Part shown: piece by piece, positions 1 through 64,000 of the stretch
How positions within the stretch are numbered: the first letter of the stretch is position 1
How the letters are laid out: every line of letters starts with the position of its first letter
Assembly (NCBI GenBank): GCA_050952725.1
Contig: JBMNLN010000001.1
Location: 752,108 to 816,107, forward strand
DNA from: Bacilli bacterium
Lineage (GTDB): Bacteria > Bacillota_I > Bacilli_A > RFN20 > CAG-826
Reading direction: 5' to 3'
Length of the DNA: 64,000 nucleotides
The notes under the pieces: model-generated
Told to the model about the DNA's origin: nothing
What the model saw: only the letters and a program-made list of their open reading frames with translations
Database searches by the model: none
Position numbers and translations under genes: made by a program

Positions 1-1131
1 TGACAAGAACCATGCGAATCCCTTGAAAAGAACCAGTTTTGCCTTTAGGAGTATAATCTCTCGCAGTAGCGATAAATAATCCCGAGCAAAGCATGTTTCC
101 ACACATGATTAATGTGCCTCCTAAAACTAGGGACACCATCTTTAAAATTTCATTATCAGGATGGAAAAATTTGATGAGATAACAGAGTAAACCTCCGACT
201 ATTCCGACTATTGCCACGGGATAATAGATGCGGGTTTTGCCATATTTATCCATCAATTTCCCGCCTAAAACTGAAAGAGTTGCGGAAAAGACCACGATTA
301 GGGCGATAGGAATTACATAGTTAGCAATCCCCAAAGTATGTTGAAAAAGGGAAATCATATAAGGTTGCCACATCTGCAGAGAAAGTGAAGAACAGAGCAT
401 CCCGATAAAGCAAACATAAATCATCTTGTGGTTTTTGATGTTTTTGGGGACAAATCCATAAAAAGTATTTTTCAAATAGGTGTTACTGCGGTCTGGCTTT
501 AAATGCGGTGAATCCTTAAAGAGGAATAAACCTAAGATTCCAATTAAAGTGACTACTCCTCCGAGAATGATGAAGAAGAGATCCCATTTTCCCGCTTGAG
601 TCAAGCCATCAAATCCGACGAAAATAATCATCAAGGCGGCAATCGGCATCAGCGAGAGAATCACATCGGTTAAACCGCGATTGGTGATATCGGTGACATC
701 GCTAATCCAGGCTGAGAAAGCCGCATCATTGGACATCGAACCAAAGAGGGTCATAACGCAGTCCATAATCACAAAGAGAACGACAATTCTCACTACGTTT
801 GCGGCTTCGACTTGGTCATTGCCAAAAAGAGCAAATAAGGCGGTGATCACTCCCCAAAAGATATAACCGACACAGACGAAGAATTTCCGTTTACCGAAGC
901 GATCAGAGAGGGCGCCACCAAAGATGGTGGCTAAAGCCGCGACAATGGCACTACTTGCGACTGCGGCACTGGTCGCCCAAGCATCTTTGGTAATATTAAT
1001 TTGAATAAAGGCGGAAAAATACATATTTTCCACCATCCAAGCTAACTGTCCTGCCAGCCCAAACAGCAAAATACAGGCCCAGATTTTCGGACCTAATTTC
1101 GTCGCTTTTTTCACGACTACATTATTTTCCA
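1..1131 (-). CDS. MFS-family transporter, partial. The N-terminus is at 1131 and the C-terminus lies beyond the window edge.
   Basis: The reverse-strand ORF starts at ATG (complement of 1129-1131) and translates to MENNVVVKKATKLGPKIWACILLFGLAGQLAW.... It has 11-12 hydrophobic helices and a GxxxD/RxGKR-like loop (DRFGKRKFF). It runs off the 5' edge of the window. Confidence 0.7.
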
Positions 1132-1196
1132 TAGTAAGTCTCCTTACGTTTTGATTCTAACACCTTTATTTTGATACATAGCAGTTGCTTATTTCA

Positions 1197-1234
1197 ATAA
1201 AAAAATCCTAACCTTGGCGTTAGGATATTGTTTT
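1197..1234. terminator. Rho-independent terminator hairpin downstream of tRNA-Ser on the minus strand.
   Basis: Inverted repeat ATCCTAACcttggcGTTAGGAT at 1205-1226 is flanked by an A-run on the plus strand, which is a T-run on the minus strand. Confidence 0.5.
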
Positions 1235-1237
1235 CCC

Positions 1238-1328
1238 TGGCGGAGAAATGGGGATTCGAACCCCAGCTGGGCGTACACCCACTATCAGTTTTCGAAACTG
1301 ACCCCTTCAACCACTTGGGTATTTCTCC
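1238..1328 (-). tRNA. tRNA-Ser (anticodon CGA).
   Basis: The reverse complement reads GGAGAAATACCCAAGTGGTTGAAGGGGTCAGTTTCGAAAACTGATAGTGGGTGTACGCCCAGCTGGGGTTCGAATCCCCATTTCTCCGCCA. It forms a cloverleaf with a long variable arm. The anticodon loop is TTCGAAA and the CCA end is encoded. Confidence 0.9.
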
Positions 1329-1407
1329 GTTAACGATTATAGCATAAACGCGGAATGAGCGAACTAACTTCCAGAATTTCTTACCCAGTCCCGAACTTTG
1401 TGAGCAA

Positions 1408-1434
1408 CTGACAAATTAAATCTCTTTGTGTATA
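1408..1434 (+). promoter_or_regulatory. Putative sigma-A promoter with an extended -10 element (cTGACA ... TGTGTATAAT).
   Basis: TGTGTATAAT at 1425-1434 is an extended -10 element. A -35-like CTGACA lies at 1408-1413 with a 15 bp spacer. It sits just upstream of the GGDEF-EAL/proS operon. Confidence 0.35.
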
Positions 1435-1464
1435 ATTGATAAAGTAGATATAACATTTATTTTT

Positions 1465-3210
1465 ATGATGCTACCTATTGAACAGATACATTGGCAATTC
1501 ATCAGTATTGGCGGGGGATTACTCCTAATTCTCATCCTTTTTCTCATCCTCTATCGCCGCGATAAAAAACTCGCGAAAATCGATGAAGTGCGCCTGGAGT
1601 TTAAACGCAATGCTCTGAAGATCTACATGCTCGATTTAATCCACAATACTGTGCTCTGTTTCTCGCGGAGCCGCATCCGCGAAAAAACCGCAGGTGGCAT
1701 TGATATCTTCTATCAGCAATTTCACCCCTCGGAAAGAGAGCGGATCATCCAATGGTTTTACGATTTGCTCGCTGATAAACCCGATACCCCAAGTTATTTA
1801 GAAGCCGATATCATCGGCGGGCAAGGGGACCAGAAGAAGCATCCGTTTTTCTTGCTTTTGCAAGTTTATAAAGTCGATCGTGAACATAAACGCATCTATT
1901 TAGAAAGCACGATTCTGCGCTCGGTTCATCCGCGGGTCAAGATTCGCAAGCGGCGAAAACGCTATCCGACGATGATTACTTCGGAAGCGAGGATGCGCGC
2001 TTATTTCGAGCGAAATAAAGATCATTTACGCGGAACTACTACGCTCTTTCGCTTCTATAAATTGAACTATCATCAAACTTCAACTTTGCCTTTAGAACAC
2101 CAATTAGCCGTAGTCTTACAAGATAAACTAATCGGCTTCCTCGGCAATGGGCGTTATTTACTGGCTTTTAGCGATATGGAAATCGCTGTTTTTGATGTGA
2201 AGAGCCTCGGGAGAAGTACCGCCTTGGAAATCGCTCGCGCAATCGCTAGTGAAATGGCCGCCTATCTCGATATTAACGGGCTGAAAGAAAACTATTCTTT
2301 CTCGATTGGCATCGCGGAAAACAAAGGTCCCTTTGCCGATTATGATTCTTTGATTGAAGGGGCGCGAACCGCGGCGATTCTCGCTGAAGAAAGCGGGAAG
2401 AAAATCGCTTTCTATGAAGGAGGGCCGCAATCGACTCCAACCGAGAATAAAGTTTTCTCCCTTGAATTAGAAAGCCTGATTAAACAACGGAAAATCAATG
2501 TTGCCTATCGCCCCATTGTCGATGTGCGCAAAGGGGCACCAATGGGTTATATCGCCTATTTAGAACCGTATGATTCTCTTTTCAATAACATCAGAGAACT
2601 GCGCGAATACGCCTACAAAGCCAATCAGCATCAAGAACTCTTCTCGTTGCTAGGAAAAAAAGCGATTCCGAGATTCTACGCCCAACGGGGCGATCAAAAA
2701 CAAAAGCTTTTCTTCCCCGTTTCCGTGATTGATGATTATGCGATTAATAAACTGCTCAGCCGTATCAATCATAGCAAGGATGTCAACTTGGTCTTGACCT
2801 TTGCTGAAGAAGAAGTCGGCTATTCGTTAAAGGATATCGAAGTTTTCAGCGAAAGATTGAATAACTATAATCAACTCGGACATGAAGTCGCGGTCCGGAT
2901 TCAAGATGCGACCTTAACCCTTCCTTCATCGATGTATCGTCAATTCGATTACTTCCTCATCGATCATCGGATGGTCAAGCGCTTAAAAACCGATGAGCGA
3001 AGGCGGACGCACTTAAGTTCTGTATTGGAGAAGTTAATCAAATACAACAAGCCGATTGTCATCACCGATCTCGATAACTGGGCGGCGATTCAGTTGGTGA
3101 TTCAAATGGGAATTAACCTGATCAGTTCTGATGAGATCAGCATGCGCAGTGAGATGATCTTGCCAGTGGAAAACAAAAAAATCAAACGGCTCAATAGTTT
3201 TGCCGATTAA
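1465..3210 (+). CDS. Membrane-anchored signalling protein with degenerate GGDEF and EAL-like domains. Both are probably catalytically inactive.
   Basis: The ORF-track start at 1426 is a TTG artefact. The first ATG pair is at 1465/1468 (MMLPIEQ). There is an N-terminal transmembrane helix. GRYLLAFSDMEIAVF ... SFSIGIAE resembles a GGDEF fold in which the GG(D/E)EF motif is replaced by FSDME. VAYRPIVDVRKGAPMGYIAYLEP resembles the start of an EAL domain with IAY in place of EAL. Confidence 0.55.
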   Translation: MMLPIEQIHWQFISIGGGLLLILILFLILYRRDKKLAKIDEVRLEFKRNALKIYMLDLIHNTVLCFSRSRIREKTAGGIDIFYQQFHPSERERIIQWFYDLLADKPDTPSYLEADIIGGQGDQKKHPFFLLLQVYKVDREHKRIYLESTILRSVHPRVKIRKRRKRYPTMITSEARMRAYFERNKDHLRGTTTLFRFYKLNYHQTSTLPLEHQLAVVLQDKLIGFLGNGRYLLAFSDMEIAVFDVKSLGRSTALEIARAIASEMAAYLDINGLKENYSFSIGIAENKGPFADYDSLIEGARTAAILAEESGKKIAFYEGGPQSTPTENKVFSLELESLIKQRKINVAYRPIVDVRKGAPMGYIAYLEPYDSLFNNIRELREYAYKANQHQELFSLLGKKAIPRFYAQRGDQKQKLFFPVSVIDDYAINKLLSRINHSKDVNLVLTFAEEEVGYSLKDIEVFSERLNNYNQLGHEVAVRIQDATLTLPSSMYRQFDYFLIDHRMVKRLKTDERRRTHLSSVLEKLIKYNKPIVITDLDNWAAIQLVIQMGINLISSDEISMRSEMILPVENKKIKRLNSFAD

Positions 3211-3224
3211 GGGGAAAGAAAATT

Positions 3225-4661
3225 ATGGGAAAACAAATTAAAAATGAAGCGATTACCGCGCGCGAGGTCGATTTCGCCCAGTGGTATACCGATGTCTGTC
3301 GCAAAGCGGAATTGATGGATTATTCTTCCGTCAAAGGCTTTATTATCTATCGTCCTTATGGCTATGCGCTCTGGGAGCAAATCCAAAGTTATCTCGATGC
3401 GCGTTTTAAGGAAACGGGTCACCAAAATGTCTATTTACCATTGGTGATTCCGTCTTCGCTTTTCCAAAAGGAAAAAGATCACGTTGCCGGTTTTGCCCCG
3501 GAAACATTAATCGCGACAATTGGGGGCGATAAGGAAATCGATGATCCATTGATCATCCGTCCGACTAGCGAAGTGCTCTTTTGCGAACATTTTGCTAAAA
3601 TCGTCAATTCTTATCGCGATTTACCGCTTCTTTACAACCAATGGTGTTCCGTGGTTCGCTGGGAGAAGACCACCCGTCCTTTCTTGCGCGGTTCCGAATT
3701 CTTGTGGCAAGAAGGTCATACTCTGCACGCTAGTGAAGTCGAAGCCCGACATGAAACCTTACAGATGTTAGAAATCTATAAAGAGATGGGGAAAGAACTC
3801 CTAGCGATTCCCTTTGTCACCGGGATTAAAACCGAAAAAGAAAAATTCGCTGGGGCAATCAACACCTATACGATCGAAGCCTTAATGCATGATGGCAAAG
3901 CCTTACAAAGTGGGACAACTCACTATTTTGGCACCGGCTTTGCGGAAGCTTTTAATATCACCTTCCAAGATAGAGATAATTTAGTGAAAAATCCCCATCA
4001 ATCCTCGTGGGGGGTTTCCACGCGTCTTATCGGCGCGGTCATCATGGTCCACGGGGATGATAATGGTTTAGTCTTGCCGCCCCGTGTGGCGCCAACTCAA
4101 ATCGTCATCGTCCCGATTCAAAGTCAAAAAGAAGGGGTCTTGTCAAAGGCGGAACATTACTTAAAGCGCTTAAAACAAGCGGGATATCGGGTCAAACTCG
4201 ATAACAGCGATGCCAGTCCAGGTTGGAAATTTGCCGAATATGAGATGAAAGGTGTCCCTCTGCGCATCGAAGTGGGACCGCGCGATTTAAACAATGGGGT
4301 CTTTACTATTTCTCGACGTGTTGATGGCAAGAAAAATATCGTTCCGGATCATAGTCTCGAAGATGTGGTCAGCGAACAATTAGATGAGATTCATGAATTA
4401 ATGTACGCAAAAGCCTATCAATTTTTCCATGAGCGCCTGAGCGAAGCGACTTCATTTGCCCAAATTGGCAAGGCCTTGGATGAAAAACCTGGCTATGTAA
4501 AAATTATGTGGTGTGGCGATCAAGCATGTCTCGATAAAGTCAAAGAAGAATTTCAAGCTACGGCTCGGTGTCTCCCTTTTGAACAAATCGCGATTAGCGA
4601 CACTTGTGCGGTCTGTGGAAAGAAAGGACTCCATCTAGTCTATCTTGCCCGCGCTTATTAA
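3225..4661 (+). CDS. proS: Prolyl-tRNA synthetase, archaeal/eukaryotic-type class II enzyme with a C-terminal Zn-binding domain.
   Basis: The 478 aa product has class II motifs and an anticodon-binding region. It ends with a CxxC...CxxC tail (MWCGDQACL...CAVCGKK) typical of archaeal-type ProRS. An RBS (AAGGGGAAAG) lies upstream. Confidence 0.9.
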   Translation: MGKQIKNEAITAREVDFAQWYTDVCRKAELMDYSSVKGFIIYRPYGYALWEQIQSYLDARFKETGHQNVYLPLVIPSSLFQKEKDHVAGFAPETLIATIGGDKEIDDPLIIRPTSEVLFCEHFAKIVNSYRDLPLLYNQWCSVVRWEKTTRPFLRGSEFLWQEGHTLHASEVEARHETLQMLEIYKEMGKELLAIPFVTGIKTEKEKFAGAINTYTIEALMHDGKALQSGTTHYFGTGFAEAFNITFQDRDNLVKNPHQSSWGVSTRLIGAVIMVHGDDNGLVLPPRVAPTQIVIVPIQSQKEGVLSKAEHYLKRLKQAGYRVKLDNSDASPGWKFAEYEMKGVPLRIEVGPRDLNNGVFTISRRVDGKKNIVPDHSLEDVVSEQLDEIHELMYAKAYQFFHERLSEATSFAQIGKALDEKPGYVKIMWCGDQACLDKVKEEFQATARCLPFEQIAISDTCAVCGKKGLHLVYLARAY

Positions 4662-4730
4662 AGGAGAAGAAGTCGCTACTTGTTATCATTGAAGAAAAAA
4701 CTTCTTTTATGTTATGATAAGTGGCGAATC

Positions 4731-4821
4731 GGAGTAGTACCCAAGTTGGTGAAGGGGCCTCCCTGCTAAGGAGGTAGGTCGGGTAACTGGCGCCAGAGTT
4801 CGAGTCTCTGCTACTCCGCCA
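4731..4821 (+). tRNA. tRNA-Ser (anticodon GCT).
   Basis: GGAGTAGTACCCAAGTTGGTGAAGGGGCCTCCCTGCTAAGGAGG...CTACTCCGCCA has a long variable arm. The anticodon loop is CTGCTAA. Confidence 0.9.
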
Positions 4822-4832
4822 TTGAGCAAATT

Positions 4833-4868
4833 AAGGATTGATTCACAATAATCAATCCTTTTTCTTTC
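4833..4868 (+). terminator. Rho-independent terminator after tRNA-Ser(GCT).
   Basis: Hairpin AAGGATTGATTcacaatAATCAATCCTT is followed by a TTTCTTTC tail. Confidence 0.5.
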
Positions 4869-4957
4869 GCGAAAATCAGAACTTTTCCCGTGGATATTTT
4901 CAATATCCAATTGATAGTTTAAAATAAAAAATAGGAACGATATTTTGGAGAATCACC

Positions 4958-6322
4958 ATGAAACACAAAAAAATAAGAGCCTCGATTTTGACTGGCTATC
5001 TCGCCCTTGGCGTGATTGGTTTATTTAACTCGCTCGGCCAGCGCGGTTTTTTACCAGGAGTTATCGCTAATCCCTTAACTCCCGCTTATAAACGCACCTT
5101 GATTGCTGGCGATGGCCCCGGAGTCGCTGCCCCTTTGCGCGGAGTCGTCGAAATCAAGGGGGATAACTATTATTATGCGACTGCTTCCGCTCAAAGCAGT
5201 GACCAATTGATGATCTTATCGGCGACTGATGCCAAAAACCCGGGAGTTTTAATGAATATCACCGTAATTAACGGCATCGCCGAAGTGAAAGCGACTTTTA
5301 CTGGAAGTGGCAATCTCTATGCGCTGGTCACCGCGACCTTATTTGAGCGTTTTGCGCCGACCGCGGCTGATGGTTTAACTAGTGGGGTTACTAAAGAATT
5401 CGCTACTGTCGGGGGATACTTGCTGCTAATGACCGATTCCCTTAATCCCATCTCAATTGCAAGTCTTGAAATCTGTTTCCACTGCAATGGGGATAATGAT
5501 GCTGGTTTCTTTTTTGAACCAGGAGTCAATGCGTATACTGGAGCCCGTTCTTTAGGAAGTAATATCGCGATGACCCATAACGGACTCTCGTTTACAACCA
5601 ATCCAACCGCGACCACGCATAATTATTCAGGAGAAACAGCTGTTCCTCCGGCAACTCGGGCCAATTCATGGTATCGCTGGAATGGGGTAACTATGAGAAA
5701 CTACAAGTTAGATGGAGAAAACCGCGATTATTCCGCGACGCGTTTTGGCAATTTTTTTAGTTCATCATTTGAAGTCAGCGTTACCGCCTTTGTTGACCCG
5801 GTGGTCTTTTATGATGCGGATGAATGGTTCTGTGTCGCTCCGTGGATGAGTTTATCAGTGCAAGGAGACGCTCGCACTCCGAGGGCTTACTTGCAATCCT
5901 ACATTGGCAATGACAACTATGATCCTTTAACTACGGTAAATACGCTGCATCAACCTTATTGGTCGGGGCGCTTCTTTACTAATTACACTTATGATGCTGC
6001 CGATGCTTATCCCGATGATTATATCTTCCAAGATCCTGATACTTTTACGGTGATCGATGATGCTTCCACCACTCTTCGCGCAGCATATGAAGCGATTAAT
6101 TTACCATTCTTTAATGTCACTTTCCAAATCAGTGGAAATACTTATAAAATCTTCATTAATGGCTTTTGGGTTTATACCGATACGATTCTTTCGACTTATA
6201 CAGACGAAGCCTTTGGGATTGAAACTTTTGATCTACAAGCAGTCAACTATGGAAACGCTGATGGATCACCAAAAGCAGGTTATGCGGTTACCTATTCCAA
6301 CCCAGTAGTGAAAACGATTTAA
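4958..6322 (+). CDS. Hypothetical exported or membrane-anchored protein.
   Basis: The 454 aa product has a basic N-terminus followed by a hydrophobic helix (signal anchor). It is Gly/Thr/Asn-rich and has no recognisable catalytic motif. Confidence 0.45.
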   Translation: MKHKKIRASILTGYLALGVIGLFNSLGQRGFLPGVIANPLTPAYKRTLIAGDGPGVAAPLRGVVEIKGDNYYYATASAQSSDQLMILSATDAKNPGVLMNITVINGIAEVKATFTGSGNLYALVTATLFERFAPTAADGLTSGVTKEFATVGGYLLLMTDSLNPISIASLEICFHCNGDNDAGFFFEPGVNAYTGARSLGSNIAMTHNGLSFTTNPTATTHNYSGETAVPPATRANSWYRWNGVTMRNYKLDGENRDYSATRFGNFFSSSFEVSVTAFVDPVVFYDADEWFCVAPWMSLSVQGDARTPRAYLQSYIGNDNYDPLTTVNTLHQPYWSGRFFTNYTYDAADAYPDDYIFQDPDTFTVIDDASTTLRAAYEAINLPFFNVTFQISGNTYKIFINGFWVYTDTILSTYTDEAFGIETFDLQAVNYGNADGSPKAGYAVTYSNPVVKTI

Positions 6323-6820
6323 GTGATATTTAAAATAATCCGAAAGCATAATCTTGACTAAAAACCAATCGCAATTATGATGTAATTAGGCCCAGGGGAA
6401 TCCTGCGCGGTAAAAAGTGGCTTCGGCCCCTTTTTATTTTTATGTCCATTTCTTTTTTTGATTTGCGGCGAAAAGATGAAGCCCTTTTTTAAAACATTCT
6501 AGATAACCGATGAATTTTAGTTAAATACTTCTCAATAGGTGGGTTGTTTTTGGGGAGTCTCAACCAACTTCCCGTGCTAAAGGTAAAAAGGCGGAAAAAG
6601 CAAAGTTTTGTCCATCAAGAGGTAAAGCCTTCTTGCTTGCCATGCGATTTGGCGTAAGGATTTATTTCAAATGCTCCCAATGATAATTTACTACTAGTTT
6701 ACTTATTGTTTCATAGACCATAATTTATCAATGTGTTAAAATTAACTCGTTGTTAAGGGAAAGGTCTTCCCCTTTGGTATCCCCCTCCCTTAGTTAATCA
6801 ATCTGCAAAAGGAGAATATT

Positions 6821-7945
6821 ATGATTGAAGTCAAGCTGGTCACGACCAAACGTCAGTTGAAGAAGTTCGTCAATTTTCCCGTTAAACTCTACCGAGATTG
6901 TCCTTACTTTACCCCTTATATTTACGAAGAGGAAATGAGCAATCTCACCCCGGGGAAAAACCCCGCGGAGTCCTATTGTGAATTTCAACCCTTCCTCGCT
7001 TACAAAGATGGTAAAATCGTCGGCCGAGTCTGTGCGATTTTAAATCACCATGCCAATAAGCGATATCAGCAAAAGCGCATCCGCTTTAATCGGATTGATA
7101 TGATTGATGATTTCGAAGTCACCCAAGCTTTGATCAAAGCCGTAGAAGATTTCGGGAAAGAACGCGGAATGGATGAGATTACTGGACCTTTAGGCTATAG
7201 CGATCAAGATAAAGAAGGTTTGCTAAAACACGGTTTTGATCGCCACAATATGTTTGTCACCTTCTACCACTTTCCCTATTATTATCAACACTTAACCAAA
7301 CTCGGTTTTGTCGATGATGCCACGTGGAACGAATACCGCATCTATATCCCAGGCGAGGAAGCGATTGGCAAGATGGAAACATTATCTGACTATATCGCAA
7401 AGAAATTTAATTATCGCCTCCTCGACATCAAAAGAAAAAGCGATCTTAAACCTTATGTAGTCAAGGCGCTCTCGGTGATGAATCGCGCTTTTAAAGACCT
7501 CTATGGCTATGTGCAAATCTCGGAAAAAGATATGCATTATCTCGCTGGTCAATATGTTCCCCTCTTCCATCTTGATTACACGGCGATTGTCGTTGATGAA
7601 CACGATGAAGTCGTCGCTTTTGGAGTTTTGATCCCCACTCCTGCGTTTGCCTTAAAGAAGAGCAAGGGAAAACTCCTCCCCTTTGGTTGGATTGGCTTTC
7701 TGCGCGCCTTAAGAAAAGAAAAGATTCTCGATATGCTCCTAGTCGCGGTTGAGCCCGAACTCCAAAACACTGGGGTTTTGACGATGATTTTTGCCAAAGC
7801 GATGCGCAATGCCCACAAAAATGGGATTAAATATGCGGAAACAGGTCCGGAGTTAATCGATAACCTCAAAGTGCAATCGCTATGGAAAAACTTCGAACAC
7901 GAACATCATAAAACCCGGGTCTGCATGGTCAAACCCATCGAGTAA
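6821..7945 (+). CDS. GNAT-like N-acyltransferase family protein (putative).
   Basis: The N-terminal FVNFPVKLYRDCPYFTPYIYEEE resembles the conserved leader of large GNAT-family acyltransferases of about 370 aa. A good RBS (AAGGAG) is present. The call is by family recall only. Confidence 0.4.
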   Translation: MIEVKLVTTKRQLKKFVNFPVKLYRDCPYFTPYIYEEEMSNLTPGKNPAESYCEFQPFLAYKDGKIVGRVCAILNHHANKRYQQKRIRFNRIDMIDDFEVTQALIKAVEDFGKERGMDEITGPLGYSDQDKEGLLKHGFDRHNMFVTFYHFPYYYQHLTKLGFVDDATWNEYRIYIPGEEAIGKMETLSDYIAKKFNYRLLDIKRKSDLKPYVVKALSVMNRAFKDLYGYVQISEKDMHYLAGQYVPLFHLDYTAIVVDEHDEVVAFGVLIPTPAFALKKSKGKLLPFGWIGFLRALRKEKILDMLLVAVEPELQNTGVLTMIFAKAMRNAHKNGIKYAETGPELIDNLKVQSLWKNFEHEHHKTRVCMVKPIE

Positions 7946-8112
7946 AATACGAGTCTTAACCAATCAAAAAGAGCGAGCAACTAGACTCGCTCTTTTCATG
8001 TTCAAGGAGATTATCACTGAAGAGATGAAAATGATTTATAACCATGATGTTTGCTTCGTAAACAACCTAAGTAGTCCTCGAGTACTTTTGCCAAAAAGTG
8101 TCGTTACTTTAA

Positions 8113-8142
8113 AGAACAAAAAAACGAACTTTCATTAGTTCG
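8113..8142 (-). terminator. Rho-independent terminator for the minus-strand lipoprotein gene.
   Basis: On the minus strand the hairpin CGAACTaatgaaAGTTCG is followed by TTTTTTTG. Confidence 0.45.
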
Positions 8143-8167
8143 CTCTTTCATCGCTTTTAACGGGGCT

Positions 8168-8650
8168 TTAAGCACTTAAAGGAATAAAGGTGATTCGGCT
8201 ACTGGTCCATTCTTCAAAACTCTGCGCATCTTCAAACAGAGGATGATCGCTATCATAGGAAATCCAATAATAGGGGTCCCCGCGTTCATAGATAGCAAAG
8301 ATTGGCAACTCGATGCCTGCTTCTGCGATGGGAAGGCCAAAATCATAAAGGAGACTGCCATCGTTGAGCACTTGATAATAGGGGAGATGATGGTCGTTAA
8401 TATAGTCCATCAACGCTGAGTGAAAAGTCAAAGAACACGAGCAATATTGGCTAAAGACCACCAGCAGAAACGAATCCTGATTGTCATAAGCGGCTTTGGT
8501 TTCGGTCTGTTGGCTAATATTGTAATCATCCGGAACGACAAAATGCTCCGCGGGTGTTAATTCGACGCGGTGCAGAGGATTATTTTTACAACTGGCTAAT
8601 CCGCCCAAAAGGGAGAGAAGCCAGAACAAGGACGTGAGTTTTTTCATCAT
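8168..8650 (-). CDS. Small lipoprotein of unknown function.
   Basis: MMKKLTSLFWLLSLLGGLASCKNN is a signal peptide with an L-A-S-C lipobox. Confidence 0.6.
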   Translation of the reverse strand: MMKKLTSLFWLLSLLGGLASCKNNPLHRVELTPAEHFVVPDDYNISQQTETKAAYDNQDSFLLVVFSQYCSCSLTFHSALMDYINDHHLPYYQVLNDGSLLYDFGLPIAEAGIELPIFAIYERGDPYYWISYDSDHPLFEDAQSFEEWTSSRITFIPLSA

Positions 8651-8960
8651 TTATTAATATAGCAAAAAGAATGCAAAAAACATATTTCATTTTGATCGCG
8701 AGGGAAACCAGGTCAAGATTAAACACATCATATTCGCCAAAGCATTGCGAGGATGTTGCCCTTTAATCTAATCACGAAGCGCTTTTTCGCTAATTTTGGT
8801 CGTGAGAAAACAAAGCGGACATGATTTTCCTGTCCTTATAAGGAGAAAACGGAATTAGCCAACAGTCCTCTTGAGAAACGCCATTTGACAATCGGAAGGC
8901 TTTAAGTTGATAATTAATTTATCAAGAGTTTAAATTTTCAAAAAGGAGTTTAAAAAATTC

Positions 8961-10556
8961 ATGAAAAAGAACAACTTTGGAAGAGCTGCCCTTTTAGCCT
9001 TTTCCACCTTGGGACTCGCCCTAGGAATCAGCGGGGTGCTGAAACAGACGGGAGTTGCTGTTCACGCCGCCCCGATTACGACGGGAACGATGATTTATTT
9101 TAAACCGACAGATGGTTGGTTGGAAGCCGGGGCGAAAATGTGCATCTACATGTGGAATGATGGTGGTGAAAAACTTTATGAAGAGATGTCGATTGGGACT
9201 AGCAGCACGGTCTACCACTTTGAAACCCCAACTTCCACGAAAGGCTCATTTGATAACCTCATCTTCCTTCGTAATAATCCGAGCGAACCGATTGGTTGGG
9301 ATGGAAAATGGAATCAAACGAGCGATTTAACTTACGATGGGACCAATAATTTGTATATTATCCCTTATGCCGAACAATGGCAGCAGGCCAGTCTCAATAA
9401 TACACACTGGTCCCTTTATGATGCGGCGACCTATGGTTTGATGGAAATTCCTGATGCGACCGCTTTATATCTTCGTCCCGATGCGGCTTTTATGGATGAT
9501 GGAACCACGACTGCGGACCGGATTGCCGCTTATTTCTTTAATTCCGATGGGAAAAATGCTTGGGTTGAGGCCACCGCGGAAGCCGGCGGACTTTATAAGG
9601 TCTTATCCCCGACTTTAACCGCTGGTGTCTTGCCTAACAAGGTGATCTTTGTTTCGATGAAACAAGGGACAACGGGAAGTAATTGGGACAATAAATTACA
9701 ACAAACGGCCGACCTAATTCCCGATTTAACTAAGCCGCTGTTTGATGTTGCTTCCAGCTCTTGGCAAGGAGTCCCGACGATCGTCACTCCAATCGCGACG
9801 ACCGCTGGGATTAGCAGTAGCAAATTCCGCCTTTGGCTCAACCGCAATAACCACTATCCAAGCGATGCTCATCAATACTTATTAAAAGTGGGCACGAACC
9901 GTTATAGTCCGAGTGGATATGAAAAAGCTTTAGTCTTTGATGTGGATGGAATTTATTTCCCCTATTGGGATTTAGAGATCGCTACTCTCAAAGGTCAAGC
10001 AGTAGGTTTTACCATCGTCAATACCGCTAATGAGGTGCAAGTTGAAATTCCTGCGACCACCTTTATCGAAAAAGATAATAGCAAACTTTGGATTATCCAA
10101 TACAATGAGGAGACATCGACTTGGTCGATTCAAAAAGATAAAATCGTCGGAAGAGCCTTTGCCTCATTTGTCGGCAAAGTACTCGAAGGCTATCTTAGCT
10201 GTTCTTCCAGTGTCGATAACGGCTTTGGGGCTTTTAATCTCGTGAACGAAAACTTCATTGAACGCTTAGAAGGCGGGACGTGGAATGTCGAAGGGAATCT
10301 CGGGGAGGTAATCATCAATGACTTCGCCAATCAAACTGATTATGCTACGGGAACCAAAACCGCAACCGTTGATGCCTATACCAAGCATCAAATGCTACAA
10401 GCCAATTACACCGCCGCTTTAGGCGGAGGGGGAGCGCCTTGGGTTTTAAGAGGTTCCAACTTTAATGCGATTCTGATTTCCGTGTTGATCATGGCGGTGG
10501 TCAGCCTGGGATTATTCGGCCTTCTCGCCTTGAGTAAAAAACGTTTCCAAAACTAA
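8961..10556 (+). CDS. Surface protein with tandem CBM25/26-like (starch-binding-like) modules and a C-terminal transmembrane anchor.
   Basis: There is an N-terminal signal peptide. Two repeats match the IYF..DGW...MWNDGG...NLIFLRNN..KWNQTSDL / ...VIFVSMKQG..NWDNKLQQTADL pattern of CBM25/26 modules. The C-terminus is a hydrophobic helix followed by KKRFQN. It is paralogous to the 30812-32437 product. Confidence 0.55.
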   Translation: MKKNNFGRAALLAFSTLGLALGISGVLKQTGVAVHAAPITTGTMIYFKPTDGWLEAGAKMCIYMWNDGGEKLYEEMSIGTSSTVYHFETPTSTKGSFDNLIFLRNNPSEPIGWDGKWNQTSDLTYDGTNNLYIIPYAEQWQQASLNNTHWSLYDAATYGLMEIPDATALYLRPDAAFMDDGTTTADRIAAYFFNSDGKNAWVEATAEAGGLYKVLSPTLTAGVLPNKVIFVSMKQGTTGSNWDNKLQQTADLIPDLTKPLFDVASSSWQGVPTIVTPIATTAGISSSKFRLWLNRNNHYPSDAHQYLLKVGTNRYSPSGYEKALVFDVDGIYFPYWDLEIATLKGQAVGFTIVNTANEVQVEIPATTFIEKDNSKLWIIQYNEETSTWSIQKDKIVGRAFASFVGKVLEGYLSCSSSVDNGFGAFNLVNENFIERLEGGTWNVEGNLGEVIINDFANQTDYATGTKTATVDAYTKHQMLQANYTAALGGGGAPWVLRGSNFNAILISVLIMAVVSLGLFGLLALSKKRFQN

Positions 10557-10593
10557 ATCATATCTCTAAAAAAACTTTGAAATAAAGTAAGGA

Positions 10594-10627
10594 AGACCTG
10601 AGGGGAAAATCTCAGGTCTTTTCTTAT
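10594..10627 (+). terminator. Rho-independent terminator.
   Basis: Hairpin AGACCTGAGgggaaaatCTCAGGTCT is followed by TTTCTTATC. Confidence 0.5.
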
Positions 10628-11035
10628 CGGGTTTCTCGTCTATCGAAATGAGCATCGCGCGGTTTTTCAAGTGGAGAAAACGGTGATAACCATGGCGACT
10701 TTAACAAATGCTTGAAGAAAACCCCTGGTATTTTAGCCATCGGCTTTAATTATCTTGCTTCGTATTAAGCGAAACTTCTTCCAATTCCCATCATGCCCAA
10801 AACGCTGAAGCAGATGGGGGGAATGATTATTTTTGTCCCAATTTAATTTCCAAGAACCCTAAAATGGCAGACTGCTTTTTTGTTTATGACTTGCAAATGA
10901 AAAACGGTATCAATAATACTTGCAAAATTCTTGAAAAAACTCTATATTTTTATTGCTATCGCTCCAGCCGCTTGGGTATGGTGGTAGTTCACAACAAATG
11001 AGCGCCTGCTCAAGCGTAGAAAATGGGGGTGCACG

Positions 11036-12538
11036 ATGAAGAAAAACGATGTAATCATCGAATTAACGCATGTCAGCAAAGTCTATGATGGCACGACGGT
11101 AGTCGATGATTTTAATTTATATGTGAAAAAAGGCGAGTTTATCACCTTTTTAGGGCCTTCGGGTTGTGGCAAGACGACCACCTTACGGATGATCGCGGGG
11201 TTTGAGTTACCGACGACTGGACAGATCTTCCTAAATGGCGAAGATATCACCAATCTCCCTCCCCATAAACGTCCGATTAACACCGTCTTCCAACGTTATG
11301 CCTTGTTTCCCCATCTCGATGTCTACGACAACATCGCTTTTGGTTTAAAACTGAAACGCCTTCCTGTCGAAGTCGCGCCTGGAAAAATTAAAAAAGTGAA
11401 ATTGACTGAAGCCGAAATCGATGACAAGGTGACGCGCGCTTTAAAACTCGTCGATTTAGAAGCGTTTGAAGACCGCGATGTCACTACCCTCTCGGGGGGG
11501 CAGCAACAACGGGTGGCCATCGCCCGGGCGTTAGTTAATGAACCGCATATCTTACTACTCGATGAACCGTTAGGGGCGCTGGATTTAAAGATGCGCAAGG
11601 AGATGCAAATCGAATTAAAGGAAATGCATCGAAAACTGGGAATTACTTTTATCTATGTCACCCATGACCAAGAAGAAGCCCTGACGATGTCGGATACCAT
11701 CGTGGTGATGCGCGATGGTAAAATCGAGCAAATCGGCACCCCGACGATGATCTATAACGAACCCCAAAATGTCTATGTCGCTGACTTTATCGGCGAGAGC
11801 AATATCTACAGTGCGACGATGATCGATAAGCAGAAAGTCCGCTTCTTAAATGCGACATGGGACTGCGTCGATGAGATGCAAAAGAATGAAAAAGTCGATG
11901 TCGTGGTTCGTCCTGAAGATATCATCATCGGTCCCAAAGGTTCGGGTTCCACCCAAGCCAAGATTACCCATAAAGTCTTCAAAGGCATCCATTATGAATA
12001 TCTCGCCCAAGTCGGAAAATACGATGTGACGATTCAAACCACGGTCGAACATCAATTAGGTGATGAGATCGGCTTGACGATTACTCCCGACAATATTCAC
12101 ATCATGAAAAAGGTCTTTACGGTCAACACCTATGATGATGCATGGATTAACAAGCATAACCAAGTGATGATCGATGATGTGGCTTTTGAATGCGATGTCA
12201 CCCAGTTAAAAGAGGGGGCTACTCTTGATGAAGAAGGATATCTCATCGATCAACAGGGGAAGAAATATGACTTAAATGATGTCGATGTGATCGCTGAAGT
12301 TGCTTTTGATCAAATCGAAGTCATCGATAACCCCGAAGAAGGAACGATTGCGGGGCATATTATCGAATCGATTTATTTAGGTGATCACTATCAGATTATC
12401 GTCCGGACGGAAAATGAAGAAGATTTCGTCATCGATACTCCCTATTTATGGAACCCCGATGACTTTGTCAGTTTAAAAATTGCCCCCGAGGCGATTAAAT
12501 TACGCGCCAAAGGAGAGCTGATCCCCGATGAAGATTAG
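11036..12538 (+). CDS. potA: Spermidine/putrescine ABC transporter ATPase PotA, with an internal insertion and a long C-terminal extension.
   Basis: Walker A (GPSGCGKTT), the ABC signature (LSGGQQQRVAIARA), Walker B (LLLDEP) and an H-loop are present. The 500 aa length, compared with about 370 aa normally, matches the enlarged PotA of Mollicutes. Confidence 0.85.
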   Translation: MKKNDVIIELTHVSKVYDGTTVVDDFNLYVKKGEFITFLGPSGCGKTTTLRMIAGFELPTTGQIFLNGEDITNLPPHKRPINTVFQRYALFPHLDVYDNIAFGLKLKRLPVEVAPGKIKKVKLTEAEIDDKVTRALKLVDLEAFEDRDVTTLSGGQQQRVAIARALVNEPHILLLDEPLGALDLKMRKEMQIELKEMHRKLGITFIYVTHDQEEALTMSDTIVVMRDGKIEQIGTPTMIYNEPQNVYVADFIGESNIYSATMIDKQKVRFLNATWDCVDEMQKNEKVDVVVRPEDIIIGPKGSGSTQAKITHKVFKGIHYEYLAQVGKYDVTIQTTVEHQLGDEIGLTITPDNIHIMKKVFTVNTYDDAWINKHNQVMIDDVAFECDVTQLKEGATLDEEGYLIDQQGKKYDLNDVDVIAEVAFDQIEVIDNPEEGTIAGHIIESIYLGDHYQIIVRTENEEDFVIDTPYLWNPDDFVSLKIAPEAIKLRAKGELIPDED

Positions 12539-13328
12539 GTTTCAACGGAAGTTTCTGGCGATTCCTTACCTGCTCTTCTTTTTGTTTTTCTTAGTTTTAC
12601 CGATTTTTCTTATCGTCTATTATGCCTTTACCGATCATAATGGGAAATTTACCTTTGATTTAGTGCGAAACTTTTTCTCCGATACGGGGAAACTCGAAGT
12701 TTTAGCCATCTCTTTGATCTTTGGGTTATTAAACACCATTTTCTGTTTATTAATCGGCTATCCAGTTTCGATGCTCTTAGCCAATAAGAAATACAATAAA
12801 AATGCGGTACTAGTTACTTTATTTATCATGCCGATGTGGATTAATTTTGTCATCCGCACTTGGGCGACGCGCGACTTACTCGCCTGGATTGGCCTATCCG
12901 GGGGGATCTATCCCGAACTAGCGACGACCATCGGTCTAGTTTATAACTATCTCCCATTTGCGATTATGCCCCTATATACGACGATGTTAAAGATGGACCA
13001 GAGCCAAATTGAAGCGGCGAGTGATCTCGGGGCAAATCCAGTCCAAGTCTTCTTTAAAGTGATAATCCCGATGACTAAACCGGGGATTTTAAGCGCGGCG
13101 ACGATGGTGTTTATGCCGACGATTTCCTCCTATGTAATCGCCGATATCTTAGGCGAAGGCAAAGTCACCTTATTTGGGAAATACATCCAAATCTACTTTG
13201 GTCAAAGCGATTGGAATAACGGTTCCTTACTAGCGTTAATCATGCTTCTATTGATTAGCATTTCCTTTATCCTTAATAAGAAAACCGCTCAAAGCGATGA
13301 AGGTGGGGTTAAAAGTTCAATATGGTAA
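12528..13328 (+). CDS. potB: Spermidine/putrescine ABC transporter permease PotB.
   Basis: It has six transmembrane helices and a permease EAA-like loop (EAASDLGANPVQVFFKVIIP). It overlaps potA by 11 nt. Confidence 0.8.
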   Translation: MKIRFQRKFLAIPYLLFFLFFLVLPIFLIVYYAFTDHNGKFTFDLVRNFFSDTGKLEVLAISLIFGLLNTIFCLLIGYPVSMLLANKKYNKNAVLVTLFIMPMWINFVIRTWATRDLLAWIGLSGGIYPELATTIGLVYNYLPFAIMPLYTTMLKMDQSQIEAASDLGANPVQVFFKVIIPMTKPGILSAATMVFMPTISSYVIADILGEGKVTLFGKYIQIYFGQSDWNNGSLLALIMLLLISISFILNKKTAQSDEGGVKSSIW

Positions 13329-14161
13329 AGCCAAAACGCGAACTGCTCAAAGTGCTGCTAGGACGAGGATTGATTCTCTTCGTCTTGCTTTTGATGTACG
13401 CCCCGATTATCGTCTTGATGGTTTTCTCCTTTACCGAATCGACCAATGTCGGAACTTGGAATGGTTTCTCGTTTCAACTCTATCTCGACTTATTTAAAAA
13501 TAAGGTGATTATGCGCGCTTTGTTCAATACGCTTCTCGTCGCTGTAGTAAGTGGTGTGGTCTCGACGATTTTGGGGACTTTAGGGGCGGTTGGAGCCTTT
13601 TATATGTCGAAAAAGGGGCGGAAGTTAGTCGAAGGTTTAACCCAAATCCCGATTATTAACGCTGAAATTGTCATGGCGATTTCCTTAGCGGTTTTATTCG
13701 TCGCCTTCAGTGCGAAGTTTAACTTCCTCACCTTACTGATCGGCCATGTGGTCTTGACTGTCGCTTTTGTCTATCTTTCGGTTAAACCAAAACTGGTACA
13801 GATGGATCCGAGTATTTATGAAGCTGCGCTCGATTTAGGGGCCACCCCGCGGGTGGCGATGCGGAAAGTGATTTTCCCCGAGGTTTTACCGGGGATTATC
13901 TCCGGCTTTATGCTGGCCTTTACCTTATCTTTAGATGACTTCATTATCACCTTTTTCCTCAGGGATAATTCTTTCGATACGATTTCGACTTATGTCCAAG
14001 GTGTCATCGCCAAAAGTGCCATCCCCCCGGCTCTGCGCGCGTTAACAACAATTATTTTTGGATTGGCCTTAATTGTCCTTTTTGTCAACAACTGGCGCAC
14101 GAAGAAAGAAGAACAATTAAAAGCCTTCCATCATGGGAAAGGAACGGTGAATGCCCAATGA
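13322..14161 (+). CDS. potC: Spermidine/putrescine ABC transporter permease PotC.
   Basis: It has a transmembrane-helix profile and the loop EAALDLGATPRVAMRKVIFP. It overlaps potB. Confidence 0.8.
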   Translation: MVKPKRELLKVLLGRGLILFVLLLMYAPIIVLMVFSFTESTNVGTWNGFSFQLYLDLFKNKVIMRALFNTLLVAVVSGVVSTILGTLGAVGAFYMSKKGRKLVEGLTQIPIINAEIVMAISLAVLFVAFSAKFNFLTLLIGHVVLTVAFVYLSVKPKLVQMDPSIYEAALDLGATPRVAMRKVIFPEVLPGIISGFMLAFTLSLDDFIITFFLRDNSFDTISTYVQGVIAKSAIPPALRALTTIIFGLALIVLFVNNWRTKKEEQLKAFHHGKGTVNAQ

Positions 14162-15645
14162 AAAAGTTTGTAACCATTGCTTTAGCGACTCTGCTTTTAG
14201 GTGGAGCCGCCCTCCCGAGTTTGCAACAGACGAAAGTCGATGCGGCCAGCGAAAAGAAAACCTTGCGCATCTATAACTGGGAAGACTATATCTATGAACC
14301 TGAAAGCGCTGATGAACAGCCATCGATTATCGATCAGTTTATCGCCTTTAAAGCCGAAGCCGGAGTAGATGTAACCGTCGTCTATGATACTTTTGCCACC
14401 AATGAAGATATGTACAATATCATGAAACTAGGCAAATCTTCATATGACTTAATCGCCCCCAGTGACTACATGATTCAAAAGATGGCGTTCGAGGGGATGT
14501 TAGAAAAATACGAATATGACGCCGCGACCCAAACCTATGCGAATATTCCCAATTACAACACCTACGCGTCGAAGTATTTAAAAGACATCTATGATGAGAT
14601 TGAAGTCTCCGAATACGCGGTTGGTTATATGTGGGGGACTTTAGGGATCGTCTATAACCCCAATCTCCCCGATGGCCGCCTCGATGCTCAGATGATGGAA
14701 GATGTCAAAAGTTGGACCGTGCTCTGGGATGAAAAATACAAAGGCAAAATCTCGATTAAAGACTCGATGCGCGATGCGTATGTGGTCGGATTACTCTATG
14801 TCCATAAGGAGACGATTGAAACTCTACAAGCTACATTAGCCGCGGGAAGTATCACCGAAGTTGCCTTTAAAGAAAGAATGGCGGAACTCTTAAACGATAC
14901 GACCCCAGAGACGGTGGAAAAAGTCTCGCAAGCCTTAAAAGAACTCAAGAAGAATATCTATGGTCTGGAAGTCGATAGCGGCAAAAACGATATCGTCACC
15001 GGCAAGATCACGATGAATACCGCCTGGAGTGGCGATGCCGTCTATGCGATGGATATCGCCGAGGAAGAAGAAGGAGTCGAACTCTATTACTCGATTCCCG
15101 ATGAAGGGGCGAATATCTGGTTTGATGGCTGGGTGATGCCCAAAGGGGCGGATAAAGAACTCGCGGCTGATTTCTTAAACTTCATCTCCAATCCCGAAAT
15201 CGCCGCTTTAAATATGGATTATATCGGCTATACCTCCTTTATCGCGGGGCAAGAAGTCCTCAGCCTCATCCATGATTGGTATGATGCCGAAGCAGGGGGA
15301 ACGATGGTCGATTTAACCTATTTCTTTGAGGGGACGGTCGATGTTGATCCTGAAGACCCTGCGACTTCGATGATCATCTATTCCGATTTAGTCAACCGCC
15401 AATTAACCGCTCAATATCCTTCCGAAGAAGAGATTCTCCGCTGTGTGATCATGGAGCATTTCGACAATGAAACCAATAACCGCATCGTCGAGATGTGGGC
15501 TGATTTTAAAGCGACGACGATTGCCGCGTGGATGATCGTTTTAATCGTCTTATTGGTCTTAGGGGGAGGCGGCTATCTCGTCTTTGAAATCCAAAGACGG
15601 AAAAAATCCAAGCGCCATGCGCGAAAAGCGGCGAAATCCTCATAA
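14158..15645 (+). CDS. potD: Polyamine-binding protein PotD with a signal peptide and an unusual C-terminal transmembrane anchor.
   Basis: There is a 4-nt ATGA overlap with potC. It has the N-terminal LRIYNWEDYI motif of the PotD/PotF family. The C-terminus is TTIAAWMIVLIVLLVLGGGGYLVFEIQRRKKSKRHARKAAKSS. Confidence 0.75.
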   Translation: MKKFVTIALATLLLGGAALPSLQQTKVDAASEKKTLRIYNWEDYIYEPESADEQPSIIDQFIAFKAEAGVDVTVVYDTFATNEDMYNIMKLGKSSYDLIAPSDYMIQKMAFEGMLEKYEYDAATQTYANIPNYNTYASKYLKDIYDEIEVSEYAVGYMWGTLGIVYNPNLPDGRLDAQMMEDVKSWTVLWDEKYKGKISIKDSMRDAYVVGLLYVHKETIETLQATLAAGSITEVAFKERMAELLNDTTPETVEKVSQALKELKKNIYGLEVDSGKNDIVTGKITMNTAWSGDAVYAMDIAEEEEGVELYYSIPDEGANIWFDGWVMPKGADKELAADFLNFISNPEIAALNMDYIGYTSFIAGQEVLSLIHDWYDAEAGGTMVDLTYFFEGTVDVDPEDPATSMIIYSDLVNRQLTAQYPSEEEILRCVIMEHFDNETNNRIVEMWADFKATTIAAWMIVLIVLLVLGGGGYLVFEIQRRKKSKRHARKAAKSS

Positions 15646-15725
15646 AGCACTCCGCGCAATAAAACCATAACGAAGATTAAATTCTCCTGCGATTTATAAT
15701 AAAATAAGAGTAGGAGAATTTTCTT

Positions 15726-16985
15726 ATGCCAGTTCAAAACCCCAAACAATATCGCCTGCTTAGTTTAACTTTTCCCCTGCTGATTCCCTTGTTGCTAAGC
15801 TCGGGCGAGCAAGTCTTACTTTCCTTAGTTGCAGTTTTAATCGTTTTCGGACTTTTAATCATCATGAGCATTTTCATAAAGAAGCGCAATAGGCGCTTAC
15901 GTAATCAAAGCATCAGTGCTTTCGTTAGGAAAAAACAAGCAGAGGCGAATTGTCAAGAACTTTTCTATCAAACCCCAGTTGCGATTTTTGATCAGAAAAA
16001 AAAGCATACGAACTTTGGGTATGCAACCGATATGGCTTTTATCTTTGAACCGGAAAAAGTCAAACGGCAGATGCGGTTAAAAGAATGGGATTTCTATCAA
16101 ATCCAACATGGGCGGTATGTGGTGCAGTTGACGATTGGCCATATCTCTTACGCGCAGAATGTGGCGATTAATTTAATCGACCTAGAAGCGAAAAAAACCT
16201 ATGCCAGTGGCATCATCAAACTGTTTAAAGGTCAAAGTATGAAAATGCCCGTGGATCCAAGTGTCGATCAAGAAGTGCACTATGTCGATAAGAAATTAGG
16301 GGTTGATCTCCATTATGTGACCAAAGGTAAAGACCGGCACTTATATGGTTCGATTACCGGAAAAGATCGCATCACCTTTGCCGTTGATGTCCATTTAGAG
16401 CGACAGGAAAATCACGAGGCTTTAGTGATCAATACCCCCTTTTCCCATTCCTTTTATCATTTCTATTTAAACTATAAAATTTCCAATTTAAAAGCCTCGG
16501 GGACCTTTTCGATGGGAGATTTAGCCTTTCGTTTTGATCCGCAAGTTGATTTTGGTCTTTTAGATTGGGGACGCGGAGTTTGGCCTTATCACCAAGTCTG
16601 GTTCTGGGGGCAGGTCAATGACTATCTTCCCGATGGCCGGATGATCGGGCTTAATCTTGGTTATGGCTTTGGCAATTTAGAAGCCGCTAGTGAAAATATG
16701 CTCTTTCTCGATGGCAAGGCTCATAAACTCGGACGTATATATTTAGCAAATGATGTCACCCAAGACTATCTAGCGGACTGGGTGATCAAATCCCCCGATG
16801 GCAAAATCGATTTAGTGATGAAGACGATTTATGATCGCTATCATAATGCCGACTTTAAACTAATCCATATGAAGTGTCACCAAGTCTATGGACGATATTA
16901 TGGGACGGTTACTTTAGAAGATGGGACGGTTATCGAACTCACTGGCCAGCAAGGGTTCTTTGAACGGGCACATAATCAATGGTAG
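15726..16985 (+). CDS. Hypothetical membrane-associated protein, possibly DUF2804-like.
   Basis: The 419 aa product has an N-terminal hydrophobic segment and a Trp-rich C-terminal half (DWGRGVWPYHQVWFWGQ). An RBS (AGGAG) is present. No catalytic motif is recognised. Confidence 0.45.
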   Translation: MPVQNPKQYRLLSLTFPLLIPLLLSSGEQVLLSLVAVLIVFGLLIIMSIFIKKRNRRLRNQSISAFVRKKQAEANCQELFYQTPVAIFDQKKKHTNFGYATDMAFIFEPEKVKRQMRLKEWDFYQIQHGRYVVQLTIGHISYAQNVAINLIDLEAKKTYASGIIKLFKGQSMKMPVDPSVDQEVHYVDKKLGVDLHYVTKGKDRHLYGSITGKDRITFAVDVHLERQENHEALVINTPFSHSFYHFYLNYKISNLKASGTFSMGDLAFRFDPQVDFGLLDWGRGVWPYHQVWFWGQVNDYLPDGRMIGLNLGYGFGNLEAASENMLFLDGKAHKLGRIYLANDVTQDYLADWVIKSPDGKIDLVMKTIYDRYHNADFKLIHMKCHQVYGRYYGTVTLEDGTVIELTGQQGFFERAHNQW

Positions 16986-18235
16986 AGTTTCAAGAATTAA
17001 CCAAGGTGGCGATTATTGGAGGTGGCGCCTCTGGTCTTTTTCTGGCCCATGATTTAAGCCATAGACGCCCGGATATCTTGATTACTATCTTTGAAGCTAG
17101 TGATAAATTAGGTCGGAAGATCGATATCAGCGGAAATGGGAGAGGGAATCTCAGCAATATTCAAGTCAATCCAAATAATTACAACCATCCCGATTTGGTT
17201 GAGCCGATTTTAAAAAGTTTCCCGGTGATGGAGTTTTTATTCTACTGTAAGAAGTGGGGCCTAATGACGATGATCGATGAGGAAGGAAGAATCTATCCAC
17301 GGGCCGAAAAAGGCAAGATCTGGCGTACTATCTTAGAAGAAAACATCCGCAGCTTAGGGGTGAAAATCAAACTCAATCATCCCGTGAGTGAAATCAAAAA
17401 AACATCGGATAGTCGCTTTCAAATCGGAAGTGATCTCTATGATTATGTCGTGGTGGCCACCGGCTCAAGTGCCGGTCCTAACTATCGGGGAAAAGTTTTC
17501 GATAACACTCCCTTATTTCGATCTTTAAAAGTCCCGACCACTTCCCTTTACCCCACCTTAAGTGCGCTTGGGGTAAAAGAGAAGATCGCTCAATTAAACG
17601 GAGTAAGAACCAAAGCGGAAGTCCAACTTTGGCTCGATGAAAAACTCACCTATCAAACGAAAGGGGAAATCCAATTTCGCAAAGACTCATTAAGTGGAAT
17701 TGCGATCTTTGAATGCTCCTCGCTTCTCACCTGGAAGTATCGGAAAAATCCCAATCTTCAAGCCAAAATCACGATGGATTTACTTCCAGAAGTTTCGCTT
17801 GCAGAACTCAATCAGGAAATTCAACAACGCTTCCTTCGAGTATTAGAAGATGAGAGTCTTGAGGATGCTCTACGCGGGATGTTTGTGCCGGAACTCAATA
17901 AATATCTAATTAATTGTCTAGATAAAAAACACATGACGAGATTACCTCTATTAATTAAAAAACTCCCCTTTAATATCGATTTATCTTATCTTCCTGATAA
18001 TAACCAAGTCATCTCCGGAGGCGTGGACTTAAAAGCAGTTAATCGCTACACCCTAGAGAGCCTTAATGATGAGCATCTCTATTTCATCGGTGAGGCCTTA
18101 GATATCGATGGGATGTGCGGTGGCTATAACCTGCATTTTGCCTGGGCTTCGGCTTATTTAGTCGCAAAGGAACTCCAAGCGCGAATTCCCGTTTGCAATA
18201 TTGAAAAGAAAGCGTTTGTTCGCTATACTAGTTGA
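16979..18235 (+). CDS. HI0933/BaiN-family FAD-dependent oxidoreductase.
   Basis: An N-terminal Rossmann motif (VAIIGGGASGLFLA) and a DKLGRKIDISGNGRGNLSN motif are typical of the HI0933-like flavoprotein family. The start overlaps the upstream stop. Confidence 0.7.
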   Translation: MVEFQELTKVAIIGGGASGLFLAHDLSHRRPDILITIFEASDKLGRKIDISGNGRGNLSNIQVNPNNYNHPDLVEPILKSFPVMEFLFYCKKWGLMTMIDEEGRIYPRAEKGKIWRTILEENIRSLGVKIKLNHPVSEIKKTSDSRFQIGSDLYDYVVVATGSSAGPNYRGKVFDNTPLFRSLKVPTTSLYPTLSALGVKEKIAQLNGVRTKAEVQLWLDEKLTYQTKGEIQFRKDSLSGIAIFECSSLLTWKYRKNPNLQAKITMDLLPEVSLAELNQEIQQRFLRVLEDESLEDALRGMFVPELNKYLINCLDKKHMTRLPLLIKKLPFNIDLSYLPDNNQVISGGVDLKAVNRYTLESLNDEHLYFIGEALDIDGMCGGYNLHFAWASAYLVAKELQARIPVCNIEKKAFVRYTS

Positions 18236-18244
18236 GCGAAAGCT

Positions 18245-18319
18245 GGTTCCTTAGCCAAGTTGGTAAGGCAACTGACTGCAACTCAGTGACCGCCGGTTCA
18301 AATCCGGCAGGAACCTCCA
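18245..18319 (+). tRNA. tRNA-Cys (anticodon GCA).
   Basis: GGTTCCTTAGCCAAGTTGGTAAGGCAACTGACTGCAACTCAGTGACCGCCGGTTCAAATCCGGCAGGAACCTCCA. The anticodon loop is CTGCAAC. Confidence 0.9.
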
Positions 18320-18475
18320 ACGATAGGATTTGAACTTGATTGAGTTAAATATAAGAAGGCGTCTTTTTTAAACTAATTAATTGATTTTTATTAATGTTGA
18401 TTAATGAATTAAGGCTCTACTCGTAAAACTCTTGATTTTTTTTAGTTTTTCGAGTAGGATTTGTTTAAGGAAAAT

Positions 18476-19693
18476 ATGATGATAAAAAGAGACTATTATT
18501 TGAATAAACTCATATACTACAAAGATAAAGATTTAATTAAGGTAATAACTGGTATCAGAAGGGTTGGAAAATCTTTTTTGCTTTTTAATTTGTATTATGA
18601 TTACTTAATTAAATCAGGAATTAATCAATCCAATATTATAAAAATAAATCTTGAATCAGATAAAATGAAAACTTTAAGAGACCCAGTAGAATTGTCTAAA
18701 TATGTTAATTCTAAAATTAATAGTAATGATAAATATTATTTATTGATTGATGAAATTCAACATGTTAATGATTTTGAAGATGTGATTAATGGGCTAAGAG
18801 TGGATCTTAATGTTGATATCTATTTGACTGGTTCGAATTCGAAACTACTCTCTAGTGATATTAACACTAAGTTAAGAGGAAGAAGTATTGAAATTAAATT
18901 ATATCCGTTATCTTTTTTTGAGTATCACAATTATTATCAAGGAGATCTTGATGATGATTTCAAGGAATATCTTTTATATGGGGGATTACCATATTTAATC
19001 AATGAAGATGATAGCAATGGGAAAATAGCATATCTAAAGATGATTAATGAAACTGTAGTGATAAAAGATATAGTAGAAAGACATAAGATTAGAAACCCGC
19101 ATTTTTTTAATGCTGTATATGAGTTTTTGTGTTCAAATATCGGTTCATATGTCAGTGCTTATAAAATCGCTAACACATTAAAAAGCAATGGCTATAAAAC
19201 TATAACCAGTGATACTGTCAGCAATTACTTAGAGTTTTTAACTAATGCTTATTTGTTTTACAAAGTAAATCGCTATGATGTTAAAGGAAAAGCATATTTA
19301 AAAACTCAAAATAAGTATTATGCATCAGATATTGGGATGCGAAATGCCAAGATTAATTATCGGCAACTAGAAATAACCCATACATTGGAAAACATTATTT
19401 ATTTAGAACTCTTAAGAAGAGGTTACATTGTTGATATTGGGAAAAATTATAATAGTGAAATTGATTTTATCGCGAAAAATAAGCAAGATACTTATTATCT
19501 TCAAGTCAGTTACACAATAAATGACCCTAATATAAAAGAGCGCGAACTAAAAGCCTTTAAAAATTTAGCGGATGGTTATAAGAAAATTGTTTTAACAATG
19601 GATAAAGATCCATATCTTCATTTAGAAAATGGATATAAAAAGGTTAATATAATTGACTTTTTATTAAAAGAAGACATTTTAGAATTGATATAA
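18476..19693 (+). CDS. AAA_14/DUF4143-family ATPase (archaeal-ATPase-like ATP-binding protein).
   Basis: It has a Walker A motif (GIRRVGKSFLL) and a Walker B motif (YLLIDEIQ). The arrangement ...LTGSNSKLL... with a C-terminal DUF4143-like region is typical of this family. The true ATG is at 18476; the track start at 18461 is TTG. Confidence 0.6.
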   Translation: MMIKRDYYLNKLIYYKDKDLIKVITGIRRVGKSFLLFNLYYDYLIKSGINQSNIIKINLESDKMKTLRDPVELSKYVNSKINSNDKYYLLIDEIQHVNDFEDVINGLRVDLNVDIYLTGSNSKLLSSDINTKLRGRSIEIKLYPLSFFEYHNYYQGDLDDDFKEYLLYGGLPYLINEDDSNGKIAYLKMINETVVIKDIVERHKIRNPHFFNAVYEFLCSNIGSYVSAYKIANTLKSNGYKTITSDTVSNYLEFLTNAYLFYKVNRYDVKGKAYLKTQNKYYASDIGMRNAKINYRQLEITHTLENIIYLELLRRGYIVDIGKNYNSEIDFIAKNKQDTYYLQVSYTINDPNIKERELKAFKNLADGYKKIVLTMDKDPYLHLENGYKKVNIIDFLLKEDILELI

Positions 19694-20150
19694 ATTAAAA
19701 ATATTAAACAAAATTCCAATTAATTGCCAAAAAGTTCAATAGAAGTAGTTTTTCATTTTAAATTCTTCCATATTTGATTTCATTAAACATTTTTCGCGTC
19801 TGAGCTTTCATTCCCTAGGTATTAAGCACATCACAATCTGCTTTATTAATTGAGAATGAGATTTTAGGATAAGTGGTTAAATCTAATTTATCTTCAATGA
19901 TTCCTTTTTCCACGACAGACTTTGATGGTGGCTTTCATGGTATTTGCACAAAATTACATCAAATGTTTCTGGGTTTTGTGCTAGTTAAGCATGGTAGTGT
20001 CTCCTTTCTCAGTGTACTTACTAGAATTGTAGACTGCCTTTTTTGTTTGTTACCTACAAATGTGAAACGGTATCAGAAAAAATATTGAAATTATTTTTAT
20101 ACTTTTTGTGATAACATTTTGGTATAAGACAAAAGCAAAGGTGTTTGTTT

Positions 20151-21032
20151 ATGATTAAAAGAGTAGTCGATTTTACTGGTAATCAAACAATAAGATTTAT
20201 TAAAGAATTGTATGAATGCTTTGATACTGGTTATGCATTTGAGGATTTTGTAAAGGTTTATTTAGAATTCTTGGGGTTTGATGAAGTTGTAGTTACGCAA
20301 AGAGCAAAGGATGGTGGTATTGATTTAACAGCAATCAAAATTGGTATTGGAGGGCTTTCTTCCGAAAAAGGAAAAATAAACTACGAGCCAGATAAAGTAA
20401 TCTATCGAATTCAAGCCAAAAGATATAAACCAACAGGTAAAAAGATACCAATAGATGATATTCGAAAATTTAGAGGGGCAGCAGGATTTAAAAGCGGGCA
20501 AAAAGGGATATTTATAACAACTGGTAAATTTACTTCTGATGCAATTAAAGAAGCTAATGCGAAGCCAGAACAACCCATTATTTTAATTGATGGAGAAACC
20601 TTGATTAAAAGCATGCTAGATTTAAATTTAGGTTTTGTATTTATTCCAGAATTTAAGAAGGAGTTAATCAATAATTTATTGCAAAAAAAGAATATTATTT
20701 TATCAACATCGGAATATGGAAGTGAAAAAAGAAGAGACAATTTTATATCTGTTGATAAACTAATTAGTCTAAACGATATTAGGGCAAGAATAATTGGCGT
20801 TCCTCAAGAAATAATCAATGCTTTAGATGATGACTTTGATAAAATCGAAATTCAAATGGGAGATTTATCCACTAAGGAGTATAGCTACAATAAAAATCGC
20901 AAATATATTGCAGGTGTGACAAAATTCTTTAAAAAATACGGATTGATTGATGATGCTAATGTTTATCATCCTAAAAAAGTTAATTGGATGAAAGAAGGTT
21001 CAAATATCAAGATAACTATTTTAGAAGAATAA
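20151..21032 (+). CDS. Mrr-like (Mrr_cat) restriction endonuclease domain protein.
   Basis: FEDFVKVYLEFLGF ... QRAKDGGIDLTA ... IQAKRYK ... GIFITTGKFTSDA ... IILIDGETL matches the Mrr catalytic-domain pattern (D...(D/E)xK, QxK). The ATG is at 20151 with an AAGGTG RBS. Confidence 0.6.
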   Translation: MIKRVVDFTGNQTIRFIKELYECFDTGYAFEDFVKVYLEFLGFDEVVVTQRAKDGGIDLTAIKIGIGGLSSEKGKINYEPDKVIYRIQAKRYKPTGKKIPIDDIRKFRGAAGFKSGQKGIFITTGKFTSDAIKEANAKPEQPIILIDGETLIKSMLDLNLGFVFIPEFKKELINNLLQKKNIILSTSEYGSEKRRDNFISVDKLISLNDIRARIIGVPQEIINALDDDFDKIEIQMGDLSTKEYSYNKNRKYIAGVTKFFKKYGLIDDANVYHPKKVNWMKEGSNIKITILEE

Positions 21033-21907
21033 GTTTTCTGTAAAGGGTTTGTAAAAATATTACCTTAAAATAACTTCAGCAAATAGAATGATACAATTGA
21101 AGATGTTTATATATCACATGAAAACAATTTAGATAAATTGCTGATTCATGAAGTTTTTAGGCAAATTTCGATTAGGATTTTCAAATGTATCTACTCACAA
21201 ATAGCAAAATGCCGCTTAATTATAATGGCAATTATTCAAAGATACGCAAATGTCATTTATAATATCGACAAATATTGAGGATATGAATTTTTTGAGGTTG
21301 ATGTTTAAAAAGACAACTTTTAACAGAAAAACGTAATATTTTTTGGTCACGACTTGGTTCTAAAATAAAGAAGATTAGTCGTCTAAAGCATTGAATACTT
21401 TCGGAATTATAATCATATTTCCAAACTGGGAAAAGAAATCTTAAAAATTATAAAGAACGGTCGTTATGTCTTGAGTTGTTTGTCTATGCTCACATGAGAA
21501 ACTGAGCGCGATAAACCAGATAGTCTATAAAAAATGCAATTGGTGCAAAAATGGGCCACAATGAAATAAAAGGACTCTATATTCAAAAAGTCGAAATCGT
21601 TTTAAAAAATAACCCAATCTTAACCACAGCCATTTTAGACAATAATATTTGGTAAAAACAATACATAGGCAGGAAAGAAATCGGCTTTCCGCGGCTATCC
21701 AATGTTTTTTAAAGAGACATGATACATTTTCATTGGCTGTAAACCAGTATTTTTTGTATTATAAAGTTATAATTTCAATTTATTGGTTCAAATAAGATAG
21801 GGAAGTATGATTTTGTAAGAAATAAAACATATTATTCAGTTATCCGTGCAATCTAAAAACATACATAAGACTTGCATTTATTAAAAGCAAAGAAATGGAG
21901 GAATATT

Positions 21908-24199
21908 ATGACCACGTGGGATGAGTTAGTTTCAGGTGAAGAACTAGATAAAGTTTCCAAATCGAGAAGAATAAAATATAAAGAGATAAAAGTTGAAAAA
22001 GAATCAATTGCTGAGCACGAAAAAAAAGGTTGGAAAATATTTCGAAGATATAAAGATGGCTCTGCTAAAATGCGAGCCCCAAAAGAGATTGGCGATGCCT
22101 TCGAAGATGAAGTATGGACGATTTTTTATGATATGGGCTTTGAGATTATGAACAAGTCTAATGGTTTCAAATTGTCTTATTCTAAAGGAAATCCAGATTT
22201 AACTAAGCAAATCGATGTTATAGCCATTGATGACGAAGTAATACTATTAGTTGAATGTAAAGCTGCTGATAAGCCAGATACAACAGGAAATTGGAAAAAA
22301 GAACTAGAGTCCATACAAGGCTTTTTTCCGGGTTTGTGCAAAGAAATAAGACAAAAATATAAGAACAGAAAAGTAAAATATATACTAGCTACTAAGAATT
22401 ACCTTATAGGTGAGCAAGATAACAAAAGAATGGAAGAATTCAAAATCGCCAATTTTAACCATGAAGTGGTAACGTATTATGCGGAACTTGTGAAACATCT
22501 AGGCTCTGCCGCTAGATATCAGCTTCTAGGTAATCTATTTGCTAAACAACGCGTTGAAAACATGATAAAAAAAATTCCTGCTATTGAAGGAAGAATGGGG
22601 GGCTTGAAATATTATACATTTTTGATTGAGCCTGAAAAACTTTTAAAAATCTCCTACATTTTACATCGAAGCAAAGCAAATCATAAAATGATGCCAACTT
22701 ATCAAAGGTTGATCAAAAAGGATAGATTAAAGGCAATACGAAAATTTGTTAATGAGGGAGGATATTTTCCAAATTCGATAATTGTATCTATTGATACTGT
22801 TAGAAAAGAGCCAAGATTCGAGTTATTAACTTCCAAATTAGATAACAACAATAATTCGCGAGCGGGTTATCTATATTTGCCAGGGTTTTATCAATCGGTT
22901 TATATAATTGATGGTCAGCATAGGCTATATGGATATTCGGATACTAAATATGCAAACAATAATACAATTCCTGTGGTTGCGTTTTTAAATTTGAGCAAAA
23001 ATGAACAAGTTAAATTGTTTATGGACATTAATCAAAATCAAAAATCCGTTTCGAAGAGTCTCAGAAACACACTCAATGTCGATCTTTTATGGGATTCTGA
23101 AGATGCAAACGAAAGAAAGTTAGCCTTAATGTTAGGGCTTGCTCAATCATTGGGTGAAGATCCAACTTCTCCATTGTTTCAAAGAATTATCACAGGAGAG
23201 GATAAAATTACAGAAAAAAGATGTATTACAATCGATTATATTAAAGAAGCCGTTGCAAATTCATCTTTTTTAAATATTTACAAAAAGGGAAAAAATGAAA
23301 TAATTCAACACGGCACCTTCGATAAAGATGATAATGACAGAACATTAGACTTTCTACTTTCATTTTTAAAAAAAAGTTTAAAACTAATGTCTGAATTCCT
23401 ACAAGAGGAATGGGAAAAGGGAAGTTCTGGATATATAACTATTAATAACACGATGTATGGAATCATTAAAATCATTGATGACATCGTAAATATGACTTTG
23501 AAAAAAGAAAAAAAACAAATTGTTGATAACGCAGATGAGTTCTATAAAAAGTGTGAGCCATTACTTTATAAATTTATAGAAACACTATCATCTCTTGATT
23601 CTGATTCAGTTAAGACAATCAAGGAAGCCAAAGGCGGTGCTGCTAAGAAAATATCTTGGCGCACACTACAAGTTGCGTTTTACAAAAAAGAACCTTGTTT
23701 TACCAACCCTGAATTAGAGCAATATATAATCGAAAATTGCACTGATAATAACCCAGATGCTTCTGAGTATTTATTTCAGATTGAGATGTACTTGAAGGGG
23801 CATTTTAAAGAACAACTAGAAAAAAATAATGACTGGATGAACAATATGATACCTGAATCGTTGACCAATCAACTAATATCCAAAAAAGCAATTGAAGAAA
23901 ATAATAGAAAAAAAATGGATAATTATACAGAAGTAGATGTTTGGGATTTTATTTCCTTTGATGAAATCAAACAGATTGCGACTTATAAAACAAATTGGTC
24001 GGATTTTTGCTCGACAATATTATCTTCTTCAAAAATCAAATCCACTAAAGTTGATGCGATTACATGGCTAAGTTCCTTCTCGAGATACAAATCCAAAATC
24101 ACGACAGAAAAGAATATTTTAACAAGCGAACTAAAGGATATTCGTGATATTTATAATATGTTTTTCTTAAATCAGATTGGAGATGAGAAAAAAACATGA
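21908..24199 (+). CDS. DGQHR-domain (DndB-like, ParB/Srx fold) protein fused to an N-terminal PD-(D/E)xK nuclease-like domain.
   Basis: The YIIDGQHRLYGYSD motif sits in a ParB-like region (FPNSIIVSID...). The N-terminal segment IDVIAIDDEVILLVECKAADK looks like a PD-(D/E)xK motif. A GGAGG RBS lies 7 nt upstream of the ATG at 21908. The stop overlaps the MTase start. Confidence 0.65.
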   Translation: MTTWDELVSGEELDKVSKSRRIKYKEIKVEKESIAEHEKKGWKIFRRYKDGSAKMRAPKEIGDAFEDEVWTIFYDMGFEIMNKSNGFKLSYSKGNPDLTKQIDVIAIDDEVILLVECKAADKPDTTGNWKKELESIQGFFPGLCKEIRQKYKNRKVKYILATKNYLIGEQDNKRMEEFKIANFNHEVVTYYAELVKHLGSAARYQLLGNLFAKQRVENMIKKIPAIEGRMGGLKYYTFLIEPEKLLKISYILHRSKANHKMMPTYQRLIKKDRLKAIRKFVNEGGYFPNSIIVSIDTVRKEPRFELLTSKLDNNNNSRAGYLYLPGFYQSVYIIDGQHRLYGYSDTKYANNNTIPVVAFLNLSKNEQVKLFMDINQNQKSVSKSLRNTLNVDLLWDSEDANERKLALMLGLAQSLGEDPTSPLFQRIITGEDKITEKRCITIDYIKEAVANSSFLNIYKKGKNEIIQHGTFDKDDNDRTLDFLLSFLKKSLKLMSEFLQEEWEKGSSGYITINNTMYGIIKIIDDIVNMTLKKEKKQIVDNADEFYKKCEPLLYKFIETLSSLDSDSVKTIKEAKGGAAKKISWRTLQVAFYKKEPCFTNPELEQYIIENCTDNNPDASEYLFQIEMYLKGHFKEQLEKNNDWMNNMIPESLTNQLISKKAIEENNRKKMDNYTEVDVWDFISFDEIKQIATYKTNWSDFCSTILSSSKIKSTKVDAITWLSSFSRYKSKITTEKNILTSELKDIRDIYNMFFLNQIGDEKKT

Positions 24200-25035
24200 A
24201 ACCTGTTTTAAAATGGGCAGGAGGAAAAAGATTACTAATTCCAGAAATTGCTAAATACATAAATAAACAAAAAATGGAAGAAAAAGGTCATCGATATTTT
24301 GAGCCTTTTGTCGGTGGTGGTGCTGTTTGTTTTCATTTAAAAATAAAAGATTCAGTGATAAATGACATTAATACGGAATTAATAAATGTATACACACAAA
24401 TTAGAGATAATCCAACAGAATTAATTAAAAAATTGAAAGAACACAAAAATAAATACAGTTCTGAATATTATGAAAAGATTAGAGTTTTGGACAGAGAACC
24501 TGACTTTTCCTCAAAACCTGCCGTATTAAGAGCGGCAAGATTTATCTTTTTAAATAAAACCTGTTATAACGGATTATATAGAGTTAATTCATTCGGACAT
24601 TTTAATGTTCCTGAAGGTAAATATAAAAATCCTGATATCGTTTCGGAAAACAATATAAAAAAACTTAGCAAATTTTTAAATGAAAAAAATATCTCTATCA
24701 GAAATGTTGATTTTGAAGAGAGTGTAAGAGATGCAAAGGCGGGCGATGTTGTCTATTTTGATCCTCCTTATGACTATGAATATGAAGGTTTTAATGGATA
24801 TAATGTTGATGCTTTTGATCGAGAAAATTTAAAGAGATTAAAACGAGTCGCGGACGATTTAACTAATCGTGGATGCAAAGTTATTATTAGTAATAACAAT
24901 ACTAAGTTTGTCAATGACTTGTTTGACTCAGAAAATTATACAATTGAATATGTGGAAGCCAATAGATTTATTAATTGTGACGGTAAAGGAAGAAAGAAAG
25001 TAAGAGAGGTTATTATTTATGGAGAAAAAAAATAA
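24196..25035 (+). CDS. Dam-family (D12 class) DNA N6-adenine methyltransferase.
   Basis: LKWAGGKRLL (motif X), FEPFVGGGAV (motif I) and YFDPPYD (motif IV, DPPY) are present. There is an ATGA overlap with the upstream gene. Confidence 0.8.
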   Translation: MKPVLKWAGGKRLLIPEIAKYINKQKMEEKGHRYFEPFVGGGAVCFHLKIKDSVINDINTELINVYTQIRDNPTELIKKLKEHKNKYSSEYYEKIRVLDREPDFSSKPAVLRAARFIFLNKTCYNGLYRVNSFGHFNVPEGKYKNPDIVSENNIKKLSKFLNEKNISIRNVDFEESVRDAKAGDVVYFDPPYDYEYEGFNGYNVDAFDRENLKRLKRVADDLTNRGCKVIISNNNTKFVNDLFDSENYTIEYVEANRFINCDGKGRKKVREVIIYGEKK

Positions 25036-25477
25036 AATTCCCTTTCCACAGGCTAATGATTTTGAAAAAGTCATCATGATATTAAATATTAATAATGAGG
25101 CCAATTTGAAAAAAAAATCTGTTATTTCAATGATTTTGGGAGATGTTGAATATAGACAAGTACAATATTACGTTTCTGCGTTAATATATTTGGGATTAGC
25201 AACAAAAGAAAAAACTTTTTCTGAAAAAGGGAAATATATTCGGACACTAGGTTATTCGGAGCAAATAATAGAGTTAGCAAAGCTTATTGTTTCAAAAGAT
25301 GTGTTTGGCACAGCCTATTTTACGGAACAATTTTTAAAAATTAAACTTGATGTTGATGATGTTGTCCAAATAATGAAAATATATGTTGACTTTGATAGTA
25401 ATTCAACATACAAGCGCCGAGCCCAAACCGTAATAAGTTGGTTAGAGTGGATTAATAATAAAAAGAAAGATTTATGA
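25019..25477 (+). CDS. Hypothetical small protein of 152 aa in the island.
   Basis: The ORF overlaps the MTase 3' end by 17 nt and is AT-rich. No motif is recognised. Confidence 0.35.
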   Translation: MEKKNKIPFPQANDFEKVIMILNINNEANLKKKSVISMILGDVEYRQVQYYVSALIYLGLATKEKTFSEKGKYIRTLGYSEQIIELAKLIVSKDVFGTAYFTEQFLKIKLDVDDVVQIMKIYVDFDSNSTYKRRAQTVISWLEWINNKKKDL

Positions 25478-25602
25478 ATTAATTTCTTAATCATTTTTTG
25501 AAAAAAGAAATTTTATTCTTTGGTGACACTAAGAAAAGAGTTGGTAATCCATTTATTATCTTGAAAAAGTCGCCTCCAAGTTATATATTGTATAAGCGTG
25601 TT

Positions 25603-25679
25603 GCGCCGATAGCTCAACTGGATAGAGTGCCAGACTACGAATCTGGAGGTTGCGAGTTCGATTCTTGCTCGGCGCGCCA
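25603..25679 (+). tRNA. tRNA-Arg (anticodon ACG).
   Basis: GCGCCGATAGCTCAACTGGATAGAGTGCCAGACTACGAATCTGG...TCGGCGCGCCA. Confidence 0.9.
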
Positions 25680-25689
25680 TGACTTTTTC

Positions 25690-25765
<76 letters not shown>

Positions 25766-25820
25766 TGATTGTTCTCAACCTTTCCCCTTGATCTTATCCT
25801 AATATCAAATGGGAATTCTC

Positions 25821-25896
25821 GGGGCCATAGTTCAGTTGGGAGAACGCCTGCTTTGCAAGCAGGAGGTCAGGGGTTCGAGCCCCCTTGGCTCCACCA
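25821..25896 (+). tRNA. tRNA-Ala (anticodon TGC).
   Basis: GGGGCCATAGTTCAGTTGGGAGAACGCCTGCTTTGCAAGCAGG...GGCTCCACCA, with a G3:U70-type acceptor. Confidence 0.9.
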
Positions 25897-25903
25897 GTAA
25901 GAT

Positions 25904-25978
25904 GGCTGTGTAGCTCAGCGGTAGAGCGTCCGGTTCATACCCGGCAGGTCGGCGGTTCAAATCCGCCCGCAGCTACCA
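25904..25978 (+). tRNA. tRNA-Met, elongator (anticodon CAT).
   Basis: GGCTGTGTAGCTCAGCGGTAGAGCGTCCGGTTCATACCCGG... closely resembles Bacillus elongator tRNA-Met. Confidence 0.8.
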
Positions 25979-26079
25979 TGGAAACGAAATAGTCGCTGTT
26001 GATCCAGTGACTTTTTTGTTGCTTAGGGTAGGTATTTGTTTAAATAAATATCTATTTAATGTATTATATTTATGCTTGT

Positions 26080-26155
26080 GGACCCTTAGCTCAATGGTTA
26101 GAGCGACCGGCTCATAACCGGTTGGTTTCGGGTTCAAGTCCTGAAGGGTCCACCA
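26080..26155 (+). tRNA. tRNA-Ile2 (CAT anticodon, lysidine-type), less likely Met.
   Basis: GGACCCTTAGCTCAATGGTTAGAGCGACCGGCTCATAACCGG...AGGGTCCACCA resembles ileX-type tRNA-Ile(LAU), which reads GGCCCCTTAGCTCAGTGGTTAGAGC...CTCATAA.... Confidence 0.7.
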
Positions 26156-26162
26156 TGCTTTT

Positions 26163-26253
26163 GGAAGCATACCCAAGTGGTTGAAGGGGTCGGTCTTGAA
26201 AACCGATAGGGGGTGTGAGCCCTGCTAGAGTTCGAATCTCTATGCTTCCGCCA
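26163..26253 (+). tRNA. tRNA-Ser (anticodon TGA).
   Basis: GGAAGCATACCCAAGTGGTTGAAGGGGTCGGTCTTGAAAACCGA... has a long variable arm. Confidence 0.9.
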
Positions 26254-26265
26254 TCAAGTCAATCG

Positions 26266-26300
26266 GGTTTGAATGATCAGTTCAAACCTTTTTTCTTTTT
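26266..26300 (+). terminator. Rho-independent terminator closing the tRNA cluster.
   Basis: GGTTTGAAtgatcagTTCAAACC is followed by TTTTTTCTTTTT. Confidence 0.5.
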
Positions 26301-26337
26301 AAGGGAAGAAGTAGAATCTTAATGCTATAATAAACCC

Positions 26338-26874
26338 ATGAAAATCTTAGGGAAATTCATCGACGATCAATATCCAAATAACGGACATGACTCTCTCCGC
26401 GTTAGTGCTCGCGCCGTAGTTTTAAATAATGAAGGCAAGATAGCTTTAACCCACATTCAAGCGGATGATAAGTTTGGTCACCGCGATTATTATGAACTTC
26501 CAGGCGGAGGTGTCAAACCAGGTGAAAGTGTTTATCAAGCAGTTCAACGAGAAATATTAGAAGAACTCGGAGTGAAAACGCGATTAATCGCTGAGATTGG
26601 CGAAGTCCATGATTTCTACAATCTGATTAAACAGGAGAACAGATCGCTTTATTTTCTTTTACAAGTTGGTGAATATTGCGATAGTCATCTTGAAGAAAGA
26701 GAATCCCATCTGATTAAAGAAATTATCTGGGTCAGTTTCGAAGAAGCGCTTGAGTTATATAAGAATATGCAAAATGTTTTAGTTGGTCGTCTTGTTCAAC
26801 AAAGAGAACTCCCAGTATTATTTGAGGCGGTAAATATCCTCAAAACCAAGCAAAACCTCGATGTTTTCGAATGA
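26338..26874 (+). CDS. NUDIX hydrolase.
   Basis: The Nudix box is ELPGGGVKPGESVYQAVQREILEELGV, that is GX5EX7REUXEEXGU. Confidence 0.8.
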   Translation: MKILGKFIDDQYPNNGHDSLRVSARAVVLNNEGKIALTHIQADDKFGHRDYYELPGGGVKPGESVYQAVQREILEELGVKTRLIAEIGEVHDFYNLIKQENRSLYFLLQVGEYCDSHLEERESHLIKEIIWVSFEEALELYKNMQNVLVGRLVQQRELPVLFEAVNILKTKQNLDVFE

Positions 26875-26949
26875 GCCTTCTATCTTGATTAATTTTAATT
26901 TGCTTTCTTTTGACTTTTCCAAGCTTTTTCAATACAATGTTGTAGCAAT

Positions 26950-27026
26950 GGCGGATGTGGTGAAGAGGTTAACACACCTGGCTGTGAACCAGGCATTCGT
27001 GGGTTCAAGTCCCATCATTCGCCCCA
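26950..27026 (+). tRNA. tRNA-His (anticodon GTG) with a genomically encoded G-1.
   Basis: G-GCGGATGTGGTGAAGAGGTTAACACACCTGGCTGTGAACCAGG...CATTCGC-C-CCA. The 8-bp acceptor stem with G-1:C73 is the hallmark of bacterial tRNA-His. Confidence 0.85.
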
Positions 27027-27037
27027 AAAAAGAGATC

Positions 27038-27066
27038 AATGGGCCTTGAGCCCATTTTTCTTTTTC
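27038..27066 (+). terminator. Rho-independent terminator after tRNA-His.
   Basis: AATGGGCcttgaGCCCATT is followed by TTTCTTTTT. Confidence 0.5.
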
Positions 27067-27367
27067 TAACCCTGGATGGTTTTGGACTATTTTTCATGAT
27101 TTCTCTTGCAAAACTTTGCCACACAAAACCATACTCCCTTACCATATGAAGGTGGGCTCTACTGTAAAATTAATTATTGCGAATATGTGTTGTATTTTTC
27201 AAATTGAAACATCAATTAAAATTTGAAAATGAAATAGCAGCACAATTTATTTTCTTAATTAGTTGATCAAATTCTCTGTCCCATTAAACGCATTGAAAAA
27301 GTTTATTGTAAATAATTATGCTCCTTAAAATTGGACGAAAAATTGGCGATATATTTAGGGAGCATTT

Positions 27368-28462
27368 TCAATCAGGGATGGCTTTCTCTGCCCATTCATA
27401 TCTTGCGCGATGATGGCTTTGATCCCTAGGTATTTTTTTATCTTTCATTAAACGGCTATAGACGATTGATGGTAAAACCTCGGCTTCTTGGGCCAACATC
27501 GCCATTGTCTGATCATTTATTTCATAGTTGCTGATATATTTTTGGTATATTTCGGGATTAATTAAAGTATCCTCAGCAAATTTATTCGCTCTTTTTTCAA
27601 ATTTCTTGCTGGTTTCTTCATCGAGATCATTCTGTAAGTAATCGCCAAAGATGATGTGACCAATTTCATGAAATAATGTAAACCAGAAAATATCGACAAA
27701 TTTATGTCTAAGCGTTAAGGCAATTAAGGGATTATCAGTCATGGTCTTCACGGTTAAACCATTAATTGGGGCTTTTTCAACATGTTTTTTTACGGTGAAA
27801 TAGACGCCGCAACTGTTCAATTCTTCTTGGATTAACCTGATGATTTTCTCCGGTTCTGCAAACATGATTCTTTTAATGTTCGGCAATCTCTTTTTAAGTC
27901 TTTCAAGGTCGAGAGCGGCTACATTTTGCGCATAGACTTCTTGCTCACATAAATATTGCCAAGTATACATGACAAGATGACTGGTTCCTTTGGCGAATTG
28001 GCGTCGATAAAGACCTTGATTGGCTAATTTTGTATGACTAATAGCAGTTAAGTTATTTACCCCCAGGATTTTTCGGAGTTCGTAAATAATTTCATCATAG
28101 AGTTTATCGCCAAATTTTTCTCCCGTAATATCCGCGACTGGTTTTTTAATTTCCCGTGCTATTTCGTGTTCTTCATCGCTGATTTGTTGACTTTGTTTCA
28201 GATAAAAAAGCTCTTTATCATAATTAGCTTGTAAGTTAATCCAAAAAGTATCACTACTATTTAAAGCGATTGCTAATTTTTGCGCAAATTCGTTGGTGAT
28301 ATTGCTCTTGCCGTTAATCACACTGGAAATATGTTTTTCGGTGACCGCAGCCCGAGTCGCTAATTCTTTTTGCGAATAGCCGCGTTCCGCGATGATTTCT
28401 GCTAAGATTTCTCCGGGATGAATTAACAAGTCAAGGGATGTATGTCGTCGTTTTTCCACCAT
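27368..28462 (-). CDS. higA: HigA-like antitoxin: an XRE-family HTH domain fused to an ImmA/IrrE-family (M78) zinc metallopeptidase domain.
   Basis: The N-terminal HTH is ...GYSQKELATRAAVTEKHISSVINGK.... The C-terminal HExxH motif is FTLFHEIGHIIFGD. It overlaps the upstream higB-like gene by 32 nt. Confidence 0.65.
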   Translation of the reverse strand: MVEKRRHTSLDLLIHPGEILAEIIAERGYSQKELATRAAVTEKHISSVINGKSNITNEFAQKLAIALNSSDTFWINLQANYDKELFYLKQSQQISDEEHEIAREIKKPVADITGEKFGDKLYDEIIYELRKILGVNNLTAISHTKLANQGLYRRQFAKGTSHLVMYTWQYLCEQEVYAQNVAALDLERLKKRLPNIKRIMFAEPEKIIRLIQEELNSCGVYFTVKKHVEKAPINGLTVKTMTDNPLIALTLRHKFVDIFWFTLFHEIGHIIFGDYLQNDLDEETSKKFEKRANKFAEDTLINPEIYQKYISNYEINDQTMAMLAQEAEVLPSIVYSRLMKDKKIPRDQSHHRARYEWAEKAIPD

Positions 28463-28784
28463 GGTAATCTTCCACTCCTTTGATAATTACTTTGTCACAT
28501 TGAGCGAAAGCGATAAGGCTTACGTCTCCATTTTCCGTCATTGGTTGTAGGATTAATCTTTTGTTCTTGTCGACACTAACCGCGAATAATCCTTTTTTAT
28601 CGCCTTTTAATGCATGAGGATTCCCCGGGGCTATTTTTAGGAATTCCGCAAAACTGATTGCTGCTTTGAGCACATCATATCTCATTTTTATTCTTCGCGT
28701 TATTTCAATGCCCTTTTTTCTCTTCATTAATTCAAAGTTTTCAAATAATAATGCTACTCTTCTATCATCATAGACGATTTCCAC
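28431..28784 (-). CDS. higB: HigB-like (RelE/ParE superfamily) toxin.
   Basis: ...IAPGNPHALKGDKKGLFAVSVDKNKRLILQP...VIIKGVEDYH matches the HigB killer-protein consensus (PGN..E.LKGDRKG...R.I.......I..V.DYH). The GTG start has a GAAGG RBS. Gene order is toxin first, then antitoxin. Confidence 0.65.
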   Translation of the reverse strand: MEIVYDDRRVALLFENFELMKRKKGIEITRRIKMRYDVLKAAISFAEFLKIAPGNPHALKGDKKGLFAVSVDKNKRLILQPMTENGDVSLIAFAQCDKVIIKGVEDYHGGKTTTYIP

Positions 28785-28797
28785 GTCGGCCTTCTTT

Positions 28798-28875
28798 CTT
28801 ACCGATTTGGTAACTGCCTATATTATAACGCAATTAGTGAATATTTAAAGAAAAAAGTTACCGATTTGGTAACTG
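28798..28875. promoter_or_regulatory. Two copies, 59 bp apart, of a palindromic operator-like element cTTACCgatttGGTAActg in the higBA promoter region, divergent from the Na/Pi transporter gene.
   Basis: Exact 18-19 bp direct repeats lie at 28798-28816 and 28857-28875. Each contains the inverted repeat GTTACC-N5-GGTAAC. They are located 14-90 bp upstream of the higB start. Confidence 0.5.
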
Positions 28876-29077
28876 ATCGTTTTTTCGCTGCATTTGATCA
28901 TATGCCCATCAATCGACAATCATTATTGAACAATAAAAAGAAGCAGTTCACTTTTAAATTACATAAGTGGTTTAACACTGATTTGACTACCAAAGATTTT
29001 ACAGAAATGTCATTTTTGATTACAATTACTTTACAATTGCAAATTTCGCTTAATTACGCTTATGGAAGGTATCCATC

Positions 29078-30733
29078 ATGAATCACGAATTAGTCAAAGC
29101 CATCATCTATTTGCTCGTCGGGGTCGCCATTCTCTTAATTGGGATGAGGATGATGTCCGCTGGATTTCGCAAATCAATTGGGAAAAGAATTCGCGGCTTT
29201 TTTAAACGCACTCAGGATAAAGCCTGGCTCAATCTGGGCATCGGAACTGCGGTCACCGCTGCAATTCAATCCAGTGATGCGACTAACGCGATGGTGGTGG
29301 GGTTTATTAACACCGGGGCAATGAGTGTCTATCAGGGGCTCTGCATCATGCTTGGCGCCTATATCGGCACGACGGTGACCGGAGTCATCGCTTCCTTTTC
29401 TTCCTTGAGCATCTCGATTTATTTCCTATTATTGGTTTTTATCGGGACGGTGATGATGGTCTTTTTCCAAAAGGATATGGTGAATAATATCGGCGAAATC
29501 CTCGCGGGATTAGGTCTGTTATTCCTCGGTCTTGCCTTGATGAAAGACTCGTTTAAAAATCCCGATATCACCAATTTCACGAAAGGTTTATTCAGTTCGA
29601 TTAACTTTGGTCCTTTGCTCTTTTTAATCGGGGTGCTGGTCACCGCGATTATGGATTCAAGTAGTGCGGTTACTTCGATTGTGATCGCCATGGTCGGAAG
29701 TGGGGCGATTGAATTATCTTCGGGTTTATTCATCGTTTTAGGCGCGACTTTAGGAACGGTGGTCACCACCTTAATCGTCGCGATTGGGGGGCATGTCAAC
29801 GGTAAGCGCGCCGCCTGGATTGCTTTTTCCTTACGGACGCTTTCCTCAGTGGTGATGGTTTTGCTTCTTACCATTTTTAGAACCCCGATCACCACTGGGC
29901 TTTCGACCTTTGCCGCTGCGACTAGTCCCGAACTGGCCGTCGCGATTTTTACCGTGGTCTATAACGTGATTTTTATGCCGGCCTTACTGCCATTGGTGAA
30001 GCCTTCGATTAAACTCTTTGAACGGATTATCAAAGAAAAACCAAGCAGCGCGATGGATGGAGTGCTCAAACACATCGAAGATAAGATGCTGGCCTTCCCC
30101 CATATTGCCACCGCGCAGGTGGAAAAAGAGATTATCAATATGTATCTTCTCGCCTTTGCCAATTATCGCCGCAGTGTGGCGATGATCTTAACCAAGAACT
30201 TTGAGGAAGCCCCAACCCTTTTAGAAGTGGAAGACCAAGTTGACTATCTCAATGAGAAGATTACCACCTTCTTAATAAAACTCTCGAGTAAAGAACAACC
30301 TGAATCCGAGCGCAAAGCTGGCTCTTTTTTCCATGTGGTTAATGATATTGAACGGATCGCCGACCACGCGGTCAATATCTACTTAATGGCGAAAGAACTC
30401 GAAGAAAAAGAATTGGCATTCTCCGAACTCGCTAAATCCGAAATCGAGAGTTTAAATGACATCATCTTGCAGATGTTTACCTTAACCAAGACGATTATTG
30501 AAAAGAGCGATTATGCTTCTTTAGTCACATTGCATGGCTTAGAAGAACAAGCGGATAGTTATAAATCCCGCTATTTTAACAATCATTATGAACGGATTAA
30601 AAACAAGAGTTGTGTCTTTGAATTATCGCCTTTCTATTCCAGTTTATTAACCGACTTAGAACGGATTTCGGACCATATCAATAACATCGGTTTCTCCATC
30701 GTTAACCCCATCGGGGTCGATGAATATGATTGA
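29078..30733 (+). CDS. Na+/phosphate cotransporter (NptA/YjbB family) with C-terminal PhoU-like domains.
   Basis: Duplicated QSSDATNAMVVGF / MDSSSAVTSIVIAMVGSG Na/Pi-cotransporter repeats are present. The C-terminal soluble region carries two PhoU-like repeats (IERIADHAVN... / LERISDHINN...). Confidence 0.75.
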   Translation: MNHELVKAIIYLLVGVAILLIGMRMMSAGFRKSIGKRIRGFFKRTQDKAWLNLGIGTAVTAAIQSSDATNAMVVGFINTGAMSVYQGLCIMLGAYIGTTVTGVIASFSSLSISIYFLLLVFIGTVMMVFFQKDMVNNIGEILAGLGLLFLGLALMKDSFKNPDITNFTKGLFSSINFGPLLFLIGVLVTAIMDSSSAVTSIVIAMVGSGAIELSSGLFIVLGATLGTVVTTLIVAIGGHVNGKRAAWIAFSLRTLSSVVMVLLLTIFRTPITTGLSTFAAATSPELAVAIFTVVYNVIFMPALLPLVKPSIKLFERIIKEKPSSAMDGVLKHIEDKMLAFPHIATAQVEKEIINMYLLAFANYRRSVAMILTKNFEEAPTLLEVEDQVDYLNEKITTFLIKLSSKEQPESERKAGSFFHVVNDIERIADHAVNIYLMAKELEEKELAFSELAKSEIESLNDIILQMFTLTKTIIEKSDYASLVTLHGLEEQADSYKSRYFNNHYERIKNKSCVFELSPFYSSLLTDLERISDHINNIGFSIVNPIGVDEYD

Positions 30734-30761
30734 GATTACCGATAACTTTTTTAAAAAAGTA

Positions 30762-30800
30762 ACAAAAAAGCCAGGATTGCACTTCCTGGCGTTTAATTTT
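30762..30800. terminator. Bidirectional rho-independent terminator between convergent genes.
   Basis: GCCAGGAttgcactTCCTGGC has an A-run upstream and T-rich sequence downstream. Confidence 0.5.
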
Positions 30801-30811
30801 GCGGATGCTGA

Positions 30812-32437
30812 TTACGCTCTTTTTTTCTTATAGAAACCAAGATAACCAATCGTGGTTAAACTAAAGAGGACTGCGAGAATTAAGATGCCTGCGGTGTTGT
30901 CGTTGGCCTCATAGGGATAGGGCTGAAAACCCGCAGGTTGAGATGCTTCATACATCTTTTTGAGCATATCGTATTTGGCTTGGGCGTTAATCGTCACCGT
31001 TTTATTACCGGTTTCATAATCGCTGATAGTATCAAAGTCTAAGATAGTGCGATCGCTTAAATATCCCATCGTTTTCCAACTGCCATCGGGATTGCGCAAG
31101 ATAAAGTTGCTATCAATCGCCGGGAAGGCTCCATAGCCATTGTCGGTGTTGCCATCACAGCTTAAATATCCTTCTAAGGCAGCGGCTAATAAACCGCGAT
31201 AGAAGCGGGTGTAGGAGCTATCCAGCGCCCCTTTGGTCAGAGTAAAAGAACCAGCCGCCTCATTGACGCGCCAAATTTTGCTATTATCGCCAGCCGCCGT
31301 GGGAGTGCCCGCGACATAGGTGGTGCCGGCGACGGTTTGGACTTGATAACCACGGCTATCGACAATGGTAAAGGCCACGGATTGACCCGCGAGTACACTA
31401 AGAGGCAAATCGTAATAGACAAAATAGAAATCATTATAGGTGTCAGTTGCTGAAAGTTGTTCCGCCGACCAACTATAGTAGGTGCCATTAACCGTTAATA
31501 AATATTCATAACCACTGACATAATGCTGGTTGCGATCGAGCCAAACGCGCACTTTATAACGGCTAATCCCCAAAGTGGTCGGAGTTTTGAGGATGAGACT
31601 CTCATAAGGTTTCCATCCTGGTGTCCCCGTGAGCTCATATAAGGTTTTACCTACCTCGTAAGTTAAATCTGCGGTTTGATTGATTTTATAACTCCAATTG
31701 TTTTCCGCATTCGATAAACTGACGAAGATCACCCCTTTCCATTTGGTGACCCCAGCATCGCTGGTCGCAGGCACCGTCACCGCATAAACCCCTTGTTTGC
31801 TATCTTCACTCATCGTCACCCATTGCTGATCAACGGGAGTGCCATCGCGGAAGAAGTAAGCAGCCATATGATTAAAATTCGCGCCTTTAAAGGTCGCATC
31901 CGGATAGACATAAAGTTTGGTGCCCACGGGAATCCGCGGGTCGACAAAGACCGTTTTGGTATAGGTGGGGTTATTCCCCGCACTGGTAATCTGATAAAAA
32001 TCATTCGTGCCATCATAGGTGAAGGTGGCGGTATAATTCCACACATTATTTAGATTATTAGGATCTAAGCGGAAGAATTGAAACATGCTATAGGAAGCAC
32101 CTGCAGGAGTCGCCGCCATATAGGTATGATCCACATCGGCCACGGGTGTCATATGCACGCGTGTTTCCCCAGTGCCGCGGACAAAATCAACGGCAAAAAC
32201 CGCGCCATCTTTGGCCCAATCCGTTCCCGCATGTAAGTAAATGATTTTCCCCGTGGGAAGTACAGCAGCCTCAGCTTGCTGGGGTGTGTTGTTTGTTGGC
32301 AAAGTCAAGCCTGCACTCCAAAGACAGGCCAAGCCGGTGATCATGATGAGAAGTTTGGTTTTAATCTTGTTGGTTTTCATCGATCGCCCTCCTTTATAAT
32401 TCTCGAGAAATATAATCATTATTTTACAGTTTGTCAA
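30812..32437 (-). CDS. Surface protein with tandem CBM25/26-like modules and a C-terminal transmembrane anchor. It is a paralogue of the 8961-10556 product.
   Basis: It has a signal peptide. Shared motifs with the paralogue include ...KINQTADLTYE..., RVWLDRNQHY, LEGYLSCDGNTDNGYGAF, ETGNKTVTINAQAKYDMLK, and a C-terminal helix followed by KKKRA. Confidence 0.55.
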   Translation of the reverse strand: MTNCKIMIIFLENYKGGRSMKTNKIKTKLLIMITGLACLWSAGLTLPTNNTPQQAEAAVLPTGKIIYLHAGTDWAKDGAVFAVDFVRGTGETRVHMTPVADVDHTYMAATPAGASYSMFQFFRLDPNNLNNVWNYTATFTYDGTNDFYQITSAGNNPTYTKTVFVDPRIPVGTKLYVYPDATFKGANFNHMAAYFFRDGTPVDQQWVTMSEDSKQGVYAVTVPATSDAGVTKWKGVIFVSLSNAENNWSYKINQTADLTYEVGKTLYELTGTPGWKPYESLILKTPTTLGISRYKVRVWLDRNQHYVSGYEYLLTVNGTYYSWSAEQLSATDTYNDFYFVYYDLPLSVLAGQSVAFTIVDSRGYQVQTVAGTTYVAGTPTAAGDNSKIWRVNEAAGSFTLTKGALDSSYTRFYRGLLAAALEGYLSCDGNTDNGYGAFPAIDSNFILRNPDGSWKTMGYLSDRTILDFDTISDYETGNKTVTINAQAKYDMLKKMYEASQPAGFQPYPYEANDNTAGILILAVLFSLTTIGYLGFYKKKRA

Positions 32438-32534
32438 CTAATATGCCTGGTCAATCTTATGTGCGCAAATCACAACGGAGATTTTCCACCTTTGCTCTTT
32501 TGACAGTAAAGAACAGGAATGATAATCTTATTCT

Positions 32535-33488
32535 ATGGCCACACTTAAAGATATCGCCAAGGCGACGGGTTTTTCCATCATTACGGTTTCACGAGTGGTC
32601 AATGAACCCCATAAGGTGAAACCTGCCACCCGAGCGATTATTGAAGCAGAAATTAAACGGGTCAATTATAAACCCAATGTTTTAGCCCGCGCCTTAGTGC
32701 AACGCAAAACTAATATCATCTATGTCTATATTCCCGCGGCATACGCTCCTAACAACCTCTTTTTTATGAATGTAATCGCGGGGATTGGTGAATTTCTTGG
32801 GGAACAAGGCTATTCCTTGCTGCTTAAAAGGACGTGGTACAACAAGGAAGATTGCGATGGATGTATCTTCATGGGGTTAAACGTTGAAGAAGAAAAAAAA
32901 GTCGCCGAATTAGCCCAAGAGCTGCCTGTGTGTGTCTTTGGTTATGCGCCAGATGTCACTTCGATTGATATCGATAACTTTGATGGGATTTATCAGATGA
33001 CGCGTTATGTTTTAGAAAAGGGTTATGACCAATTGGTCTATGTGAGCATCGCGCAAGAGGATCGCTTTGTCAAGGATCGCGAACACGGATTCCAACGGGC
33101 GATTCGCGATGTCCAACCCGCAGTACGACACCTCATGTTAAAAGTGCACAATAACGAAAACGCTGCCTTTCAAGGGGTCATGCAATTGTTAAATGATGGG
33201 AAAAATCCCCGAGTTTTAATCTGTGCGAGTGACGATATCGCCATCGGGGCGATGCGGGCGCTTAAAAATCATGGCTTACGCGTCCCCGAGGATGTAAAAA
33301 TCACCGGCTTTGATGGATTAGGCATGGATGAGGTCGCTTATCCGCAATTGACCACGGTCCGCCAACCAATTTATACCGCGGGAAGAGAACTGGCGATTCA
33401 TATTATCGATTTGATCAACCGCAAAAATAAAGGGCCCTATCAGCATATCCAAATTAAGCCGAAGGTAATCAAACGTGATACTTTATAG
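32535..33488 (+). CDS. LacI-family transcriptional regulator.
   Basis: The N-terminal HTH is ATLKDIAKATGFSIITVSRVVN, followed by a periplasmic-binding-protein-like sugar-binding fold. Confidence 0.8.
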   Translation: MATLKDIAKATGFSIITVSRVVNEPHKVKPATRAIIEAEIKRVNYKPNVLARALVQRKTNIIYVYIPAAYAPNNLFFMNVIAGIGEFLGEQGYSLLLKRTWYNKEDCDGCIFMGLNVEEEKKVAELAQELPVCVFGYAPDVTSIDIDNFDGIYQMTRYVLEKGYDQLVYVSIAQEDRFVKDREHGFQRAIRDVQPAVRHLMLKVHNNENAAFQGVMQLLNDGKNPRVLICASDDIAIGAMRALKNHGLRVPEDVKITGFDGLGMDEVAYPQLTTVRQPIYTAGRELAIHIIDLINRKNKGPYQHIQIKPKVIKRDTL

Positions 33489-33565
33489 GATGTTGACTAT
33501 ATCACTTGCTATTTTTAATTAATTGAATTAGAATGTTAACGATAACATTTATCTAACCAAGAGGG

Positions 33566-34846
33566 ATGACTATGAAAAGAAAACTTTTTAAGTGTCTTGC
33601 TTTTAGTGCTCTTTTTGCTTTTGCCTTAACTAATGTTAGCGCCTGTAAAGAAGATGGGGGCGAAGAAGGAGGCACGATTCGCTTTTGGGCTTATCAACCT
33701 TCGAAACCCGAAGATCAAACCGCCTATAAGAACTTGATGAAAGAGTTCACCGAGGAAACGGGGATTAATGTGCAGCTTTTAATGATCGTCAAAGATAGTT
33801 ATAATCAGGCGATCAACAGCGCGCTTTCCAGTCGCAGTCGACCCGATATGGCTTATTTAGATCAACCGAAAATTAGCGATTTTGCCGCGGATGGGACCCT
33901 GGCTGTGCTCGATCAGTATCTCGCTACCAGCGAACATATCGACAATCAGCAATTCTTTCAATCGGGCTTAGCCACGAATATTTATCAAGGGAAGCAATAT
34001 GGGGTGCCGCTTAATATGACAACCTCTGTCCTTTTCTATAATAAGGATATCGTTGGGGAAGCGGCGCCGCTTAGTTGGGAGGCGTGGTTAAATACTCCCA
34101 TTGCCAATAGTCAACATTCGCTCTTTGATGGCATTGGAAGTGGCGGTTATGCGGGTTGGTATTTTCAAGCCTTCCTCGCTAATAACGGCGGACAATTGCT
34201 CAACGAGCAAGAAACCGCTGTTGCTTTTAATAATGCCCAAGGGGTGGCAGCAGCCAAGATGATTCAAGATTTATATACCTTCGATCGTCCCCAAGCCTCG
34301 TTAAATCGCAGTTCGAATAATGCCTTTGGTCGCGGGTTGATCGCTTATAAACTTGGTTCTTCGAGTGATATCGATGCTTTGGATACCAATTTCCCCACCC
34401 TTAATTATGGAGTGGCAAAAATTCCTCCCTGTGTCGCAGGGGCAACTTCTTATTCGAATATGGGCGGAGAAAACCTCGTTGTGTTTAATCATTCGCCCAA
34501 TAAAAAGGGATGTATCAAATTGATTGAATTTTTACTCCGAAGAGAGAACATCAACAAAATTGCTAGTTTTACCGGGAACTTCCCCGCGATTGAAGCCTAC
34601 GCCGATGTGACGACTATTCCTGTGGTCCGTGAAAGTTCGCGGGCGAAAAAAGCGGTGATCCTTGAACAGTTAGCAACTAGTGTCCCGCGTCCTGTAATTC
34701 CCAGATGGCTTGAAGTTAACGACTCCTATCTCGGCGTGGCCATTAGCGATAAGGTCTTAAGTGAAGATCCCCTTAAGCGCAGCAACATCCAAGCCGCGTT
34801 AGACGAGGCGGCGACTGCGGCGAATATTCGCCTCTTTGGGAGTTAA
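33566..34846 (+). CDS. Carbohydrate ABC transporter substrate-binding lipoprotein.
   Basis: It has a signal peptide and the lipobox VSAC, and a family-1 sugar SBP profile. Confidence 0.7.
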   Translation: MTMKRKLFKCLAFSALFAFALTNVSACKEDGGEEGGTIRFWAYQPSKPEDQTAYKNLMKEFTEETGINVQLLMIVKDSYNQAINSALSSRSRPDMAYLDQPKISDFAADGTLAVLDQYLATSEHIDNQQFFQSGLATNIYQGKQYGVPLNMTTSVLFYNKDIVGEAAPLSWEAWLNTPIANSQHSLFDGIGSGGYAGWYFQAFLANNGGQLLNEQETAVAFNNAQGVAAAKMIQDLYTFDRPQASLNRSSNNAFGRGLIAYKLGSSSDIDALDTNFPTLNYGVAKIPPCVAGATSYSNMGGENLVVFNHSPNKKGCIKLIEFLLRRENINKIASFTGNFPAIEAYADVTTIPVVRESSRAKKAVILEQLATSVPRPVIPRWLEVNDSYLGVAISDKVLSEDPLKRSNIQAALDEAATAANIRLFGS

Positions 34847-34848
34847 CG

Positions 34849-36774
34849 ATGGCCACGACCTTAAAGCAGAATAAGAAGAGAAGAAGCTTAGCTGGCTATG
34901 TCTTTATTCTTCCTTTGGTCGTGTATTTTCTCATCTTTCAACTGGCGCCAATCGTCATCTCCTTTTTCATTTCCTTTACCGATTGGAATGGGCGCTCACC
35001 GAAATTCAACTTTGTCGGGTTTAAAAATTATCTTGCGATTTTAACCAATCGCGTGTTATATCCGGAATTTTGGACCTCGCTCGGGATTACTTTTCAATAT
35101 ACGTTGCTCACCGTTCCGCTCGGGGTAGTTTTCGCGACGATAATCGCGGCGATTTTAAATAATAAAATCAAGGGGGAACGCTTCTTTAAAACCGCCTTTT
35201 ATATTCCCGCGGTTACCGCTGGGGCTGCGGTTTCAGCGATTTGGTTATTTATGCTCGATCCCGCTTATGGGGTAATCGGGTGGATTAATCAGACCTTCGG
35301 GACCCAGATTAATTTACTCGGGCGGACATCATCCGCGCTGCCGACTTTGGCTTTGATGTCCGTCTGGGGTGGGCTGGGCTATAATGTGTTAATTATTTTA
35401 AGTGCGATGAAGAACATCAATCCCCAGCTGTATGAAGCTTGTGAAGTCGATGGCGGGGGCTTTTTTAAGAAGTTCTTCCATGTAACGGTTCCAGGGATTA
35501 TGCCGACCTTATATTTTATTATCATCACCAGCGTGATTGGCTCGCTCCAAGCTTTTGATCAGATGTATTTAATGACCGGTGGCGGGCCCGAAGGAGCGAC
35601 GCGCACCTTTATGCTCACCGTCTATAAGACGATGTTCACCTATGAAGAAGCCGGAGTAGCAACGGCGATGAGTTATTTCCTCTTTCTGATCATCATCGTA
35701 ATCACCTTTATTCAATTCCGCCTCGTTCCCCAAGGGCATCAAGTTGAAGAAGAAGGTCAAAAACGAAAATTGCTGTGGCGAAAAAAACAACCAGTTATTT
35801 ATCAAGAAGAGATGTCATTTAACGAAAAACCTCTACAAATTAAGCCTGAAATTGTGGAAATCAGCCCTGAGGAAATCGCCGCCTTAACCCGTAAAAGACA
35901 TCGAGCGCAGCAGCGCCAAGTCCACCTTGGTCGCATCGGTCGCGTGCTTCAATATGCGATTTTATGTTTTTTGGCTTTGGCGTTTATCTTCCCTTATCTC
36001 TGGCTGATTTCCAATTCTTTCCGGATTCCGGAAGCGATTTTTAATTCGGGGAGATTCTCGCTTTTGCCCCGCGATATGAATGGGGATATCCGCTTTGTTT
36101 TTGATAATTATGTCAATGCTTTCCACTATCTTGATCTAAAACGCGTCTTTTTCAATACGATGGTTGTCTGTCTAGTCAATACGGGGCTCAATCTCTTTTT
36201 AAATGCCCTTTCTGGTTATGCCTTTGCCCGATTAAAATTTAAAGGTCGCGAACTGACTTTTAAAATTATGATTCTAGCGATTATGATTCCGGGGACGGTG
36301 ATGACGATCCCTAATTTAATTATCTGTCGATTGCTGGGGATTGATGATACCTTGCTAGTTTTAATCTTACCCTTTACCATGAGTATCTATAATGTCTTTC
36401 TCATGCGCCAGCAATTTTACAATCTTCCTAAAGACTTAGAAGAAGCCGCGATTATCGATGGTGCCGGCCCCTTGACGATTTTCTTTAAAGTGAGTTTACC
36501 ATTAGTCACCCCGATGTTGGTTGTCCTAGGGATTACCACCTTTATGTGGAATTACAACAACTTCCTTTGGACTTTAGTCTCGTTGCAGTCACCAGAAAAC
36601 TTTACCTTAGCGCGCTCACTGGGTGATTTAGTTAGTGCTGGTGGCTCCAATCCATCGTTTTATCCGATTATGCTGGCGGGTTCGGTGATCGTCTCGCTTC
36701 CCTTAGTCATCATTTTCTTCGTTTTACAAAAATATATCATCGGCGGCCTCAGTGCTGGGGCGGTCAAAGAATAA
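34849..36774 (+). CDS. Fused carbohydrate ABC permease: a MalF/UgpA-like domain and a MalG/UgpE-like domain in one 641 aa polypeptide joined by a charged linker.
   Basis: The first half has six transmembrane helices and an EAA-like loop (EACEVDGGGFFKKFFHVTVP). The linker (residues 297-360) is Lys/Arg/Glu-rich. The second half has six transmembrane helices and EEAAIIDGAGPLTIFFKVSLP. Confidence 0.7.
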   Translation: MATTLKQNKKRRSLAGYVFILPLVVYFLIFQLAPIVISFFISFTDWNGRSPKFNFVGFKNYLAILTNRVLYPEFWTSLGITFQYTLLTVPLGVVFATIIAAILNNKIKGERFFKTAFYIPAVTAGAAVSAIWLFMLDPAYGVIGWINQTFGTQINLLGRTSSALPTLALMSVWGGLGYNVLIILSAMKNINPQLYEACEVDGGGFFKKFFHVTVPGIMPTLYFIIITSVIGSLQAFDQMYLMTGGGPEGATRTFMLTVYKTMFTYEEAGVATAMSYFLFLIIIVITFIQFRLVPQGHQVEEEGQKRKLLWRKKQPVIYQEEMSFNEKPLQIKPEIVEISPEEIAALTRKRHRAQQRQVHLGRIGRVLQYAILCFLALAFIFPYLWLISNSFRIPEAIFNSGRFSLLPRDMNGDIRFVFDNYVNAFHYLDLKRVFFNTMVVCLVNTGLNLFLNALSGYAFARLKFKGRELTFKIMILAIMIPGTVMTIPNLIICRLLGIDDTLLVLILPFTMSIYNVFLMRQQFYNLPKDLEEAAIIDGAGPLTIFFKVSLPLVTPMLVVLGITTFMWNYNNFLWTLVSLQSPENFTLARSLGDLVSAGGSNPSFYPIMLAGSVIVSLPLVIIFFVLQKYIIGGLSAGAVKE

Positions 36775-36788
36775 AGGAGACCAAAAGG

Positions 36789-39281
36789 ATGAATAAAACT
36801 TCGCGTTTCTTAATTAGTTTCTTCACGACCACCTTGCTTTTAAGTGGGGCAAGCTGTGGCAAGACTTCTCAATTGACTTCGACTTCGGTCAGCGTTCCCG
36901 AATTAAAGAACTTTGTTTCCCTTTATGAAACCACGGGAACGAAAGCGAAAATTCTCGCTCGGCAAGATGATGTCACGTGGCAAGATTATCAAGTCACTGG
37001 CAATAACGAAATCCATATCGATCCGCATGTGGAAAAAGAAGAACTCACTGGAATGGGACTGGCGATTACCCATTCGAGCGCTTATTTACTGCAGACGATG
37101 AGTGAGGCGAATAAAGCCAAAGCCCTAAATGATCTGTTTAGCTTAGAAGGGGCGAATTTAAACTGCGTCCGGATTCCGCTGGGGACAAGTGACTTTACCT
37201 ACACGGAGGAATTTTATACCTTTAACGATCTCAGTTTTGGTCAAAAGGACTATCAACTGGTAAATTTTTCGATTGCCAAAGATGAGGTCTATCTGATTCC
37301 AACGTTAAAAGAAATCCTCCAAATCAATCCCGATATCATCTTTTTTGCCGCTCCTTGGAGTGCGCCCGCTTGGATGAAAAATACCAAATCTCTAAAAGGT
37401 GGTAGTCTAGTTGCCGGTCGCGGTGTCGATCCTAGCGATGAAGAAGTCACCTACGCTGAATATCTATTTAAAGCCGTGCAAGCTTACAAGGCACATGGGA
37501 TTCACCTTCGATATCTGTCGATTGTCAACGAACCCAATGTCAATTTTCTCAATTATCCGTGCATGTCGATGGGAGCGGAGCAATTTGCCCGTGTGGCGTT
37601 GCTTCTAGGACGAAAACTCAAAGCGGCCAACTTGAATACCACGATTATGGCTTATGATCATAACGCCGGTGATGGCAGTGATGATGTGATTTTTGATCAA
37701 TGGTTAGAACAACTCGATAAAAGTGAAGAATTATCGGAATATGTCTCATCTTTTGGCTTTCATTGCTATTCGCAAGGTTGGCAAGAAAACCATCGGACTT
37801 TCCTCGAAAATACTCGGGATGCCTACCCTGACAAACAAATCTTTGTCACCGAAGTGACCGAATCAGAGGGTTCAGGGGTTGACTTTGCTCTGAATGTTTC
37901 CTGGTCGATGAAAAATGTCACGGTTGGCCCTATCGCCGGGGGAGCAAGTGCCGCGCTTTATTGGAATGCGGTGTTGCGCGAAAATGGGCAACCGATTTTA
38001 GGAAATAATGCCGTCTGTTATGGGGTGTTGACTTATGATGGGGAACATCTCCTGCGCAATGCGGCTTATTATTCGCTGGCGCATACGGCGAAATTCGCTT
38101 ATCCAATTAATGGCGTTCATCCCGTTCGCCTCGATAGTTATGCGGATAATGAAGCGAAGATTAAAACCACGACTTTTCGCCGAGCCGATGATGCCATCGT
38201 CACAGTAATCGTCAATAACGATGCGACGACCTTTGAAGATGTGACGGTTGTCTATAATCAGGATCAGATGATTACTGTGCGCATCCAGGCCGAAAGTGCG
38301 ATGACTTTAGTCGCTGAAAGTGCGGAAAAAGAAGCGGGTTACCAAGGCCTTCATGTCCGTAGTTTCGTCTTTGAACAACGCCTGACAAATGAATATGATT
38401 TTGCTTTCACCTTGTCGCATTTTGATCCGGAAATGAAATTCTATCTAACCCGTGAACAGGAAGATTATACCGAAGCCGATTTGATCGCTTATGAAACCAC
38501 AGGGGAAAAGTACACCTTTTCTCGGCAGATCCCCGCGGGTGATTACACCTTGTATATGGTTTTAGGGGAACGGCAAGGCGAATTCAACTTCACGATTCCC
38601 ACGATGTCGCCTCAGGTGGAAAGCCAAAGCGATGGCAGTGTGCTGATTACCTTTGGCTTTGATCATACCACTAGTTGGTCGAGTTATTGCGACCCTTATG
38701 GCAAAAACATTTATCGCTCAAATAACATTCGCTTTGATCAAACTGCGGAACTCGTCAATGTCGACACCGCGGGTAACCCCTATCCGATTTATATCGTCGA
38801 TGAATCCTTTACCGATCATCACCCCGATCAGGATCAGCCCTTTTACTTCCTCGTCCTCACTAGCAAAAATGGTTTAGGCACGATTATTAGCCATCCGTTA
38901 GTCTGCAAAGAAAATGTTTTACAAGATGTGCAGGCGCGTTTAATCATCAAGGATAACCAACCAACTTTAGCGGTCACACCGACGATTCTTCCCCCCTTAA
39001 CCTATGAGATGTTCCGGTTGATTGTCAAAGACAACATCGATGAAATTCACCTGATTGAATATGATGCGATGGGGCTTGAAGAAGGGACTTTCTTTTTTGA
39101 TTTGACGGCTTTGCGGCGCAAAGGGATCTGGTATGATTTGTTAATCGAATATAAAGTGGCCGCGAATCGCTATGATTTACTCGTGGAAAATGCTGATTTA
39201 AGTCAAAAAATTACCGTTAACGGTGAAACTTATGAATTTAAAGCATGGGAAGGACTGCTCAAAGTTAATTGGCAGGTATAA
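36789..39281 (+). CDS. Glycoside hydrolase family 30 (glucosylceramidase-like) lipoprotein with C-terminal accessory domains.
   Basis: The lipobox is LLLSGASCGK. The GH30 signature is FAAPWSAPAWMKNTKSLKGGSL ... IVNEPN. Confidence 0.75.
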   Translation: MNKTSRFLISFFTTTLLLSGASCGKTSQLTSTSVSVPELKNFVSLYETTGTKAKILARQDDVTWQDYQVTGNNEIHIDPHVEKEELTGMGLAITHSSAYLLQTMSEANKAKALNDLFSLEGANLNCVRIPLGTSDFTYTEEFYTFNDLSFGQKDYQLVNFSIAKDEVYLIPTLKEILQINPDIIFFAAPWSAPAWMKNTKSLKGGSLVAGRGVDPSDEEVTYAEYLFKAVQAYKAHGIHLRYLSIVNEPNVNFLNYPCMSMGAEQFARVALLLGRKLKAANLNTTIMAYDHNAGDGSDDVIFDQWLEQLDKSEELSEYVSSFGFHCYSQGWQENHRTFLENTRDAYPDKQIFVTEVTESEGSGVDFALNVSWSMKNVTVGPIAGGASAALYWNAVLRENGQPILGNNAVCYGVLTYDGEHLLRNAAYYSLAHTAKFAYPINGVHPVRLDSYADNEAKIKTTTFRRADDAIVTVIVNNDATTFEDVTVVYNQDQMITVRIQAESAMTLVAESAEKEAGYQGLHVRSFVFEQRLTNEYDFAFTLSHFDPEMKFYLTREQEDYTEADLIAYETTGEKYTFSRQIPAGDYTLYMVLGERQGEFNFTIPTMSPQVESQSDGSVLITFGFDHTTSWSSYCDPYGKNIYRSNNIRFDQTAELVNVDTAGNPYPIYIVDESFTDHHPDQDQPFYFLVLTSKNGLGTIISHPLVCKENVLQDVQARLIIKDNQPTLAVTPTILPPLTYEMFRLIVKDNIDEIHLIEYDAMGLEEGTFFFDLTALRRKGIWYDLLIEYKVAANRYDLLVENADLSQKITVNGETYEFKAWEGLLKVNWQV

Positions 39282-39285
39282 CGCA

Positions 39286-40629
39286 ATGTTAAAAATTATT
39301 CGCACTGCAAAAGATGGCGAACGGCTGCAAGAATTAGATAAGATTCGCCCAATCAAGACTCCGCTGGATGGGAGACTGCTTTTCGTCGATGAAAAGAGGA
39401 CTTATCAAACCCATGCCGGTTTTGGGGGAGCCTTGACCGAGGCGACGACTGCTAATCTGCAACTGATGAGTAAAGCCCAATACGATGAAGTGCTTCAAGC
39501 CTACTATGGCGCAGAGGGCCTGCGCTATAATTTAGGGCGCTTGACGATTAACTCCAGCGATTTTGGTTATGGCAATTACGACTATTTACAGGGGGAAGAT
39601 GCCAGCTTGAAGAGTTTTAGTTTAGCCAAAGAACAAACGCGTTGTCTGCCCGTTTTAAAAGACATCTTCAAATTGCGTGGAGAACGCTTAAAACTGATGG
39701 CCAGTCCTTGGTCGCCGCCAGCTTTTATGAAAACCAACAAGATGATGAATCACGGGGGGAAACTCCTGAAAGAGCATTACCAAACTTGGGCCGATTATCT
39801 TTCACTCTACCTTGAAGAAATGGCCAAAGCGGGCATCAAAATCGATTTCATCACGGTGCAAAATGAACCAGAAGCGACCCAAACTTGGGAATCGTGTCTT
39901 TACACCGCGGAAGAAGAGGCGATTTTTATTCGAGATTATCTAGGTCCGACCTTGAAAAAAAAGCACTTGGAGACGAAGATTTTCATCTGGGATCATAACC
40001 GCGATGAAATCGTCCGGCGCGCGTATTTGACCTTAAGGGATCCCAAGGTAGCGGAATACGTTTACGGGATTGCTTTCCATTGGTATGTCTCCGATGCGCA
40101 TCACCATCTTAGCTATGTCCATCATCTTTTCCCGGATAAACATCTGTTCTTCACTGAGGGTTGTGTCGAAATGCGAAATCGGAATCTCCCCTTAAAAAAT
40201 ATGATGGGCGCGTGGAAAAACGGGGAGACCTATGGACGGAATATCATCAATGACTTTAACAACTACAATGAAGCTTTCATCGATTGGAACCTAGTCCTTG
40301 ATGAACAAGGTGGTCCTAATCATGTGGAAAACTTCTGTGAAGCTCCCATTGTTTTTGATCGAAATCAAAAGGCATTAATCTATAATCCTTCATTCTATTT
40401 TATCGCCCATTTCTCGAAGTATATCGAAGTGGGGGCTAAGCGTTTAGCCATCATGCATGATGTGGAGCAAGGTCTGCATGCCTGTGCTTATCTCAATCCC
40501 GATCAAAAAATAGTCATCGTGATTCAAAATGAGACCAATCAGACGATTAATCTTTGTTTAAAGTTACGGGGGCAATACTATCCTCTAAAACTTAAACGAC
40601 GTTCAATTAGCACATTAAAGGAGGAATAA
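39286..40629 (+). CDS. Glycoside hydrolase family 30 enzyme with no signal peptide, probably cytoplasmic.
   Basis: MASPWSPPAFMKTNKMMNHGGKLL ... TVQNEPEA is present. The start is reassigned to ATG 39286, just after the upstream stop; the ORF-track start at 39223 would overlap. Confidence 0.7.
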   Translation: MLKIIRTAKDGERLQELDKIRPIKTPLDGRLLFVDEKRTYQTHAGFGGALTEATTANLQLMSKAQYDEVLQAYYGAEGLRYNLGRLTINSSDFGYGNYDYLQGEDASLKSFSLAKEQTRCLPVLKDIFKLRGERLKLMASPWSPPAFMKTNKMMNHGGKLLKEHYQTWADYLSLYLEEMAKAGIKIDFITVQNEPEATQTWESCLYTAEEEAIFIRDYLGPTLKKKHLETKIFIWDHNRDEIVRRAYLTLRDPKVAEYVYGIAFHWYVSDAHHHLSYVHHLFPDKHLFFTEGCVEMRNRNLPLKNMMGAWKNGETYGRNIINDFNNYNEAFIDWNLVLDEQGGPNHVENFCEAPIVFDRNQKALIYNPSFYFIAHFSKYIEVGAKRLAIMHDVEQGLHACAYLNPDQKIVIVIQNETNQTINLCLKLRGQYYPLKLKRRSISTLKEE

Positions 40630-40832
40630 GATGAAGTGATAAAAAAACCAACTATTTCCTTGGACCTCGAACACAATTTGGGGGTTTACTCTCCCCAAAG
40701 CCCAAGCACCAGATGGTCAACTTCATGAGGAAAAAGCCAAGTCTACGGACCACATTTGATTAAAAATGTTGCTAGAACATTAAAAACTAGCGAAAATGGT
40801 ATTATCTAAAACTAATGAAGGAGGAAAACAAC

Positions 40833-42536
40833 ATGAGAAAAGATAAACCTAGATCAAACCGCTTATTTATCGCCTTATTAAGCACGATGCTCCTTGGTAG
40901 TTTCGCTAGCTTAAAAGGGATCAATGCGGTACCGGTTAAAGCCGCGACCACGGAACCTGCCATCCTAGGTGAAGGGCTTAACTGGGATATTAATGACCCG
41001 GCTAACAAAATGACCCCGGTCGTTGGTTTGGACGATGTTTTTGAAAAGTCATTCACGGGCTTAACCAGCAACCATTATACGATCGTGGCTTTTGGCAGCG
41101 CTTGGGTGCGCTACCCGAATACGGGTTATGATCGCGCTAATTCCAATGCGGGCAATTTAATCTATCCGATTCCGGATGGGGATAAAAACATCCTCTTACA
41201 GCAAACGGGGGATGTGACTTTCCGGATTTATAATCCCGATAATGAACCAGGTTCGCCCGCGGGCCCTTATCGCTATACGGTCAATTACACGACCCTGCCT
41301 AATCCCGCTCCGAATACGAAGACGAATATCGTTTTAGGCGGGAGTGCCGTCGGTGGGTGGCGAACGGACATTGAAGCCAATCGTTTGGAATGGATGAATG
41401 CCCGTTATGCGTTAAAAGGGATGGCTTTTACCGCGGGAGAATTTAAACCCTATGTTTGGAAAACTTGGGATGGCGGCTGGAATTGTTTTTCGATTGACAC
41501 GCTCAATTCCACCGCGGCTGATGTCCTCTCTAATGGCTCGGCTCCTGACTATAACATCATCGTCAACACGGCGGGCAATTATGGGATTTTATATGACCTC
41601 AAAACCCAAATGTTTACTTTCCACGCCCAGACTACGACGACTAAAACCGTATCGAAATACTATGGAACGACCAAGTTAGAAGAAGAATTCGCTTTTAGCG
41701 GCATCGCTTATAACCCGACTGAATGTGAAGTCGCGGGGAAAAAATTAGTCGGCTGGTACACGGATGCGGATTTTGAAAACTTATATATCCCTGGTGAAGT
41801 CAACGAAAATATAAATCTCTATGGGAAATTCGTTGAAGAGATTAAACTCGCCTTCTACGATAAAGCGCAGACGATTTCAACAGGTGATGTTTATGCCTAC
41901 GGCTGGAATAATGATGCAACCGTCACCCTTGGGGCTTGGCCCGGAACGAAAATGACTAAGCACGGTTATGGTTACCATACTTTGGATGTAGCCGCCGCCA
42001 ACATTTGTGATAATTTAGTCTTCAACAATGGTCTTGGTGGCGATGATGAGGTCAAAACTGGTGACTTGACCTGGAATTTACCTTTTAATATTTATCACAA
42101 CATCAATAATGCTTGGGGCACCAATAGCGATGATTATCACGCAGCGACCTTATTTGGAATTCGCATCCTGCATGAAACCCGGCTTTGCGATGCAACCGGG
42201 GCGACGAACAAGGTCGTGCTCAATGATTGGAACACCCTTGCTGGTGAATTCAATGCTCTATCGGTCAATGTCAAAGCGCTGATTAAAAATCACGTCGGTA
42301 GTGTCACTGGCGACCTTCTCGATCAAGCGGTGGTCCGTTATGATTACATCGTGGCCAAATATGGGGGAGCGGGTTATAACGACTTTATCAATCGCGCCGG
42401 CTCACCTTCGCCCTTAGCTCCTAGAGACTTTATGAAACATGAAAATCTCTTGATCATCTATGCGGTGCTGACGATCGCGATCATCACCGGAGCGGCAATT
42501 GCTCTTTTGAAACGCCAAAAGAAAGCACAAAAATAA
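40833..42536 (+). CDS. CBM26-like starch-binding-module surface protein with a C-terminal transmembrane anchor.
   Basis: A GGAGG RBS precedes the ATG at 40833, and there is a signal peptide. DVYAYGWNND..GAWPGTKMTK..YHTLDV...NLVFNNGLGGDDEVKTGDL is the classical CBM25/26 signature. The C-terminus is LLIIYAVLTIAIITGAAIALLKRQKKAQK. Confidence 0.6.
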   Translation: MRKDKPRSNRLFIALLSTMLLGSFASLKGINAVPVKAATTEPAILGEGLNWDINDPANKMTPVVGLDDVFEKSFTGLTSNHYTIVAFGSAWVRYPNTGYDRANSNAGNLIYPIPDGDKNILLQQTGDVTFRIYNPDNEPGSPAGPYRYTVNYTTLPNPAPNTKTNIVLGGSAVGGWRTDIEANRLEWMNARYALKGMAFTAGEFKPYVWKTWDGGWNCFSIDTLNSTAADVLSNGSAPDYNIIVNTAGNYGILYDLKTQMFTFHAQTTTTKTVSKYYGTTKLEEEFAFSGIAYNPTECEVAGKKLVGWYTDADFENLYIPGEVNENINLYGKFVEEIKLAFYDKAQTISTGDVYAYGWNNDATVTLGAWPGTKMTKHGYGYHTLDVAAANICDNLVFNNGLGGDDEVKTGDLTWNLPFNIYHNINNAWGTNSDDYHAATLFGIRILHETRLCDATGATNKVVLNDWNTLAGEFNALSVNVKALIKNHVGSVTGDLLDQAVVRYDYIVAKYGGAGYNDFINRAGSPSPLAPRDFMKHENLLIIYAVLTIAIITGAAIALLKRQKKAQK

Positions 42537-42563
42537 CGCGTTAAAAACAAACCAATTTTGATT

Positions 42564-42590
42564 AAAGCGCCCTCATTTGGGCGCTTTTTA
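42564..42590. terminator. Bidirectional terminator hairpin between convergent genes.
   Basis: AAAGCGCCCtcatttGGGCGCTTT is followed by TTA. Confidence 0.45.
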
Positions 42591-42726
42591 TCATGAGAAA
42601 ATCAGTTTCAACCAAAGCGATGACTAGGGATTACAATTAAACTCTTTTACGATATTCTCTTTACTCGTTTCACGACTAAAATGGCAAATGAGCATTCGCT
42701 ATATATGGTTTTGAGTAATGATTGAT

Positions 42727-44847
42727 TTAGGTTAATTCCCACTGCAGTCGGGGCTTAGTTCCAGTAAAATCCCAAATTTCCAAATTGTAATCGAGTTCGC
42801 TCAGGAGTTCATCACTAGTATATCCGGTAATACCATCGCCTTTTCCAGTTGCGCTATTACCGATGCGGTCCATGGTGGACTGAGTTTTATCATAGGCACA
42901 ATGATAATAAATCGTCGCATGGCTTCCCCCGGGAGTAACACCGACAAAAGCTCCGACAAAAACATCTTCCCCAGTCTTATCAATCACGGTGGATAAGGCC
43001 AGACAGCAAATGAGCAGATTGTTATATCCTTCCATGCGCCCGACAAAGCCGCCAAGGTGGACTAAGGTGGTCGCGGTCGCTTGCACGCTGCCTTCGGCAT
43101 AGCAATCGCTGATTCCCCCATATCCCATATAACCGACAAAGCCGCCGCTATAATTCGCCCCGGTTACCTCCATATTGGCTTTAGCTTGCATAATCTGCAT
43201 ATAATTATCCAGCATTTGCCCGATAAAACCACCCGTGGGCGTCTGTTCACTGCCAGTCGCGGTCAGAGTGCCATTGGCACTCGAGCGACTGATCATCACT
43301 CCTTGTTCTGATTGACGCAGCAAGCCGATAAAGCCCCCGCTAATCGCATAGGCGGCAGTGATCTCGCCCTGATAATGGACATTTTCATAAATGGAGTTAT
43401 CACTAACTCCTGCAATGCCCCCAGCTTTAGCGATGCCATTACGAGCATGGAGGTTGATATCGATGATCACTTCCACATTTCTAATCGTGGCATGGGAAAT
43501 AACCGCGGATAGCCCCCCGATATGGGCTTCAAAGGTTTGATTGGAAGCGCTATTGACGAGGCCGACCAACTTCAAGTTGGAGATGGAGGCCCCATTTAAG
43601 CAACTGAAGAAGCCCACATTTTGGTTTTGATCACTGACATCAATCCCACTAATCGTATGCCCCGCGCCATCGAAACGGCCTCCAAAGGCTTTGGGTGTCC
43701 AAGGCTCGGTTAAGGTGATATCGGCATTTAACCGATAGGAACCTAAAAAAGTCATCGCCCGCAATTCGGTTTCGGAGTTGATTAAGGTGACATTGAAATA
43801 ATATTTCTCGCTCAGAGCAGAGGGATAATTGGCGCTTGAAATCGCCTGAACTTGGACATAAACACAACCTTCAATTGTCGCCTGCGGCATCGTGTAGCGA
43901 TTCGTGGTGATGCCGGCGACTAAATTTCCATCGATATAGATTTGATAACCATCCGCGTAGGGCACAGCCGCAAAGGTTAAGATATTTCCCGTCAAAGTGA
44001 GATTAGTTGGAGTGGTAAGGGTGATTTTTGGCACGTTGATTTCGACTTGGGCTATTTCGCTATTGAGGTAAGTAGCACTATCGCCACGGGCTTGAATTTC
44101 CACAGTGAGCATCCCGGTTTGATAATAGCCGATCTCACAGCGATTGGTGGGGCTCATCCCCCATAAAGACCCATCGATGACAACTTTATATTCCCTCGCC
44201 TGCGCGACAGCATCCCAAAGAAGAAACCCGTCGTCAAATGCGATATTACGCGGAGTGTCCAGCTGTTGTTTAATCGTGATTTCTTCGCTATAAGCACTCG
44301 ATTTTAAATAGGGGTCACTGGCCGTAGCTAAAACTTTAAGGCTGACGACCTCGCTAGTTAAATCGTATGCAGGATGATTGACATATTGTTCTGAGGCGTG
44401 ATTGATTTTTACGATATAGCCAGTCGCTAAGGGAACTTCATCCCAGAAGATCTGGTTGCCAACTTGGCGCAGATTTTGCGGGACTTCTAAAGTTAAGTAA
44501 GCGGTAAAGGTTTGGACTTCCGAATAAGGCGAACAAGAAGTCAAATGGCATGCTTTGACTTGGACGGTGATTATCCCATAGGTGGTCGCGGGTAATGCGA
44601 AATAATGTTCATAAGTAGTATGTTCGTCCGCATTGAGCAAAACGATATAGGAACTCGCTCCGTCCACCGCCTCCCAACTAAGGGTGCGCTCGGTCAAGGT
44701 AATCTGCTTGGGCGCGGTTAACTCACTGCTGGTGTCTTGACTGGTCGTCAGGCTGGATTCTTCGCGACTCGATTGGGGTTGACATCCAAAGAGGAGAAGA
44801 GCCACACTGGCGAAACTGAAGAAGAGATTGCGAAACTTTTTCATCAT
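42727..44847 (-). CDS. Lipoprotein with four FN3-like repeats and multiple GLUG motifs.
   Basis: The lipobox is LLLFGCQ. Repeated units of about 70 aa match (...W..V..A..Y.V...). The C-terminal half has repeated GG(F/I)(V/I)G...G motifs (GGFVGYMGYG, GGFIGQM, GGIAGVSDN, GGFVGRMEGY), which is the GLUG motif. Confidence 0.55.
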   Translation of the reverse strand: MMKKFRNLFFSFASVALLLFGCQPQSSREESSLTTSQDTSSELTAPKQITLTERTLSWEAVDGASSYIVLLNADEHTTYEHYFALPATTYGIITVQVKACHLTSCSPYSEVQTFTAYLTLEVPQNLRQVGNQIFWDEVPLATGYIVKINHASEQYVNHPAYDLTSEVVSLKVLATASDPYLKSSAYSEEITIKQQLDTPRNIAFDDGFLLWDAVAQAREYKVVIDGSLWGMSPTNRCEIGYYQTGMLTVEIQARGDSATYLNSEIAQVEINVPKITLTTPTNLTLTGNILTFAAVPYADGYQIYIDGNLVAGITTNRYTMPQATIEGCVYVQVQAISSANYPSALSEKYYFNVTLINSETELRAMTFLGSYRLNADITLTEPWTPKAFGGRFDGAGHTISGIDVSDQNQNVGFFSCLNGASISNLKLVGLVNSASNQTFEAHIGGLSAVISHATIRNVEVIIDINLHARNGIAKAGGIAGVSDNSIYENVHYQGEITAAYAISGGFIGLLRQSEQGVMISRSSANGTLTATGSEQTPTGGFIGQMLDNYMQIMQAKANMEVTGANYSGGFVGYMGYGGISDCYAEGSVQATATTLVHLGGFVGRMEGYNNLLICCLALSTVIDKTGEDVFVGAFVGVTPGGSHATIYYHCAYDKTQSTMDRIGNSATGKGDGITGYTSDELLSELDYNLEIWDFTGTKPRLQWELT

Positions 44848-47357
44848 GAACCTCCCAAACGCGGCCGATGGGTAATCGTCGGGGTGATAACTAAGTAATA
44901 GGAAGGGAGATTAATCACTTCCTGCGTATCGCGATTAACCACATAGGCTTGTAAGTAATAATCTTGATCAAAGGCTGCAAGCGAGAGATCTAAGGTTTGA
45001 GAAATCTCTATTCCTTTTGCATATTTTCCTAAAGGCAACTTGCTAAAATGGGGAACGGAGTATTCTTTCCTAATCGGCGTAAATAGCGCATCACCATTTA
45101 AGTGATAACCTTCGATGACCAATTCAATCGGATAATCGCGCTTATCGTTTTCATAGCGCTTATTCAAGGCGAAAGTTGCGATTTCTAAATTCGCCCCCAC
45201 GGCGTTAAACGCGGCTGCTCCGGCGCTAAAATCCCCGCGAGCAGTCGCCAAACCGACATACATATCGCCCGCGCCATAATAGAAATACCACTGATTTTGA
45301 TGACGGATCATCGTGTCGGCAAACATGCATTTATTAAATAAACCATAGTCAATTTTATTCGTATCGGTAGGATACATCGTCGGTTCATCTAAATCTAAGT
45401 GCACATTGGTTAACTCAAACGGATTGCTCTGTGTGGTTTTTAAGACGCCTAAGGCATAGAACCAGCCGCTGGCATTGGGCTGTTGATGTTGGATGTTCGC
45501 ATCGCTTAAGACCCCACCCCCATACATCAGATAAATATCTTGGTCATCGGGTCCGTAGATCTTGCTTATCGCCATACAGGACTCATTGCCTTTTGTTAAC
45601 TTTTCGATGTCATTGGGACCAAAATGGCGCGTGTCGATATCGATGATATCACTGGCCTCAATCCGGGTGACATCACTAGTAAAGCCAATGCGCGTATAGC
45701 CGCCATCTTTCATATAAATCATATATACTCGTCCAAATTTACCCGGGCGCGGATCGCTGATTTGGATGGCGTTTCCTTCCGGATCGGTGACGAAGGTTCC
45801 CGATTTATATGCATGCGCGTAATCGGGGGCGAGCCGCCCGACTTTATGATAGGTGACAAAGTCATGGGTGTAGAGCATCCCTTCGCGAGTAATCGCGTAA
45901 TCATACATCGTATAGGTGATGTAATAGGTGGTCAATCCGCCCCGATTAGGGTCGTTGACAATTTTAAAAATTCGCGGATCTTCCAACCCCCCACCATGTT
46001 CTTCGGGGAGGGTCGGCCAGGCAATCGGGTTATGCTTTCCCCGCGTAAAATGCACGCCATCAAGGGAAGAAGCATAAGAGAGCGTTGACATATGCCCTAA
46101 TTCATAACGCTCCCCATAGTAAGTATCGAAACGGTCAGGCAATTCGGAGCGATAGATCATATGAAAAATCTGGCGCTCATCATCATAAATCACCGCGGGG
46201 TTATAAGTCGCATAACTTTCAAATCCGGGAATATTACCATCGGCAATACTCGCCATATTTGTCACCACCCCATCCGCTTCAATCGGATAACCCTGGGGAG
46301 CTAAAATTAGCCCTCCATCGTGCAAGGTGATGTTACTCATCGCCACCCAAGCGGGACTATTGTGGGAGAATTCCATTGGATGGCCGAGTTTGACCGCGGG
46401 TAAATTGCTTTCGCAATAAAGATCAAACGAATAAATCGAGAACGTCGATTGCCACGGATAACGTCCGGTTTTCTTCGTGGCTTCGCTTGTTTCGCGTTGG
46501 ATTAATTCCACCTTCAGATAACGGCTGGTAGTGCCACTGGGGATTTTAAAGGTCTCGACTTCGCCAAGCCCCGCCTCGGTTCCAGTTAGGTAAACCCATC
46601 CCGCATCTGCGCGCGCTGGCGCGCTTGCCGATATTTCTGGGTGAACATAAATTTGATAGATGCGGGCGAAGGAAACTTCCCAGCGCACTTTAATTAAGTC
46701 AAAGAGCACCGGCGTTTTTAAATCGAAAATCAAACCTTGATCATCAAGCTGGGCTGAGGCCCATCGCGTCTGGGCCTGATTATCTAAAATAGCGGCAGCG
46801 GGTAATTCCACCTCATTTTCATAACTCGAGGCATAGATAACCTCGCCTCCGACTGCTAAACTCTTTGGTCCATACACTTCAAAACTGTAAAATGAATAGC
46901 CGTATTCGAGCGCGCGCCTCACTCCTTGAAATTTGACAAATTGCGTTTCAATCCACTGCGGAAAGATGATTTCATCGATTTCACTGCTAGTTTTATGCAC
47001 CGTCGCTACCGTGGTCCAAGTCACCGCGTCCATCGACATTTGCAACTGGTACTCACGCGCATAAGCGGCCTCCCAGTCAAGGACGACTTTGCCCACGCGT
47101 TCGACTCCGCCTAAATCGATGTAAAAGAAGGCGTTATCCTCAGGAATTGCGGCATAACGGGTATCATTGCGGGCATCGACAGCGTGAATATTGTAATGAT
47201 CATCAGTATGGCCACTAGAGACGACGCGGCGCATAAAAGCTAGATCAACTCCGTATTCGGTCGTCCCCGCAACTTGGAGCGGTTGTTTTTTCGGCAAAGT
47301 GATGGTGCTTGCAAGCCAAGTTGTCGCTAAAACCAAAAGTCCCTTTCGTAATTTCAT
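44844..47357 (-). CDS. Secreted multidomain glycosidase: two F5/8-type C (discoidin/CBM32-like) domains plus a GH130-like β-propeller.
   Basis: The start is set at the ATG complement of 47355-47357, with a GGAGG RBS and a signal peptide (MKLRKGLLVLATTWLAS). Discoidin-like repeats are present (FYIDLGG..VGKVVLDWE / LIFDLKTPVLFDLIKVRWE). NPAVIYDD..IFHMIYR ... SSLDGVHF ... GGLEDPRIF ... YYITYT resemble GH130 motifs. Confidence 0.6.
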   Translation of the reverse strand: MKLRKGLLVLATTWLASTITLPKKQPLQVAGTTEYGVDLAFMRRVVSSGHTDDHYNIHAVDARNDTRYAAIPEDNAFFYIDLGGVERVGKVVLDWEAAYAREYQLQMSMDAVTWTTVATVHKTSSEIDEIIFPQWIETQFVKFQGVRRALEYGYSFYSFEVYGPKSLAVGGEVIYASSYENEVELPAAAILDNQAQTRWASAQLDDQGLIFDLKTPVLFDLIKVRWEVSFARIYQIYVHPEISASAPARADAGWVYLTGTEAGLGEVETFKIPSGTTSRYLKVELIQRETSEATKKTGRYPWQSTFSIYSFDLYCESNLPAVKLGHPMEFSHNSPAWVAMSNITLHDGGLILAPQGYPIEADGVVTNMASIADGNIPGFESYATYNPAVIYDDERQIFHMIYRSELPDRFDTYYGERYELGHMSTLSYASSLDGVHFTRGKHNPIAWPTLPEEHGGGLEDPRIFKIVNDPNRGGLTTYYITYTMYDYAITREGMLYTHDFVTYHKVGRLAPDYAHAYKSGTFVTDPEGNAIQISDPRPGKFGRVYMIYMKDGGYTRIGFTSDVTRIEASDIIDIDTRHFGPNDIEKLTKGNESCMAISKIYGPDDQDIYLMYGGGVLSDANIQHQQPNASGWFYALGVLKTTQSNPFELTNVHLDLDEPTMYPTDTNKIDYGLFNKCMFADTMIRHQNQWYFYYGAGDMYVGLATARGDFSAGAAAFNAVGANLEIATFALNKRYENDKRDYPIELVIEGYHLNGDALFTPIRKEYSVPHFSKLPLGKYAKGIEISQTLDLSLAAFDQDYYLQAYVVNRDTQEVINLPSYYLVITPTITHRPRLGGS

Positions 47358-49882
47358 AATCTTTCCTCCAATAGGTTGATATTGAGTATTTTGGTCAAAT
47401 ATAGATGCGCATAAAGGGCACAGGGCCAAGTAAACCAATCGCGCGTGTATTCACTGGGATCATTGGCGTTAAAAGCCTCGTGCATCACATAAGTTCCCGC
47501 GGTCGTTGCCGTCATATAGGCAATCATCGTTTCAATTTCGCTTTGATTATCGGTGGTTAACCCCTGCATTGCTAACGCCATATGCCAGGGAACGGGAGTG
47601 TCAGGATGAGGGTTAGTTCCCCCGATCATATCGTGGGGATCACCAATGCCTTTCGCGTAAGTTCCCTCGTAATAATAGGGATTGTCTTGACTCAAGATAA
47701 AGGCTCTCGTATTTAAATAAGTTTGGTCATCTTTTTCCGCATATCCGAGCCAGGGAATTGATAATAAACTCGGAATATTAGCAGCGTCCATCAAGAGTTT
47801 CCCTTGCGCAGAATGCAGATCATGACTAAAACCATCAACTTCAAAAGCGTAGATTTTGCCATAAGTAGGGTGCTGATAGGTCGCATAGGTTTCGATCGCC
47901 GCTCTGACTTCACAAGCGAGCGTTGTCGCTAGATTTCGGGCTTCGGGAAAGCGATTGATCTCGTTGAGCAAAACCGCTATTTTCTCCAAAGTGGCAACAG
48001 CAAACATATTGCCAGGAATGAAGAATTTATAGTAAGTAACATCATCGCTGGGGCGATAGCCACTCCAGATTAAGCCGCTTTCGGTATTGACTTCATGGGG
48101 GCCGAAATCGCGATCACGACCCGTAATCATATAATTTTCATCGCGATGATCGCGCTCATTTTGCAAAGTGGTTAAGACCTTGTCCAAAGTAATTTGGAAG
48201 AAGGAGTCAAAGATTGTCGCATCTTGGGTAATGCGATAATATTTCTCCGCGAGCCATAAAGGATAAATCAAGGAATCGATTTCATATTTCAATTCAAAGA
48301 CGCTGCCATCAGCCTTAAAAGCGTTCGCATATTGATTGCGGCGCAATAGTTCAAATTGCCGCAAGAGCAAACCGCGCACTAATAACTGCACATCGGAATC
48401 AATCTTCATAAATTGCAAGTAGGGCAAAACCTGCGCACTGGAATCGCGCAACCACATCGCATCGATGTCGCCCGTAATGATAAAGGTGGTGCCATTGCGC
48501 TGGTTGGTTTGGATGACACTGGGCCAAGAGCCCTGGCTATTGGCAATACCATCCAGAGTCGCATAAAAAGTTTTTTGGACGGTGATTCTAGTGGTTTCGT
48601 CGCTGATTCCCTCAATTAGGGGATTGACATAACCGCGCATCGCTTGAAAAGTATAATCCGCGGTGGTCAGACCCAGTAAATTAAAGGCGACCTCATCACT
48701 AATCGCTGGAGTGTTTTCCAAATCGGTGATGATTTGTTCTAACGATAATAACCCCCAATCTCCCCGGGAATTATCGACGAATTCCAAGTAGAGAGCGCGA
48801 TTTTGATAAGGAATTAAATCGAGATAGTAAAGATGAGTGGCTTCCTCATCGGCCTCCTTCCAGCGGTCGCTAAAGAAGCGGAAAACCTCCTGATTAGTAC
48901 CGACGACTTTTAAGGAAACATAGGTCAGTTCGCGGTGTTTGGTCGCCCCAAGACGGAGTGAGGCAAACCGTTGACTCGTCACTTTAAATGCACTTGAACG
49001 CAGCACGCCAATCTTGGTTTCATCGGGGCGATTACTAAGGCGCTTGGCGGCATTAATATGGCTTTCTTGGAAGACTCCATCTTCCCCAATCACCGTGTAA
49101 CCAGAGAGCCCGTGACGGAAGTCGCCGTTATAAAGTGCGGTTGGGGTTCCCGCATAGTCATTGAAAACGGGCTTGATATCCTCAGCTTTGGTAAACCCGG
49201 TCAAATCGGGTCGGCTTTCGTAATAAGTCACAAAATGATCGACGACTAAATAACCGTAATTAGCCGTGGAACAATCGACTAAGGCAATTTTAATTTCTCT
49301 TCCTAACAAGCAACTTAAATCGACATAATAATCATTCATATTTTCGACGCGATAGGCGGGATGATCAGTGCTTGGCACATTAAATAATTGATTCCCGACG
49401 CGGTATAATTCCACCTCGGTTAAAGCATCGATAAAGGAAATGTAGGTAAGCGCCTGAAGATAGGCACCCCCTAATTTAAAGGTGATGATCCCGCTCCCTC
49501 CGACTATAAAAGCGGCCGAATGCAAAATCCCTTCTGCGCTTTCGTTTTGACTAAAGTAAAAGTAAGTTCCATCTTTGTTGTAGGGGACATCGGGATGGAC
49601 TTGATGAAAGTCGACGATATCGGAGTTTGAAAAAGCGTCGCCTTGGATGAGTTCCCATCCGGATAGATCCCCAGTTTCAAAATTTCCGTTGGCGATTTGA
49701 TAAATGCTCGGATCTTCTTCCGAACTCGACGAATCACCACTGCTCGCACTTGAGCATTCACTGCTCGAGGGATTAGATGAGTCGTGACTGCTGGAATGCG
49801 GCGGTTGACAGCTGAGCAAGATGAAAAAGTTCAGAAGTAAAAGGGAAATCTTTGAAAAATATCGTTTTCGTTTCACTTTCAT
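47354..49882 (-). CDS. Lipoprotein: two N-terminal CBM4_9-like β-sandwich domains plus a GH125 (exo-α-1,6-mannosidase family) catalytic domain.
   Basis: The lipobox is ILLSCQ with a Ser-rich linker. Two NG(N/D)FE.G..GW ... (I/V)L(H/R)S..F...G.G.I.FKLGG units are present. The C-terminal ...TFIITGDIDAMWLRDSSAQVLPYL... is the GH125/DUF1237 signature. Start codon choice (ATG 49882 or GTG 49876) is uncertain. Confidence 0.6.
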   Translation of the reverse strand: MKVKRKRYFSKISLLLLNFFILLSCQPPHSSSHDSSNPSSSECSSASSGDSSSSEEDPSIYQIANGNFETGDLSGWELIQGDAFSNSDIVDFHQVHPDVPYNKDGTYFYFSQNESAEGILHSAAFIVGGSGIITFKLGGAYLQALTYISFIDALTEVELYRVGNQLFNVPSTDHPAYRVENMNDYYVDLSCLLGREIKIALVDCSTANYGYLVVDHFVTYYESRPDLTGFTKAEDIKPVFNDYAGTPTALYNGDFRHGLSGYTVIGEDGVFQESHINAAKRLSNRPDETKIGVLRSSAFKVTSQRFASLRLGATKHRELTYVSLKVVGTNQEVFRFFSDRWKEADEEATHLYYLDLIPYQNRALYLEFVDNSRGDWGLLSLEQIITDLENTPAISDEVAFNLLGLTTADYTFQAMRGYVNPLIEGISDETTRITVQKTFYATLDGIANSQGSWPSVIQTNQRNGTTFIITGDIDAMWLRDSSAQVLPYLQFMKIDSDVQLLVRGLLLRQFELLRRNQYANAFKADGSVFELKYEIDSLIYPLWLAEKYYRITQDATIFDSFFQITLDKVLTTLQNERDHRDENYMITGRDRDFGPHEVNTESGLIWSGYRPSDDVTYYKFFIPGNMFAVATLEKIAVLLNEINRFPEARNLATTLACEVRAAIETYATYQHPTYGKIYAFEVDGFSHDLHSAQGKLLMDAANIPSLLSIPWLGYAEKDDQTYLNTRAFILSQDNPYYYEGTYAKGIGDPHDMIGGTNPHPDTPVPWHMALAMQGLTTDNQSEIETMIAYMTATTAGTYVMHEAFNANDPSEYTRDWFTWPCALYAHLYLTKILNINLLEERL

Positions 49883-49887
49883 CCTCC

Positions 49888-51345
49888 TTAGTAGGCGAGA
49901 TTACGCGCATGATTAACGGTGGTTAAATCGGGTAAATCCTCGTAATAGGTCTGAATCTCGCTGACAAAGATGGTGTCCCAACTATCCGTGGCGTTATCGA
50001 CGATTTCCAAATAGGCGACTTGATCGATGTAATCGCTCAGGTCGAGGAAATATTCGACCAGGTTAGTGCCATCATGCCGCTGATTGGCAAGGCGGTAGAT
50101 TTCGCGATTCGAACCATATAACCGCACGGAAACATAGGTATCTTTATCGAAACGGACTCCTTTACCCGCTGCGAGTTTAAGCGAAGCATAACCGACACCA
50201 TCGATAGTAAATAAAGATGAACGGATCAGCCCGCGCCCTGCATCGCCCTGAGCGTTGCTTTTAAGAATCATCGCTTCGACATGAAAAGTCGAAGAATTTG
50301 ACCACCCTAAATTATCTGACGTCTTCCACAGGGCCATCCCTTGGCGAAAGTCACCATTCGGGAGTTGATTCGGCGCGTAATCTTGGGCAAAGGTCGGAAG
50401 TTGATTAAGCGCTAGATAAGATGCCGTTTCATCTGGCACAACTTCATGATAAGTCTCAAGGGCATCAAAGGTGAGATAATCATCTTCACGCCCGCCGTAG
50501 TCGTTAATGACCGCATAGAGTTCTTCGCCTAAATAAGCGCTTAAATCCGCGCGATAAGAAGTGGTCGCACCATCGCGACTGGGCGAAAAGGGGTCATGAT
50601 ATTGAGAGGCGCTATAACGGGCAATTTCGTGATGATCACGGGCCCGATAAATCGCCAGATAAGCTAAATCGGCGACCCGTCCTGCCCCCATTTTAAAAGT
50701 AAGATAGCCACTTCCTCCTAAAGTAAAGAGCGAAGAAGTTAATCTTCCGATTTTTTCTTCATAAAGCGCTTTATTTTCGTTTAGAGGCGGTCCGAGTAGA
50801 TATTCTCCATGGTCGGTTAAAGGTTCCGGTGAAGTTTTTCCCCGCGCGATAACCGCATCATTAGTAAAAGCTAATAAGTTCCGTTCTCCTTTGAAAACGG
50901 TGTGCGCGGTCCAACCAAATAAGTCACCAGTTTCAAAGGAGTGATTGATAATTCGATATCGATTATGGCGATCGAGAACTTCGAAGTTCAAAGTGCTTTG
51001 ACCGTTTGGAGCATGGACTTTTAGCGCATAAACGCCTGGGGCAAGATTGACTAAATAGTGTTTTTTAATATAGAGATGGTCGTCGATGATTTCGTAATCA
51101 CGAGCGATGATATTGTGACCACTCAAGAAGGAAATATCGTATTTCGTATTATCAAAGACATATTCCAAATCGTTTAATTGATCAAAATCAAATGCATCGA
51201 CAATTTTGGTGAGAACAAAATCATCAACTTCCGCTTCGGGGCTATTTCCATTTGCACTCGGCGAAGAAGATGGCGTTTCTGAAAAGGACTGCCCACATCC
51301 AGTAAGGAGTAATAAATTCAACAATAGCGTTACTTTCAATCTCAT
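49888..51345 (-). CDS. Lipoprotein with tandem CBM4_9-like domains and no catalytic domain.
   Basis: The lipobox is LLLTGCGQ. The motifs INHSFETGDLFGWTAH ... GRLTSSLFTLGGSGYLTFKMGAG and PNGDFRQGMALW ... GLIRSSLFTIDGVGYASLKLAAG are paralogous to the N-terminus of the adjacent GH125 protein. Confidence 0.55.
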   Translation of the reverse strand: MRLKVTLLLNLLLLTGCGQSFSETPSSSPSANGNSPEAEVDDFVLTKIVDAFDFDQLNDLEYVFDNTKYDISFLSGHNIIARDYEIIDDHLYIKKHYLVNLAPGVYALKVHAPNGQSTLNFEVLDRHNRYRIINHSFETGDLFGWTAHTVFKGERNLLAFTNDAVIARGKTSPEPLTDHGEYLLGPPLNENKALYEEKIGRLTSSLFTLGGSGYLTFKMGAGRVADLAYLAIYRARDHHEIARYSASQYHDPFSPSRDGATTSYRADLSAYLGEELYAVINDYGGREDDYLTFDALETYHEVVPDETASYLALNQLPTFAQDYAPNQLPNGDFRQGMALWKTSDNLGWSNSSTFHVEAMILKSNAQGDAGRGLIRSSLFTIDGVGYASLKLAAGKGVRFDKDTYVSVRLYGSNREIYRLANQRHDGTNLVEYFLDLSDYIDQVAYLEIVDNATDSWDTIFVSEIQTYYEDLPDLTTVNHARNLAY

Positions 51346-52268
51346 ACGGGCATCAACCTTTCATATTCGAGAAATGGATCTTTCATCAGGGCATAATGGC
51401 CTTCAGCATCGCTTAAACCGACATACAGGGTGGCCAAATGATTCGCGTGACGGATGATGCCGCCCGCAAAAACCACATCGACCAAATCGGGACGTTTACT
51501 AGCGCCGGGGGCAAAATCTCGACGTTCACAGATGATTTTAAGAGGAGTTGCCACCTGGGTTTTCGGATTAAAAGCAAAAGTCATCCCGTAATAATGTCGC
51601 ACCTGAGTTTCGCTCATCATCGCGATATGGCCCAAGATGCCGATCCATCCATTTTTCAGAAGGAGCACATCGTTGACTCCGCCCCAGGTCAAATCGCCAA
51701 ATTGTCCGGGAATAATCGGCGCCTGTTCGATCAGTTCGGTGGTAATATCGCTGAGTTTTGGGGCAAAAGTGTAGCCGATTTTACCGAGTCCCGCCTTTTC
51801 TCCTTGCGGCCGAGTAAAGATGTGAATTCCCCTATAATCTTGAAATAAGCGCACATCTTTCATCTGCCGAGGCGCACTTAAGACTTTTTTGAAAGAGTCG
51901 AGACCTGATCCTTGATAAAAACTGGTGTGCCAGTGCGTGATTTGCCTTGTGGCATCAGCGAATATTTCCGTGCCCCCAATCATTAATTGGCCATCGATTA
52001 CGGCGATATATGGATCTTGGAGAAAAGGAAGCTGATAGGGAGTGGCGCGATAAGTAGCGTCATCGATTGCTTCAAAAAAGACCACGCGAGAAATTTCTTG
52101 ATCACGAGGTTCGACCCGTCCTGCTAAATAGGTTTTCCCCTTCCAGACCAGGGGGCGCGAAATGTTATAGACATCTTCCTGGTCCACGCCTAAAAAGGTA
52201 ATCTTTTGCGTTTTAATGATCGCCTGATGTTGCCGATGGTCTTGTAATAATTTTGCAATTTTCTCCAT
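51342..52268 (-). CDS. Hypothetical β-propeller-like protein, possibly a DUF1861 or GH130-like glycosidase-fold protein.
   Basis: The 308 aa product has no signal peptide and sits in the operon between the permease and CBM-lipoprotein genes. The family call is by weak recall only. Confidence 0.35.
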   Translation of the reverse strand: MEKIAKLLQDHRQHQAIIKTQKITFLGVDQEDVYNISRPLVWKGKTYLAGRVEPRDQEISRVVFFEAIDDATYRATPYQLPFLQDPYIAVIDGQLMIGGTEIFADATRQITHWHTSFYQGSGLDSFKKVLSAPRQMKDVRLFQDYRGIHIFTRPQGEKAGLGKIGYTFAPKLSDITTELIEQAPIIPGQFGDLTWGGVNDVLLLKNGWIGILGHIAMMSETQVRHYYGMTFAFNPKTQVATPLKIICERRDFAPGASKRPDLVDVVFAGGIIRHANHLATLYVGLSDAEGHYALMKDPFLEYERLMPV

Positions 52269-52272
52269 ATTG

Positions 52273-53169
52273 TTATCCTTTAATGCCGACCCCCGCGACC
52301 GATTGTAAAAATTTCTTCTGCATAAAACTAAACAAGAAGACGACGGGAATTAAACTGATAAGACTAGCCACCGAGACGTAGTTCCACGGGATTAAATAGG
52401 AACTGGAGCCGCCTTCGCGATATAAATTTTCAAAGATGGAAATGCTATTGGCCATCACCCAATGCGATTTATCGCTAATATAGAGAGCGGGTCCGTACAA
52501 GTCGTTATAGGTCCCGACGAAGTAGAGAAGAATTACCGTGGTAATCGCCGGTATATTGAGGGGTAAGATAATTTTAAAGAAGATAGCGACTTCCCCATAC
52601 CCATCCATCCGCGCGGCTTCAATCAGGGCTTTGGGGATAGTTTGGAAAAATTGTCGGAACATGAAGATTACAAAAATATCGGTGGCAAACCACGAAGCAA
52701 TCCACAGGGGAATATAGGCGACTTCCTTCAGTCCGGAATTGACCATGAATTCATAAATTGGGATACCGAGAAGTTCTCCGGGAATCATCATCGTCGACAG
52801 CAAGATGAAGAAGATGATGTTCTTGCCAGGAAATTTAAAGAAAGTAAATCCATAAGCCGCTAGCGAACAGGTGATAATCGTCCCCAAGGTCTTTAAGACA
52901 AAGATGATCATCGTGTTACAAAACATCCGCCCAATTTTATAATCAGGATGATTCAAAACGAACTTGAGATTCTCTCCTAAGGCGAAAGAATGGGGGAACA
53001 TCGTCGCTTGCGTTGCCGCCTCATTTAAATCTTTCATCGCCGTAATCAATAAGTAATAAAGTGGGACCAGCGCGATAAAAGCAAAAAACGATAACGCAAA
53101 ATAGATGAAGGCTTTGCGGGCGTTTTCTTTCCGTTTCGGGTTCGTTTTCTTGGCAGAGGTGGGCTTCAT
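52273..53169 (-). CDS. Carbohydrate ABC transporter permease (MalG/UgpE-like).
   Basis: Six transmembrane helices and an EAA loop (EAARMDGYGEVAIFFKIILP). Confidence 0.75.
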   Translation of the reverse strand: MKPTSAKKTNPKRKENARKAFIYFALSFFAFIALVPLYYLLITAMKDLNEAATQATMFPHSFALGENLKFVLNHPDYKIGRMFCNTMIIFVLKTLGTIITCSLAAYGFTFFKFPGKNIIFFILLSTMMIPGELLGIPIYEFMVNSGLKEVAYIPLWIASWFATDIFVIFMFRQFFQTIPKALIEAARMDGYGEVAIFFKIILPLNIPAITTVILLYFVGTYNDLYGPALYISDKSHWVMANSISIFENLYREGGSSSYLIPWNYVSVASLISLIPVVFLFSFMQKKFLQSVAGVGIKG

Positions 53170-53171
53170 GT

Positions 53172-54101
53172 TCAGGTGATATCCTTTTCGACATAGAATT
53201 TTGACATGAAGAACTGAAACAGGGTAAAAGCGAAGATAATCAAGAAGAACAACCAGGCCATCGCCGCTGCATAACCAAGGCGGAAAGGCATATTAAAGGC
53301 AGTCATAAACATATAGATAGGGAATAAGAGAGTGGAGTTACTCGGCCATCCTTGCCCATTCCCCATCACGAAGGCTAGGGAAAAAGCGCGAAGGCCATCG
53401 ATGGTAATCAACACCACATTGAAAAATAACATTGGAGTAATCAGCGGCAAGGTGATTTTGAAGAACTGCTGAACCCGCGTCGCTCCTTCGAGTTCGGCCG
53501 CTTCATAGTAATGTTCGGGAATACTTTGGAGCGCGGCGAGAAACACGAGCATTTTGACTCCAAACCCCATCGAGCTAATTAAAATCATCGTTAACAATGC
53601 GGAATCAGGGGAAATATGCCAAAGGGGAAGATGGACAAATCCCAAGAAACTCAAGACTTGGTTAACCAGACCAGTACTTGGATTAAATAAGTTTTTATAG
53701 ACGGCCCCAACTGCAAAACTAGGGATGATAAACGGAAGCATATAAATCGTGCGAAAGACCCCGATTCCTTTTACTTTGCTATTGAGTAACAAAGCGAGAA
53801 TAAGCGAAGTCACCAGGACAAAGAAACCGCTCACTAAGGCGAAAATCATCGACTGCTTAATCGATAAGGCGAAGAGGTGATCGTGTTTTAAAGCATATAG
53901 ATAATTTTCCCAACCGATAAACTCCGTATTCGTATCAAAGATGCTCTTATTGGTGAATGATAAGATCAAGGTTTTAACAATCGGATAAAAGTAAAAGAGC
54001 AAGAAGCCAATTAAGGCAATCCCAGTGAAAAGAAGAAAATAACGATAATCTTTTTTGAAATTCTTCTTAAATAACTTCCATTTGGTCTTAATCGCGCTCA
54101 T
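53172..54101 (-). CDS. Carbohydrate ABC transporter permease (MalF/UgpA-like).
   Basis: Six transmembrane helices and an EAA loop (EAAELEGATRVQQFFKITLP). Confidence 0.75.
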   Translation of the reverse strand: MSAIKTKWKLFKKNFKKDYRYFLLFTGIALIGFLLFYFYPIVKTLILSFTNKSIFDTNTEFIGWENYLYALKHDHLFALSIKQSMIFALVSGFFVLVTSLILALLLNSKVKGIGVFRTIYMLPFIIPSFAVGAVYKNLFNPSTGLVNQVLSFLGFVHLPLWHISPDSALLTMILISSMGFGVKMLVFLAALQSIPEHYYEAAELEGATRVQQFFKITLPLITPMLFFNVVLITIDGLRAFSLAFVMGNGQGWPSNSTLLFPIYMFMTAFNMPFRLGYAAAMAWLFFLIIFAFTLFQFFMSKFYVEKDIT

Positions 54102-54104
54102 CGA

Positions 54105-55421
54105 CTAATCTCCATATAAATTGCGATAATAGCTATTCACATTATTTTCAATGCGGGTTAAGACCGCGACCACATCGGTTTCGGCTCCGCGGCCATCGAT
54201 CATCAGTTTATATAATTCACTCATCACGAACTCGCGCATAATCTTAGAAAAATCTTTTTCTTGTGGCAGGACCACCGCTTCGTTAATCGCCGCAAAAAGA
54301 GCCTCAATCTTTATTCGTTTTTGTTTTTCGCGGGGGAGTTCTCCAATATAGGCTTGCATGTTTTTAAGGGCCCCAATTTTGCCGTGTTCATACATTTTTA
54401 GCGCTCCTTCTTTCCCGGCCCAAAGTTTTAAAAAGTTAAATGCAGCTTGATTTTTTTTGCTGCGCACGGAAATGCCAAAAGCATCCGCGGATAATTCTCC
54501 ACCTGGAGCATTAGGACGGCCAACTGGTTTAGGCAACACTTCGATATCCCAGTCGAGATCGAGAACATCATAGGAGAACCAGTCCCCGATATGTCCGCCA
54601 AAAATCATCGCCACATTCCCGGCTGAAAAGGAATTAGCACTGGCCATCTCATTAGCGTTAGGACTGAATTTAACCCCTTCTGTCCCCATCGCCTTTTCCC
54701 GGAAGAAAGTCGTCGCGGCGATGACTTCAGCACTCGTTAGATTAACTTGATGGTTATGCGTATTAGGGACATAGAAAGTCCCGCCCATTTGCTGGACATA
54801 AACATACCATTCTCCCCACCAGTTGAGTTGGGTTTCGGCGCCGAAATGATGAGGCGGCGCTCCAGTATATTTGGTCATCGCCACGCCAGCTTTTTGAAAA
54901 TCATCATAAGTCCAATCCGCCTGGGGATAGACGCTTTCGTCAGCCTTGAGATCAAGCGCACTGCGGATGGCTGGAGCATGTTGATCAAACATCGCTTTGT
55001 TGTAATAAAGTAGCGAGGTATTAATCGAGGTAGGAATCGCGTACACTTTGCCATCAAGGGTTAAGGCGGCCACGATTGGATCGAGATAATCACTTAATTT
55101 AAAGTCGTTATCAGCCCTGATTAAACTAGTTAAATCGATTAAAGAGGGGCGCATCGCTTCAATGATGACCGTACTCGTTTTGATGATATCGGGCTCATCT
55201 TTGGTGCCGATTAATTTTCCCACATCTTGACCATAGGTCGCCTTAACCGCAATCCCTGTTTGATTTTGATAAAGAGCAAATAAATCATCATATCGTCCAT
55301 CATCTTCAATATCGAGAGCGATTTTAATCTCATTGAGATGATCATGACCAAAACAACCTGTTAGCGTCATGCCTAAGGTCGATAAACTCAACAAGAAACT
55401 CACTTTAAGGTACCGTTTCAT
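54105..55421 (-). CDS. Carbohydrate ABC transporter substrate-binding lipoprotein.
   Basis: The lipobox is MTLTGCFG. It has a sugar-SBP family-1 profile. Confidence 0.7.
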   Translation of the reverse strand: MKRYLKVSFLLSLSTLGMTLTGCFGHDHLNEIKIALDIEDDGRYDDLFALYQNQTGIAVKATYGQDVGKLIGTKDEPDIIKTSTVIIEAMRPSLIDLTSLIRADNDFKLSDYLDPIVAALTLDGKVYAIPTSINTSLLYYNKAMFDQHAPAIRSALDLKADESVYPQADWTYDDFQKAGVAMTKYTGAPPHHFGAETQLNWWGEWYVYVQQMGGTFYVPNTHNHQVNLTSAEVIAATTFFREKAMGTEGVKFSPNANEMASANSFSAGNVAMIFGGHIGDWFSYDVLDLDWDIEVLPKPVGRPNAPGGELSADAFGISVRSKKNQAAFNFLKLWAGKEGALKMYEHGKIGALKNMQAYIGELPREKQKRIKIEALFAAINEAVVLPQEKDFSKIMREFVMSELYKLMIDGRGAETDVVAVLTRIENNVNSYYRNLYGD

Positions 55422-56449
55422 AAAACCTCTCCTAAATTCGCAGCGATTTCATCATAGGTTAAGGTGGCCACAGCAATCGCCTCATCGCACACCCCGTAAT
55501 AGATTTTCACTTCATGTTCTTCAAAAACGGCACCACAGGTAAAGACGACTTCGGGCATCAATCCCCCTTTTTCAAAAGGTTCCGTGGGGGCGATGAGCGG
55601 CTCTTTACTTCTTTTAAGGACTTTACTCGGGTCATCTTTAGCAACTAAGAGGGCGGCGAGATGATAACGGTTGAAAGAATCCGCACTATGGTAGAGGACC
55701 AACCATCCATCTTTGCTCAGGTGAGGAACAGCGCCAGCCCCTAAGCGCACACTGGCCGTATAGTCAATCCGCGCTCCCGTTAATACTTGATGCTCTCCCC
55801 AATGGAGCAGATTCGTACTCCGGGCCACCCAGATATCGAGACGGCCAAATTCACTAGTACTCGGCCGGTGATAAGCATAGTAATATCCGTTAATTTTCTT
55901 TGGGAATAAAACCACATCTTTATTATCGAAATGAAAGATATTGCCCAACCGCTCAAACGTTTTAAAATCGCTGGTCACCATCAGGCGGACATTGATTCCA
56001 TACTCACTGACTGCGGTATAGGAAATATAATACTTGTCGTCGATTCTGGTAATGCGGGGATCTTCTAGACCGAATTCTTCATAGATTGAATCGGGTAAAA
56101 TCGGGGTTTCATCAAAGGTGAAGTGATATCCGTCCTGACTTCGTCCCACGCGGAAATGACTGATGGAGGTCAAATAATTTTGCTGGTGATTGCGAATCAC
56201 GCGCACATCCGAGAAGTCATAATGCGAATCATCAAGGGCAAACTTCAAAAAGGTATAGTCATGGTTGCGATAGACGGGAATGACGACATGAGAATCTTTT
56301 TGGAAAGCGATCGTTTCGGCGACACGAGCTAGCATAATATATTGATTATCAACTTTAATAATCGCGGGATTAAACACCCCAAACACCTTAAAATCAGGAC
56401 GAGTTGGTTGAAGGGTCTCTTTGGTAATAATTAATCGCTTCTTCATCAT
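55418..56449 (-). CDS. GH130-family β-mannoside phosphorylase or glycosidase.
   Basis: FGVFNPAIIKVDNQYIMLARV, FGLEDPRITRIDDKYYISYTA and DVVLFPKKINGYYYAYHRP are GH130 hallmark segments. The protein is intracellular, with no signal peptide. Confidence 0.75.
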   Translation of the reverse strand: MMKKRLIITKETLQPTRPDFKVFGVFNPAIIKVDNQYIMLARVAETIAFQKDSHVVIPVYRNHDYTFLKFALDDSHYDFSDVRVIRNHQQNYLTSISHFRVGRSQDGYHFTFDETPILPDSIYEEFGLEDPRITRIDDKYYISYTAVSEYGINVRLMVTSDFKTFERLGNIFHFDNKDVVLFPKKINGYYYAYHRPSTSEFGRLDIWVARSTNLLHWGEHQVLTGARIDYTASVRLGAGAVPHLSKDGWLVLYHSADSFNRYHLAALLVAKDDPSKVLKRSKEPLIAPTEPFEKGGLMPEVVFTCGAVFEEHEVKIYYGVCDEAIAVATLTYDEIAANLGEVL

Positions 56450-58342
56450 TTACTCCGTACGATAGACTTTTAAATAACTGATTTTCATCATCGCCTCGGC
56501 AAATTGCGTTCCGATATCACTGCCATTGACCACCAGATAAAGTTGGAACTGCGGGTAAAGGGGATTAAAATCAATTACTTGGAATCCCGTTTCATTTCCA
56601 GAACTTAATTTAAGGGGGTTTTGCGAGATAATATTGCCATTTGCGTCATAATATAAGACCTTGATTTCCCACATCGTTTTGACAAAATCATTCAGGCGAT
56701 TTAATTCATCAACTTGTAAGAGCATTTGGATGTGAGCGGTCTGGGGTTGAACAAATTTTTGACTCACAATTCCCCCGAAGCAGTATTTCGCTTCGGGGTA
56801 TTTGTTTTGTTTCATCACCAACTTATCCCCTTCAAGGCGGAGTGAAGCGGGACTAAGCGCGTGGATAATCGGGTCTTCACTTTGTTTGGTGCGATCGGGA
56901 ATAGTCCACTTGGCAGCGTTGATGAAATCTTGAGGATAATCGTTAAAGTAGAGCGAGGTGCGACGCACATCAATCGTATATTTTTGTGGTTGTCCAGCGT
57001 TATTGATAATGATGCCCTGTTCGATATAAGCCTCATCCTTTTGCCAAGTGCTGGCTTTAGTCGCGTAATTGATATATAAATCTTCTGCGTTTCCTTCCGC
57101 ATAAAGTAATCCATTGATATTGCGATAGATTTTATTAGCGCTCCCATCGGTCAGATGGAGTTTGATCCGCGCTTTATTATTGAATTCGCGGGCGTTGGCT
57201 TCATTTAGATGCGTGGCATTATTAGCATCAAAATAATTTTCTAAAACGCAAGTATGCCCTTCTTGGTGACTGTGAACACTACTCATCGTTTCCGGAGTGA
57301 TATTCAAGTAAATTTCCCCAGTCCAAGTCGTGTTAAATAAAGTTTGAAAGAGGGGCAAGCCTTCGTTGGTACCGTTATAGTTAATTGTCGCTAATGCGGT
57401 TTTTAAATCATCGATATTTTCGTAACCACTTAAAACATCGATCAGAAGAGTAGCGACTTTACTCTGATCTACTTTTGATTTGGCCGTGACGATGGTGCGA
57501 CCGACGCTTGCAAACTGCACCATTCCGCTTTCGTTTACGTAGGCAATCTGCGGATTGGCACTTTCCCATAATACTTCCTGATTAGCGGTGCTTGGAGTAA
57601 TTGAAGTAGTTAAATGAACCGGTTCGCTATGAACAAGGCGCGCAAGCTGCTGATCAATAATCGCTGGCGAAGTAATCTCGATGCTCGTAATCGCTGCTTG
57701 ATTGTTGTAAATCGCGATATGTCGCAAATTTAATTCAGCGGTTTGTCTTTCCCCGTCGGGACCTTTGGCGAGGACATGGAAAGTACAATGTTTTATTTGC
57801 TCGCGATACTTCCACCCATTTTGGTAACCAGGATCGGGTTGAGTATTCCGTTCTCGATATTTTTGGCAAAGCATTGAATCAACGACATTGACCGAGATGA
57901 GTCCAGGGGTGTTTTCATCTGATAAAACGTAATAATATTCGAGCTCTCCCTCGACAGCTAATTTAATGATGTATTGAGAATAAGCATCGATGACATCCAT
58001 TTCGAAAATCACCGCTTTGGCGAAATCCAAAGCCAAAACCGGCGTTTGCACCCCGCCGTAATTGTCTAAACTCGCATCAATATTCCAAATTGACACATAG
58101 TCATCTTCCCCATGGTAATGAGCCACACCAGCTGGAGTTGCACTGCCAAATTGACTAATATGATGAGCAGAATATCGAACACTTTCACCATTCCATGAGG
58201 GAATTTCTGAGGGATTATCGCTATTGCTACTCGGATCGAGCGACGCGGAATCATTACTGCTTAAAGAAACACGGCTGGAGTTAGGTGTGCAGCTGCTGAT
58301 AATCAAGATTCCGAAAATTCCTAAAATGATTTTTTTCTTCAT
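56450..58342 (-). CDS. Lipoprotein with a Big_2 (bacterial Ig-like) domain. Function unknown.
   Basis: The lipobox is ILIISSCTPN. A Big_2-like segment is ...ANQEVLWESANPQIAYVNESGMVQFASVGRTIVTAKS.... Confidence 0.5.
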   Translation of the reverse strand: MKKKIILGIFGILIISSCTPNSSRVSLSSNDSASLDPSSNSDNPSEIPSWNGESVRYSAHHISQFGSATPAGVAHYHGEDDYVSIWNIDASLDNYGGVQTPVLALDFAKAVIFEMDVIDAYSQYIIKLAVEGELEYYYVLSDENTPGLISVNVVDSMLCQKYRERNTQPDPGYQNGWKYREQIKHCTFHVLAKGPDGERQTAELNLRHIAIYNNQAAITSIEITSPAIIDQQLARLVHSEPVHLTTSITPSTANQEVLWESANPQIAYVNESGMVQFASVGRTIVTAKSKVDQSKVATLLIDVLSGYENIDDLKTALATINYNGTNEGLPLFQTLFNTTWTGEIYLNITPETMSSVHSHQEGHTCVLENYFDANNATHLNEANAREFNNKARIKLHLTDGSANKIYRNINGLLYAEGNAEDLYINYATKASTWQKDEAYIEQGIIINNAGQPQKYTIDVRRTSLYFNDYPQDFINAAKWTIPDRTKQSEDPIIHALSPASLRLEGDKLVMKQNKYPEAKYCFGGIVSQKFVQPQTAHIQMLLQVDELNRLNDFVKTMWEIKVLYYDANGNIISQNPLKLSSGNETGFQVIDFNPLYPQFQLYLVVNGSDIGTQFAEAMMKISYLKVYRTE

Positions 58343-58346
58343 AAGT

Positions 58347-60392
58347 TCACCTGCATATCACTCTCTTGGTTACATAATCTTGTAAACCACTTTGGGTTTC
58401 GATGAGCACCTTTAAGGTGTAGTCGGTATCGGGTAATAAATCTTTTTCGTAATTAAAGAGATGCAGAGGTTCACCATCATAGGCTAAAATTTCGTTAAAA
58501 TAAATCTTCATTTTCATCACTTCATCGTTACGTAAACCAGTATAACGAATCTCGATGTTAGACTGCTCTGTTAACTCTTGCCGGGTATCAATATTGATTA
58601 ATTCCACCGCAGGACGCTTTTTGCTTAAGATATCTTCCCTTAAATAAAAGGTGTCACCTTCAAGTTTCAAATAACTGTTAACCGGTATGACTTTTAGTAC
58701 CAAGGCGCTTTCTTTTGGAAGGGAAATGCGAACATTTCCTTGTAAATCGCGTCCGAATATCGAATTGGATGTCATATCAAACAAGTCGTATTTTTCTTTT
58801 GTTCCGTTAAAGGTGAAGACGCAATCTTCGGGATAAGGATTATAGAACATATAGGTTGGGTATCCGTTACTCCCAAAACTATCCGTGGCATTTAAATCGA
58901 TTTGGAGGATGCCATCAACGTCGGTTGGCGATACGAGTGCCCCCATCCCTCCAAGGAACACACTGCTATATAGACTTAAATCAGATGGTTGATCAAACAT
59001 CGTGGTTGCATCGCCCATCGCATATCCGTTTATTCCGTTCCAAGAATTTCGAAAGCCTTCGTAAATGATGTTGCCTTGGGGATCAAACGGCAAATAATAA
59101 TCCATTGATTGGCGTTCAAGTGGATGTTCTTTGGGGAAGAAGATGCGACTATTACTAACGACATTGAGCATATATTTACCCAAGGCGGTGGCAAAACGAG
59201 GTTCATATTTCACCAGGGGCATTAACGTCGTGGGTAAGTGGAAAGAGTTCATCGAAAAGGCGTAATCGCCAGTTTGCCCGACTAGCCCATGCATTGGGTA
59301 ACCGCCGAAGGTATTATTCATCACCGCCCATCCTGGCCGAAAGGCCGAATCGGGGTCGAAGATAAAGTCAAGAAATTTACCAATGTCATAATCAGTGCCG
59401 TATTTTTGATTTAATACTGCGGCAACATAAGGGGCATAATCAGTGAGCGCTTCATAATTTGGGTTTTTTTGATAGGTTTGCAGGTAATCAAGCACTTCTT
59501 TACACCCGATTAAATATTTGTCATCCTTTGTGATTTCATAAGCAGAATAAAAAAGAAAAGCAAGACCACCGTTAGGGGGTTCGATATGGCCACCCGTTGT
59601 CGTCGGCGAGCCTAAAACCACGTTGTAGCCTACAAATTCATAATTTGGTTGCCCCTCTTTGACAAAGTTGGGTAAGGCTGCTAACCATTGATTAGCACCG
59701 TTTAAAACCATCTCGCGCATATAAGGGGTTTCTGGATAATAATCAAATAGACGCGCGAATAAAATTTGTGGGAATAAGTCATACCAAAAACTTTGACCTT
59801 GGACCCCATAGTTGTGGACTAATTTACTACCTGTGTCATAACTTGCAAATGTCATTTCGACAAAGTCATAAGTGATTTCATCGAAAAATTGTCTTTGTTT
59901 GTCAATTCCGGCCCAAGTACTCCCCAATACGGCCCCAATAGTCACAATTGCTTCGCTTCCAGAACTAAGGACGCGATTATCCCCGACATAGGTGGGAAAA
60001 CCAAAAGTTCGTTTTAAATATCCAGTTTCTAACGGATTATATATCGGGGGTTGCCGCGGTTGATCAAGCCAATAGCCCATGGGACTCCAAGTGGTCGGGT
60101 CATTAGCGATATAAGCAGGTAACTTCGCTTCAATGTCATGGGCAAAATCAAAAGCTAAAGCATCAAAATCTTTAGCGATTTTTTTAAAATTAATATATCG
60201 GTAATTATTTGGAAAAGATGGGAAGGTATTAATCCGTGAAACAGCTTTTTGAGTGCTTTTTTCGCGGGGATAAACTGTTTCAGGAGGATTTTGACTGCTT
60301 GATTCAAAAGATTCACTACCATTAGAAAGGTGGCAGCTGGTCACTAGCAAAAACAAAATGATAAATACACTAAAGGGATGTTTTTTATTCAT
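58347..60392 (-). CDS. Large lipoprotein, possibly an (α/α)6-type glycoside hydrolase-like protein.
   Basis: The lipobox is FLLVTSCHL. The 681 aa product has a Trp/Tyr-rich central region typical of glycan-binding or hydrolysing folds. No firm family assignment is made. Confidence 0.4.
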   Translation of the reverse strand: MNKKHPFSVFIILFLLVTSCHLSNGSESFESSSQNPPETVYPREKSTQKAVSRINTFPSFPNNYRYINFKKIAKDFDALAFDFAHDIEAKLPAYIANDPTTWSPMGYWLDQPRQPPIYNPLETGYLKRTFGFPTYVGDNRVLSSGSEAIVTIGAVLGSTWAGIDKQRQFFDEITYDFVEMTFASYDTGSKLVHNYGVQGQSFWYDLFPQILFARLFDYYPETPYMREMVLNGANQWLAALPNFVKEGQPNYEFVGYNVVLGSPTTTGGHIEPPNGGLAFLFYSAYEITKDDKYLIGCKEVLDYLQTYQKNPNYEALTDYAPYVAAVLNQKYGTDYDIGKFLDFIFDPDSAFRPGWAVMNNTFGGYPMHGLVGQTGDYAFSMNSFHLPTTLMPLVKYEPRFATALGKYMLNVVSNSRIFFPKEHPLERQSMDYYLPFDPQGNIIYEGFRNSWNGINGYAMGDATTMFDQPSDLSLYSSVFLGGMGALVSPTDVDGILQIDLNATDSFGSNGYPTYMFYNPYPEDCVFTFNGTKEKYDLFDMTSNSIFGRDLQGNVRISLPKESALVLKVIPVNSYLKLEGDTFYLREDILSKKRPAVELINIDTRQELTEQSNIEIRYTGLRNDEVMKMKIYFNEILAYDGEPLHLFNYEKDLLPDTDYTLKVLIETQSGLQDYVTKRVICR

Positions 60393-60503
60393 TTTATATG
60401 TGCCTCGATTTTAGTATAGCACAACAATTATTAATAAAAACCTTTTAATTAAAAAATTAATCAAAAATTAATCTATATTTAATCAATTATTTATGCATTC
60501 GCT

Positions 60504-61493
60504 CTAACGAATGATGGTTTTAACAGAATCTCTTTCAACTAATGTGACGGTGATTTGCTGCATCACCCGCTTCTTATTCATGATGTCAATCATTGCGTTA
60601 TAAGCTTTTTTAGCAAAGGAATCACGAGCGGGACCAATGGAGGTTAATTTGGGCAAGAGATTTTCACAGAGTTGGGTATTATCGAAACTGACCACCGAAA
60701 CATCATCGGGGATTTTAAATCCATTGAAGGAGAGGATGGAGTAAAGTTTTTGTGCCGCGGCATCACAGTGACAAATAAAAGCGGTGGGCATCTCATCAAG
60801 CGGAAGATCAAATATCACTTGACTCAATTCAATGTTTTCATTGATATGCCAATTTGGGCGATAGATTAATCCGTGTTCATTAATGGCTTTTAAATATCCA
60901 AAATAGCGATCGGAAACGGCTGCCGTTTTATTGATATTACCAATAAAACCAATCTTTCGGTGACCTTTTTCGATCAAATAGTTGGTGAGTTTATACGCGG
61001 TTTGATAGTTATTGTTATACATAAAGTTCAGCGTGTATAACGGCGAATAATAGTCGATGAACAAGGAAGGGATGCTGACATCTTCCATGTATTTAAAAAC
61101 TTCCGGATCCAATTCACCTGCAAAAAACACCCCATCAGGTTTTAAAATACTAATGGCCGATTTAAGTTTTTCAACTGGATTGATATCGTCAACAAAAACA
61201 ACTTGGAGCATACTATCGGCTTTGGATAATTCACCGCTTAAATAGTAAAAGATATTTGAATAGTATTGCTCGGATGGAGTTAAGAAGAAGTCCTTATTAA
61301 TCACAAAAATAAAACGACTATTATCCATGACTTGGCGAGGTGATTTTACGCCATACCCTACGGAAGTGGCATAGGTTTTAATTCTCTTACGCAGATCTTC
61401 ACTCACGCCTTTTTGATTATTGAGTGCTTTATGGACGGCGACTGTGCTGATATTGAATTTTTCTGCGATACTTTTTAATGTGACTTTTTTCAT
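60504..61493 (-). CDS. LacI-family transcriptional regulator.
   Basis: The N-terminal HTH is VTLKSIAEKFNISTVAVHKALNN, followed by a periplasmic-binding-protein-like sugar-binding domain. Confidence 0.8.
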   Translation of the reverse strand: MKKVTLKSIAEKFNISTVAVHKALNNQKGVSEDLRKRIKTYATSVGYGVKSPRQVMDNSRFIFVINKDFFLTPSEQYYSNIFYYLSGELSKADSMLQVVFVDDINPVEKLKSAISILKPDGVFFAGELDPEVFKYMEDVSIPSLFIDYYSPLYTLNFMYNNNYQTAYKLTNYLIEKGHRKIGFIGNINKTAAVSDRYFGYLKAINEHGLIYRPNWHINENIELSQVIFDLPLDEMPTAFICHCDAAAQKLYSILSFNGFKIPDDVSVVSFDNTQLCENLLPKLTSIGPARDSFAKKAYNAMIDIMNKKRVMQQITVTLVERDSVKTIIR

Positions 61494-61839
61494 TGCGACT
61501 CCTCCATTTTAACTGTTTGCTTAGATTAAATTTTATGCATTAACTGAAATCTTATTCCCGGTAGTCATTCAATTAAGCTGCTGGTTGGAAATAATTATCA
61601 GGTCATTTTAGTGGGCTTTTTGTGTAAAAACGCAATTATTTTATCCCACAAGTTGATATTACTACAAATTAATTAAAAAGTTTATGCTAAAGTTAATTTA
61701 ATCTTTTTTAACTGCTAATTTCAATAAATTAACCGATAAATTAACCGTTTGGATATTGACAAAGTGCTTTTCCCGCCATAACATAAAATCAGTGAGGTGT
61801 GTTTATTTATATATATTAGACACAAAAGGAGAGAATAAT

Positions 61840-63516
61840 ATGAAGAAACGCTTATCGATTTCCCTCATTGTTGGCGCTTTTGCTTTACTCACTAGTGTAT
61901 TCTTACCGAAACCTGAGGCGGGGCAAGTAAGAGCTGATCACACACCTTATCAAGTGTTAAATGGGGGCTTTGAAACTGGCGATTTTACTGGTTGGAAGAC
62001 ATATCGACTTTGGAAAAATGAAGATGGAATGGCGGCTTTTGATCCTTCGCTGGTCCATGGATATGCGACCTATTTCGGATCGCATCCCTATGACCGTGAT
62101 GGAAACTATCAACTCGGTGTTTCTTCAGGTCAAAATGCTAGTGATGGTCCAATCAAATGGGATGGCGGAATGTCAGAAGAGCGCATGGGGTATCTCCGTT
62201 CGAGCGATTTTATCCTCGGGGGCAGTGGCTGGATTAGCTTTAAGCTCGGAGGTGGTAAACACCCATCCTTTGCTTATTTATCCGTGCGCAAATCCACTGA
62301 CCATACTGAGGTGGCGCGGTTTGCGAATCGCCACTACAATGATAAGACGGTAGCTACTGCACAATATGGTTCCGATATTACGAACGCAGAAGCCTTTCTA
62401 TTCCAATATTATTTCGATTTGAGTGAACACTTGACGGAAAAACTTTACTTTTTACTTTGTGATACCTCCTCTTGGGAGTGGTCTGTTCTTTCCGCTGATA
62501 GTTTTGTCACTTACTACGCTGATGCCCCAACTCCCAGTGCGGATCAAACTGCGGTTAATATCTTGCCCGAAGTAAAAAATATCGCAACCGCTGATAACTC
62601 AATCAAAAATGGTTTTTTCGCTTATGGTCTTGACGACTGGAGCACTTCCGCCACGCAAGGCGATAAGGATATGGGGTGGAATATCGACGGTGACTCCGCC
62701 CGTAGTAATAAAAACGGCAAAGGTGATGGCGGAGTTGGTATTCTCCGCTCAAGTGCCTTTATTTTAACTGACAATAAATACGTAAAATTTGATTGGGCAG
62801 GCGGACTCAAATATGACAAACAAATCTTTGTATCCGTCAAAGAAGTGGGAACCAATATCGAAAAATTGCGGTTTGTCCGCAGGGAAAATTTATCTGGTAA
62901 AGAAAGTGAAAATTTCGATAATCATCTGCTCGATTTGACCGGGCTAGATGACACGAAAAAATATTACTTAGAATTTGCTGATAACCGCGCTTCTGGCTGG
63001 GGTGTGTCCTACGTTAAAGGAGTCCAATTGGTAAACTATTACACACCCGATGGAGACCGTGCCGTTGCCATTAGTCATTTACCGACGAATTTTAATATCG
63101 ATCCTCTTCAAGAAGCGACTAACTATGGGGCATACTTCCTAGCGCAAACGGCGGATATGTGTCTAGCCGGAACGGGAAATCTCGTCAATTGGGGAACGCT
63201 TGAGACCGAATATGGCTTATTATCAAATGCCGCAAAAGATATCTTCGTCGATAATGCGACTACTGATGCTAATGTCGTGGCCGCCCGGGAAAGAGCGGTC
63301 TATCTCTTCAATAAATATGGCGCAACCGAAGGATGGACTTTCTTCATCGTCGATTCGACGAATGTCCCATATCCTAAACCATCGGGATTTAAACCAAATG
63401 ATAGCGCGCTTGCCTCGGAAGTATCGCTGAGCAATCTCATCACCTTAGCGACGATTGTTTTAGGAAGTGCGGTTTTATACTTAGCGATGCGGCGCAAACG
63501 TCTAGTTATTAAATAG
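61840..63516 (+). CDS. Surface protein with tandem CBM4_9-like domains and a C-terminal transmembrane anchor.
   Basis: The start is set at ATG 61840, with an AAAGGAGAG RBS and a signal peptide. The motifs LNGGFETGDFTGW ... GYLRSSDFILGGSGWISFKLGGG and IKNGFFAYGLDDW ... GILRSSAFILTD..YVKFDWAGG are present. The C-terminus is LITLATIVLGSAVLYLAMRRKRLVIK. Confidence 0.55.
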   Translation: MKKRLSISLIVGAFALLTSVFLPKPEAGQVRADHTPYQVLNGGFETGDFTGWKTYRLWKNEDGMAAFDPSLVHGYATYFGSHPYDRDGNYQLGVSSGQNASDGPIKWDGGMSEERMGYLRSSDFILGGSGWISFKLGGGKHPSFAYLSVRKSTDHTEVARFANRHYNDKTVATAQYGSDITNAEAFLFQYYFDLSEHLTEKLYFLLCDTSSWEWSVLSADSFVTYYADAPTPSADQTAVNILPEVKNIATADNSIKNGFFAYGLDDWSTSATQGDKDMGWNIDGDSARSNKNGKGDGGVGILRSSAFILTDNKYVKFDWAGGLKYDKQIFVSVKEVGTNIEKLRFVRRENLSGKESENFDNHLLDLTGLDDTKKYYLEFADNRASGWGVSYVKGVQLVNYYTPDGDRAVAISHLPTNFNIDPLQEATNYGAYFLAQTADMCLAGTGNLVNWGTLETEYGLLSNAAKDIFVDNATTDANVVAARERAVYLFNKYGATEGWTFFIVDSTNVPYPKPSGFKPNDSALASEVSLSNLITLATIVLGSAVLYLAMRRKRLVIK

Positions 63517-63630
63517 AGCGGATTTTGCTTTTAAAATTAAAACTCTTTTCTCAATGGTGGAGCGGGTAGGCTAGCAGATGCTAAAAGGGCTATTTGTTCC
63601 ACCATTAATTATGTGGATAAGGCCAAAAAG

Positions 63631-64000
63631 ATGATTGAGATGAACGCAGAAATCAAACGGTGGCAAGCAAGTGAACTGCTCCCTCCTGACTATAGAAAAA
63701 TCTTAGAAACCACCTCAAAAGAGGAACTTTTTGAATGCTTTGGTGGCCAGCTAGGATTTGGGACTGGGGGAATGCGCGGCTTAATGGGAGTTGGTCCTAA
63801 TCGCATTAATGACTTCACGATTAAAGGGGCGACCATCGGCCTTGCTCATTTTTTATTAGAAAAATTTACTCTACCAATCCGGGTGTTGATCGCTTATGAC
63901 ACCCGGCGTGATGGTCAACGCTTTGCTCATGTGGCCGCACAAACCCTTGCGCATTTTCAGATTAATTCCTTGCTTTTCAAGGCGCCTCGGCCGACGCCAC
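63631..64000 (+). CDS. Phosphomannomutase/phosphoglucomutase-family protein, partial; the C-terminus lies beyond the window.
   Basis: FGTGGMRG is the active-site phosphoserine loop consensus of phospho-sugar mutases (TASHNP-type family). The alternative start at 63640 cannot be distinguished. Confidence 0.6.
   Translation, partial: MIEMNAEIKRWQASELLPPDYRKILETTSKEELFECFGGQLGFGTGGMRGLMGVGPNRINDFTIKGATIGLAHFLLEKFTLPIRVLIAYDTRRDGQRFAHVAAQTLAHFQINSLLFKAPRPTP

Follow-up and report, generated by a model that had tools for sequence, protein, structure and literature searches.

In the 64,000-nucleotide stretch of DNA from a Bacilli bacterium analysed here (the window), five open reading frames (ORFs) share a layout that we confirmed by hydrophobicity analysis: an N-terminal signal peptide, an ectodomain, a C-terminal transmembrane (TM) helix, and a tail rich in lysine and arginine. 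The five proteins are likely "C-anchored" type I membrane proteins that reach the membrane by the general Sec machinery, without anything more. This mode of anchoring is a textbook one, and the sole new element is a mobile anchor cassette, here called D-type, present in two of the five proteins. The coordinates of the features are given in Table 1.

Table 1. Features of the five exported proteins in the window
Feature	Position	Strand	Description or evidence
Protein A, 531 aa	8961..10556	+	signal peptide, two N-terminal repeats, A-type juxtamembrane module, TM helix, tail KKRFQN
A, predicted Sec signal peptide, residues 1-36, cleavage after V-H-A	8961..9068	+	heuristic -3/-1 rule
A, A-type juxtamembrane module, residues 395-489	10143..10427	+	HMM E 4e-44
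A, TM helix in 28-residue uncharged run (498-525) and 6-residue K/R tail	10452..10553	+	dG -3.18
PotD-like polyamine-binding protein, 495 aa	14158..15645	+	type I signal peptide without lipobox, SBP_bac_8 domain, C-terminal TM helix, 19-residue tail
PotD, TM helix (residues 452-476) and tail EIQRRKKSKRHARKAAKSS (9 K/R)	15511..15642	+	hydrophobicity scales; kept in 61/73 metagenomic relatives
Protein B, 522 aa from ATG at 32380	30812..32380	-	paralogue of A
B, signal peptide	32267-32380	-	n/h/c regions, A-x-A-type site
B, A-type module	30932-31213	-	profile match
B, TM helix	30830-30898	-	hydrophobicity scales
B, tail KKKRA	30815-30829	-	directly after helix
Protein C, 567 aa	40833..42536	+	signal peptide (40833-40943), Flg_new-like and CBM26 (41883-42038) domains, D-type module, TM helix, tail KRQKKAQK
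C, D-type juxtamembrane module, residues 430-522	42120..42398	+	E 3e-7 with D-family HMM; E 8e-17 with broad profile
C, TM helix (residues 538-559) and 8-residue K/R tail	42444..42533	+	dG -2.55
Protein D, 558 aa	61840..63516	+	signal peptide (61840-61935), two lectin-like beta domains, D-type module, TM helix, tail RRKRLVIK
D, D-type juxtamembrane module, residues 419-508, four helices	63094..63363	+	AF2 pLDDT 96.2
D, TM helix (residues 528-550) and 8-residue K/R tail	63421..63513	+	dG +1.0

Topology and conservation of the layout

The helices and cleavage sites were predicted with simple scales only (Kyte-Doolittle, Hessa, and the -3/-1 rule). A Kyte-Doolittle scan of each of the five ORFs found exactly two hydrophobic segments, one N-terminal and one C-terminal, separated by about 430-510 residues. 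When scored with the Hessa biological scale, the C-terminal 19-mers lay between -3.2 and +1.0 kcal/mol and the best mid-protein 19-mers at +7.6 kcal/mol or above; the helix of D was only marginal on the Hessa sum, at +1.0 compared to +9.0 for the best internal segment of that protein. Each C-terminal helix is preceded by 0-2 K/R in the 15 upstream residues and followed by a tail of 5-19 residues, of which 3-9 are K/R and no more than one is acidic. An earlier note on this DNA had proposed that the layout recurs, and it was found in all five ORFs. The tail length of 4-15 residues given in that note fits four of the proteins (5-8 residues) but not PotD, and the Gly-rich stretch that the note described as a general feature is not general: it is a GGGG in the linker of A and another within the helix of PotD, and is missing from B and D.

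By the heuristic rule, all five N-termini consist of an n-region, an h-region, and a -3/-1 site of the A-x-A type, with predicted cleavage after residues 36, 29, 38, 37, and 32. If the N-terminal segment were left uncleaved, each protein would be attached at both termini, forming a hairpin whose external loop is the ectodomain. An unusually long c-region, with 10-13 residues from the h-region to A-x-A, could lower cleavage, and double anchoring does occur in the PotD family, in which 43 of 73 relatives have both a lipobox and a C-terminal helix. However, all five proteins carry a canonical small-x-small site with a residue other than Pro after it, the spacing and the A-x-A pattern are kept in homologues, and the N-terminal h-regions, with Hessa values of +0.3 to +2.8, have the short length and weak hydrophobicity typical of signal peptides and not of anchors. 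The hairpin is therefore unlikely, and the signal peptides are probably cleaved.

The architecture was kept in every full-length A/B homologue, in the 42 D-family members of 500-600 residues, and in 61 of the 73 metagenomic PotD relatives. Further type I proteins were encoded in the loci of the relatives, namely two pullulanases, an Endonuclease I protein, a second PotD, and small paralogues. The nine other anchored, non-polytopic exported proteins of the window are lipoproteins.

The C-anchored layout accounts for 5 of the 41 ORFs in the window, which is about 30-fold the 0.1-0.4% of Gram-positive and Mollicutes proteomes reported by LocateP (0.3% for classical Mollicutes; PMC2375117), although this local frequency is inflated because the window is rich in glycan-utilisation genes and hence in exported proteins. 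No additional case was present in about 18 kb of extra flank. Chance, frame errors, or composition could have produced the hydrophobic C-termini as an artefact, in favour of which the window comes from a metagenome-type assembly and the ORF list was purely mechanical. The binomial probability of 5 in 41 ORFs at p=0.004 is about 7e-7, the same heuristic found 0 cases in 175 ORFs in a 200 kb E. coli control, and the same termini are present in independent assemblies and in dozens of homologues of 35-80% identity. This conservation across homologues has already refuted the idea of an artefact, to which we give almost no credence.

Three types of juxtamembrane region

The earlier note had treated the five proteins as one class. 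Three different regions were found next to the helices, and comparison of the sequences indicates that the proteins are not one system but would have three origins, with A and B as paralogues, PotD as a member of a widespread subfamily, and C and D as carriers of a mobile cassette.

Protein B is 33% identical to A (E 4e-71) and most likely starts at the ATG at 32380 and not at the TTG at 32437. The A-type module has the motif KVLEGYLSC...NGYGAF...DAYxKY with an invariant Cys; in A it was modelled as a mixed alpha/beta structure (AF2 pLDDT 88.6), and no PDB match was found. Protein A has no Pfam or NCBIfam match, and its N-terminal repeats represent an unannotated domain also present in surface proteins of Bacteroidota and Firmicutes. 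We rejected PF22058 (X25) as the identity of these repeats, because the X25 match in P0046 (at 273-346) falls outside the A-homologous region. For the Bacteroidota relatives of A, T9SS sorting domains were also rejected as an example of a "choice of anchor," there being a single sub-threshold match to TIGR04183.

The potD gene is the last of potA-potB-potC-potD (11036-15645) and lies downstream of an ABC ATPase gene with TOBE_2 and then two permease genes. The protein matched SBP_bac_8 with an E value of 2e-23 and NF043073 in part, whereas matches to the PotD and PotF equivalog models were far below the cut-offs (107 vs 582 bits); therefore, it belongs to a PotD-like subfamily and is not an equivalog. 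The helix is an inherited trait of this subfamily, which reaches contigs of 28-58% GC, often with a lipobox as well. The proposal in the earlier note that PotD is anchored in the same way as the others was borne out for the C-terminal helix and K/R tail, but the helix comes from a separate subfamily. There is no juxtamembrane module on PotD or on the pullulanases.

The D-type cassette of C and D consists of the four-helix Cys module of about 85 residues, an Asn/Ser-rich linker of about 21 residues (range 9-28), the helix, and the basic tail. Protein D is 100% identical to the NCBI MAG protein ACOX3K_03810 (Bacilli bacterium), and its lectin-like beta domains are common to Clostridia and Izemoplasmatales proteins. 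Conservation over 148 sequences of the module gave the signature A-x6-FL-x2-T-x3-C-x9-W-x2-L-x3-Y-x7-K-x2-F-x12-A-x2-RY-x5-KY-x8-F, in which the cysteine (Cys441 of D) is 100% invariant. A search with a two-sequence C/D alignment found no homologues, and the module had no match in Pfam, NCBIfam, PDB sequences, or Foldseek-PDB. It is carried by 757 cluster representatives (E<=1e-3). Among 144 representatives newly retrieved from the best 150 of these 757, the module was followed by the linker, helix, and basic tail in 138, a lipobox-like signal was present in only 2, and LPXTG in none. The cassette is fused to nucleases, subtilases, and lectin-like domains, and the ectodomains among 56 D-type representatives included Endonuclease_1 (23), Peptidase_S8 (14), and Big_2 (31). 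A plain stop-transfer sequence does not account for a folded module with a 100% invariant Cys beside the helix in hundreds of families.

One common cassette for A, B, C, and D was also considered, as visual inspection suggested a shared pattern of a Cys-terminated helix, an aromatic residue, and a last helix containing KY. The hhalign probabilities for the A-type module against the D-type profiles were 0.4 and 0.6%, and the AF2 models differ, with four helices in the D-type and mixed alpha/beta in the A-type; the common cassette was rejected as unproven.

Sorting motifs and processing enzymes

The absence of a sortase or exosortase motif before the helix, as described in the earlier note, was upheld: none of the five proteins contains LPXTG, and no NCBIfam sorting-signal model, those for PEP-CTERM, GlyGly-CTERM, and PGF-CTERM included, reached its cut-off on any of the five tails. 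The best TIGR01167 score among the five was 14.4 bits, on the tail of B (cut-off 15.9, model positions 8-33 only), and the homologue P0088 scored 17.4 bits, which is above the cut-off. The matches to TIGR01167 span only model positions 6/8-33, which correspond to the helix and tail, and because of this match to the helix and tail alone, one homologue is wrongly named "LPXTG cell wall anchor domain-containing protein" at NCBI. A single LPXTG-like regex match, LPPTS in the L005 pullulanase, was set aside: it is separated from the helix by 14 partly charged residues, lies within a Ser/Thr/Pro linker, and is missing in the L011 orthologue.

The earlier note had also suggested a dedicated tail-anchoring pathway and a search for a conserved motif just upstream of the helix. 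When 119 cassette-bearing proteins were aligned on the start of the helix, each of the 25 preceding positions had at most 0.57 bit, so that no such motif and no sign of such a pathway was found. The tails of the five proteins have no motif in common, and the 64 kb window with its 18 kb flanks contains no sortase gene or candidate processing enzyme. Furthermore, the five proteins are of type I and not tail-anchored, because they have signal peptides.

These data bear on the alternative that the helix and tail are a cleaved sorting signal, with the Cys module as the recognition element, and that a sortase-, exosortase-, archaeosortase-, or rhombosortase-like enzyme joins the protein to a lipid or glycan. 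This would be in keeping with the tripartite shape (conserved part, hydrophobic stretch, and basic cluster) of known signals, the TIGR01167 scores of B and P0088, the strict coupling of the D-type module to the helix in the best-scoring representatives described above, and the invariant Cys. However, the TIGR01167 matches do not include an LPXTG, the other sorting models were not reached, the residues before the helix are unconserved, and no candidate enzyme was found in the window or flanks. In addition, a low-complexity linker separates the helix from the conserved module, which stops 9-28 residues upstream, whereas known signals lie directly against the helix; no module is present on PotD or the pullulanases; and sortases are reported to be lost in related orders (PMC10868615). 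We consider a cleaved sorting signal improbable.

Discussion

We favour permanent anchoring by the helix, for which the following route would apply. The N-terminal signal peptide would bring the chain to SecYEG and probably be cut by signal peptidase I at A-x-A, and the ectodomain would be threaded outward until the C-terminal segment, uncharged over about 22 residues, stops the transfer and exits the translocon laterally into the bilayer. The Lys/Arg tail would be kept in the cytoplasm by the positive-inside rule. The predicted outcome is a surface-displayed enzyme or binding protein that a single helix keeps tethered, with the juxtamembrane modules possibly acting as stalks or spacers.

LocateP defines a C-anchored class by these same criteria, four in number (PMC2375117), and the five proteins have only two hydrophobic segments, a K/R tail without LPXTG, and more than 45 residues between the helices. 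Surface display by a C-terminal helix is documented for VmpA of phytoplasma and for adhesins of Spiroplasma citri (PMC4392738). Phytoplasma VmpA/Amp and S. citri ScARP, like the LocateP class, resemble the five proteins in having a signal peptide (with cleavage predicted here), one C-terminal helix, a positive tail, no LPXTG, and an external ectodomain. The five proteins differ from the LocateP class in their frequency (5/41 ORFs vs 0.1-0.4% of proteomes) and in the conserved folded juxtamembrane module of four of the five, and from the Mollicutes adhesins in that the cargo of this free-living saccharolytic organism consists of hydrolases and binding proteins.

Substrates of LPXTG sortases (TIGR01167) also have a signal peptide, an ectodomain, a C-terminal hydrophobic stretch, and a K/R tail, and pullulanases and binding proteins are sortase substrates in walled Firmicutes. 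In those proteins the helix is a transient retention signal, whereas here, where the model covers only the helix and tail and the motif is absent, it is presumably permanent. The PEP-CTERM, PGF-CTERM, and GlyGly-CTERM signals of exosortase, archaeosortase, and rhombosortase systems similarly place a C-terminal helix and basic cluster on exported proteins, and archaeosortase systems also work in cells without peptidoglycan; however, in such systems a short motif lies directly against the helix and a processing enzyme co-occurs, neither of which was found in our motif scan or in the window and 18 kb flanks. Archaeal oligopeptide-binding proteins have a signal peptide and a C-terminal helix (PMC3387779) and, like the Mycoplasma PotC-PotD fusion (NF043073, MMSYN1_0195), resemble the PotD described here in that a binding protein is held at the membrane by a TM element and not by lipid. 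In contrast, the single helix of this PotD directly follows the SBP fold, with no Ser/Thr-rich glycosylated stalk and no permease fusion, and is common to a broad bacterial PotD subfamily, many members of which also keep a lipobox. Tail-anchored proteins (clients of the GET/TRC40 type and bacterial analogues) are alike only in the single helix at the extreme C-terminus, as they lack a signal peptide, are mostly cytosolic, and are inserted post-translationally, whereas the five proteins have signal peptides and extracytoplasmic domain types (SBP_bac_8, CBM26).

A Mollicutes-like kind of organism, in line with the envelope proposed in the earlier note, and a small-genome Bacilli lineage agree with the names of the homologues (Tenericutes bacterium ADurb.Bin239/Bin087, Candidatus Izemoplasmatales, Acholeplasmatales, and Bacilli bacterium) and with the 0.6-1.3 Mb contigs that carry these genes; TGA is a stop codon in the window. 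The related orders Izemoplasmatales and Acholeplasmatales are reported to lack sortases and to have lost peptidoglycan wholly or partly (PMC10868615). We examined the genome over about 82 kb and infer peptidoglycan loss from the names of relatives and this literature, and so the organism itself may be wall-less. In a cell without sortase and much of the wall, a helix tether would, beside lipoproteins, be the available means to hold polymer-degrading and nutrient-binding proteins.

A more far-reaching reading, which we regard as doubtful, is that the Cys-containing juxtamembrane modules (the D-type, perhaps the A-type, and a third type in L009) are the active part of a lineage-specific display system of wall-less or thin-walled Bacilli that replaces sortase anchoring. 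Either a dedicated partner would recognise the module together with its helix, or the invariant Cys would join the nucleases, proteases, and glycan-binding proteins on display to one another or to a membrane glycolipid. If this were true, a tethered "exo-digestome" would be organised on the naked membrane.

The D-type cassette offers a simple sequence marker for surface proteins in uncultured lineages, and the name "LPXTG cell wall anchor" is an annotation trap into which helix-plus-tail termini can fall. The loss of sortase was previously taken to mean fewer surface proteins (PMC10868615). Our results suggest that such lineages use a single C-terminal helix to display many hydrolases and binding proteins, often with a reusable anchor cassette, and that this display is far commoner in the sampled stretches than in other Gram-positives or classical Mollicutes. 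A role in degrading extracellular DNA and polymers is discussed for free-living wall-less Bacilli, the Izemoplasmatales among them, and nucleases and proteases predicted to be "extracellular" may be tethered to the cell, and thus be privatised and not public goods.

Probable Type I Topology of Five Exported Proteins

A Kyte-Doolittle scan of the approximately 41 substantial ORFs in the window identified five, the exported proteins A, PotD, B, C and D, with a hydrophobic segment at either end and no other. Helix energies from the Hessa biological scale, summed per 19-mer, were -3.2 (A), -1.9 (PotD), -0.7 (B), -2.6 (C) and +1.0 (D) kcal/mol at the C-terminus, and the best internal 19-mer was at or above +7.6 kcal/mol in each protein. 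The C-terminal uncharged runs are 22 to 28 residues long and are followed by tails of 5 to 19 residues containing 3 to 9 Lys/Arg and at most one acidic residue, with 0 to 2 Lys/Arg in the 15 residues upstream of the helix. All five N-termini contain a basic n-region, a short h-region and a small-x-small site. These hydrophobicity scans, tail charges and N-terminal regions bear out the shared layout described in the earlier note, with three amendments: the Gly-rich stretch is not general among the five, the PotD tail is 19 residues rather than within the range of 4 to 15, and the start of B is probably the ATG at 32380 instead of 32437. In all five signal peptides the c-region was unusually long: 10 to 13 polar residues separate the hydrophobic core from the A-x-A site, a pattern that recurs in homologues.

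Features of the window and of retrieved loci (L numbers; own coordinates)
Feature	Coordinates	Strand	Signal peptide	Small-x-small site after residue	Description
A	8961-10556	+	8961-9068	36	
PotD	14158-15645	+	14158-14244	29	
B	30812-32380	-	32267-32380	38	
C	40833-42536	+	40833-40943	37	
D	61840-63516	+	61840-61935	32	
Low-GC island	18400-27000				30-36% GC
Permease	34849-36774				641 aa
Gene array	42727-60392	-			same-strand genes
Pullulanase	L005 13508-16828				PUD, CBM48, alpha-amylase domains
Pullulanase	L011 13591-16995				PUD, CBM48, alpha-amylase domains
Type I protein	L009 14945-16930				661 aa
Genes after D	L098 17844-21634				10 kb downstream of window end

LPXTG is absent from all five proteins, and no NCBIfam sorting-signal model reached its cut-off on the five tails in a scan with E up to 10, in agreement with the earlier statement that no sortase or exosortase motif precedes the helix. 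The best score was that of TIGR01167 on B (14.4 bits against a cut-off of 15.9), a match spanning only model positions 8-33, that is, the helix and tail.

The simplest account, which fits all observations, is Sec export with a stop-transfer helix: the signal peptide would target the chain to Sec and be cleaved by signal peptidase I, the ectodomain would be translocated, and the C-terminal helix would stop transfer and be released laterally, the Lys/Arg tail staying in the cytoplasm. The presence of signal peptides and external domains makes "tail-anchoring" an unsuitable term. Documented examples of type I, or C-anchored, topology are phytoplasma VmpA and the adhesins of Spiroplasma citri (PMC4392738), as well as oligopeptide-binding proteins of archaea (PMC3387779).

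PotD is encoded by the last gene of a potABCD operon. Of its metagenomic relatives, on contigs of 28-58% GC (L030-L088), 73 have an intact 3' end, and 61 of these keep the helix and Lys/Arg tail; the helix is therefore a trait of a broad PotD subfamily and not an invention of the window's lineage. A lipobox is also present in 43 of the 61, which would be anchored at both ends; the other 12 relatives are plain lipoproteins, and the window PotD has lost the lipobox, leaving the helix alone. These doubly anchored relatives and the long c-regions leave a small probability to a minor variant of the Sec account, in which the signal peptide remains uncleaved and the protein forms a hairpin held at both ends.

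Modules Adjacent to the Anchor

Proteins A and B are paralogues (33% identity, E 4e-71) of a family confined to the Tenericutes/Izemoplasmatales/Acholeplasmatales/Bacilli-type lineage named for the homologues, and all of its full-length members terminate in a helix and Lys/Arg tail. Before the linker lies the A-type module of about 95 residues (KVLEGYLSC...NGYGAF...DAYxKY, Cys invariant), for which AlphaFold confidently predicted a mixed alpha/beta fold (pLDDT 88.6) that had no match in the PDB by structure or sequence. In two relatives, 2 kb from the A-family gene, a pullulanase has a signal peptide and is anchored, without a folded module, through a Ser/Thr/Pro/Asp-rich linker, TM helix and Lys/Arg tail. 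This proximity of an anchored pullulanase suggests that A and B may have an alpha-glucan-related role.

The ectodomains of C (CBM26 and Listeria-Bacteroides repeat) and D (lectin-like domains) are unrelated. The module next to the anchor is common to both (BLAST E 0.003). A D-family HMM matched C (E 3e-7) and, in a relative, an Endonuclease I protein of 810 residues (E 1e-5); a broader profile strengthened these values to 8e-17 and 1e-10, respectively. Kinship of this D-type module with the A-type was not demonstrable (hhalign probability 0.4-0.6%). Searching the D-type profile against 1.84 billion cluster representatives gave 757 proteins with E<=1e-3, of which 87 reached E<=1e-10. Of the best 150 representatives, 144 were newly retrieved and served to judge the layout: 138 show the module, then 9-28 linker residues (median 21), then a C-terminal helix and a tail (median 7 residues, 57% Lys/Arg), with five of the remaining six cut at a contig end and one unclear. 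None of the 144 contained LPXTG; 99 had a plain signal peptide and two a lipobox-like signal. Host proteins of this cassette are between about 270 and about 1,900 residues long, and Pfam domains in 56 representatives included Endonuclease I (23), subtilase (14), Big_2 (31), Big_3 (19) and lamin-tail (13).

The D-type module was predicted by AlphaFold to be a compact four-helix domain (pLDDT 96.2), with the signature A-x6-FL-x2-T-x3-C-x9-W-x2-L-x3-Y-x7-K-x2-F-x12-A-x2-RY-x5-KY-x8-F over 148 sequences, in which the Cys is invariant and the Trp 99% conserved. It matched nothing in Pfam, NCBIfam or PDB sequences, nor in the PDB by Foldseek (best E 3, TM <=0.42). By default, we read the module as a stalk or spacer. 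Its lone invariant Cys is retained beside many unrelated ectodomains, and other proteins of the same organisms have a floppy linker before the anchor without a folded module; the module may instead serve in dimerisation, ligand binding or partner recognition. A third kind of Cys-containing helical stretch, YMHLDKNVDGQCDTYYPLAKAEWNSLSNEIRALY...ARLVAWATAKG, precedes the anchor of a type I protein of Tenericutes bacterium ADurb.Bin087 (L009) and matched neither module HMM nor Pfam.

The earlier note had proposed a search for a conserved motif just upstream of the helix. When cassette proteins were aligned on the helix start, each of the 25 preceding positions, in an Asn/Ser-rich, low-complexity linker, held at most 0.57 bit. 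That the helix and tail are a cleaved sortase-like signal is unlikely: the helix has no adjoining motif, the conserved module is set behind a variable linker, PotD and the pullulanases lack the module, and no candidate enzyme is nearby in the window and flanks. A D-family homologue from a Bacilli bacterium MAG (P0088) is named "LPXTG cell wall anchor domain-containing protein" by NCBI without having LPXTG, only because its helix and tail pass TIGR01167 (17.4 bits against 15.9).

Frequency and Genomic Context

LocateP, which defines its C-anchored class by the same four criteria, puts the share of such proteins at 0.1-0.4% of the proteome across Actinobacteria, Bacillales, Clostridia, Lactobacillales and Mollicutes (PMC2375117). 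The window value is 5 of 41 ORFs (P ~7e-7 at p=0.004), a frequency to be read with the caveat that this is a glycan-utilisation region (two GH30, two GH130, GH125 and sugar-binding proteins) and therefore rich in exported proteins. Eleven loci of related genomes contained seven further type I proteins in about 141 ORFs (P ~2e-6), leaving out the A family, which had served to fetch them. With the heuristic used here, 200 kb of E. coli K-12 (175 ORFs) yielded no case, and the 18 kb on either side of the window taken together yielded no further one. The 16 non-polytopic exported window proteins comprise nine lipoproteins, the five C-anchored proteins and two with a signal peptide only.

Elsewhere in the window, the long gene array looks like a mannan or mannoside utilisation locus; it encodes lipoprotein glycoside hydrolases (GH125, and F5/8-type-C with GH130) with a Ser-rich linker after the lipobox Cys, several large lipoproteins without a Pfam match, an SBP lipoprotein, two permeases, DUF1861 and a cytoplasmic GH130. 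The ABC permease has two BPD_transp_1 stretches and is predicted to contain 11-12 TM segments; in it, both permease subunits of a sugar ABC importer appear to be fused. The low-GC island (about 43-45% GC elsewhere) resembles a restriction or defence island gained by horizontal transfer, with genes for an AAA_14/DUF4143 ATPase, an Mrr_cat restriction endonuclease, a DndB-like protein (763 aa), a D12 N6-adenine methyltransferase and DUF7226.

The window sequence lies within the 609 kb contig JBJSVX010033571.1 of GCA_046128275.1. A 1.33 Mb contig encodes "MAG: hypothetical protein ACOX3K_03810 [Bacilli bacterium]", to which D is identical. The names attached to homologues of A and D are Tenericutes bacterium ADurb.Bin239 and ADurb.Bin087, Candidatus Izemoplasmatales, Acholeplasmatales and Bacilli bacterium, some being labelled, inconsistently, as Erysipelotrichaceae or Staphylococcaceae MAGs. 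TGA is the stop codon in 13 of 40 window ORFs, and therefore the code is standard, as in Acholeplasma and Izemoplasma and unlike Mycoplasma. A comparative study predicted sortase loss at the ancestor of Acholeplasmatales, Izemoplasmatales and ML615J-28, and full or partial peptidoglycan loss in these orders (PMC10868615), which makes the previously proposed Mollicutes-like envelope plausible for the source genome. No wall, sortase or wall-binding domain genes were seen in the approximately 82 kb of window and flanks. After D, genes for GtrA-like, amine-oxidase-like and PMT_2 (GT39/GT83-type) glycosyltransferase proteins (L098) could function in membrane glycolipid synthesis or protein glycosylation.

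The anchoring mode is already known. What is new is the apparent frequency of C-anchoring in this lineage and the D-type anchor cassette, the A-type module being a second, narrower case. In these lineages, Endonuclease I proteins are usually regarded as secreted, but they often bear the cassette and are thus probably tethered to the cell.

Follow-up and report, generated by a model that had tools for sequence, protein, structure and literature searches.

Between a tRNA-Cys gene and a cluster of six tRNA genes in the genome of an uncultured member of the Bacilli lies a block of AT-rich DNA. Two questions were asked of it: whether it was acquired, and what its genes are likely to do. The window analysed was the whole stretch of 64 000 nucleotides from contig JBMNLN010000001.1, and all positions refer to it (Table 1). 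A sequence-only reading had described the block as a horizontally acquired defence island of about 7 kb at a tRNA hotspot. The block and its tRNA borders were borne out by GC windows, ARAGORN and Rfam. Its acquisition was supported by foreign composition, by matches to defence models and by differing cargo at the same place in a distant relative (L014).

The AT-rich segment runs from 18320 to about 25555 (~7.2 kb) and contains 29.2 % GC, against 43.7 % in the remaining window. In 500-nt windows, GC averaged 0.436 (sd 0.037) outside the island and 0.294 inside it, where the maximum was 0.346. In 100-nt windows, the GC step at 18320 was from 0.52 down to 0.24, and that at 25555 from 0.20 up to 0.44. 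The earlier description of a fall from about 46 % to about 30 % GC was right as to the sharp drop, but the background is about 44 %. The codon profile was non-uniform as well, with GC3 of 0.19–0.27 in island genes and 0.43–0.54 in flanking genes. Host chunks of equal length had dinucleotide-signature distances that averaged 31 and reached at most 52.5, whereas the island stood at 90.9. Given these values, it is scarcely credible that the block is native, ancestral DNA of the lineage that was never acquired. The Cys–Arg spacer of L014 is AT-rich too, which speaks for such an origin, but its gene content is wholly unlike. Moreover, homologues of the three-gene cassette described below are scattered in unrelated contexts (Erysipelothrix, Butyrivibrio, Izemoplasmatales and gut metagenomes).

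The CCA end of tRNA-Cys is the final base common to relatives. The gene is 100 % identical to that of a 60 %-identity relative (L010), and similarity ends exactly after CCA. The right-hand edge falls after the DUF7226 stop codon (25477) and before the conserved promoter of the tRNA operon, in which both CAT tRNAs were typed as Met by ARAGORN; the sequence-only reading had one of them as Ile. The right-hand copy of CCTCCAA, a heptamer picked out in the sequence-only reading, falls within the spacer of this promoter. L014 keeps the same order (tRNA-Cys, the Arg/Pro/Ala/Met/Met/Ser operon, NUDIX, tRNA-His) with only 1.57 kb in the Cys–Arg interval, and this DNA is different, with a completely different gene content. 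L015 shares the tRNA-operon order with L014 and likewise has 1.57 kb of different AT-rich DNA. The Cys–Arg spot is thus a variable insertion site. The comparison with relatives recovered the conserved tRNA order but, with 1.57 kb of AT-rich DNA intervening, not an empty site. Owing to poor sampling of the lineage, close relatives yielded no site that is truly empty: the relative with the nearest flanking-gene homologue (60 % identity) has contigs that stop 47 nt past tRNA-Cys.

Such an island could also have been left by an integrase-bearing element (prophage, ICE or integrative island) that entered at the tRNA-Cys 3′ end and decayed with loss of integrase and att, rather than by piecemeal accretion. 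The island does begin at the first base past the tRNA-Cys CCA, dead genes might account for its two ORF-free AT-rich stretches (457 and 875 bp), and the same cassette adjoins an integrase and a resolvase at loci from gut metagenomes. This origin nevertheless appears unlikely. As had been noted before, no integrase was present: neither the ORFs nor the six-frame translations of the gaps contained an integrase domain or a recombinase fragment, and the direct-repeat search found no copy of the tRNA 3′ end flanking the island. The second CCTCCAA, previously placed at 25586–25592, is in fact at 25573–25579, and its 9 occurrences in the window, against 8.3 expected, are a matter of chance. Viral contigs seldom carry the cassette: a set of 2.9 million gave 10 hits, of which about 5 were full-length. 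Finally, the different AT-rich cargo of L014 at the same spot fits a recombination hotspot equally well.

Table 1. Features of the AT-rich island and its borders (positions in the window; a dot marks features without strand).
Feature	Position	Strand	Evidence
tRNA-Cys (GCA), left anchor	18245..18319	+	ARAGORN, Rfam
AT-rich inserted segment	18320..25555	.	GC, GC3, dinucleotide signature
AAA_14 ATPase + DUF4143 (PD-(D/E)xK-type), single-gene module, PADLOC candidate PDC-S01	18479..19693	+	Pfam, PADLOC
ORF-poor AT-rich gap with unsupported 71-aa ORF (19873-20088)	19694..20150	.	
Mrr-type restriction nuclease, PDC-S02-like, resembling type IV enzymes	20151..21032	+	Pfam, PADLOC
Non-coding AT-rich stretch, 875 bp, upstream of the three-gene operon	21033..21907	.	
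763-aa PD-(D/E)xK + DGQHR + HEPN-like protein, proposed restriction arm	21908..24199	+	
Dam-family (D12 class) N6-adenine DNA methyltransferase, FxGxG and DPPY motifs	24196..25035	+	Pfam, TIGR00571
DUF7226 protein, 152 aa, all-helical, weakly winged-helix-like	25019..25477	+	Pfam 3.1e-21
Native tRNA-operon promoter, TTGAAA-17-TATATT	25561..25589	+	Conserved in L014
tRNA-Arg, Pro, Ala, Met(CAT), Met(CAT), Ser operon, right anchor	25603..26253	+	ARAGORN, Rfam

Five credible genes were found in the island, all on the + strand as first described, and each matched a defence-type model (Pfam, PADLOC, NCBIfam). The sixth ORF that had been counted, of 71 aa, had no match in any of the three collections. 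The TTG starts reported for some genes were an artefact of taking the longest ORF; the ATG codons at 18479, 20151 and 21908 are those of the public gene calls, and the last has GGAGG 8 nt upstream. The domain calls themselves were confirmed (AAA_14 with DUF4143, Mrr_cat, a weak NERD-like match with DGQHR, and Dam), and the small ORF was found to encode a DUF7226 protein. On homology and gene context, a role in defence is predicted for these genes.

The PADLOC search of the island ORFs returned PDC-S01 and PDC-S02-like candidates. The first gene (Pfam AAA_14 3.6e-33, DUF4143 4.8e-16) matched PDC-S01 over its full length (1.9e-141). Both PDC-S01, which joins an ATPase with a PD-(D/E)xK domain, and PDC-S02 are candidate families without experimental validation (PMC12988326). 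The Mrr-type protein (Pfam Mrr_cat 6.8e-24) has its catalytic domain at the N-terminus (aa 29–157), followed by ~130 C-terminal aa with no assigned domain. It matched PDC-S02 (1.3e-19) and mREase_IV (1.2e-10), only the catalytic part being aligned in both. Six-frame translations of the gaps on either side of this gene contained no domain. In some relatives a small HTH_3 controller-like gene occupies the stretch before the operon; it is missing here, and a tblastn search for the HTH proteins known from L100 and L008 returned nothing.

The most interesting content of the island, overlooked in the sequence-only reading, is that the DGQHR, Dam and DUF7226 genes form one conserved operon. The DGQHR stop and the Dam start overlap as ATGA, and Dam and DUF7226 overlap by 17 nt. 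The Dam gene was well supported (Pfam 6.9e-59; TIGR00571 260 bits for a cutoff of 115), and its closest solved relative is DpnM (2dpm, 3e-65; E. coli Dam, 4e-30). By similarity to DpnM, its target is probably GATC. The host flanks show no depletion of this site (77 observed for 69 expected; 133 observed for 133 expected), and the counts neither support nor exclude GATC restriction. The AlphaFold2 model of DUF7226 had a pLDDT of 93, and Foldseek gave only weak wHTH matches, all non-significant. Elsewhere, fusions place this domain at the C-terminal end of D12 MTases; it is also found joined to HsdM_N and to DUF6996-DUF6997 proteins.

Three parts were recognized in the 763-aa protein: a PD-(D/E)xK nuclease domain (aa 1 to ~210; residues D103/E116/K118), a DGQHR ParB-fold NTP-binding domain (aa ~220–470; Q266-R267, D335-R339, F371..N375) and a HEPN-like helical domain (aa 476–763). 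No REase model of PADLOC was matched, only DpdB and DndB, weakly, and no paper describing the DGQHR-nuclease/Dam cassette was found in the literature. The QR, DGQHR and FxxxN motifs, which define this domain class (PMC4619093), were invariant in all 78 family sequences, which are only 28–72 % identical to the query. A DndB-like ParB-fold protein binds ATP/GTP (bioRxiv 10.1101/2025.10.10.680097). The catalytic pattern E..D..ExK was intact in 52 of the 78 members, the final lysine alone being changed (R or T) in 8 more, and this conservation across divergent members argues for selection on catalysis. The triad is lost in ~15 % of members while Dam linkage is retained, so nuclease activity is not universally required. 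In the sole clade with an eroded triad, a NERD-helicase gene overlaps the Dam start, which fits a DGQHR core acting as sensor with the nuclease as an exchangeable effector.

The survey of gene neighbourhoods covered 74 distinct long-DGQHR proteins, drawn from both genomes and metagenomes. A Dam-type methylase on the same strand abuts 64 of them, placed before the DGQHR gene at 56 loci and after it at 8, and DUF7226 follows Dam at all 8 of the latter. Two further loci have a divergent D12 methylase instead of the typical Dam and one has a frameshifted Dam; others adjoin DpnII-type or BglII/MT-A70 systems. Most loci lacking Dam have other adenine methylases or GATC-family R-M systems alongside, and among loci with both flanks fully available none was without a nearby DNA methylase. 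The long protein is near-obligately linked to adenine methylases. The partners of distant homologues are a short DndB-like protein with a radical SAM enzyme and a GHKL ATPase, or radical SAM alone, or Dam; in our reading, the modification partner of DGQHR proteins may be exchangeable. The contigs that carry the nearest relatives of the cassette (72 % and 68 % identical) have 27–31 % GC and include one of an Izemoplasmatales genome, in keeping with a foreign origin.

The 763-aa protein might instead be a DndB-like, NTP-dependent DNA-binding regulator or helper setting the amount or place of Dam methylation, its nuclease fold only binding DNA. DndB is reported to be an ATP-modulated dnd repressor, a regulator and not a nuclease (PMC4507180; PMC10853773), and DpdB-type DGQHR proteins are part of a modification machinery (PMC10164549). 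The persistence of Dam linkage in the clade without the triad would agree with such a role. It is judged improbable: the catalytic pattern is kept at the frequencies given above, DndB is half as large as this protein and lacks the added nuclease domain, and the dead-nuclease clade encodes the overlapping NERD nuclease-helicase as a replacement. A methylase regulator would also be unexpected beside complete DpnII or BglII R-M systems that replace its own Dam.

Type IV enzymes typically have no cognate methylase. This counts against a GmrSD/BrxU/SspE-like enzyme that attacks modified phage DNA, with Dam as a separate orphan or anti-restriction fellow traveller, and we see little chance of such an arrangement. 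The overlap with Dam, the two gene orders and the frequency of the association go far beyond hitch-hiking, and loci without Dam have a different adenine methylase or a GATC-family R-M system next to them, although GmrSD and SspE too are built from a ParB-like NTPase joined to a nuclease (PMC4619093; PMC13251355) and a Mrr-type enzyme is also present in the island.

We think it rather probable that foreign DNA accumulated at the variable tRNA-Cys/tRNA-Arg spot and carries three independent defence modules, the third being an R-M-like operon. The first would be the single-gene PDC-S01 module and the second the Mrr-type nuclease, presumably dependent on DNA modification. In the third, translationally coupled module, the DpnM-like Dam would mark host DNA, most likely at GATC, and the 763-aa protein would be the effector, its N-terminal domain cutting DNA. 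The DGQHR domain would bind and hydrolyse NTP as a switch, licensing the nuclease by the methylation state of the engaged DNA. The restriction arm is, in our reading, a putative NTP-switched nuclease. This logic would be analogous to the recognise–hydrolyse–activate scheme of SspE and GmrSD; in SspE, a host DNA modification is read and GTP hydrolysis by the ParB-like GTPase licenses the nuclease (PMC13251355; PMC4619093). DUF7226 might assist the methylase by binding DNA or as an adaptor, as its D12 fusions faintly suggest, and would be dispensable in the sister arrangement in which Dam precedes DGQHR.

The island itself is ordinary; the cassette inside it is widespread, unstudied and R-M-like. 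Like other tRNA-adjacent defence islands, it has a foreign composition, starts at a tRNA 3′ end, carries defence cargo and occupies a site whose content varies among relatives. It differs from them in having no integrase, att direct repeat or mobility genes and in lying between two tRNA loci with no duplicated tRNA end. The Mrr-type protein differs from the PDC-S02 models, in which the catalytic domain is C-terminal. The operon resembles type II R-M systems that have DpnM-like, GATC-specific methylases of the Dam family (DpnII/MboI) in its D12-class adenine methylase closest to DpnM, in the tight linkage and translational coupling of this methylase to a PD-(D/E)xK nuclease-fold protein, and in its sporadic, mobile distribution with an HTH_3 controller-like gene in some relatives. 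Here, however, the putative nuclease has 763 aa, with invariant DGQHR NTP-binding and HEPN-like domains, and has no similarity to the DpnII family or to other PADLOC REase models. It is neither DndB (score 29.9 for an equivalog cutoff of 328) nor DpdB (64 for a cutoff of 300), and, unlike in Dnd and Dpd systems, dndCDE and dpdA are missing, a nuclease domain of ~210 aa is added and the partner is a methylase. With SspE, GmrSD and BrxU, which act in defence, it shares a ParB/Srx-fold domain, the homologous QR, DGQ(Q/H)R and FxxxN motifs and a nuclease fusion. Those proteins are of the DUF262 type with C-terminal HNH/DUF1524, whereas the present one is of the DGQHR (DndB) type with N-terminal PD-(D/E)xK. 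The partner modification of SspE is phosphorothioation and not Dam methylation, and GmrSD and BrxU lack a cognate modification enzyme altogether. If NTP is required, the logic of the system would be closer to that of type I, type III or type ISP enzymes than to that of type IIP.

Base composition along the window was computed as a sliding-window profile and stood at 42-47 % GC up to 18250, at 25-34 % over 18250-25500 and at 49 % at the tRNA cluster. The island (18320-25555) contained 29.2 % GC vs 43.7 % for the remaining window. The sharp drop after tRNA-Cys and the recovery at the tRNA cluster reported in the sequence-only reading were thus borne out, with a background of about 44 % in place of its 'about 46 %'. 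In 100-nt windows the shift was completed in a single step at both edges; 500-nt windows reached at most 0.346 GC in the island, against a mean of 0.436 (sd 0.037) outside. The AT-skewed codon use also claimed there was recovered as third-position GC of 0.19-0.27 in the five island genes vs 0.43-0.54 in the host genes on either side. By dinucleotide signature the island lay at a distance of 90.9 from the remaining window; equally sized host chunks did not exceed 52.5. Two more stretches of moderately low GC were seen, at 26250-29250 (34-39 %) and 60001-62000 (35.5 %). In the former, a NUDIX gene and tRNA-His are syntenic with L014, a distant relative that keeps the tRNA order, and are considered native; this stretch also carries a gene for an HTH_3 and peptidase M78 (ImmA/IrrE-like) protein on the minus strand (27368-28462).

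Features of the island, its tRNA borders and the radical-SAM-linked loci (window positions unless an accession is given)
Feature	Position or locus	Support or remark
tRNA-Cys	18245-18319	ARAGORN and Rfam
AAA_14 + DUF4143	18479-19693	PADLOC PDC-S01, 1.9e-141
Mrr_cat	20151-21032	matches to PDC-S02 and mREase_IV limited to the catalytic part
DGQHR domain, weak NERD-like N-terminus	21908-24199	TIGR03187, 1.7e-46
Dam	24196-25035	TIGR00571, 260 bits
DUF7226	25019-25477	152 aa; small ORF at operon end
tRNA-operon promoter TTGAAA-17-TATATT	25561-25589	conserved between window and L014
tRNA-Arg, Pro, Ala, Met, Met, Ser	25603-26253	ARAGORN and Rfam
tRNA-His	26951	ARAGORN and Rfam
Radical-SAM-linked loci	L016 (pNL1, NC_009426.1 118850-125348); L017 (Agrobacterium sp. 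S7/73 plasmid); L104	

Because the promoter of the tRNA operon is kept in L014, the right edge of the island is fixed between 25478 and about 25555. No direct repeat of at least 12 nt (att site, or a second copy of the tRNA 3' end on the opposite side) was found around the island, and no integrase, transposase or other mobility domain in any island ORF or in six-frame translations of the two gaps (19694-20150 and 21033-21907). The island therefore shares its deviant composition with integrase-type tRNA islands but, as had been noted from the sequence, has neither integrase nor att repeat. The heptamer CCTCCAA, noted earlier as a short sequence shared by the two sides, was rejected as an att site: its second copy lies at 25573-25579 and not at 25586-25592, inside the spacer of the native promoter, and the motif occurs at chance frequency (9 found vs 8.3 expected). 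Six-frame Pfam scans of both gaps at E<=1 returned no pseudogene remnant, and Rfam at E<=1 returned only the tRNAs and sub-threshold noise. A promoter and terminator scan gave counts equal to the shuffled expectation, such scans being uninformative in AT-rich DNA. Both tRNAs with a CAT anticodon (25904-25978 and 26080-26155) were called tRNA-Met by ARAGORN; one of them may be a lysidine-modified tRNA-Ile2 or an initiator.

The five domain assignments made from the sequence were confirmed by Pfam, NCBIfam and PADLOC. Its TTG starts were artefacts of taking the longest ORF: public gene calls use ATG and give products of 404, 293 and 763 aa, with GGAGG preceding the ATG at 21908. Accordingly, the 775-aa TTG-start form of the long DGQHR protein, whose exact sequence is not on record, was discarded in favour of the 763-aa ATG form. 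An additional 71-aa ORF found no support.

The site was then compared between relatives. An exact match to the flanking flavoprotein was found in two contigs on record, one of which (JBJSVX010033571.1, GCA_046128275.1, 609 kb) has the gene order of the window. The best homologues of the flavoprotein were 60 % identical, then 53 % and 47 %, and the best on a long contig 40 %; judged from these similarities, the lineage is isolated. In a reference-genome collection in which this lineage is not represented, a protein-pattern scan with the flavoprotein gave no true relative and an exact 75-nt tRNA-Cys probe gave no match. L014 (GCA_035326105.1, flavoprotein 40 % identical) keeps the block of ABC transporter, binding protein and flavoprotein genes, followed by tRNA-Cys, the Arg/Pro/Ala/Met/Met/Ser tRNAs, NUDIX and tRNA-His. 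In L014 and L015, with a flanking gene 40 % identical, the interval between tRNA-Cys and tRNA-Arg is only 1.57 kb (L014:13645-15214) and consists of DNA differing from the island. The L014 spacer is also AT-rich (29-33 % vs 42-47 % GC) and contains a 189-aa ORF (14071-14640) matching no Pfam family. Since the tRNA order is conserved and the spacer differs, the order is taken as ancestral and the Cys-Arg gap as a probable variable site for AT-rich cargo.

The relative with the 60 % identical flavoprotein has a tRNA-Cys 100 % identical to that of the window, and similarity ends at the CCA. All its contigs that reach this tRNA (L010, L011 and L012; Logan ERR6184536, ERR6175507 and ERR6170130) end 47 nt past it, and the longest is present in at least 20 samples. 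This recurrent assembly break suggests strain-variable content at the site in this relative too. The earlier proposal of a horizontally acquired defence island at a tRNA hotspot is supported by the foreign composition and the different DNA between the same tRNAs in L014. Its empty-site comparison was answered in part: among the relatives found, L014 keeps tRNA-Cys and tRNA-Arg in order with cargo between them, and no empty site was seen in a close relative, the contigs of the nearest one stopping short. In itself the island is a routine case, a variable site flanked by tRNAs where defence genes have accumulated; the interest lies in the cassette that it carries.

The first two island genes are of types listed as PADLOC candidate systems, which are abundant and unvalidated (PMC12988326). 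The AAA_14/DUF4143 protein matched PDC-S01 over its full length (residues 4-404 of 410, profile positions 4-409 of 412). The Mrr-type protein matched PDC-S02 through its Mrr_cat part only (aa 31-158 on profile positions 189-301 of 324). Its catalytic domain is N-terminal and followed by an unassigned C-terminal domain of about 130 aa, the opposite order to that of PDC-S02 and the Mrr models. Both genes were rejected as parts of the cassette: among the 74 loci surveyed below, a Mrr-like gene lay nearby in two and an AAA_14 gene in none. Linkage of the Mrr-type gene is thus occasional and not core. A clear Mrr-type homologue (5e-45) lies directly upstream of a D12 methylase-DGQHR pair in one locus (L058:4031-4912); in another (L039:4361-5260), the DGQHR > Dam > DUF7226 trio has a weak homologue downstream.

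In the long protein, a nuclease triad (D103/E116-x-K118) lies within a restriction-endonuclease fold. The PD-(D/E)xK signature (E66, D103, D108, E116-C-K118) was intact in 52 of 78 aligned sequences, and eight more differed at K118 only (R or T). The QR, DGQHR and FxxxN motifs, which define DGQHR domains (PMC4619093), were invariant in all 78. The central domain adopts a ParB/sulfiredoxin fold (PadC 7.5, Pnob8 ParB-N 7.2, KorB 6.5, sulfiredoxin 5.7), and a DndB-like ParB-fold protein has been reported to bind ATP and GTP (bioRxiv 10.1101/2025.10.10.680097). None of the PADLOC REase_I-IV models matched the long protein, and a sequence search of the PDB gave no match for it or for DUF7226. The triad is lost (G/S103, L/S/T116, H118) in one gut clade (L036, L065, L068, L070-L074, L077-L079 and L082), where the Dam-DGQHR pair forms part of a larger conserved operon (e.g. 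L078:2-13158, on human-gut metagenome contigs). Upstream of the pair are a Helicase_C protein (552 aa), a 636-aa protein without assignment and a NERD + SF1-helicase-like protein (534 aa) whose gene overlaps the start of Dam. On the downstream side, the pair is followed by a PLD-ResIII-helicase-DUF3427 protein (1122 aa) and, beyond it, Wadjet JetA. The triad-less clade and its NERD-helicase gene suggest that sensing or switching is the task of the invariant DGQHR core, with the nuclease as a replaceable effector.

The Dam protein belongs to the D12 class (6.9e-59), and its translation contains the FEPFVGGG and DPPY motifs. Its nearest match is the GATC methylase of DpnII, DpnM (3e-65), with E. 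coli Dam further off (4e-30); on this similarity GATC is its most likely target. GATC was counted 8 times in the island (18330-25600) vs 18.6 expected from base composition, about a two-fold deficit, and occurred at expectation in the host flanks (77 vs 69 and 133 vs 133). These counts, with no host depletion and a mild island deficit, were judged non-diagnostic for methylase specificity.

For DUF7226, a confident helical fold was predicted (pLDDT 93). Winged-helix regulators were its sole structural neighbours in Foldseek, all of them non-significant, so that the model gives at most a hint of a winged-helix nature. A profile search recovered 1,314 proteins at E<=0.001, in which the domain either stands alone or forms fusions: with DUF6996-DUF6997 proteins, with HsdM_N, or as the C-terminal part of D12 methylases. 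On Megamonas and Enterococcus plasmids, the DUF6996-DUF6997-DUF7226 gene comes after a gene annotated 'DNA adenine methylase'. From these arrangements, DUF7226 is a putative accessory module of Dam-type systems, apparently able to sit on either partner, where it may bind DNA, serve as an adaptor or exert control. Pairs of Dam and a DUF6996-DUF6997-DUF7226 protein of about 425 aa were observed on many Bacillota plasmids (L018, NZ_CP048628.1 41949-44049; L019, from E. faecium; H22; H23). Annotations of the gene of about 425 aa read 'hypothetical protein' or, on Mammaliicoccus and Staphylococcus plasmids, 'translation elongation factor', apparently a wrong label; the gene product corresponds to the PADLOC REase_II model PDLC03513. 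The DUF7226 protein of the island matched this model at profile positions 274-423 of 426 only, i.e. its non-catalytic tail. Because PDLC03513 contains the DUF7226 tail, the DUF7226 protein is at risk of being named a type II restriction enzyme by PADLOC-type pipelines. A complete type II R-M system (MTase_II + REase_II) could then be falsely called here and the true nuclease candidate upstream missed.

A word-indexed search recovered more than 3,000 homologues of the long protein at E<=1e-5; the best 120 of these were near full-length matches, mostly of 720-810 aa. The DGQHR > Dam > DUF7226 trio recurs in unrelated surroundings in Erysipelothrix, gut metagenomes, a Bacilli MAG and an Izemoplasmatales MAG, and the gut-metagenome loci adjoin integrase and resolvase genes. 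A phage origin was considered unlikely, with 10 matches (about five full-length) in 2.9 million viral contigs and four weak ones in GenBank phages. For the linkage count, 80 metagenome loci were fetched and their ORFs scored with phmmer and an HMM, which gave 74 distinct long proteins. A Dam gene abutted on the same strand in 64 of them. The order of the window (DGQHR > Dam) was found in eight of these 64, all with DUF7226 downstream; the other 56 had Dam > DGQHR, two of them with DUF7226 upstream of Dam. The ten exceptions comprised a divergent D12 methylase (two loci), a frameshifted Dam (one), adjoining DpnII-type systems (two), a BglII nuclease with an MT-A70 methylase downstream (one), an N6_N4 methylase fragment at a contig end (one) and flanks that were too short (three). 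BglII (AGATCT) and DpnII (GATC) are both GATC-family systems. Given the 64 loci with Dam and the content of the exceptions, the long protein practically always comes with an adenine methylase, as would be expected if it were a toxic nuclease in need of a protective modification.

Neighbouring genes of the cassette overlap in the window: the first pair shares ATGA (24196-24199), the second 17 nt (25019-25035). A methylase with intact motifs and a linked putative nuclease with an intact catalytic motif are features of type II R-M systems; the long protein itself falls outside the recognised REase families. In its closest relatives (L100:1695-1892 and L008:5807-5998), the long gene is overlapped at its start by an HTH_3 gene of 63-65 aa, which resembles those of R-M controller (C) proteins. 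No such gene is present in the window, where 875 bp of AT-rich DNA without any family match occupy this position; tblastn with the HTH proteins of the relatives and blastn with their upstream DNA gave no convincing match.

More distant full-length homologues (27-34 % identity) were found on Novosphingobium pNL1 and on Agrobacterium and Rhizobium plasmids. Dam is absent there; the neighbours, arranged in two different ways, are a GHKL-type (HATPase_c_3) ATPase, a radical-SAM enzyme and a short DndB-like protein. This set may be an uncharacterised DNA-modification module. Among viral and prophage contigs with the distant type, the next gene encodes a radical-SAM enzyme in one (L104) and Dam in two (L105 and L106). 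Since radical-SAM enzyme and Dam are alternative partners, the long protein behaves as a common 'restriction arm' with interchangeable modification modules.

Given the observed architecture, motif conservation and genomic linkage, the catalytic and defence steps of the cassette would be as follows. Dam would mark the host DNA; the long protein would engage DNA, its ParB-fold domain binding and hydrolysing NTP; and the nuclease would be licensed by the methylation state of that DNA. The long protein may read missing methylation, as in classical R-M; alternatively, methylated self DNA may prime it, in the way that SspE is primed by its mark. Extended to the homologues, the modification state of the DNA would be sensed by a ParB-fold NTPase, which would then activate a nuclease. 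The same chassis would be joined to Dam m6A methylation in Bacillota and, in Alphaproteobacteria and some prophages, to the short-DndB/radical-SAM/GHKL module, possibly making an unknown DNA modification; DUF7226 would be shared by methylases and their nuclease partners in Dam-type systems. It is a tentative proposal, rather doubtful at present, that the PD-(D/E)xK + DGQHR + HEPN-like proteins of about 760 aa form a distinct and widespread class of restriction effectors with swappable self-marking modules and DUF7226 as a new accessory domain. If the cassette works as outlined above, it would bring ordinary Dam methylation under the recognise-hydrolyse-activate logic of SspE, GmrSD and similar ParB-fold NTPases, and the distant homologues would hint at a DNA modification that depends on radical SAM and is possibly new. 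The cassette is very common yet unstudied, and almost always tied to an adenine methylase. No paper mentioning DUF7226 or DUF6997 was found in the literature. No description of a Dam + PD-(D/E)xK-DGQHR (+ DUF7226) cassette was found either, including in papers that mention DGQHR, and the 2024 reappraisal of Dnd does not describe it. In general terms, nuclease fusions of ParB-like (COG1479/DGQHR) domains and their linkage to R-M systems had been put forward in 2013 (PMC3632139).

With DndB and DpdB, the long protein shares a DGQHR domain with all three motifs, but it scores far below the equivalog cutoffs (DndB 29.9 vs 328, DpdB 64.2 vs 300, DGQHR_dnd_1 90 vs 450), and no dndCDE or dpdA/dpdC partner is present in the island. 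SspE recognises the phosphorothioate mark of the host, hydrolyses GTP and so licenses its HNH nuclease (PMC13251355); mark-reading, NTP hydrolysis and nuclease licensing as proposed for the cassette would be analogous. GmrSD, SspE and BrxU have an N-terminal DUF262 (DGQQR) and a C-terminal DUF1524 HNH domain, whereas the long protein matches Pfam DndB and, weakly, NERD only, and its nuclease is N-terminal and of the PD-(D/E)xK fold. The cassette thus differs from GmrSD and SspE in its nuclease and ParB subtype, and it has a methylase. As the long protein falls outside both DndB/DpdB and GmrSD/SspE, the cassette is classed as R-M-like, with a ParB-fold NTPase-nuclease as its putative effector.

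Follow-up and report, generated by a model that had tools for sequence, protein, structure and literature searches.

The window, by which we mean the whole stretch of 64,000 nucleotides from a Bacilli bacterium that was analysed, contains a real low-GC island that runs from a tRNA-Cys gene to a tRNA-Arg gene. GC content in the island is 28-33%, compared with ~44% in the flanks, and drops (from ~0.42 to 0.28-0.33) right after tRNA-Cys. The island and its boundaries are made up of the following features:

18245-18319, plus strand: tRNA-Cys (GCA), left island boundary (ARAGORN; Rfam tRNA, 66.7 bits)
18476-19693, plus strand: AAA_14 + DUF4143 ATPase, 405 aa, single-gene (Pfam; PADLOC PDC-S01)
19694-20150, no strand: AT-rich non-coding spacer between the ATPase and nuclease genes, housing a doubtful 71-aa ORF (19873-20088)
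20151-21032, plus strand: Mrr-B3 nuclease, 293 aa, public call from the ATG at 20151; a TTG at 20145 is an alternative start
21033-21907, no strand: non-coding spacer of 875 bp between the nuclease gene and the methylase module, with only ORFs <50 aa
21908-24199, plus strand: 763-aa fusion of PD-(D/E)xK (NERD-like) and DGQHR (DndB/ParB-like) domains (TIGR03187, 1.7e-46; Pfam DndB, 9.8e-18; NERD, 0.0036)
24196-25035, plus strand: DpnM-type D12 N6-adenine methyltransferase (Pfam MethyltransfD12, 6.9e-59; TIGR00571 dam, 2.5e-77)
25019-25477, plus strand: DUF7226 protein, 152 aa, third gene of a trio with the two preceding genes (Pfam PF23871, 3.1e-21)
25603-25679, plus strand: tRNA-Arg (ACG), right island boundary, which heads a tRNA cluster (ARAGORN and Rfam)

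An att-like repeat of the tRNA-Cys 3' end was not found at the right island boundary, and the idea that an integrase or att-type repeats mark the ends of the island was rejected, the only repeats there being AT-rich chance ones. Depletion of GATC (O/E 0.54 in the window, 0.30 in the island) was considered as a sign of GATC-directed restriction and set aside as a non-specific signal, because ACGT, AGCT and GTAC are depleted to an equal degree.

The preliminary description placed an ATPase and an Mrr_cat protein at the left end of the island (18476-21032), and both genes are present there, intact and on the plus strand: AAA_14, DUF4143 and Mrr_cat (PF04471) are all matched by Pfam, and neither gene is pseudogenised, the nuclease gene being free of frameshifts and internal stops. 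The ATPase gene has an alternative TTG start at 18461, and the resulting 410-aa ORF matches AAA_14 at aa 25-155 (E=3.6e-33) and DUF4143 at aa 202-351 (E=4.8e-16). An alignment of homologues, of which there are >7,800, picks out three sets of invariant residues:

18551-18574, plus strand: Walker A, GIRRVGKS, aa 26-33 (G26, G31, K32 and S33 invariant)
18749-18760, plus strand: Walker B, DEIQ within LLIDEIQ, aa 92-95 (D92, E93, I94 and Q95 invariant)
19457-19513, plus strand: nuclease-like motif of the DUF4143 region, EIDF...YLQVSY (E328, D330, Q343 and V344 invariant)

DUF4143 has been classed as PD-(D/E)XK (PMC3424549); the motif in the window's ATPase is non-canonical, with Q-V-S/A where (D/E)-x-K is expected. 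The PADLOC model PDLC04787 (PDC-S01) aligns aa 4-404 of the protein to profile positions 4-409 of 412 (E=1.9e-141), a full-length match that places the ATPase in the PADLOC candidate family PDC-S01 (COG1373). This family is described as one gene for an ATPase joined to PD-(D/E)xK, and no report of its experimental validation was found in the literature (PMC12988326). The window's ATPase is indistinguishable from this family except for the Q-V-S/A that replaces (D/E)-x-K in its subfamily. It is a self-contained, single-gene candidate defence protein in which a P-loop ATPase is joined to its own PD-(D/E)xK-like domain. Relatives with 90% and 75% identity are solitary and surrounded by housekeeping genes.

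The nuclease, which we refer to as Mrr-B3, has an Mrr/MspJI-type catalytic domain at its N-terminus and a B3-like domain at its C-terminus, with a disordered linker between them (full-length AF2 model, pLDDT 82.7):

20229-20615, plus strand: Mrr_cat PD-(D/E)xK domain, aa 29-157 (PF04471, E=6.8e-24)
20322-20324, 20412-20414 and 20418-20420, plus strand: codons of the catalytic residues D58, Q88 and K90
20688-20732, plus strand: inter-domain linker, aa 180-194 (pLDDT <50), variable in length and sequence in the alignment
20742-21029, plus strand: B3-like pseudobarrel domain, aa 198-293 (domain-only AF2 model; Foldseek)
20772-20792, plus strand: NDIRARI motif, invariant across the family

D58, Q88 and K90 form a D...QxK motif that is invariant in 36 family members. 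The closest solved relatives of the catalytic domain are MspJI (4f0p; Foldseek E 2.6e-6, profile E 3.5e-10) and AspBHI (1e-5), and the profile match to MspJI is restricted to its catalytic domain (chain residues 324-415). Pfam finds no Mrr_N winged-helix domain in the protein. The PADLOC mREase_IV and PDC-S02 models likewise align to it only via their C-terminal catalytic part; in the best PDC-S02 match (PDLC04806, 1.3e-19), nuclease aa 31-158 fall on profile positions 189-301 of 324. Membership in PDC-S02 was rejected, as the match covers part of the profile and the order of domains differs. A public protein (P0001) is 100% identical to the window's nuclease, and the family comprises ~1,980 full-length homologues of ~280 aa each. 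The sole match in a plasmid collection is an unannotated Fusobacterium chromosome, and the one match in a phage collection is an unannotated 5-kb contig. A literature search returned no description of an Mrr-like gene in dpnM/dpnA cassettes or of an Mrr-B3 fusion. The combination of an Mrr-type cutter with a B3-like DNA reader is an undescribed nuclease family.

The C-terminal half had been noted as uncharacterised, and ~138 residues indeed lie outside every Pfam, NCBIfam and PADLOC model. For the C-terminal domain, Pfam gives no match even at E up to 10, and sequence and profile searches of the PDB return designed proteins only. Structure prediction, proposed in the preliminary description as a way to examine this half, yields a confident domain-only AF2 model (pLDDT 91, pTM 0.79) whose top three Foldseek matches are plant B3 domains (1yel, 6fas and 6j9a; TM ~0.6, probability >=0.99), with modest E-values of 3e-3 to 7e-2; all remaining matches have probability <=0.18. 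The C-terminal half is therefore predicted to be a conserved B3-like pseudobarrel of ~100 aa. Its invariant residues are N, D, I, R, A, I, P and W. A B3-like domain with a matching signature is also the N-terminal domain of five McrB proteins paired with McrC, one of which carries an EVE domain as well, and the C-terminal domain of one GmrSD; none of these six fusions has an adjacent methylase. Including PLD nucleases, the domain is common to Mrr_cat, McrB, GmrSD and PLD scaffolds.

The genes for the ATPase and the nuclease are separated by 451 bp (from the ATPase stop to the TTG start) or 457 bp (to the ATG). The preliminary description doubted the 71-aa ORF in this gap, and the doubt is reasonable though not proven: the ORF matches no family in four libraries, it is absent from the public annotation of the identical contig, and 5% of shuffled versions of the 451-bp spacer contain an ORF of 71 aa or more. 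Neither this spacer (19694-20150) nor the 875-bp spacer downstream has an Rfam match or, by tblastn, a gene remnant. The idea that the two gaps are decayed cassette genes (DpnII, methyltransferases) was rejected, since tblastn with all 1,207 neighbour ORFs returned nothing, and neither gap is conserved at the locus of the closest nuclease relative or at the trio loci. In particular, the 875-bp spacer shares no homology with what precedes the trio in two of these (L097 and L098), where homology starts at 21908.

The ATPase and the Mrr-B3 nuclease are separate, unrelated defence modules, and their adjacency is coincidental. The two had been presented together, as an ATPase plus a nuclease at the left end of the island, and the relatives of each speak against a unit: those of the ATPase are solitary, as described above, and the single AAA_14 hit around 80 Mrr-B3 loci is a 75-aa fragment, so none has a genuine AAA_14 neighbour. 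DNA homology to the locus of the closest nuclease relative covers only 20131-21035, and each gene therefore moves on its own. The genes do lie adjacent on the same strand, and R.NgoAVII and R.CglI, enzymes that depend on a separate ATPase, likewise join a nuclease domain to a B3-like domain at the C-terminus (PMC4267654, PMC4267653), so that the pair could be pictured as a two-component ATP-dependent restriction enzyme of the CglI/NgoAVII kind with the island's Dam as its methylase. We consider this very improbable: CglI/NgoAVII is marked by the conserved adjacency of a B3-bearing nuclease and an SF2/DEAD-type ATPase, whereas the window's ATPase is no SF2/DEAD helicase but an AAA_14 protein that carries a nuclease-like domain itself, no genuine AAA_14 neighbour accompanies Mrr-B3 at the 80 loci, and the 457-bp spacer lies between the genes. 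Co-occurrence has already largely refuted such a pairing.

Downstream lies the trio. The gene for the 763-aa protein overlaps the start of dam by 4 nt, and the protein, whose NERD-like domain is N-terminal, has a motif, DVIAIDDEV.LL.ECK, that is kept in L097 and L098; this DGQHR fusion probably serves the methylase module as its restriction component. The best solved relative of the methyltransferase is M1.DpnII (2DPM, E=3e-65), compared with 4e-30 for E. coli Dam, and it is predicted to be GATC-specific. The DUF7226 protein matches the C-terminal part of the PADLOC REase_II model PDLC03513, and at another locus (L007) Dam and Mrr-B3 are followed by a 423-aa DUF6996/6997 protein with a DUF7226 domain at its end. 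The DGQHR-Dam-DUF7226 trio is conserved in L098 and is found elsewhere without Mrr-B3; a 282-aa ORF upstream of it in L097, considered as an Mrr-B3 homologue, is a DegV protein. Neither DpnII (PF04556) nor a DpnA-like N6_N4 methyltransferase is present in the window's island. The island is best explained as a mosaic in which the PDC-S01 ATPase, the Mrr-B3 nuclease and the DGQHR-Dam-DUF7226 trio are three distinct units.

Genomic neighbourhoods of the Mrr-B3 family were counted at 80 loci, each from a different species, within a distance of 5 kb. An adenine methyltransferase lies within this distance at 59 of the 80, mostly in the same operon; a D12 methyltransferase is found at 50, an N6_N4 (DpnA-like) methyltransferase beside the nuclease at 47, and the DpnII endonuclease also at 47, immediately downstream on the same strand in 43. 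Median intergenic gaps in these operons are 7-8 nt, overlapping gene ends occur within the M-...-R operon in several different gene orders, and the density of partner genes is 14-17 per 100 kb up to 2.5 kb from the Mrr-B3 gene and 0-0.7 farther out. The link to D12 persists when the endonuclease is of another type (AlwI, TdeIII, DUF6997/7226 or PDDEXK_11). At two loci (L035 and L056) an HTH gene precedes the Mrr-B3 gene, as with endonuclease genes controlled by C proteins, and at one (L008) Mrr-B3 is the only nuclease detected next to two cassette methylases. The family is normally integral to Dam/DpnII-type GATC restriction-modification (R-M) operons.

At 19 of the 80 loci the gene is solitary: neither a methyltransferase nor DpnII lies within 5 kb. 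Contig ends account for only about five of the 19, several are from Firmicutes, whose core genes do not include Dam, and the motifs of solitary copies are intact. No other class of methylase recurs, even around the solitary copies. The closest relative of the window's nuclease (P0002, 64%) has no methylase in the 3.6 kb downstream, and the window's gene itself lies 3.2 kb upstream of the DpnM-type methylase, separated from the module by the 875-bp spacer and not in an operon with it.

The preliminary description reasoned that an Mrr-type enzyme restricts modified DNA and that its position next to an m6A methyltransferase is potentially antagonistic or layered. Antagonism does not fit a family that has a B3-like domain instead of an Mrr_N reader and that so often accompanies D12 methyltransferases and DpnII. 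Because Mrr-B3 lies mostly inside GATC R-M operons, it appears to be a partner of adenine methylation, and since a Dam-class methylase is the rule in its neighbourhood, we conclude that the nuclease tolerates GATC methylation and may well depend on it. The layered arrangement survives in one of the alternatives below.

The best reading, to which we give a little short of an even chance, is that Mrr-B3 is an accessory nuclease restrained by Dam methylation, for which we infer both unmethylated GATC as the target and the sensitivity to methylation. The B3-like domain would dock at unmethylated GATC-containing sites and the tethered Mrr domain would cut close by, while N6-methylation of GATC by the Dam-class methylase would shield the host DNA; Mrr-B3 would then support the main endonuclease as an additional restriction nuclease of different construction. 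The invariance of the polar NDIRARI motif would fit a single recognition feature common to the family. To our knowledge, the characterised prokaryotic B3-like domains (EcoRII, BfiI, UbaLAI and NgoAVII/CglI) all read an unmodified specific sequence inside R-M systems. The B3 domain of LlaJI.R1 does the same (PMC7680126), and B3-fold sensor domains have been classed as likely readers of unmodified DNA (PMC12065111). Several observations weigh against this reading. A second nuclease of DpnII specificity seems redundant, the B3 assignment comes from a predicted structure with modest Foldseek E-values, the closest relative lacks a methylase in the 3.6 kb downstream, the window's gene is not operonic with Dam, and the trio occurs without the nuclease. 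Orphan methylation-sensitive endonucleases should also be rare, yet solitary copies account for 19 of the 80 loci.

These solitary copies (~20% of members, with intact motifs) and the solitary closest relative are more easily accommodated if Mrr-B3 is a modification-dependent (Type IV) nuclease that tolerates Dam and whose B3-like domain reads a modification other than the host's G(m6A)TC, such as a hypermodified phage base, a modified cytosine or a methylated adenine at a site other than GATC. The nuclease would then accompany GATC R-M cassettes and form a second layer against phages whose modified DNA evades DpnII-type cleavage. This is the main rival because the B3-like domain is also found on McrB and GmrSD without nearby methyltransferases, where it occupies the reader position, once together with EVE; such a layout is that of modification-dependent Type IV systems and counts against a methylation-restrained nuclease. 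So does the modification dependence of MspJI and AspBHI, the nearest solved relatives of the catalytic domain, and the matching PADLOC mREase_IV models point the same way. In E. coli K-12, mrr is a neighbour of the hsd Type I genes, and its product ignores Dam sites. On the other hand, reading of modified bases is known for no B3-fold domain, a generic second layer should join many types of R-M system whereas the recurrent partners are only D12/N6_N4 adenine methylases and DpnII, and overlapping gene ends within M-...-R operons suggest functional integration over co-travel. We regard a Dam-tolerant Type IV nuclease as possible, if somewhat doubtful.

That Mrr-B3 nearly always stands beside another endonuclease and not in its place also suggests a humbler role, in which the B3-like domain anchors Mrr-B3 to DNA with low specificity and the protein processes or degrades DNA cut by DpnII-type enzymes, preventing repair, or regulates the cassette. 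The attachment of the domain to very different motors and nucleases, sometimes beside the modified-base reader EVE, would agree with generic DNA binding. The invariant polar NDIRARI motif, however, suggests specific readout, solitary intact copies exist, the cassette of L008 has no other detected nuclease, and the conserved catalytic residues speak against a purely regulatory role, which together leave such an anchor unlikely.

Returning to Mrr-B3 as a nuclease of unmethylated GATC, a broader proposal can be made tentatively: the NDIRARI B3-like domain may be an unrecognised portable sensor of methylation state, in the simplest case of unmethylated versus N6-methylated GATC, recruited by Mrr_cat, McrB, GmrSD and PLD proteins, with Mrr-B3 as an overlooked fourth component of DpnII-type cassettes in gut Firmicutes, Fusobacteria and others. 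If true, very common R-M systems would gain a second nuclease with a different mode of cleavage. GATC (Dam/DpnII/MboI-type) systems are among the commonest and best studied, and they are a major barrier to the genetic manipulation of gut anaerobes and Fusobacterium; a conserved extra nuclease in the GATC cassettes of many species would leave models of restriction, phage escape and transformation bypass incomplete. The annotation "Mrr, restricts methylated DNA" is probably wrong for Mrr-B3. A B3-like domain that is invisible to Pfam and occurs on McrB, GmrSD and PLD nucleases is also a compact target in the search for new DNA-reading specificity.

Most Mrr-B3 members are surrounded by the components of DpnII/MboI-type cassettes (dpnM, dpnA and dpnB), that is, a D12 methyltransferase, an N6_N4 methyltransferase and DpnII. 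The classical pneumococcal DpnII cassette consists of three genes, none of them Mrr-like. In the window, a DpnM-like methyltransferase is present, dpnA and dpnB are absent, and Dam is flanked by the DGQHR-nuclease fusion and the DUF7226 protein.

E. coli Mrr and the MspJI family share Pfam Mrr_cat and the D...QxK motif with Mrr-B3. Unlike them, Mrr-B3 has neither an Mrr_N winged-helix nor an SRA-like base-flipping reader, both of which are N-terminal, its catalytic domain is N-terminal and not C-terminal, and it is found within methylase-endonuclease operons, whereas E. coli Mrr and the MspJI family are stand-alone.

The Type IIE/IIS enzymes EcoRII, BfiI and UbaLAI resemble Mrr-B3 in having a B3-fold reader, a linker and a separate nuclease domain. 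Each is protected by a methyltransferase encoded next to it, and the sequence that its B3 domain reads is unmodified. The cognate methyltransferase of B3-like restriction endonucleases has a counterpart at 59/80 Mrr-B3 loci and in the island of the window, and none at the 19/80 solitary loci or beside the McrB/GmrSD fusions. The nuclease of Mrr-B3 is of the Mrr/MspJI type (D...QxK), whereas that of BfiI is PLD and those of EcoRII and UbaLAI are PD-(D/E)xK of the EcoRII-C type; the domain order is the reverse of that of EcoRII. The B3 domain has no sequence similarity to those of EcoRII, BfiI or UbaLAI, and Foldseek returned plant B3 domains, not EcoRII-N or BfiI-C. Mrr-B3 also differs from all three enzymes in that its gene is an addition to cassettes already equipped with an endonuclease.

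A further parallel is LlaJI.R1, a McrB-like GTPase with an N-terminal B3 domain that is part of an R-M system, in which B3 in place of a modified-base reader has turned a "Type IV" scaffold into a sequence-specific, methylase-protected restriction enzyme (PMC7680126). Relatives of the B3-like domain of Mrr-B3 are likewise found at McrB N-termini. LlaJI has adjacent methylases, whereas the McrB fusions of the NDIRARI B3-like domain do not, and the window's protein uses an Mrr nuclease where LlaJI.R1 uses a GTPase motor with McrC.

The island has a GC content of 28-33%, compared to ~44% in its flanks (GC profile of the window). It extends from just past tRNA-Cys (18245-18319) to a tRNA cluster opening with tRNA-Arg at 25603, and every gene in it is carried on the + strand:

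18476-19693, +, ATPase, 405 aa
19694-20150, non-coding, AT-rich spacer of 457 bp between the ATPase and Mrr-B3 genes
20151-21032, +, Mrr_cat protein (Mrr-B3), 293 aa
21033-21907, non-coding, AT-rich spacer of 875 bp between Mrr-B3 and the methylase trio
21908-24199, +, DGQHR protein, 763 aa
24196-25035, +, D12 adenine methyltransferase
25019-25477, +, DUF7226 protein, 152 aa
25603-26253, right boundary, six tRNA genes (Arg, Pro, Ala, Met, Met, Ser)

In the ORF list the Mrr_cat ORF reaches a TTG at 20145, which would leave 451 bp of the first spacer; the 293-aa version starts at 20151. The observation of an ATPase and an Mrr-like nuclease at the island's left end is confirmed: a Pfam scan bore out the domain calls of the preliminary description (AAA_14, 3.6e-33; DUF4143, 4.8e-16; Mrr_cat, 6.8e-24, aa 29-157), proteins identical to both are on record in a 1.33-Mb contig of an uncultured Bacilli MAG, and both genes are intact, with Walker A and Walker B invariant across aligned ATPase homologues and the catalytic triad D58...Q88-x-K90 invariant in 36 nuclease homologues. 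The doubt cast on a 71-aa ORF in the 451-bp spacer is also reasonable: it is the longest ORF in either spacer, matches no family, does not feature among the public gene calls for the identical contig, and its length is attained in 5% of spacer shuffles.

Mrr-B3 has ~1,980 homologues. The best 120 of them are almost all ~270-295 aa long and cover 89-99% of the query, so the C-terminal half, described previously as uncharacterised, is a constant feature of the architecture. In the full-length AlphaFold model (pLDDT 82.7), a disordered linker (aa 180-194) connects two confidently predicted domains. The N-terminal domain resembles the catalytic domain of MspJI (Foldseek E 2.6e-6), and its profile retrieves MspJI (3.5e-10) and AspBHI (1e-5) from PDB sequences. 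The C-terminal domain matches no Pfam model at E up to 10, and a sequence-profile search of the PDB returned nothing real. When the C-terminal 101 residues were modelled by themselves (pLDDT 91, pTM 0.79), Foldseek gave only three credible matches in the PDB, all of them plant B3 DNA-binding domains (At1g16640 and VAL1-B3 bound to DNA), each aligned over the whole length with TM ~0.6 and probability ≥0.99, against 0.18 for the next match. Family alignments show an invariant signature in this B3-like domain, (I/V)(S/T)xNDIRARI..(V/I/L)P...GV(T/S)...W. We take its resemblance to the plant B3 pattern K-x-L-T-x-SD...R-L-x-I-P as a lead only.

To describe the genomic company of Mrr-B3, we called ORFs and applied iterated HMMs at 80 loci, one genome per species. 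These come from Lachnospiraceae and other Clostridia, Bacilli/Tenericutes, Fusobacterium, Negativicutes, some Proteobacteria, Saccharibacteria and others, and include cultured strains such as Roseburia hominis An869 (L023), Anaerovibrio lipolyticus An883 (L041) and Fusobacterium vincentii ATCC 49256 (L046). A 47%-identical homologue belongs to a cassette whose genes overlap at their ends: D12 methyltransferase, N6_N4 methyltransferase, Mrr-like gene and DpnII. Within 5 kb of Mrr-B3, a D12 methyltransferase is found at 50 of the 80 loci, an N6_N4 methyltransferase at 47, one or the other at 59, and a DpnII-type endonuclease at 47; at 43 loci DpnII is directly downstream on the same strand. Neighbouring genes on the same strand are separated by a median of 7-8 nt, and partner genes number 14-17 per 100 kb up to 2.5 kb from Mrr-B3, versus 0-0.7 at 2.5-10 kb. 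At the locus L003 (9707-14559), an HSDR_N-like 349-aa protein, an extra N6_N4 methylase and two SLFN-group-3-type helicase genes come after the four-gene DpnII/Mrr-B3 cassette, an arrangement that suggests a larger composite defence locus.

The link to D12 persists through changes of endonuclease. The order HTH, Mrr-B3, D12, AlwI-family is found at L035, L040 and L043, and the same order ending in a TdeIII-family gene at L056 and L057; at L007 Mrr-B3 is followed by Dam and a DUF6996/6997/7226 protein, and at L049 and L067 the order is D12, Mrr-B3, PDDEXK_11, N6_N4. The D12 proteins of L008, L049, L067 and L082 are 84-92% identical to those of DpnII cassettes, and these loci are therefore GATC cassettes. 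Those linked to AlwI- and TdeIII-family genes have only ~45% identity to any cassette D12, which does not imply GATC specificity. The HTH_3 (Cro/C1-type) protein directly upstream of Mrr-B3 (172-223 aa; L035 6776-7447, AlwI-type; L056 670-1188, TdeIII-type) sits where a controller (C) protein would be expected, although such proteins are usually about half as large. None of these partners is within 5 kb at 19 of the 80 loci, and contig ends account for ~5 of these. The remainder have mixed surroundings, with Type I R-M plus Abi genes, KAP NTPases, transposases or housekeeping genes. Methylases of other classes are not recurrent neighbours of the 19, and the partnerless copies keep intact motifs.

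The preliminary description grouped the ATPase with the nuclease, and the functional pairing that this implies we regard as very improbable. Its basis is their adjacency in the island, which is coincidental: no genuine AAA_14 ATPase accompanies Mrr-B3 at any of the 80 loci (a single 75-aa fragment was found), and the 90%- and 75%-identical relatives of the ATPase are solitary among housekeeping genes (in one case hydrogenase and transporter genes, in the other YjdM and peroxiredoxin genes), with no nuclease or R-M gene near either. The ATPase is a full-length match to PADLOC PDC-S01 (PDLC04787, E=1.9e-141), a single-gene candidate discovered via "guilt by embedding" that ranks fourth among the commonest predicted defences in prokaryotes and consists of an ATPase with a fused PD-(D/E)xK-superfamily domain (PMC12988326); DUF4143 has likewise been assigned to PD-(D/E)XK (PMC3424549). 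It has more than 7,800 homologues at E ≤1e-10, a lower bound, and is an ordinary PDC-S01 member. Its subfamily keeps the nuclease-like motif E...EIDF...Q-V-(S/A)-Y (19457-19513, aa 328-346), which is without the canonical (D/E)-x-K lysine, so the DUF4143 domain may be catalytically altered or inactive.

The methylase trio is a tight module with overlapping gene ends (21908-25477). Its methylase is nearest to DpnM, M1.DpnII (2DPM, E=3e-65, versus 4e-30 for E. coli Dam). The 763-aa protein combines an N-terminal PD-(D/E)xK (NERD-like) domain, in which the canonical D...ExK motif is conserved (DVIAIDDEV.LL.ECK), with a DGQHR/DndB-ParB-like domain, and is probably the trio's own restriction component. 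DUF7226 is free-standing in the window, whereas at L007 (11880-13151) it forms the C-terminal end of a 423-aa DUF6996+DUF6997+DUF7226 protein that corresponds to PADLOC "REase_II" PDLC03513. As that protein comes after Dam and Mrr-B3 genes and the window copy is in a Dam trio, DUF7226 is another Dam-associated domain. The trio looks like an undescribed GATC R-M-like system with a ParB-like DGQHR fusion nuclease. Two metagenomic contigs (L098 8001-11562, L097 6690-9046) also carry it, at 68-70% identity, in unrelated chromosomal contexts and with neither Mrr-B3 nor the ATPase. Across window positions 1-64000, GATC (0.54), ACGT (0.54), AGCT (0.50) and GTAC (0.58) are about 2-fold scarce relative to Markov expectation and AATT, ATAT, CTAG and TTAA are at ~1.0, which hints at past exposure to several Type II systems.

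The closest relative of the window Mrr-B3 has 64% protein identity, its DNA homology to the window is confined to 20131-21035, and no methylase is present in the 3.6 kb downstream of it. The two spacers, which set the three modules apart, have no detectable homology to related loci, gene remnants or RNA families (Rfam). Because Mrr-B3 homology stops at these limits, the trio recurs alone and the spacers lack homology, the island is a mosaic of three separately mobile units, and in itself an ordinary defence mosaic; no integrase, recombinase or flanking direct (att-like) repeats were found at it. The window Mrr-B3 is near a DpnM-type methylase, as is usual for its family, yet outside the operon of that methylase.

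Three structural and associational claims we consider highly likely: the ATPase and nuclease are no pair, the fold of the C-terminal domain is B3-like, and GATC cassettes have the family among their components. All three are much firmer than any reading of mechanism. Our tentative preference, which we would put at slightly below even, is that Mrr-B3 is methylation-sensitive and GATC-directed: the B3-like domain would read an unmethylated site, proposed to be GATC as the one feature that the partner systems share, the Mrr domain would cut close to it, and Dam methylation would shield host DNA. This is supported by the characterised prokaryotic B3-like domains, which all read unmodified sequence inside R-M systems (EcoRII, BfiI, UbaLAI, NgoAVII/CglI, and LlaJI.R1 on an McrB scaffold; PMC7680126); B3-fold sensor domains are also classed as likely readers of unmodified DNA (PMC12065111). 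Further support comes from the adenine-methylase linkage, which is specific, operonic and robust to endonuclease swaps, from the placement of Mrr-B3 downstream of methylases or an HTH gene, like toxic endonuclease genes, and from the invariant readout motif. An accessory or processing role for Mrr-B3 seems improbable to us. A G(m6A)TC reader is excluded for cassette-borne copies, as it would be suicidal in their hosts.

Other carriers of the B3-like domain are few: searching its profile against 1.84 billion representatives returned only 146 clusters, mostly the Mrr-B3 architecture or fragments of it. Five are McrB-type AAA_5 proteins with an N-terminal B3-like domain (P0346, P0362, P0368, P0369, P0378; L101, L102, L106-L111), with an additional EVE domain in one of them; McrC follows in all five cases, and no methylase is present in 4-18 kb of available flanks. 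Alignments of P0346 with its close McrB homologues cover no more than ~85% of its length, which would fit a swapped N-terminal reader. A GmrSD protein bears the domain C-terminally (P0334, L103), within a defence island with no adjacent cognate methylase, and the domain is also found on a PLD-nuclease fusion, the BfiI/NgoAVII architecture, and on an N6_Mtase-HTH fragment (P0317, P0336). All non-Mrr carriers retain NDφRARI...P...GV(T/S)...W.

That McrBC and GmrSD systems without a methylase carry the same reader, that ~20% of Mrr-B3 copies are solitary and that MspJI and AspBHI are the nearest relatives of the catalytic domain argue for a modification-dependent (Type IV), Dam-tolerant nuclease. 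We regard this as possible but doubtful: reading of a modified base is not known for any B3 fold, and a generic second layer is unlikely to pair so specifically with D12/DpnII cassettes. The interpretation in the preliminary description is borne out in part. The "layered" arrangement envisaged there survives as the main rival to a methylation-sensitive enzyme; the association of the whole family with Dam-class methylases contradicts an arrangement antagonistic to the island's m6A methyltransferase, and the pairing with the ATPase falls away.

The searched literature, which leaves most subscription journals outside, contains no description of the Mrr-B3 architecture or the four-gene cassette. 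Streptococcus suis has a GATC system, SsuDAT1I, in which two methylases are accompanied by two endonucleases, each of them DpnII-like. Mrr-B3 indicates that GATC R-M cassettes have a widespread component that has been overlooked, and its B3-like domain is a compact, undescribed DNA reader whose specificity is open to direct test. With Mrr and MspJI it has the catalytic domain in common, but it has neither the reader domain nor the stand-alone character that define those enzymes. Most similar in working are the B3-bearing EcoRII, BfiI, NgoAVII and LlaJI.R1, from which Mrr-B3 differs in joining B3 to an Mrr-type nuclease, in having a B3 domain with no detectable sequence relationship to theirs, and in being an extra gene in cassettes that already have an endonuclease.
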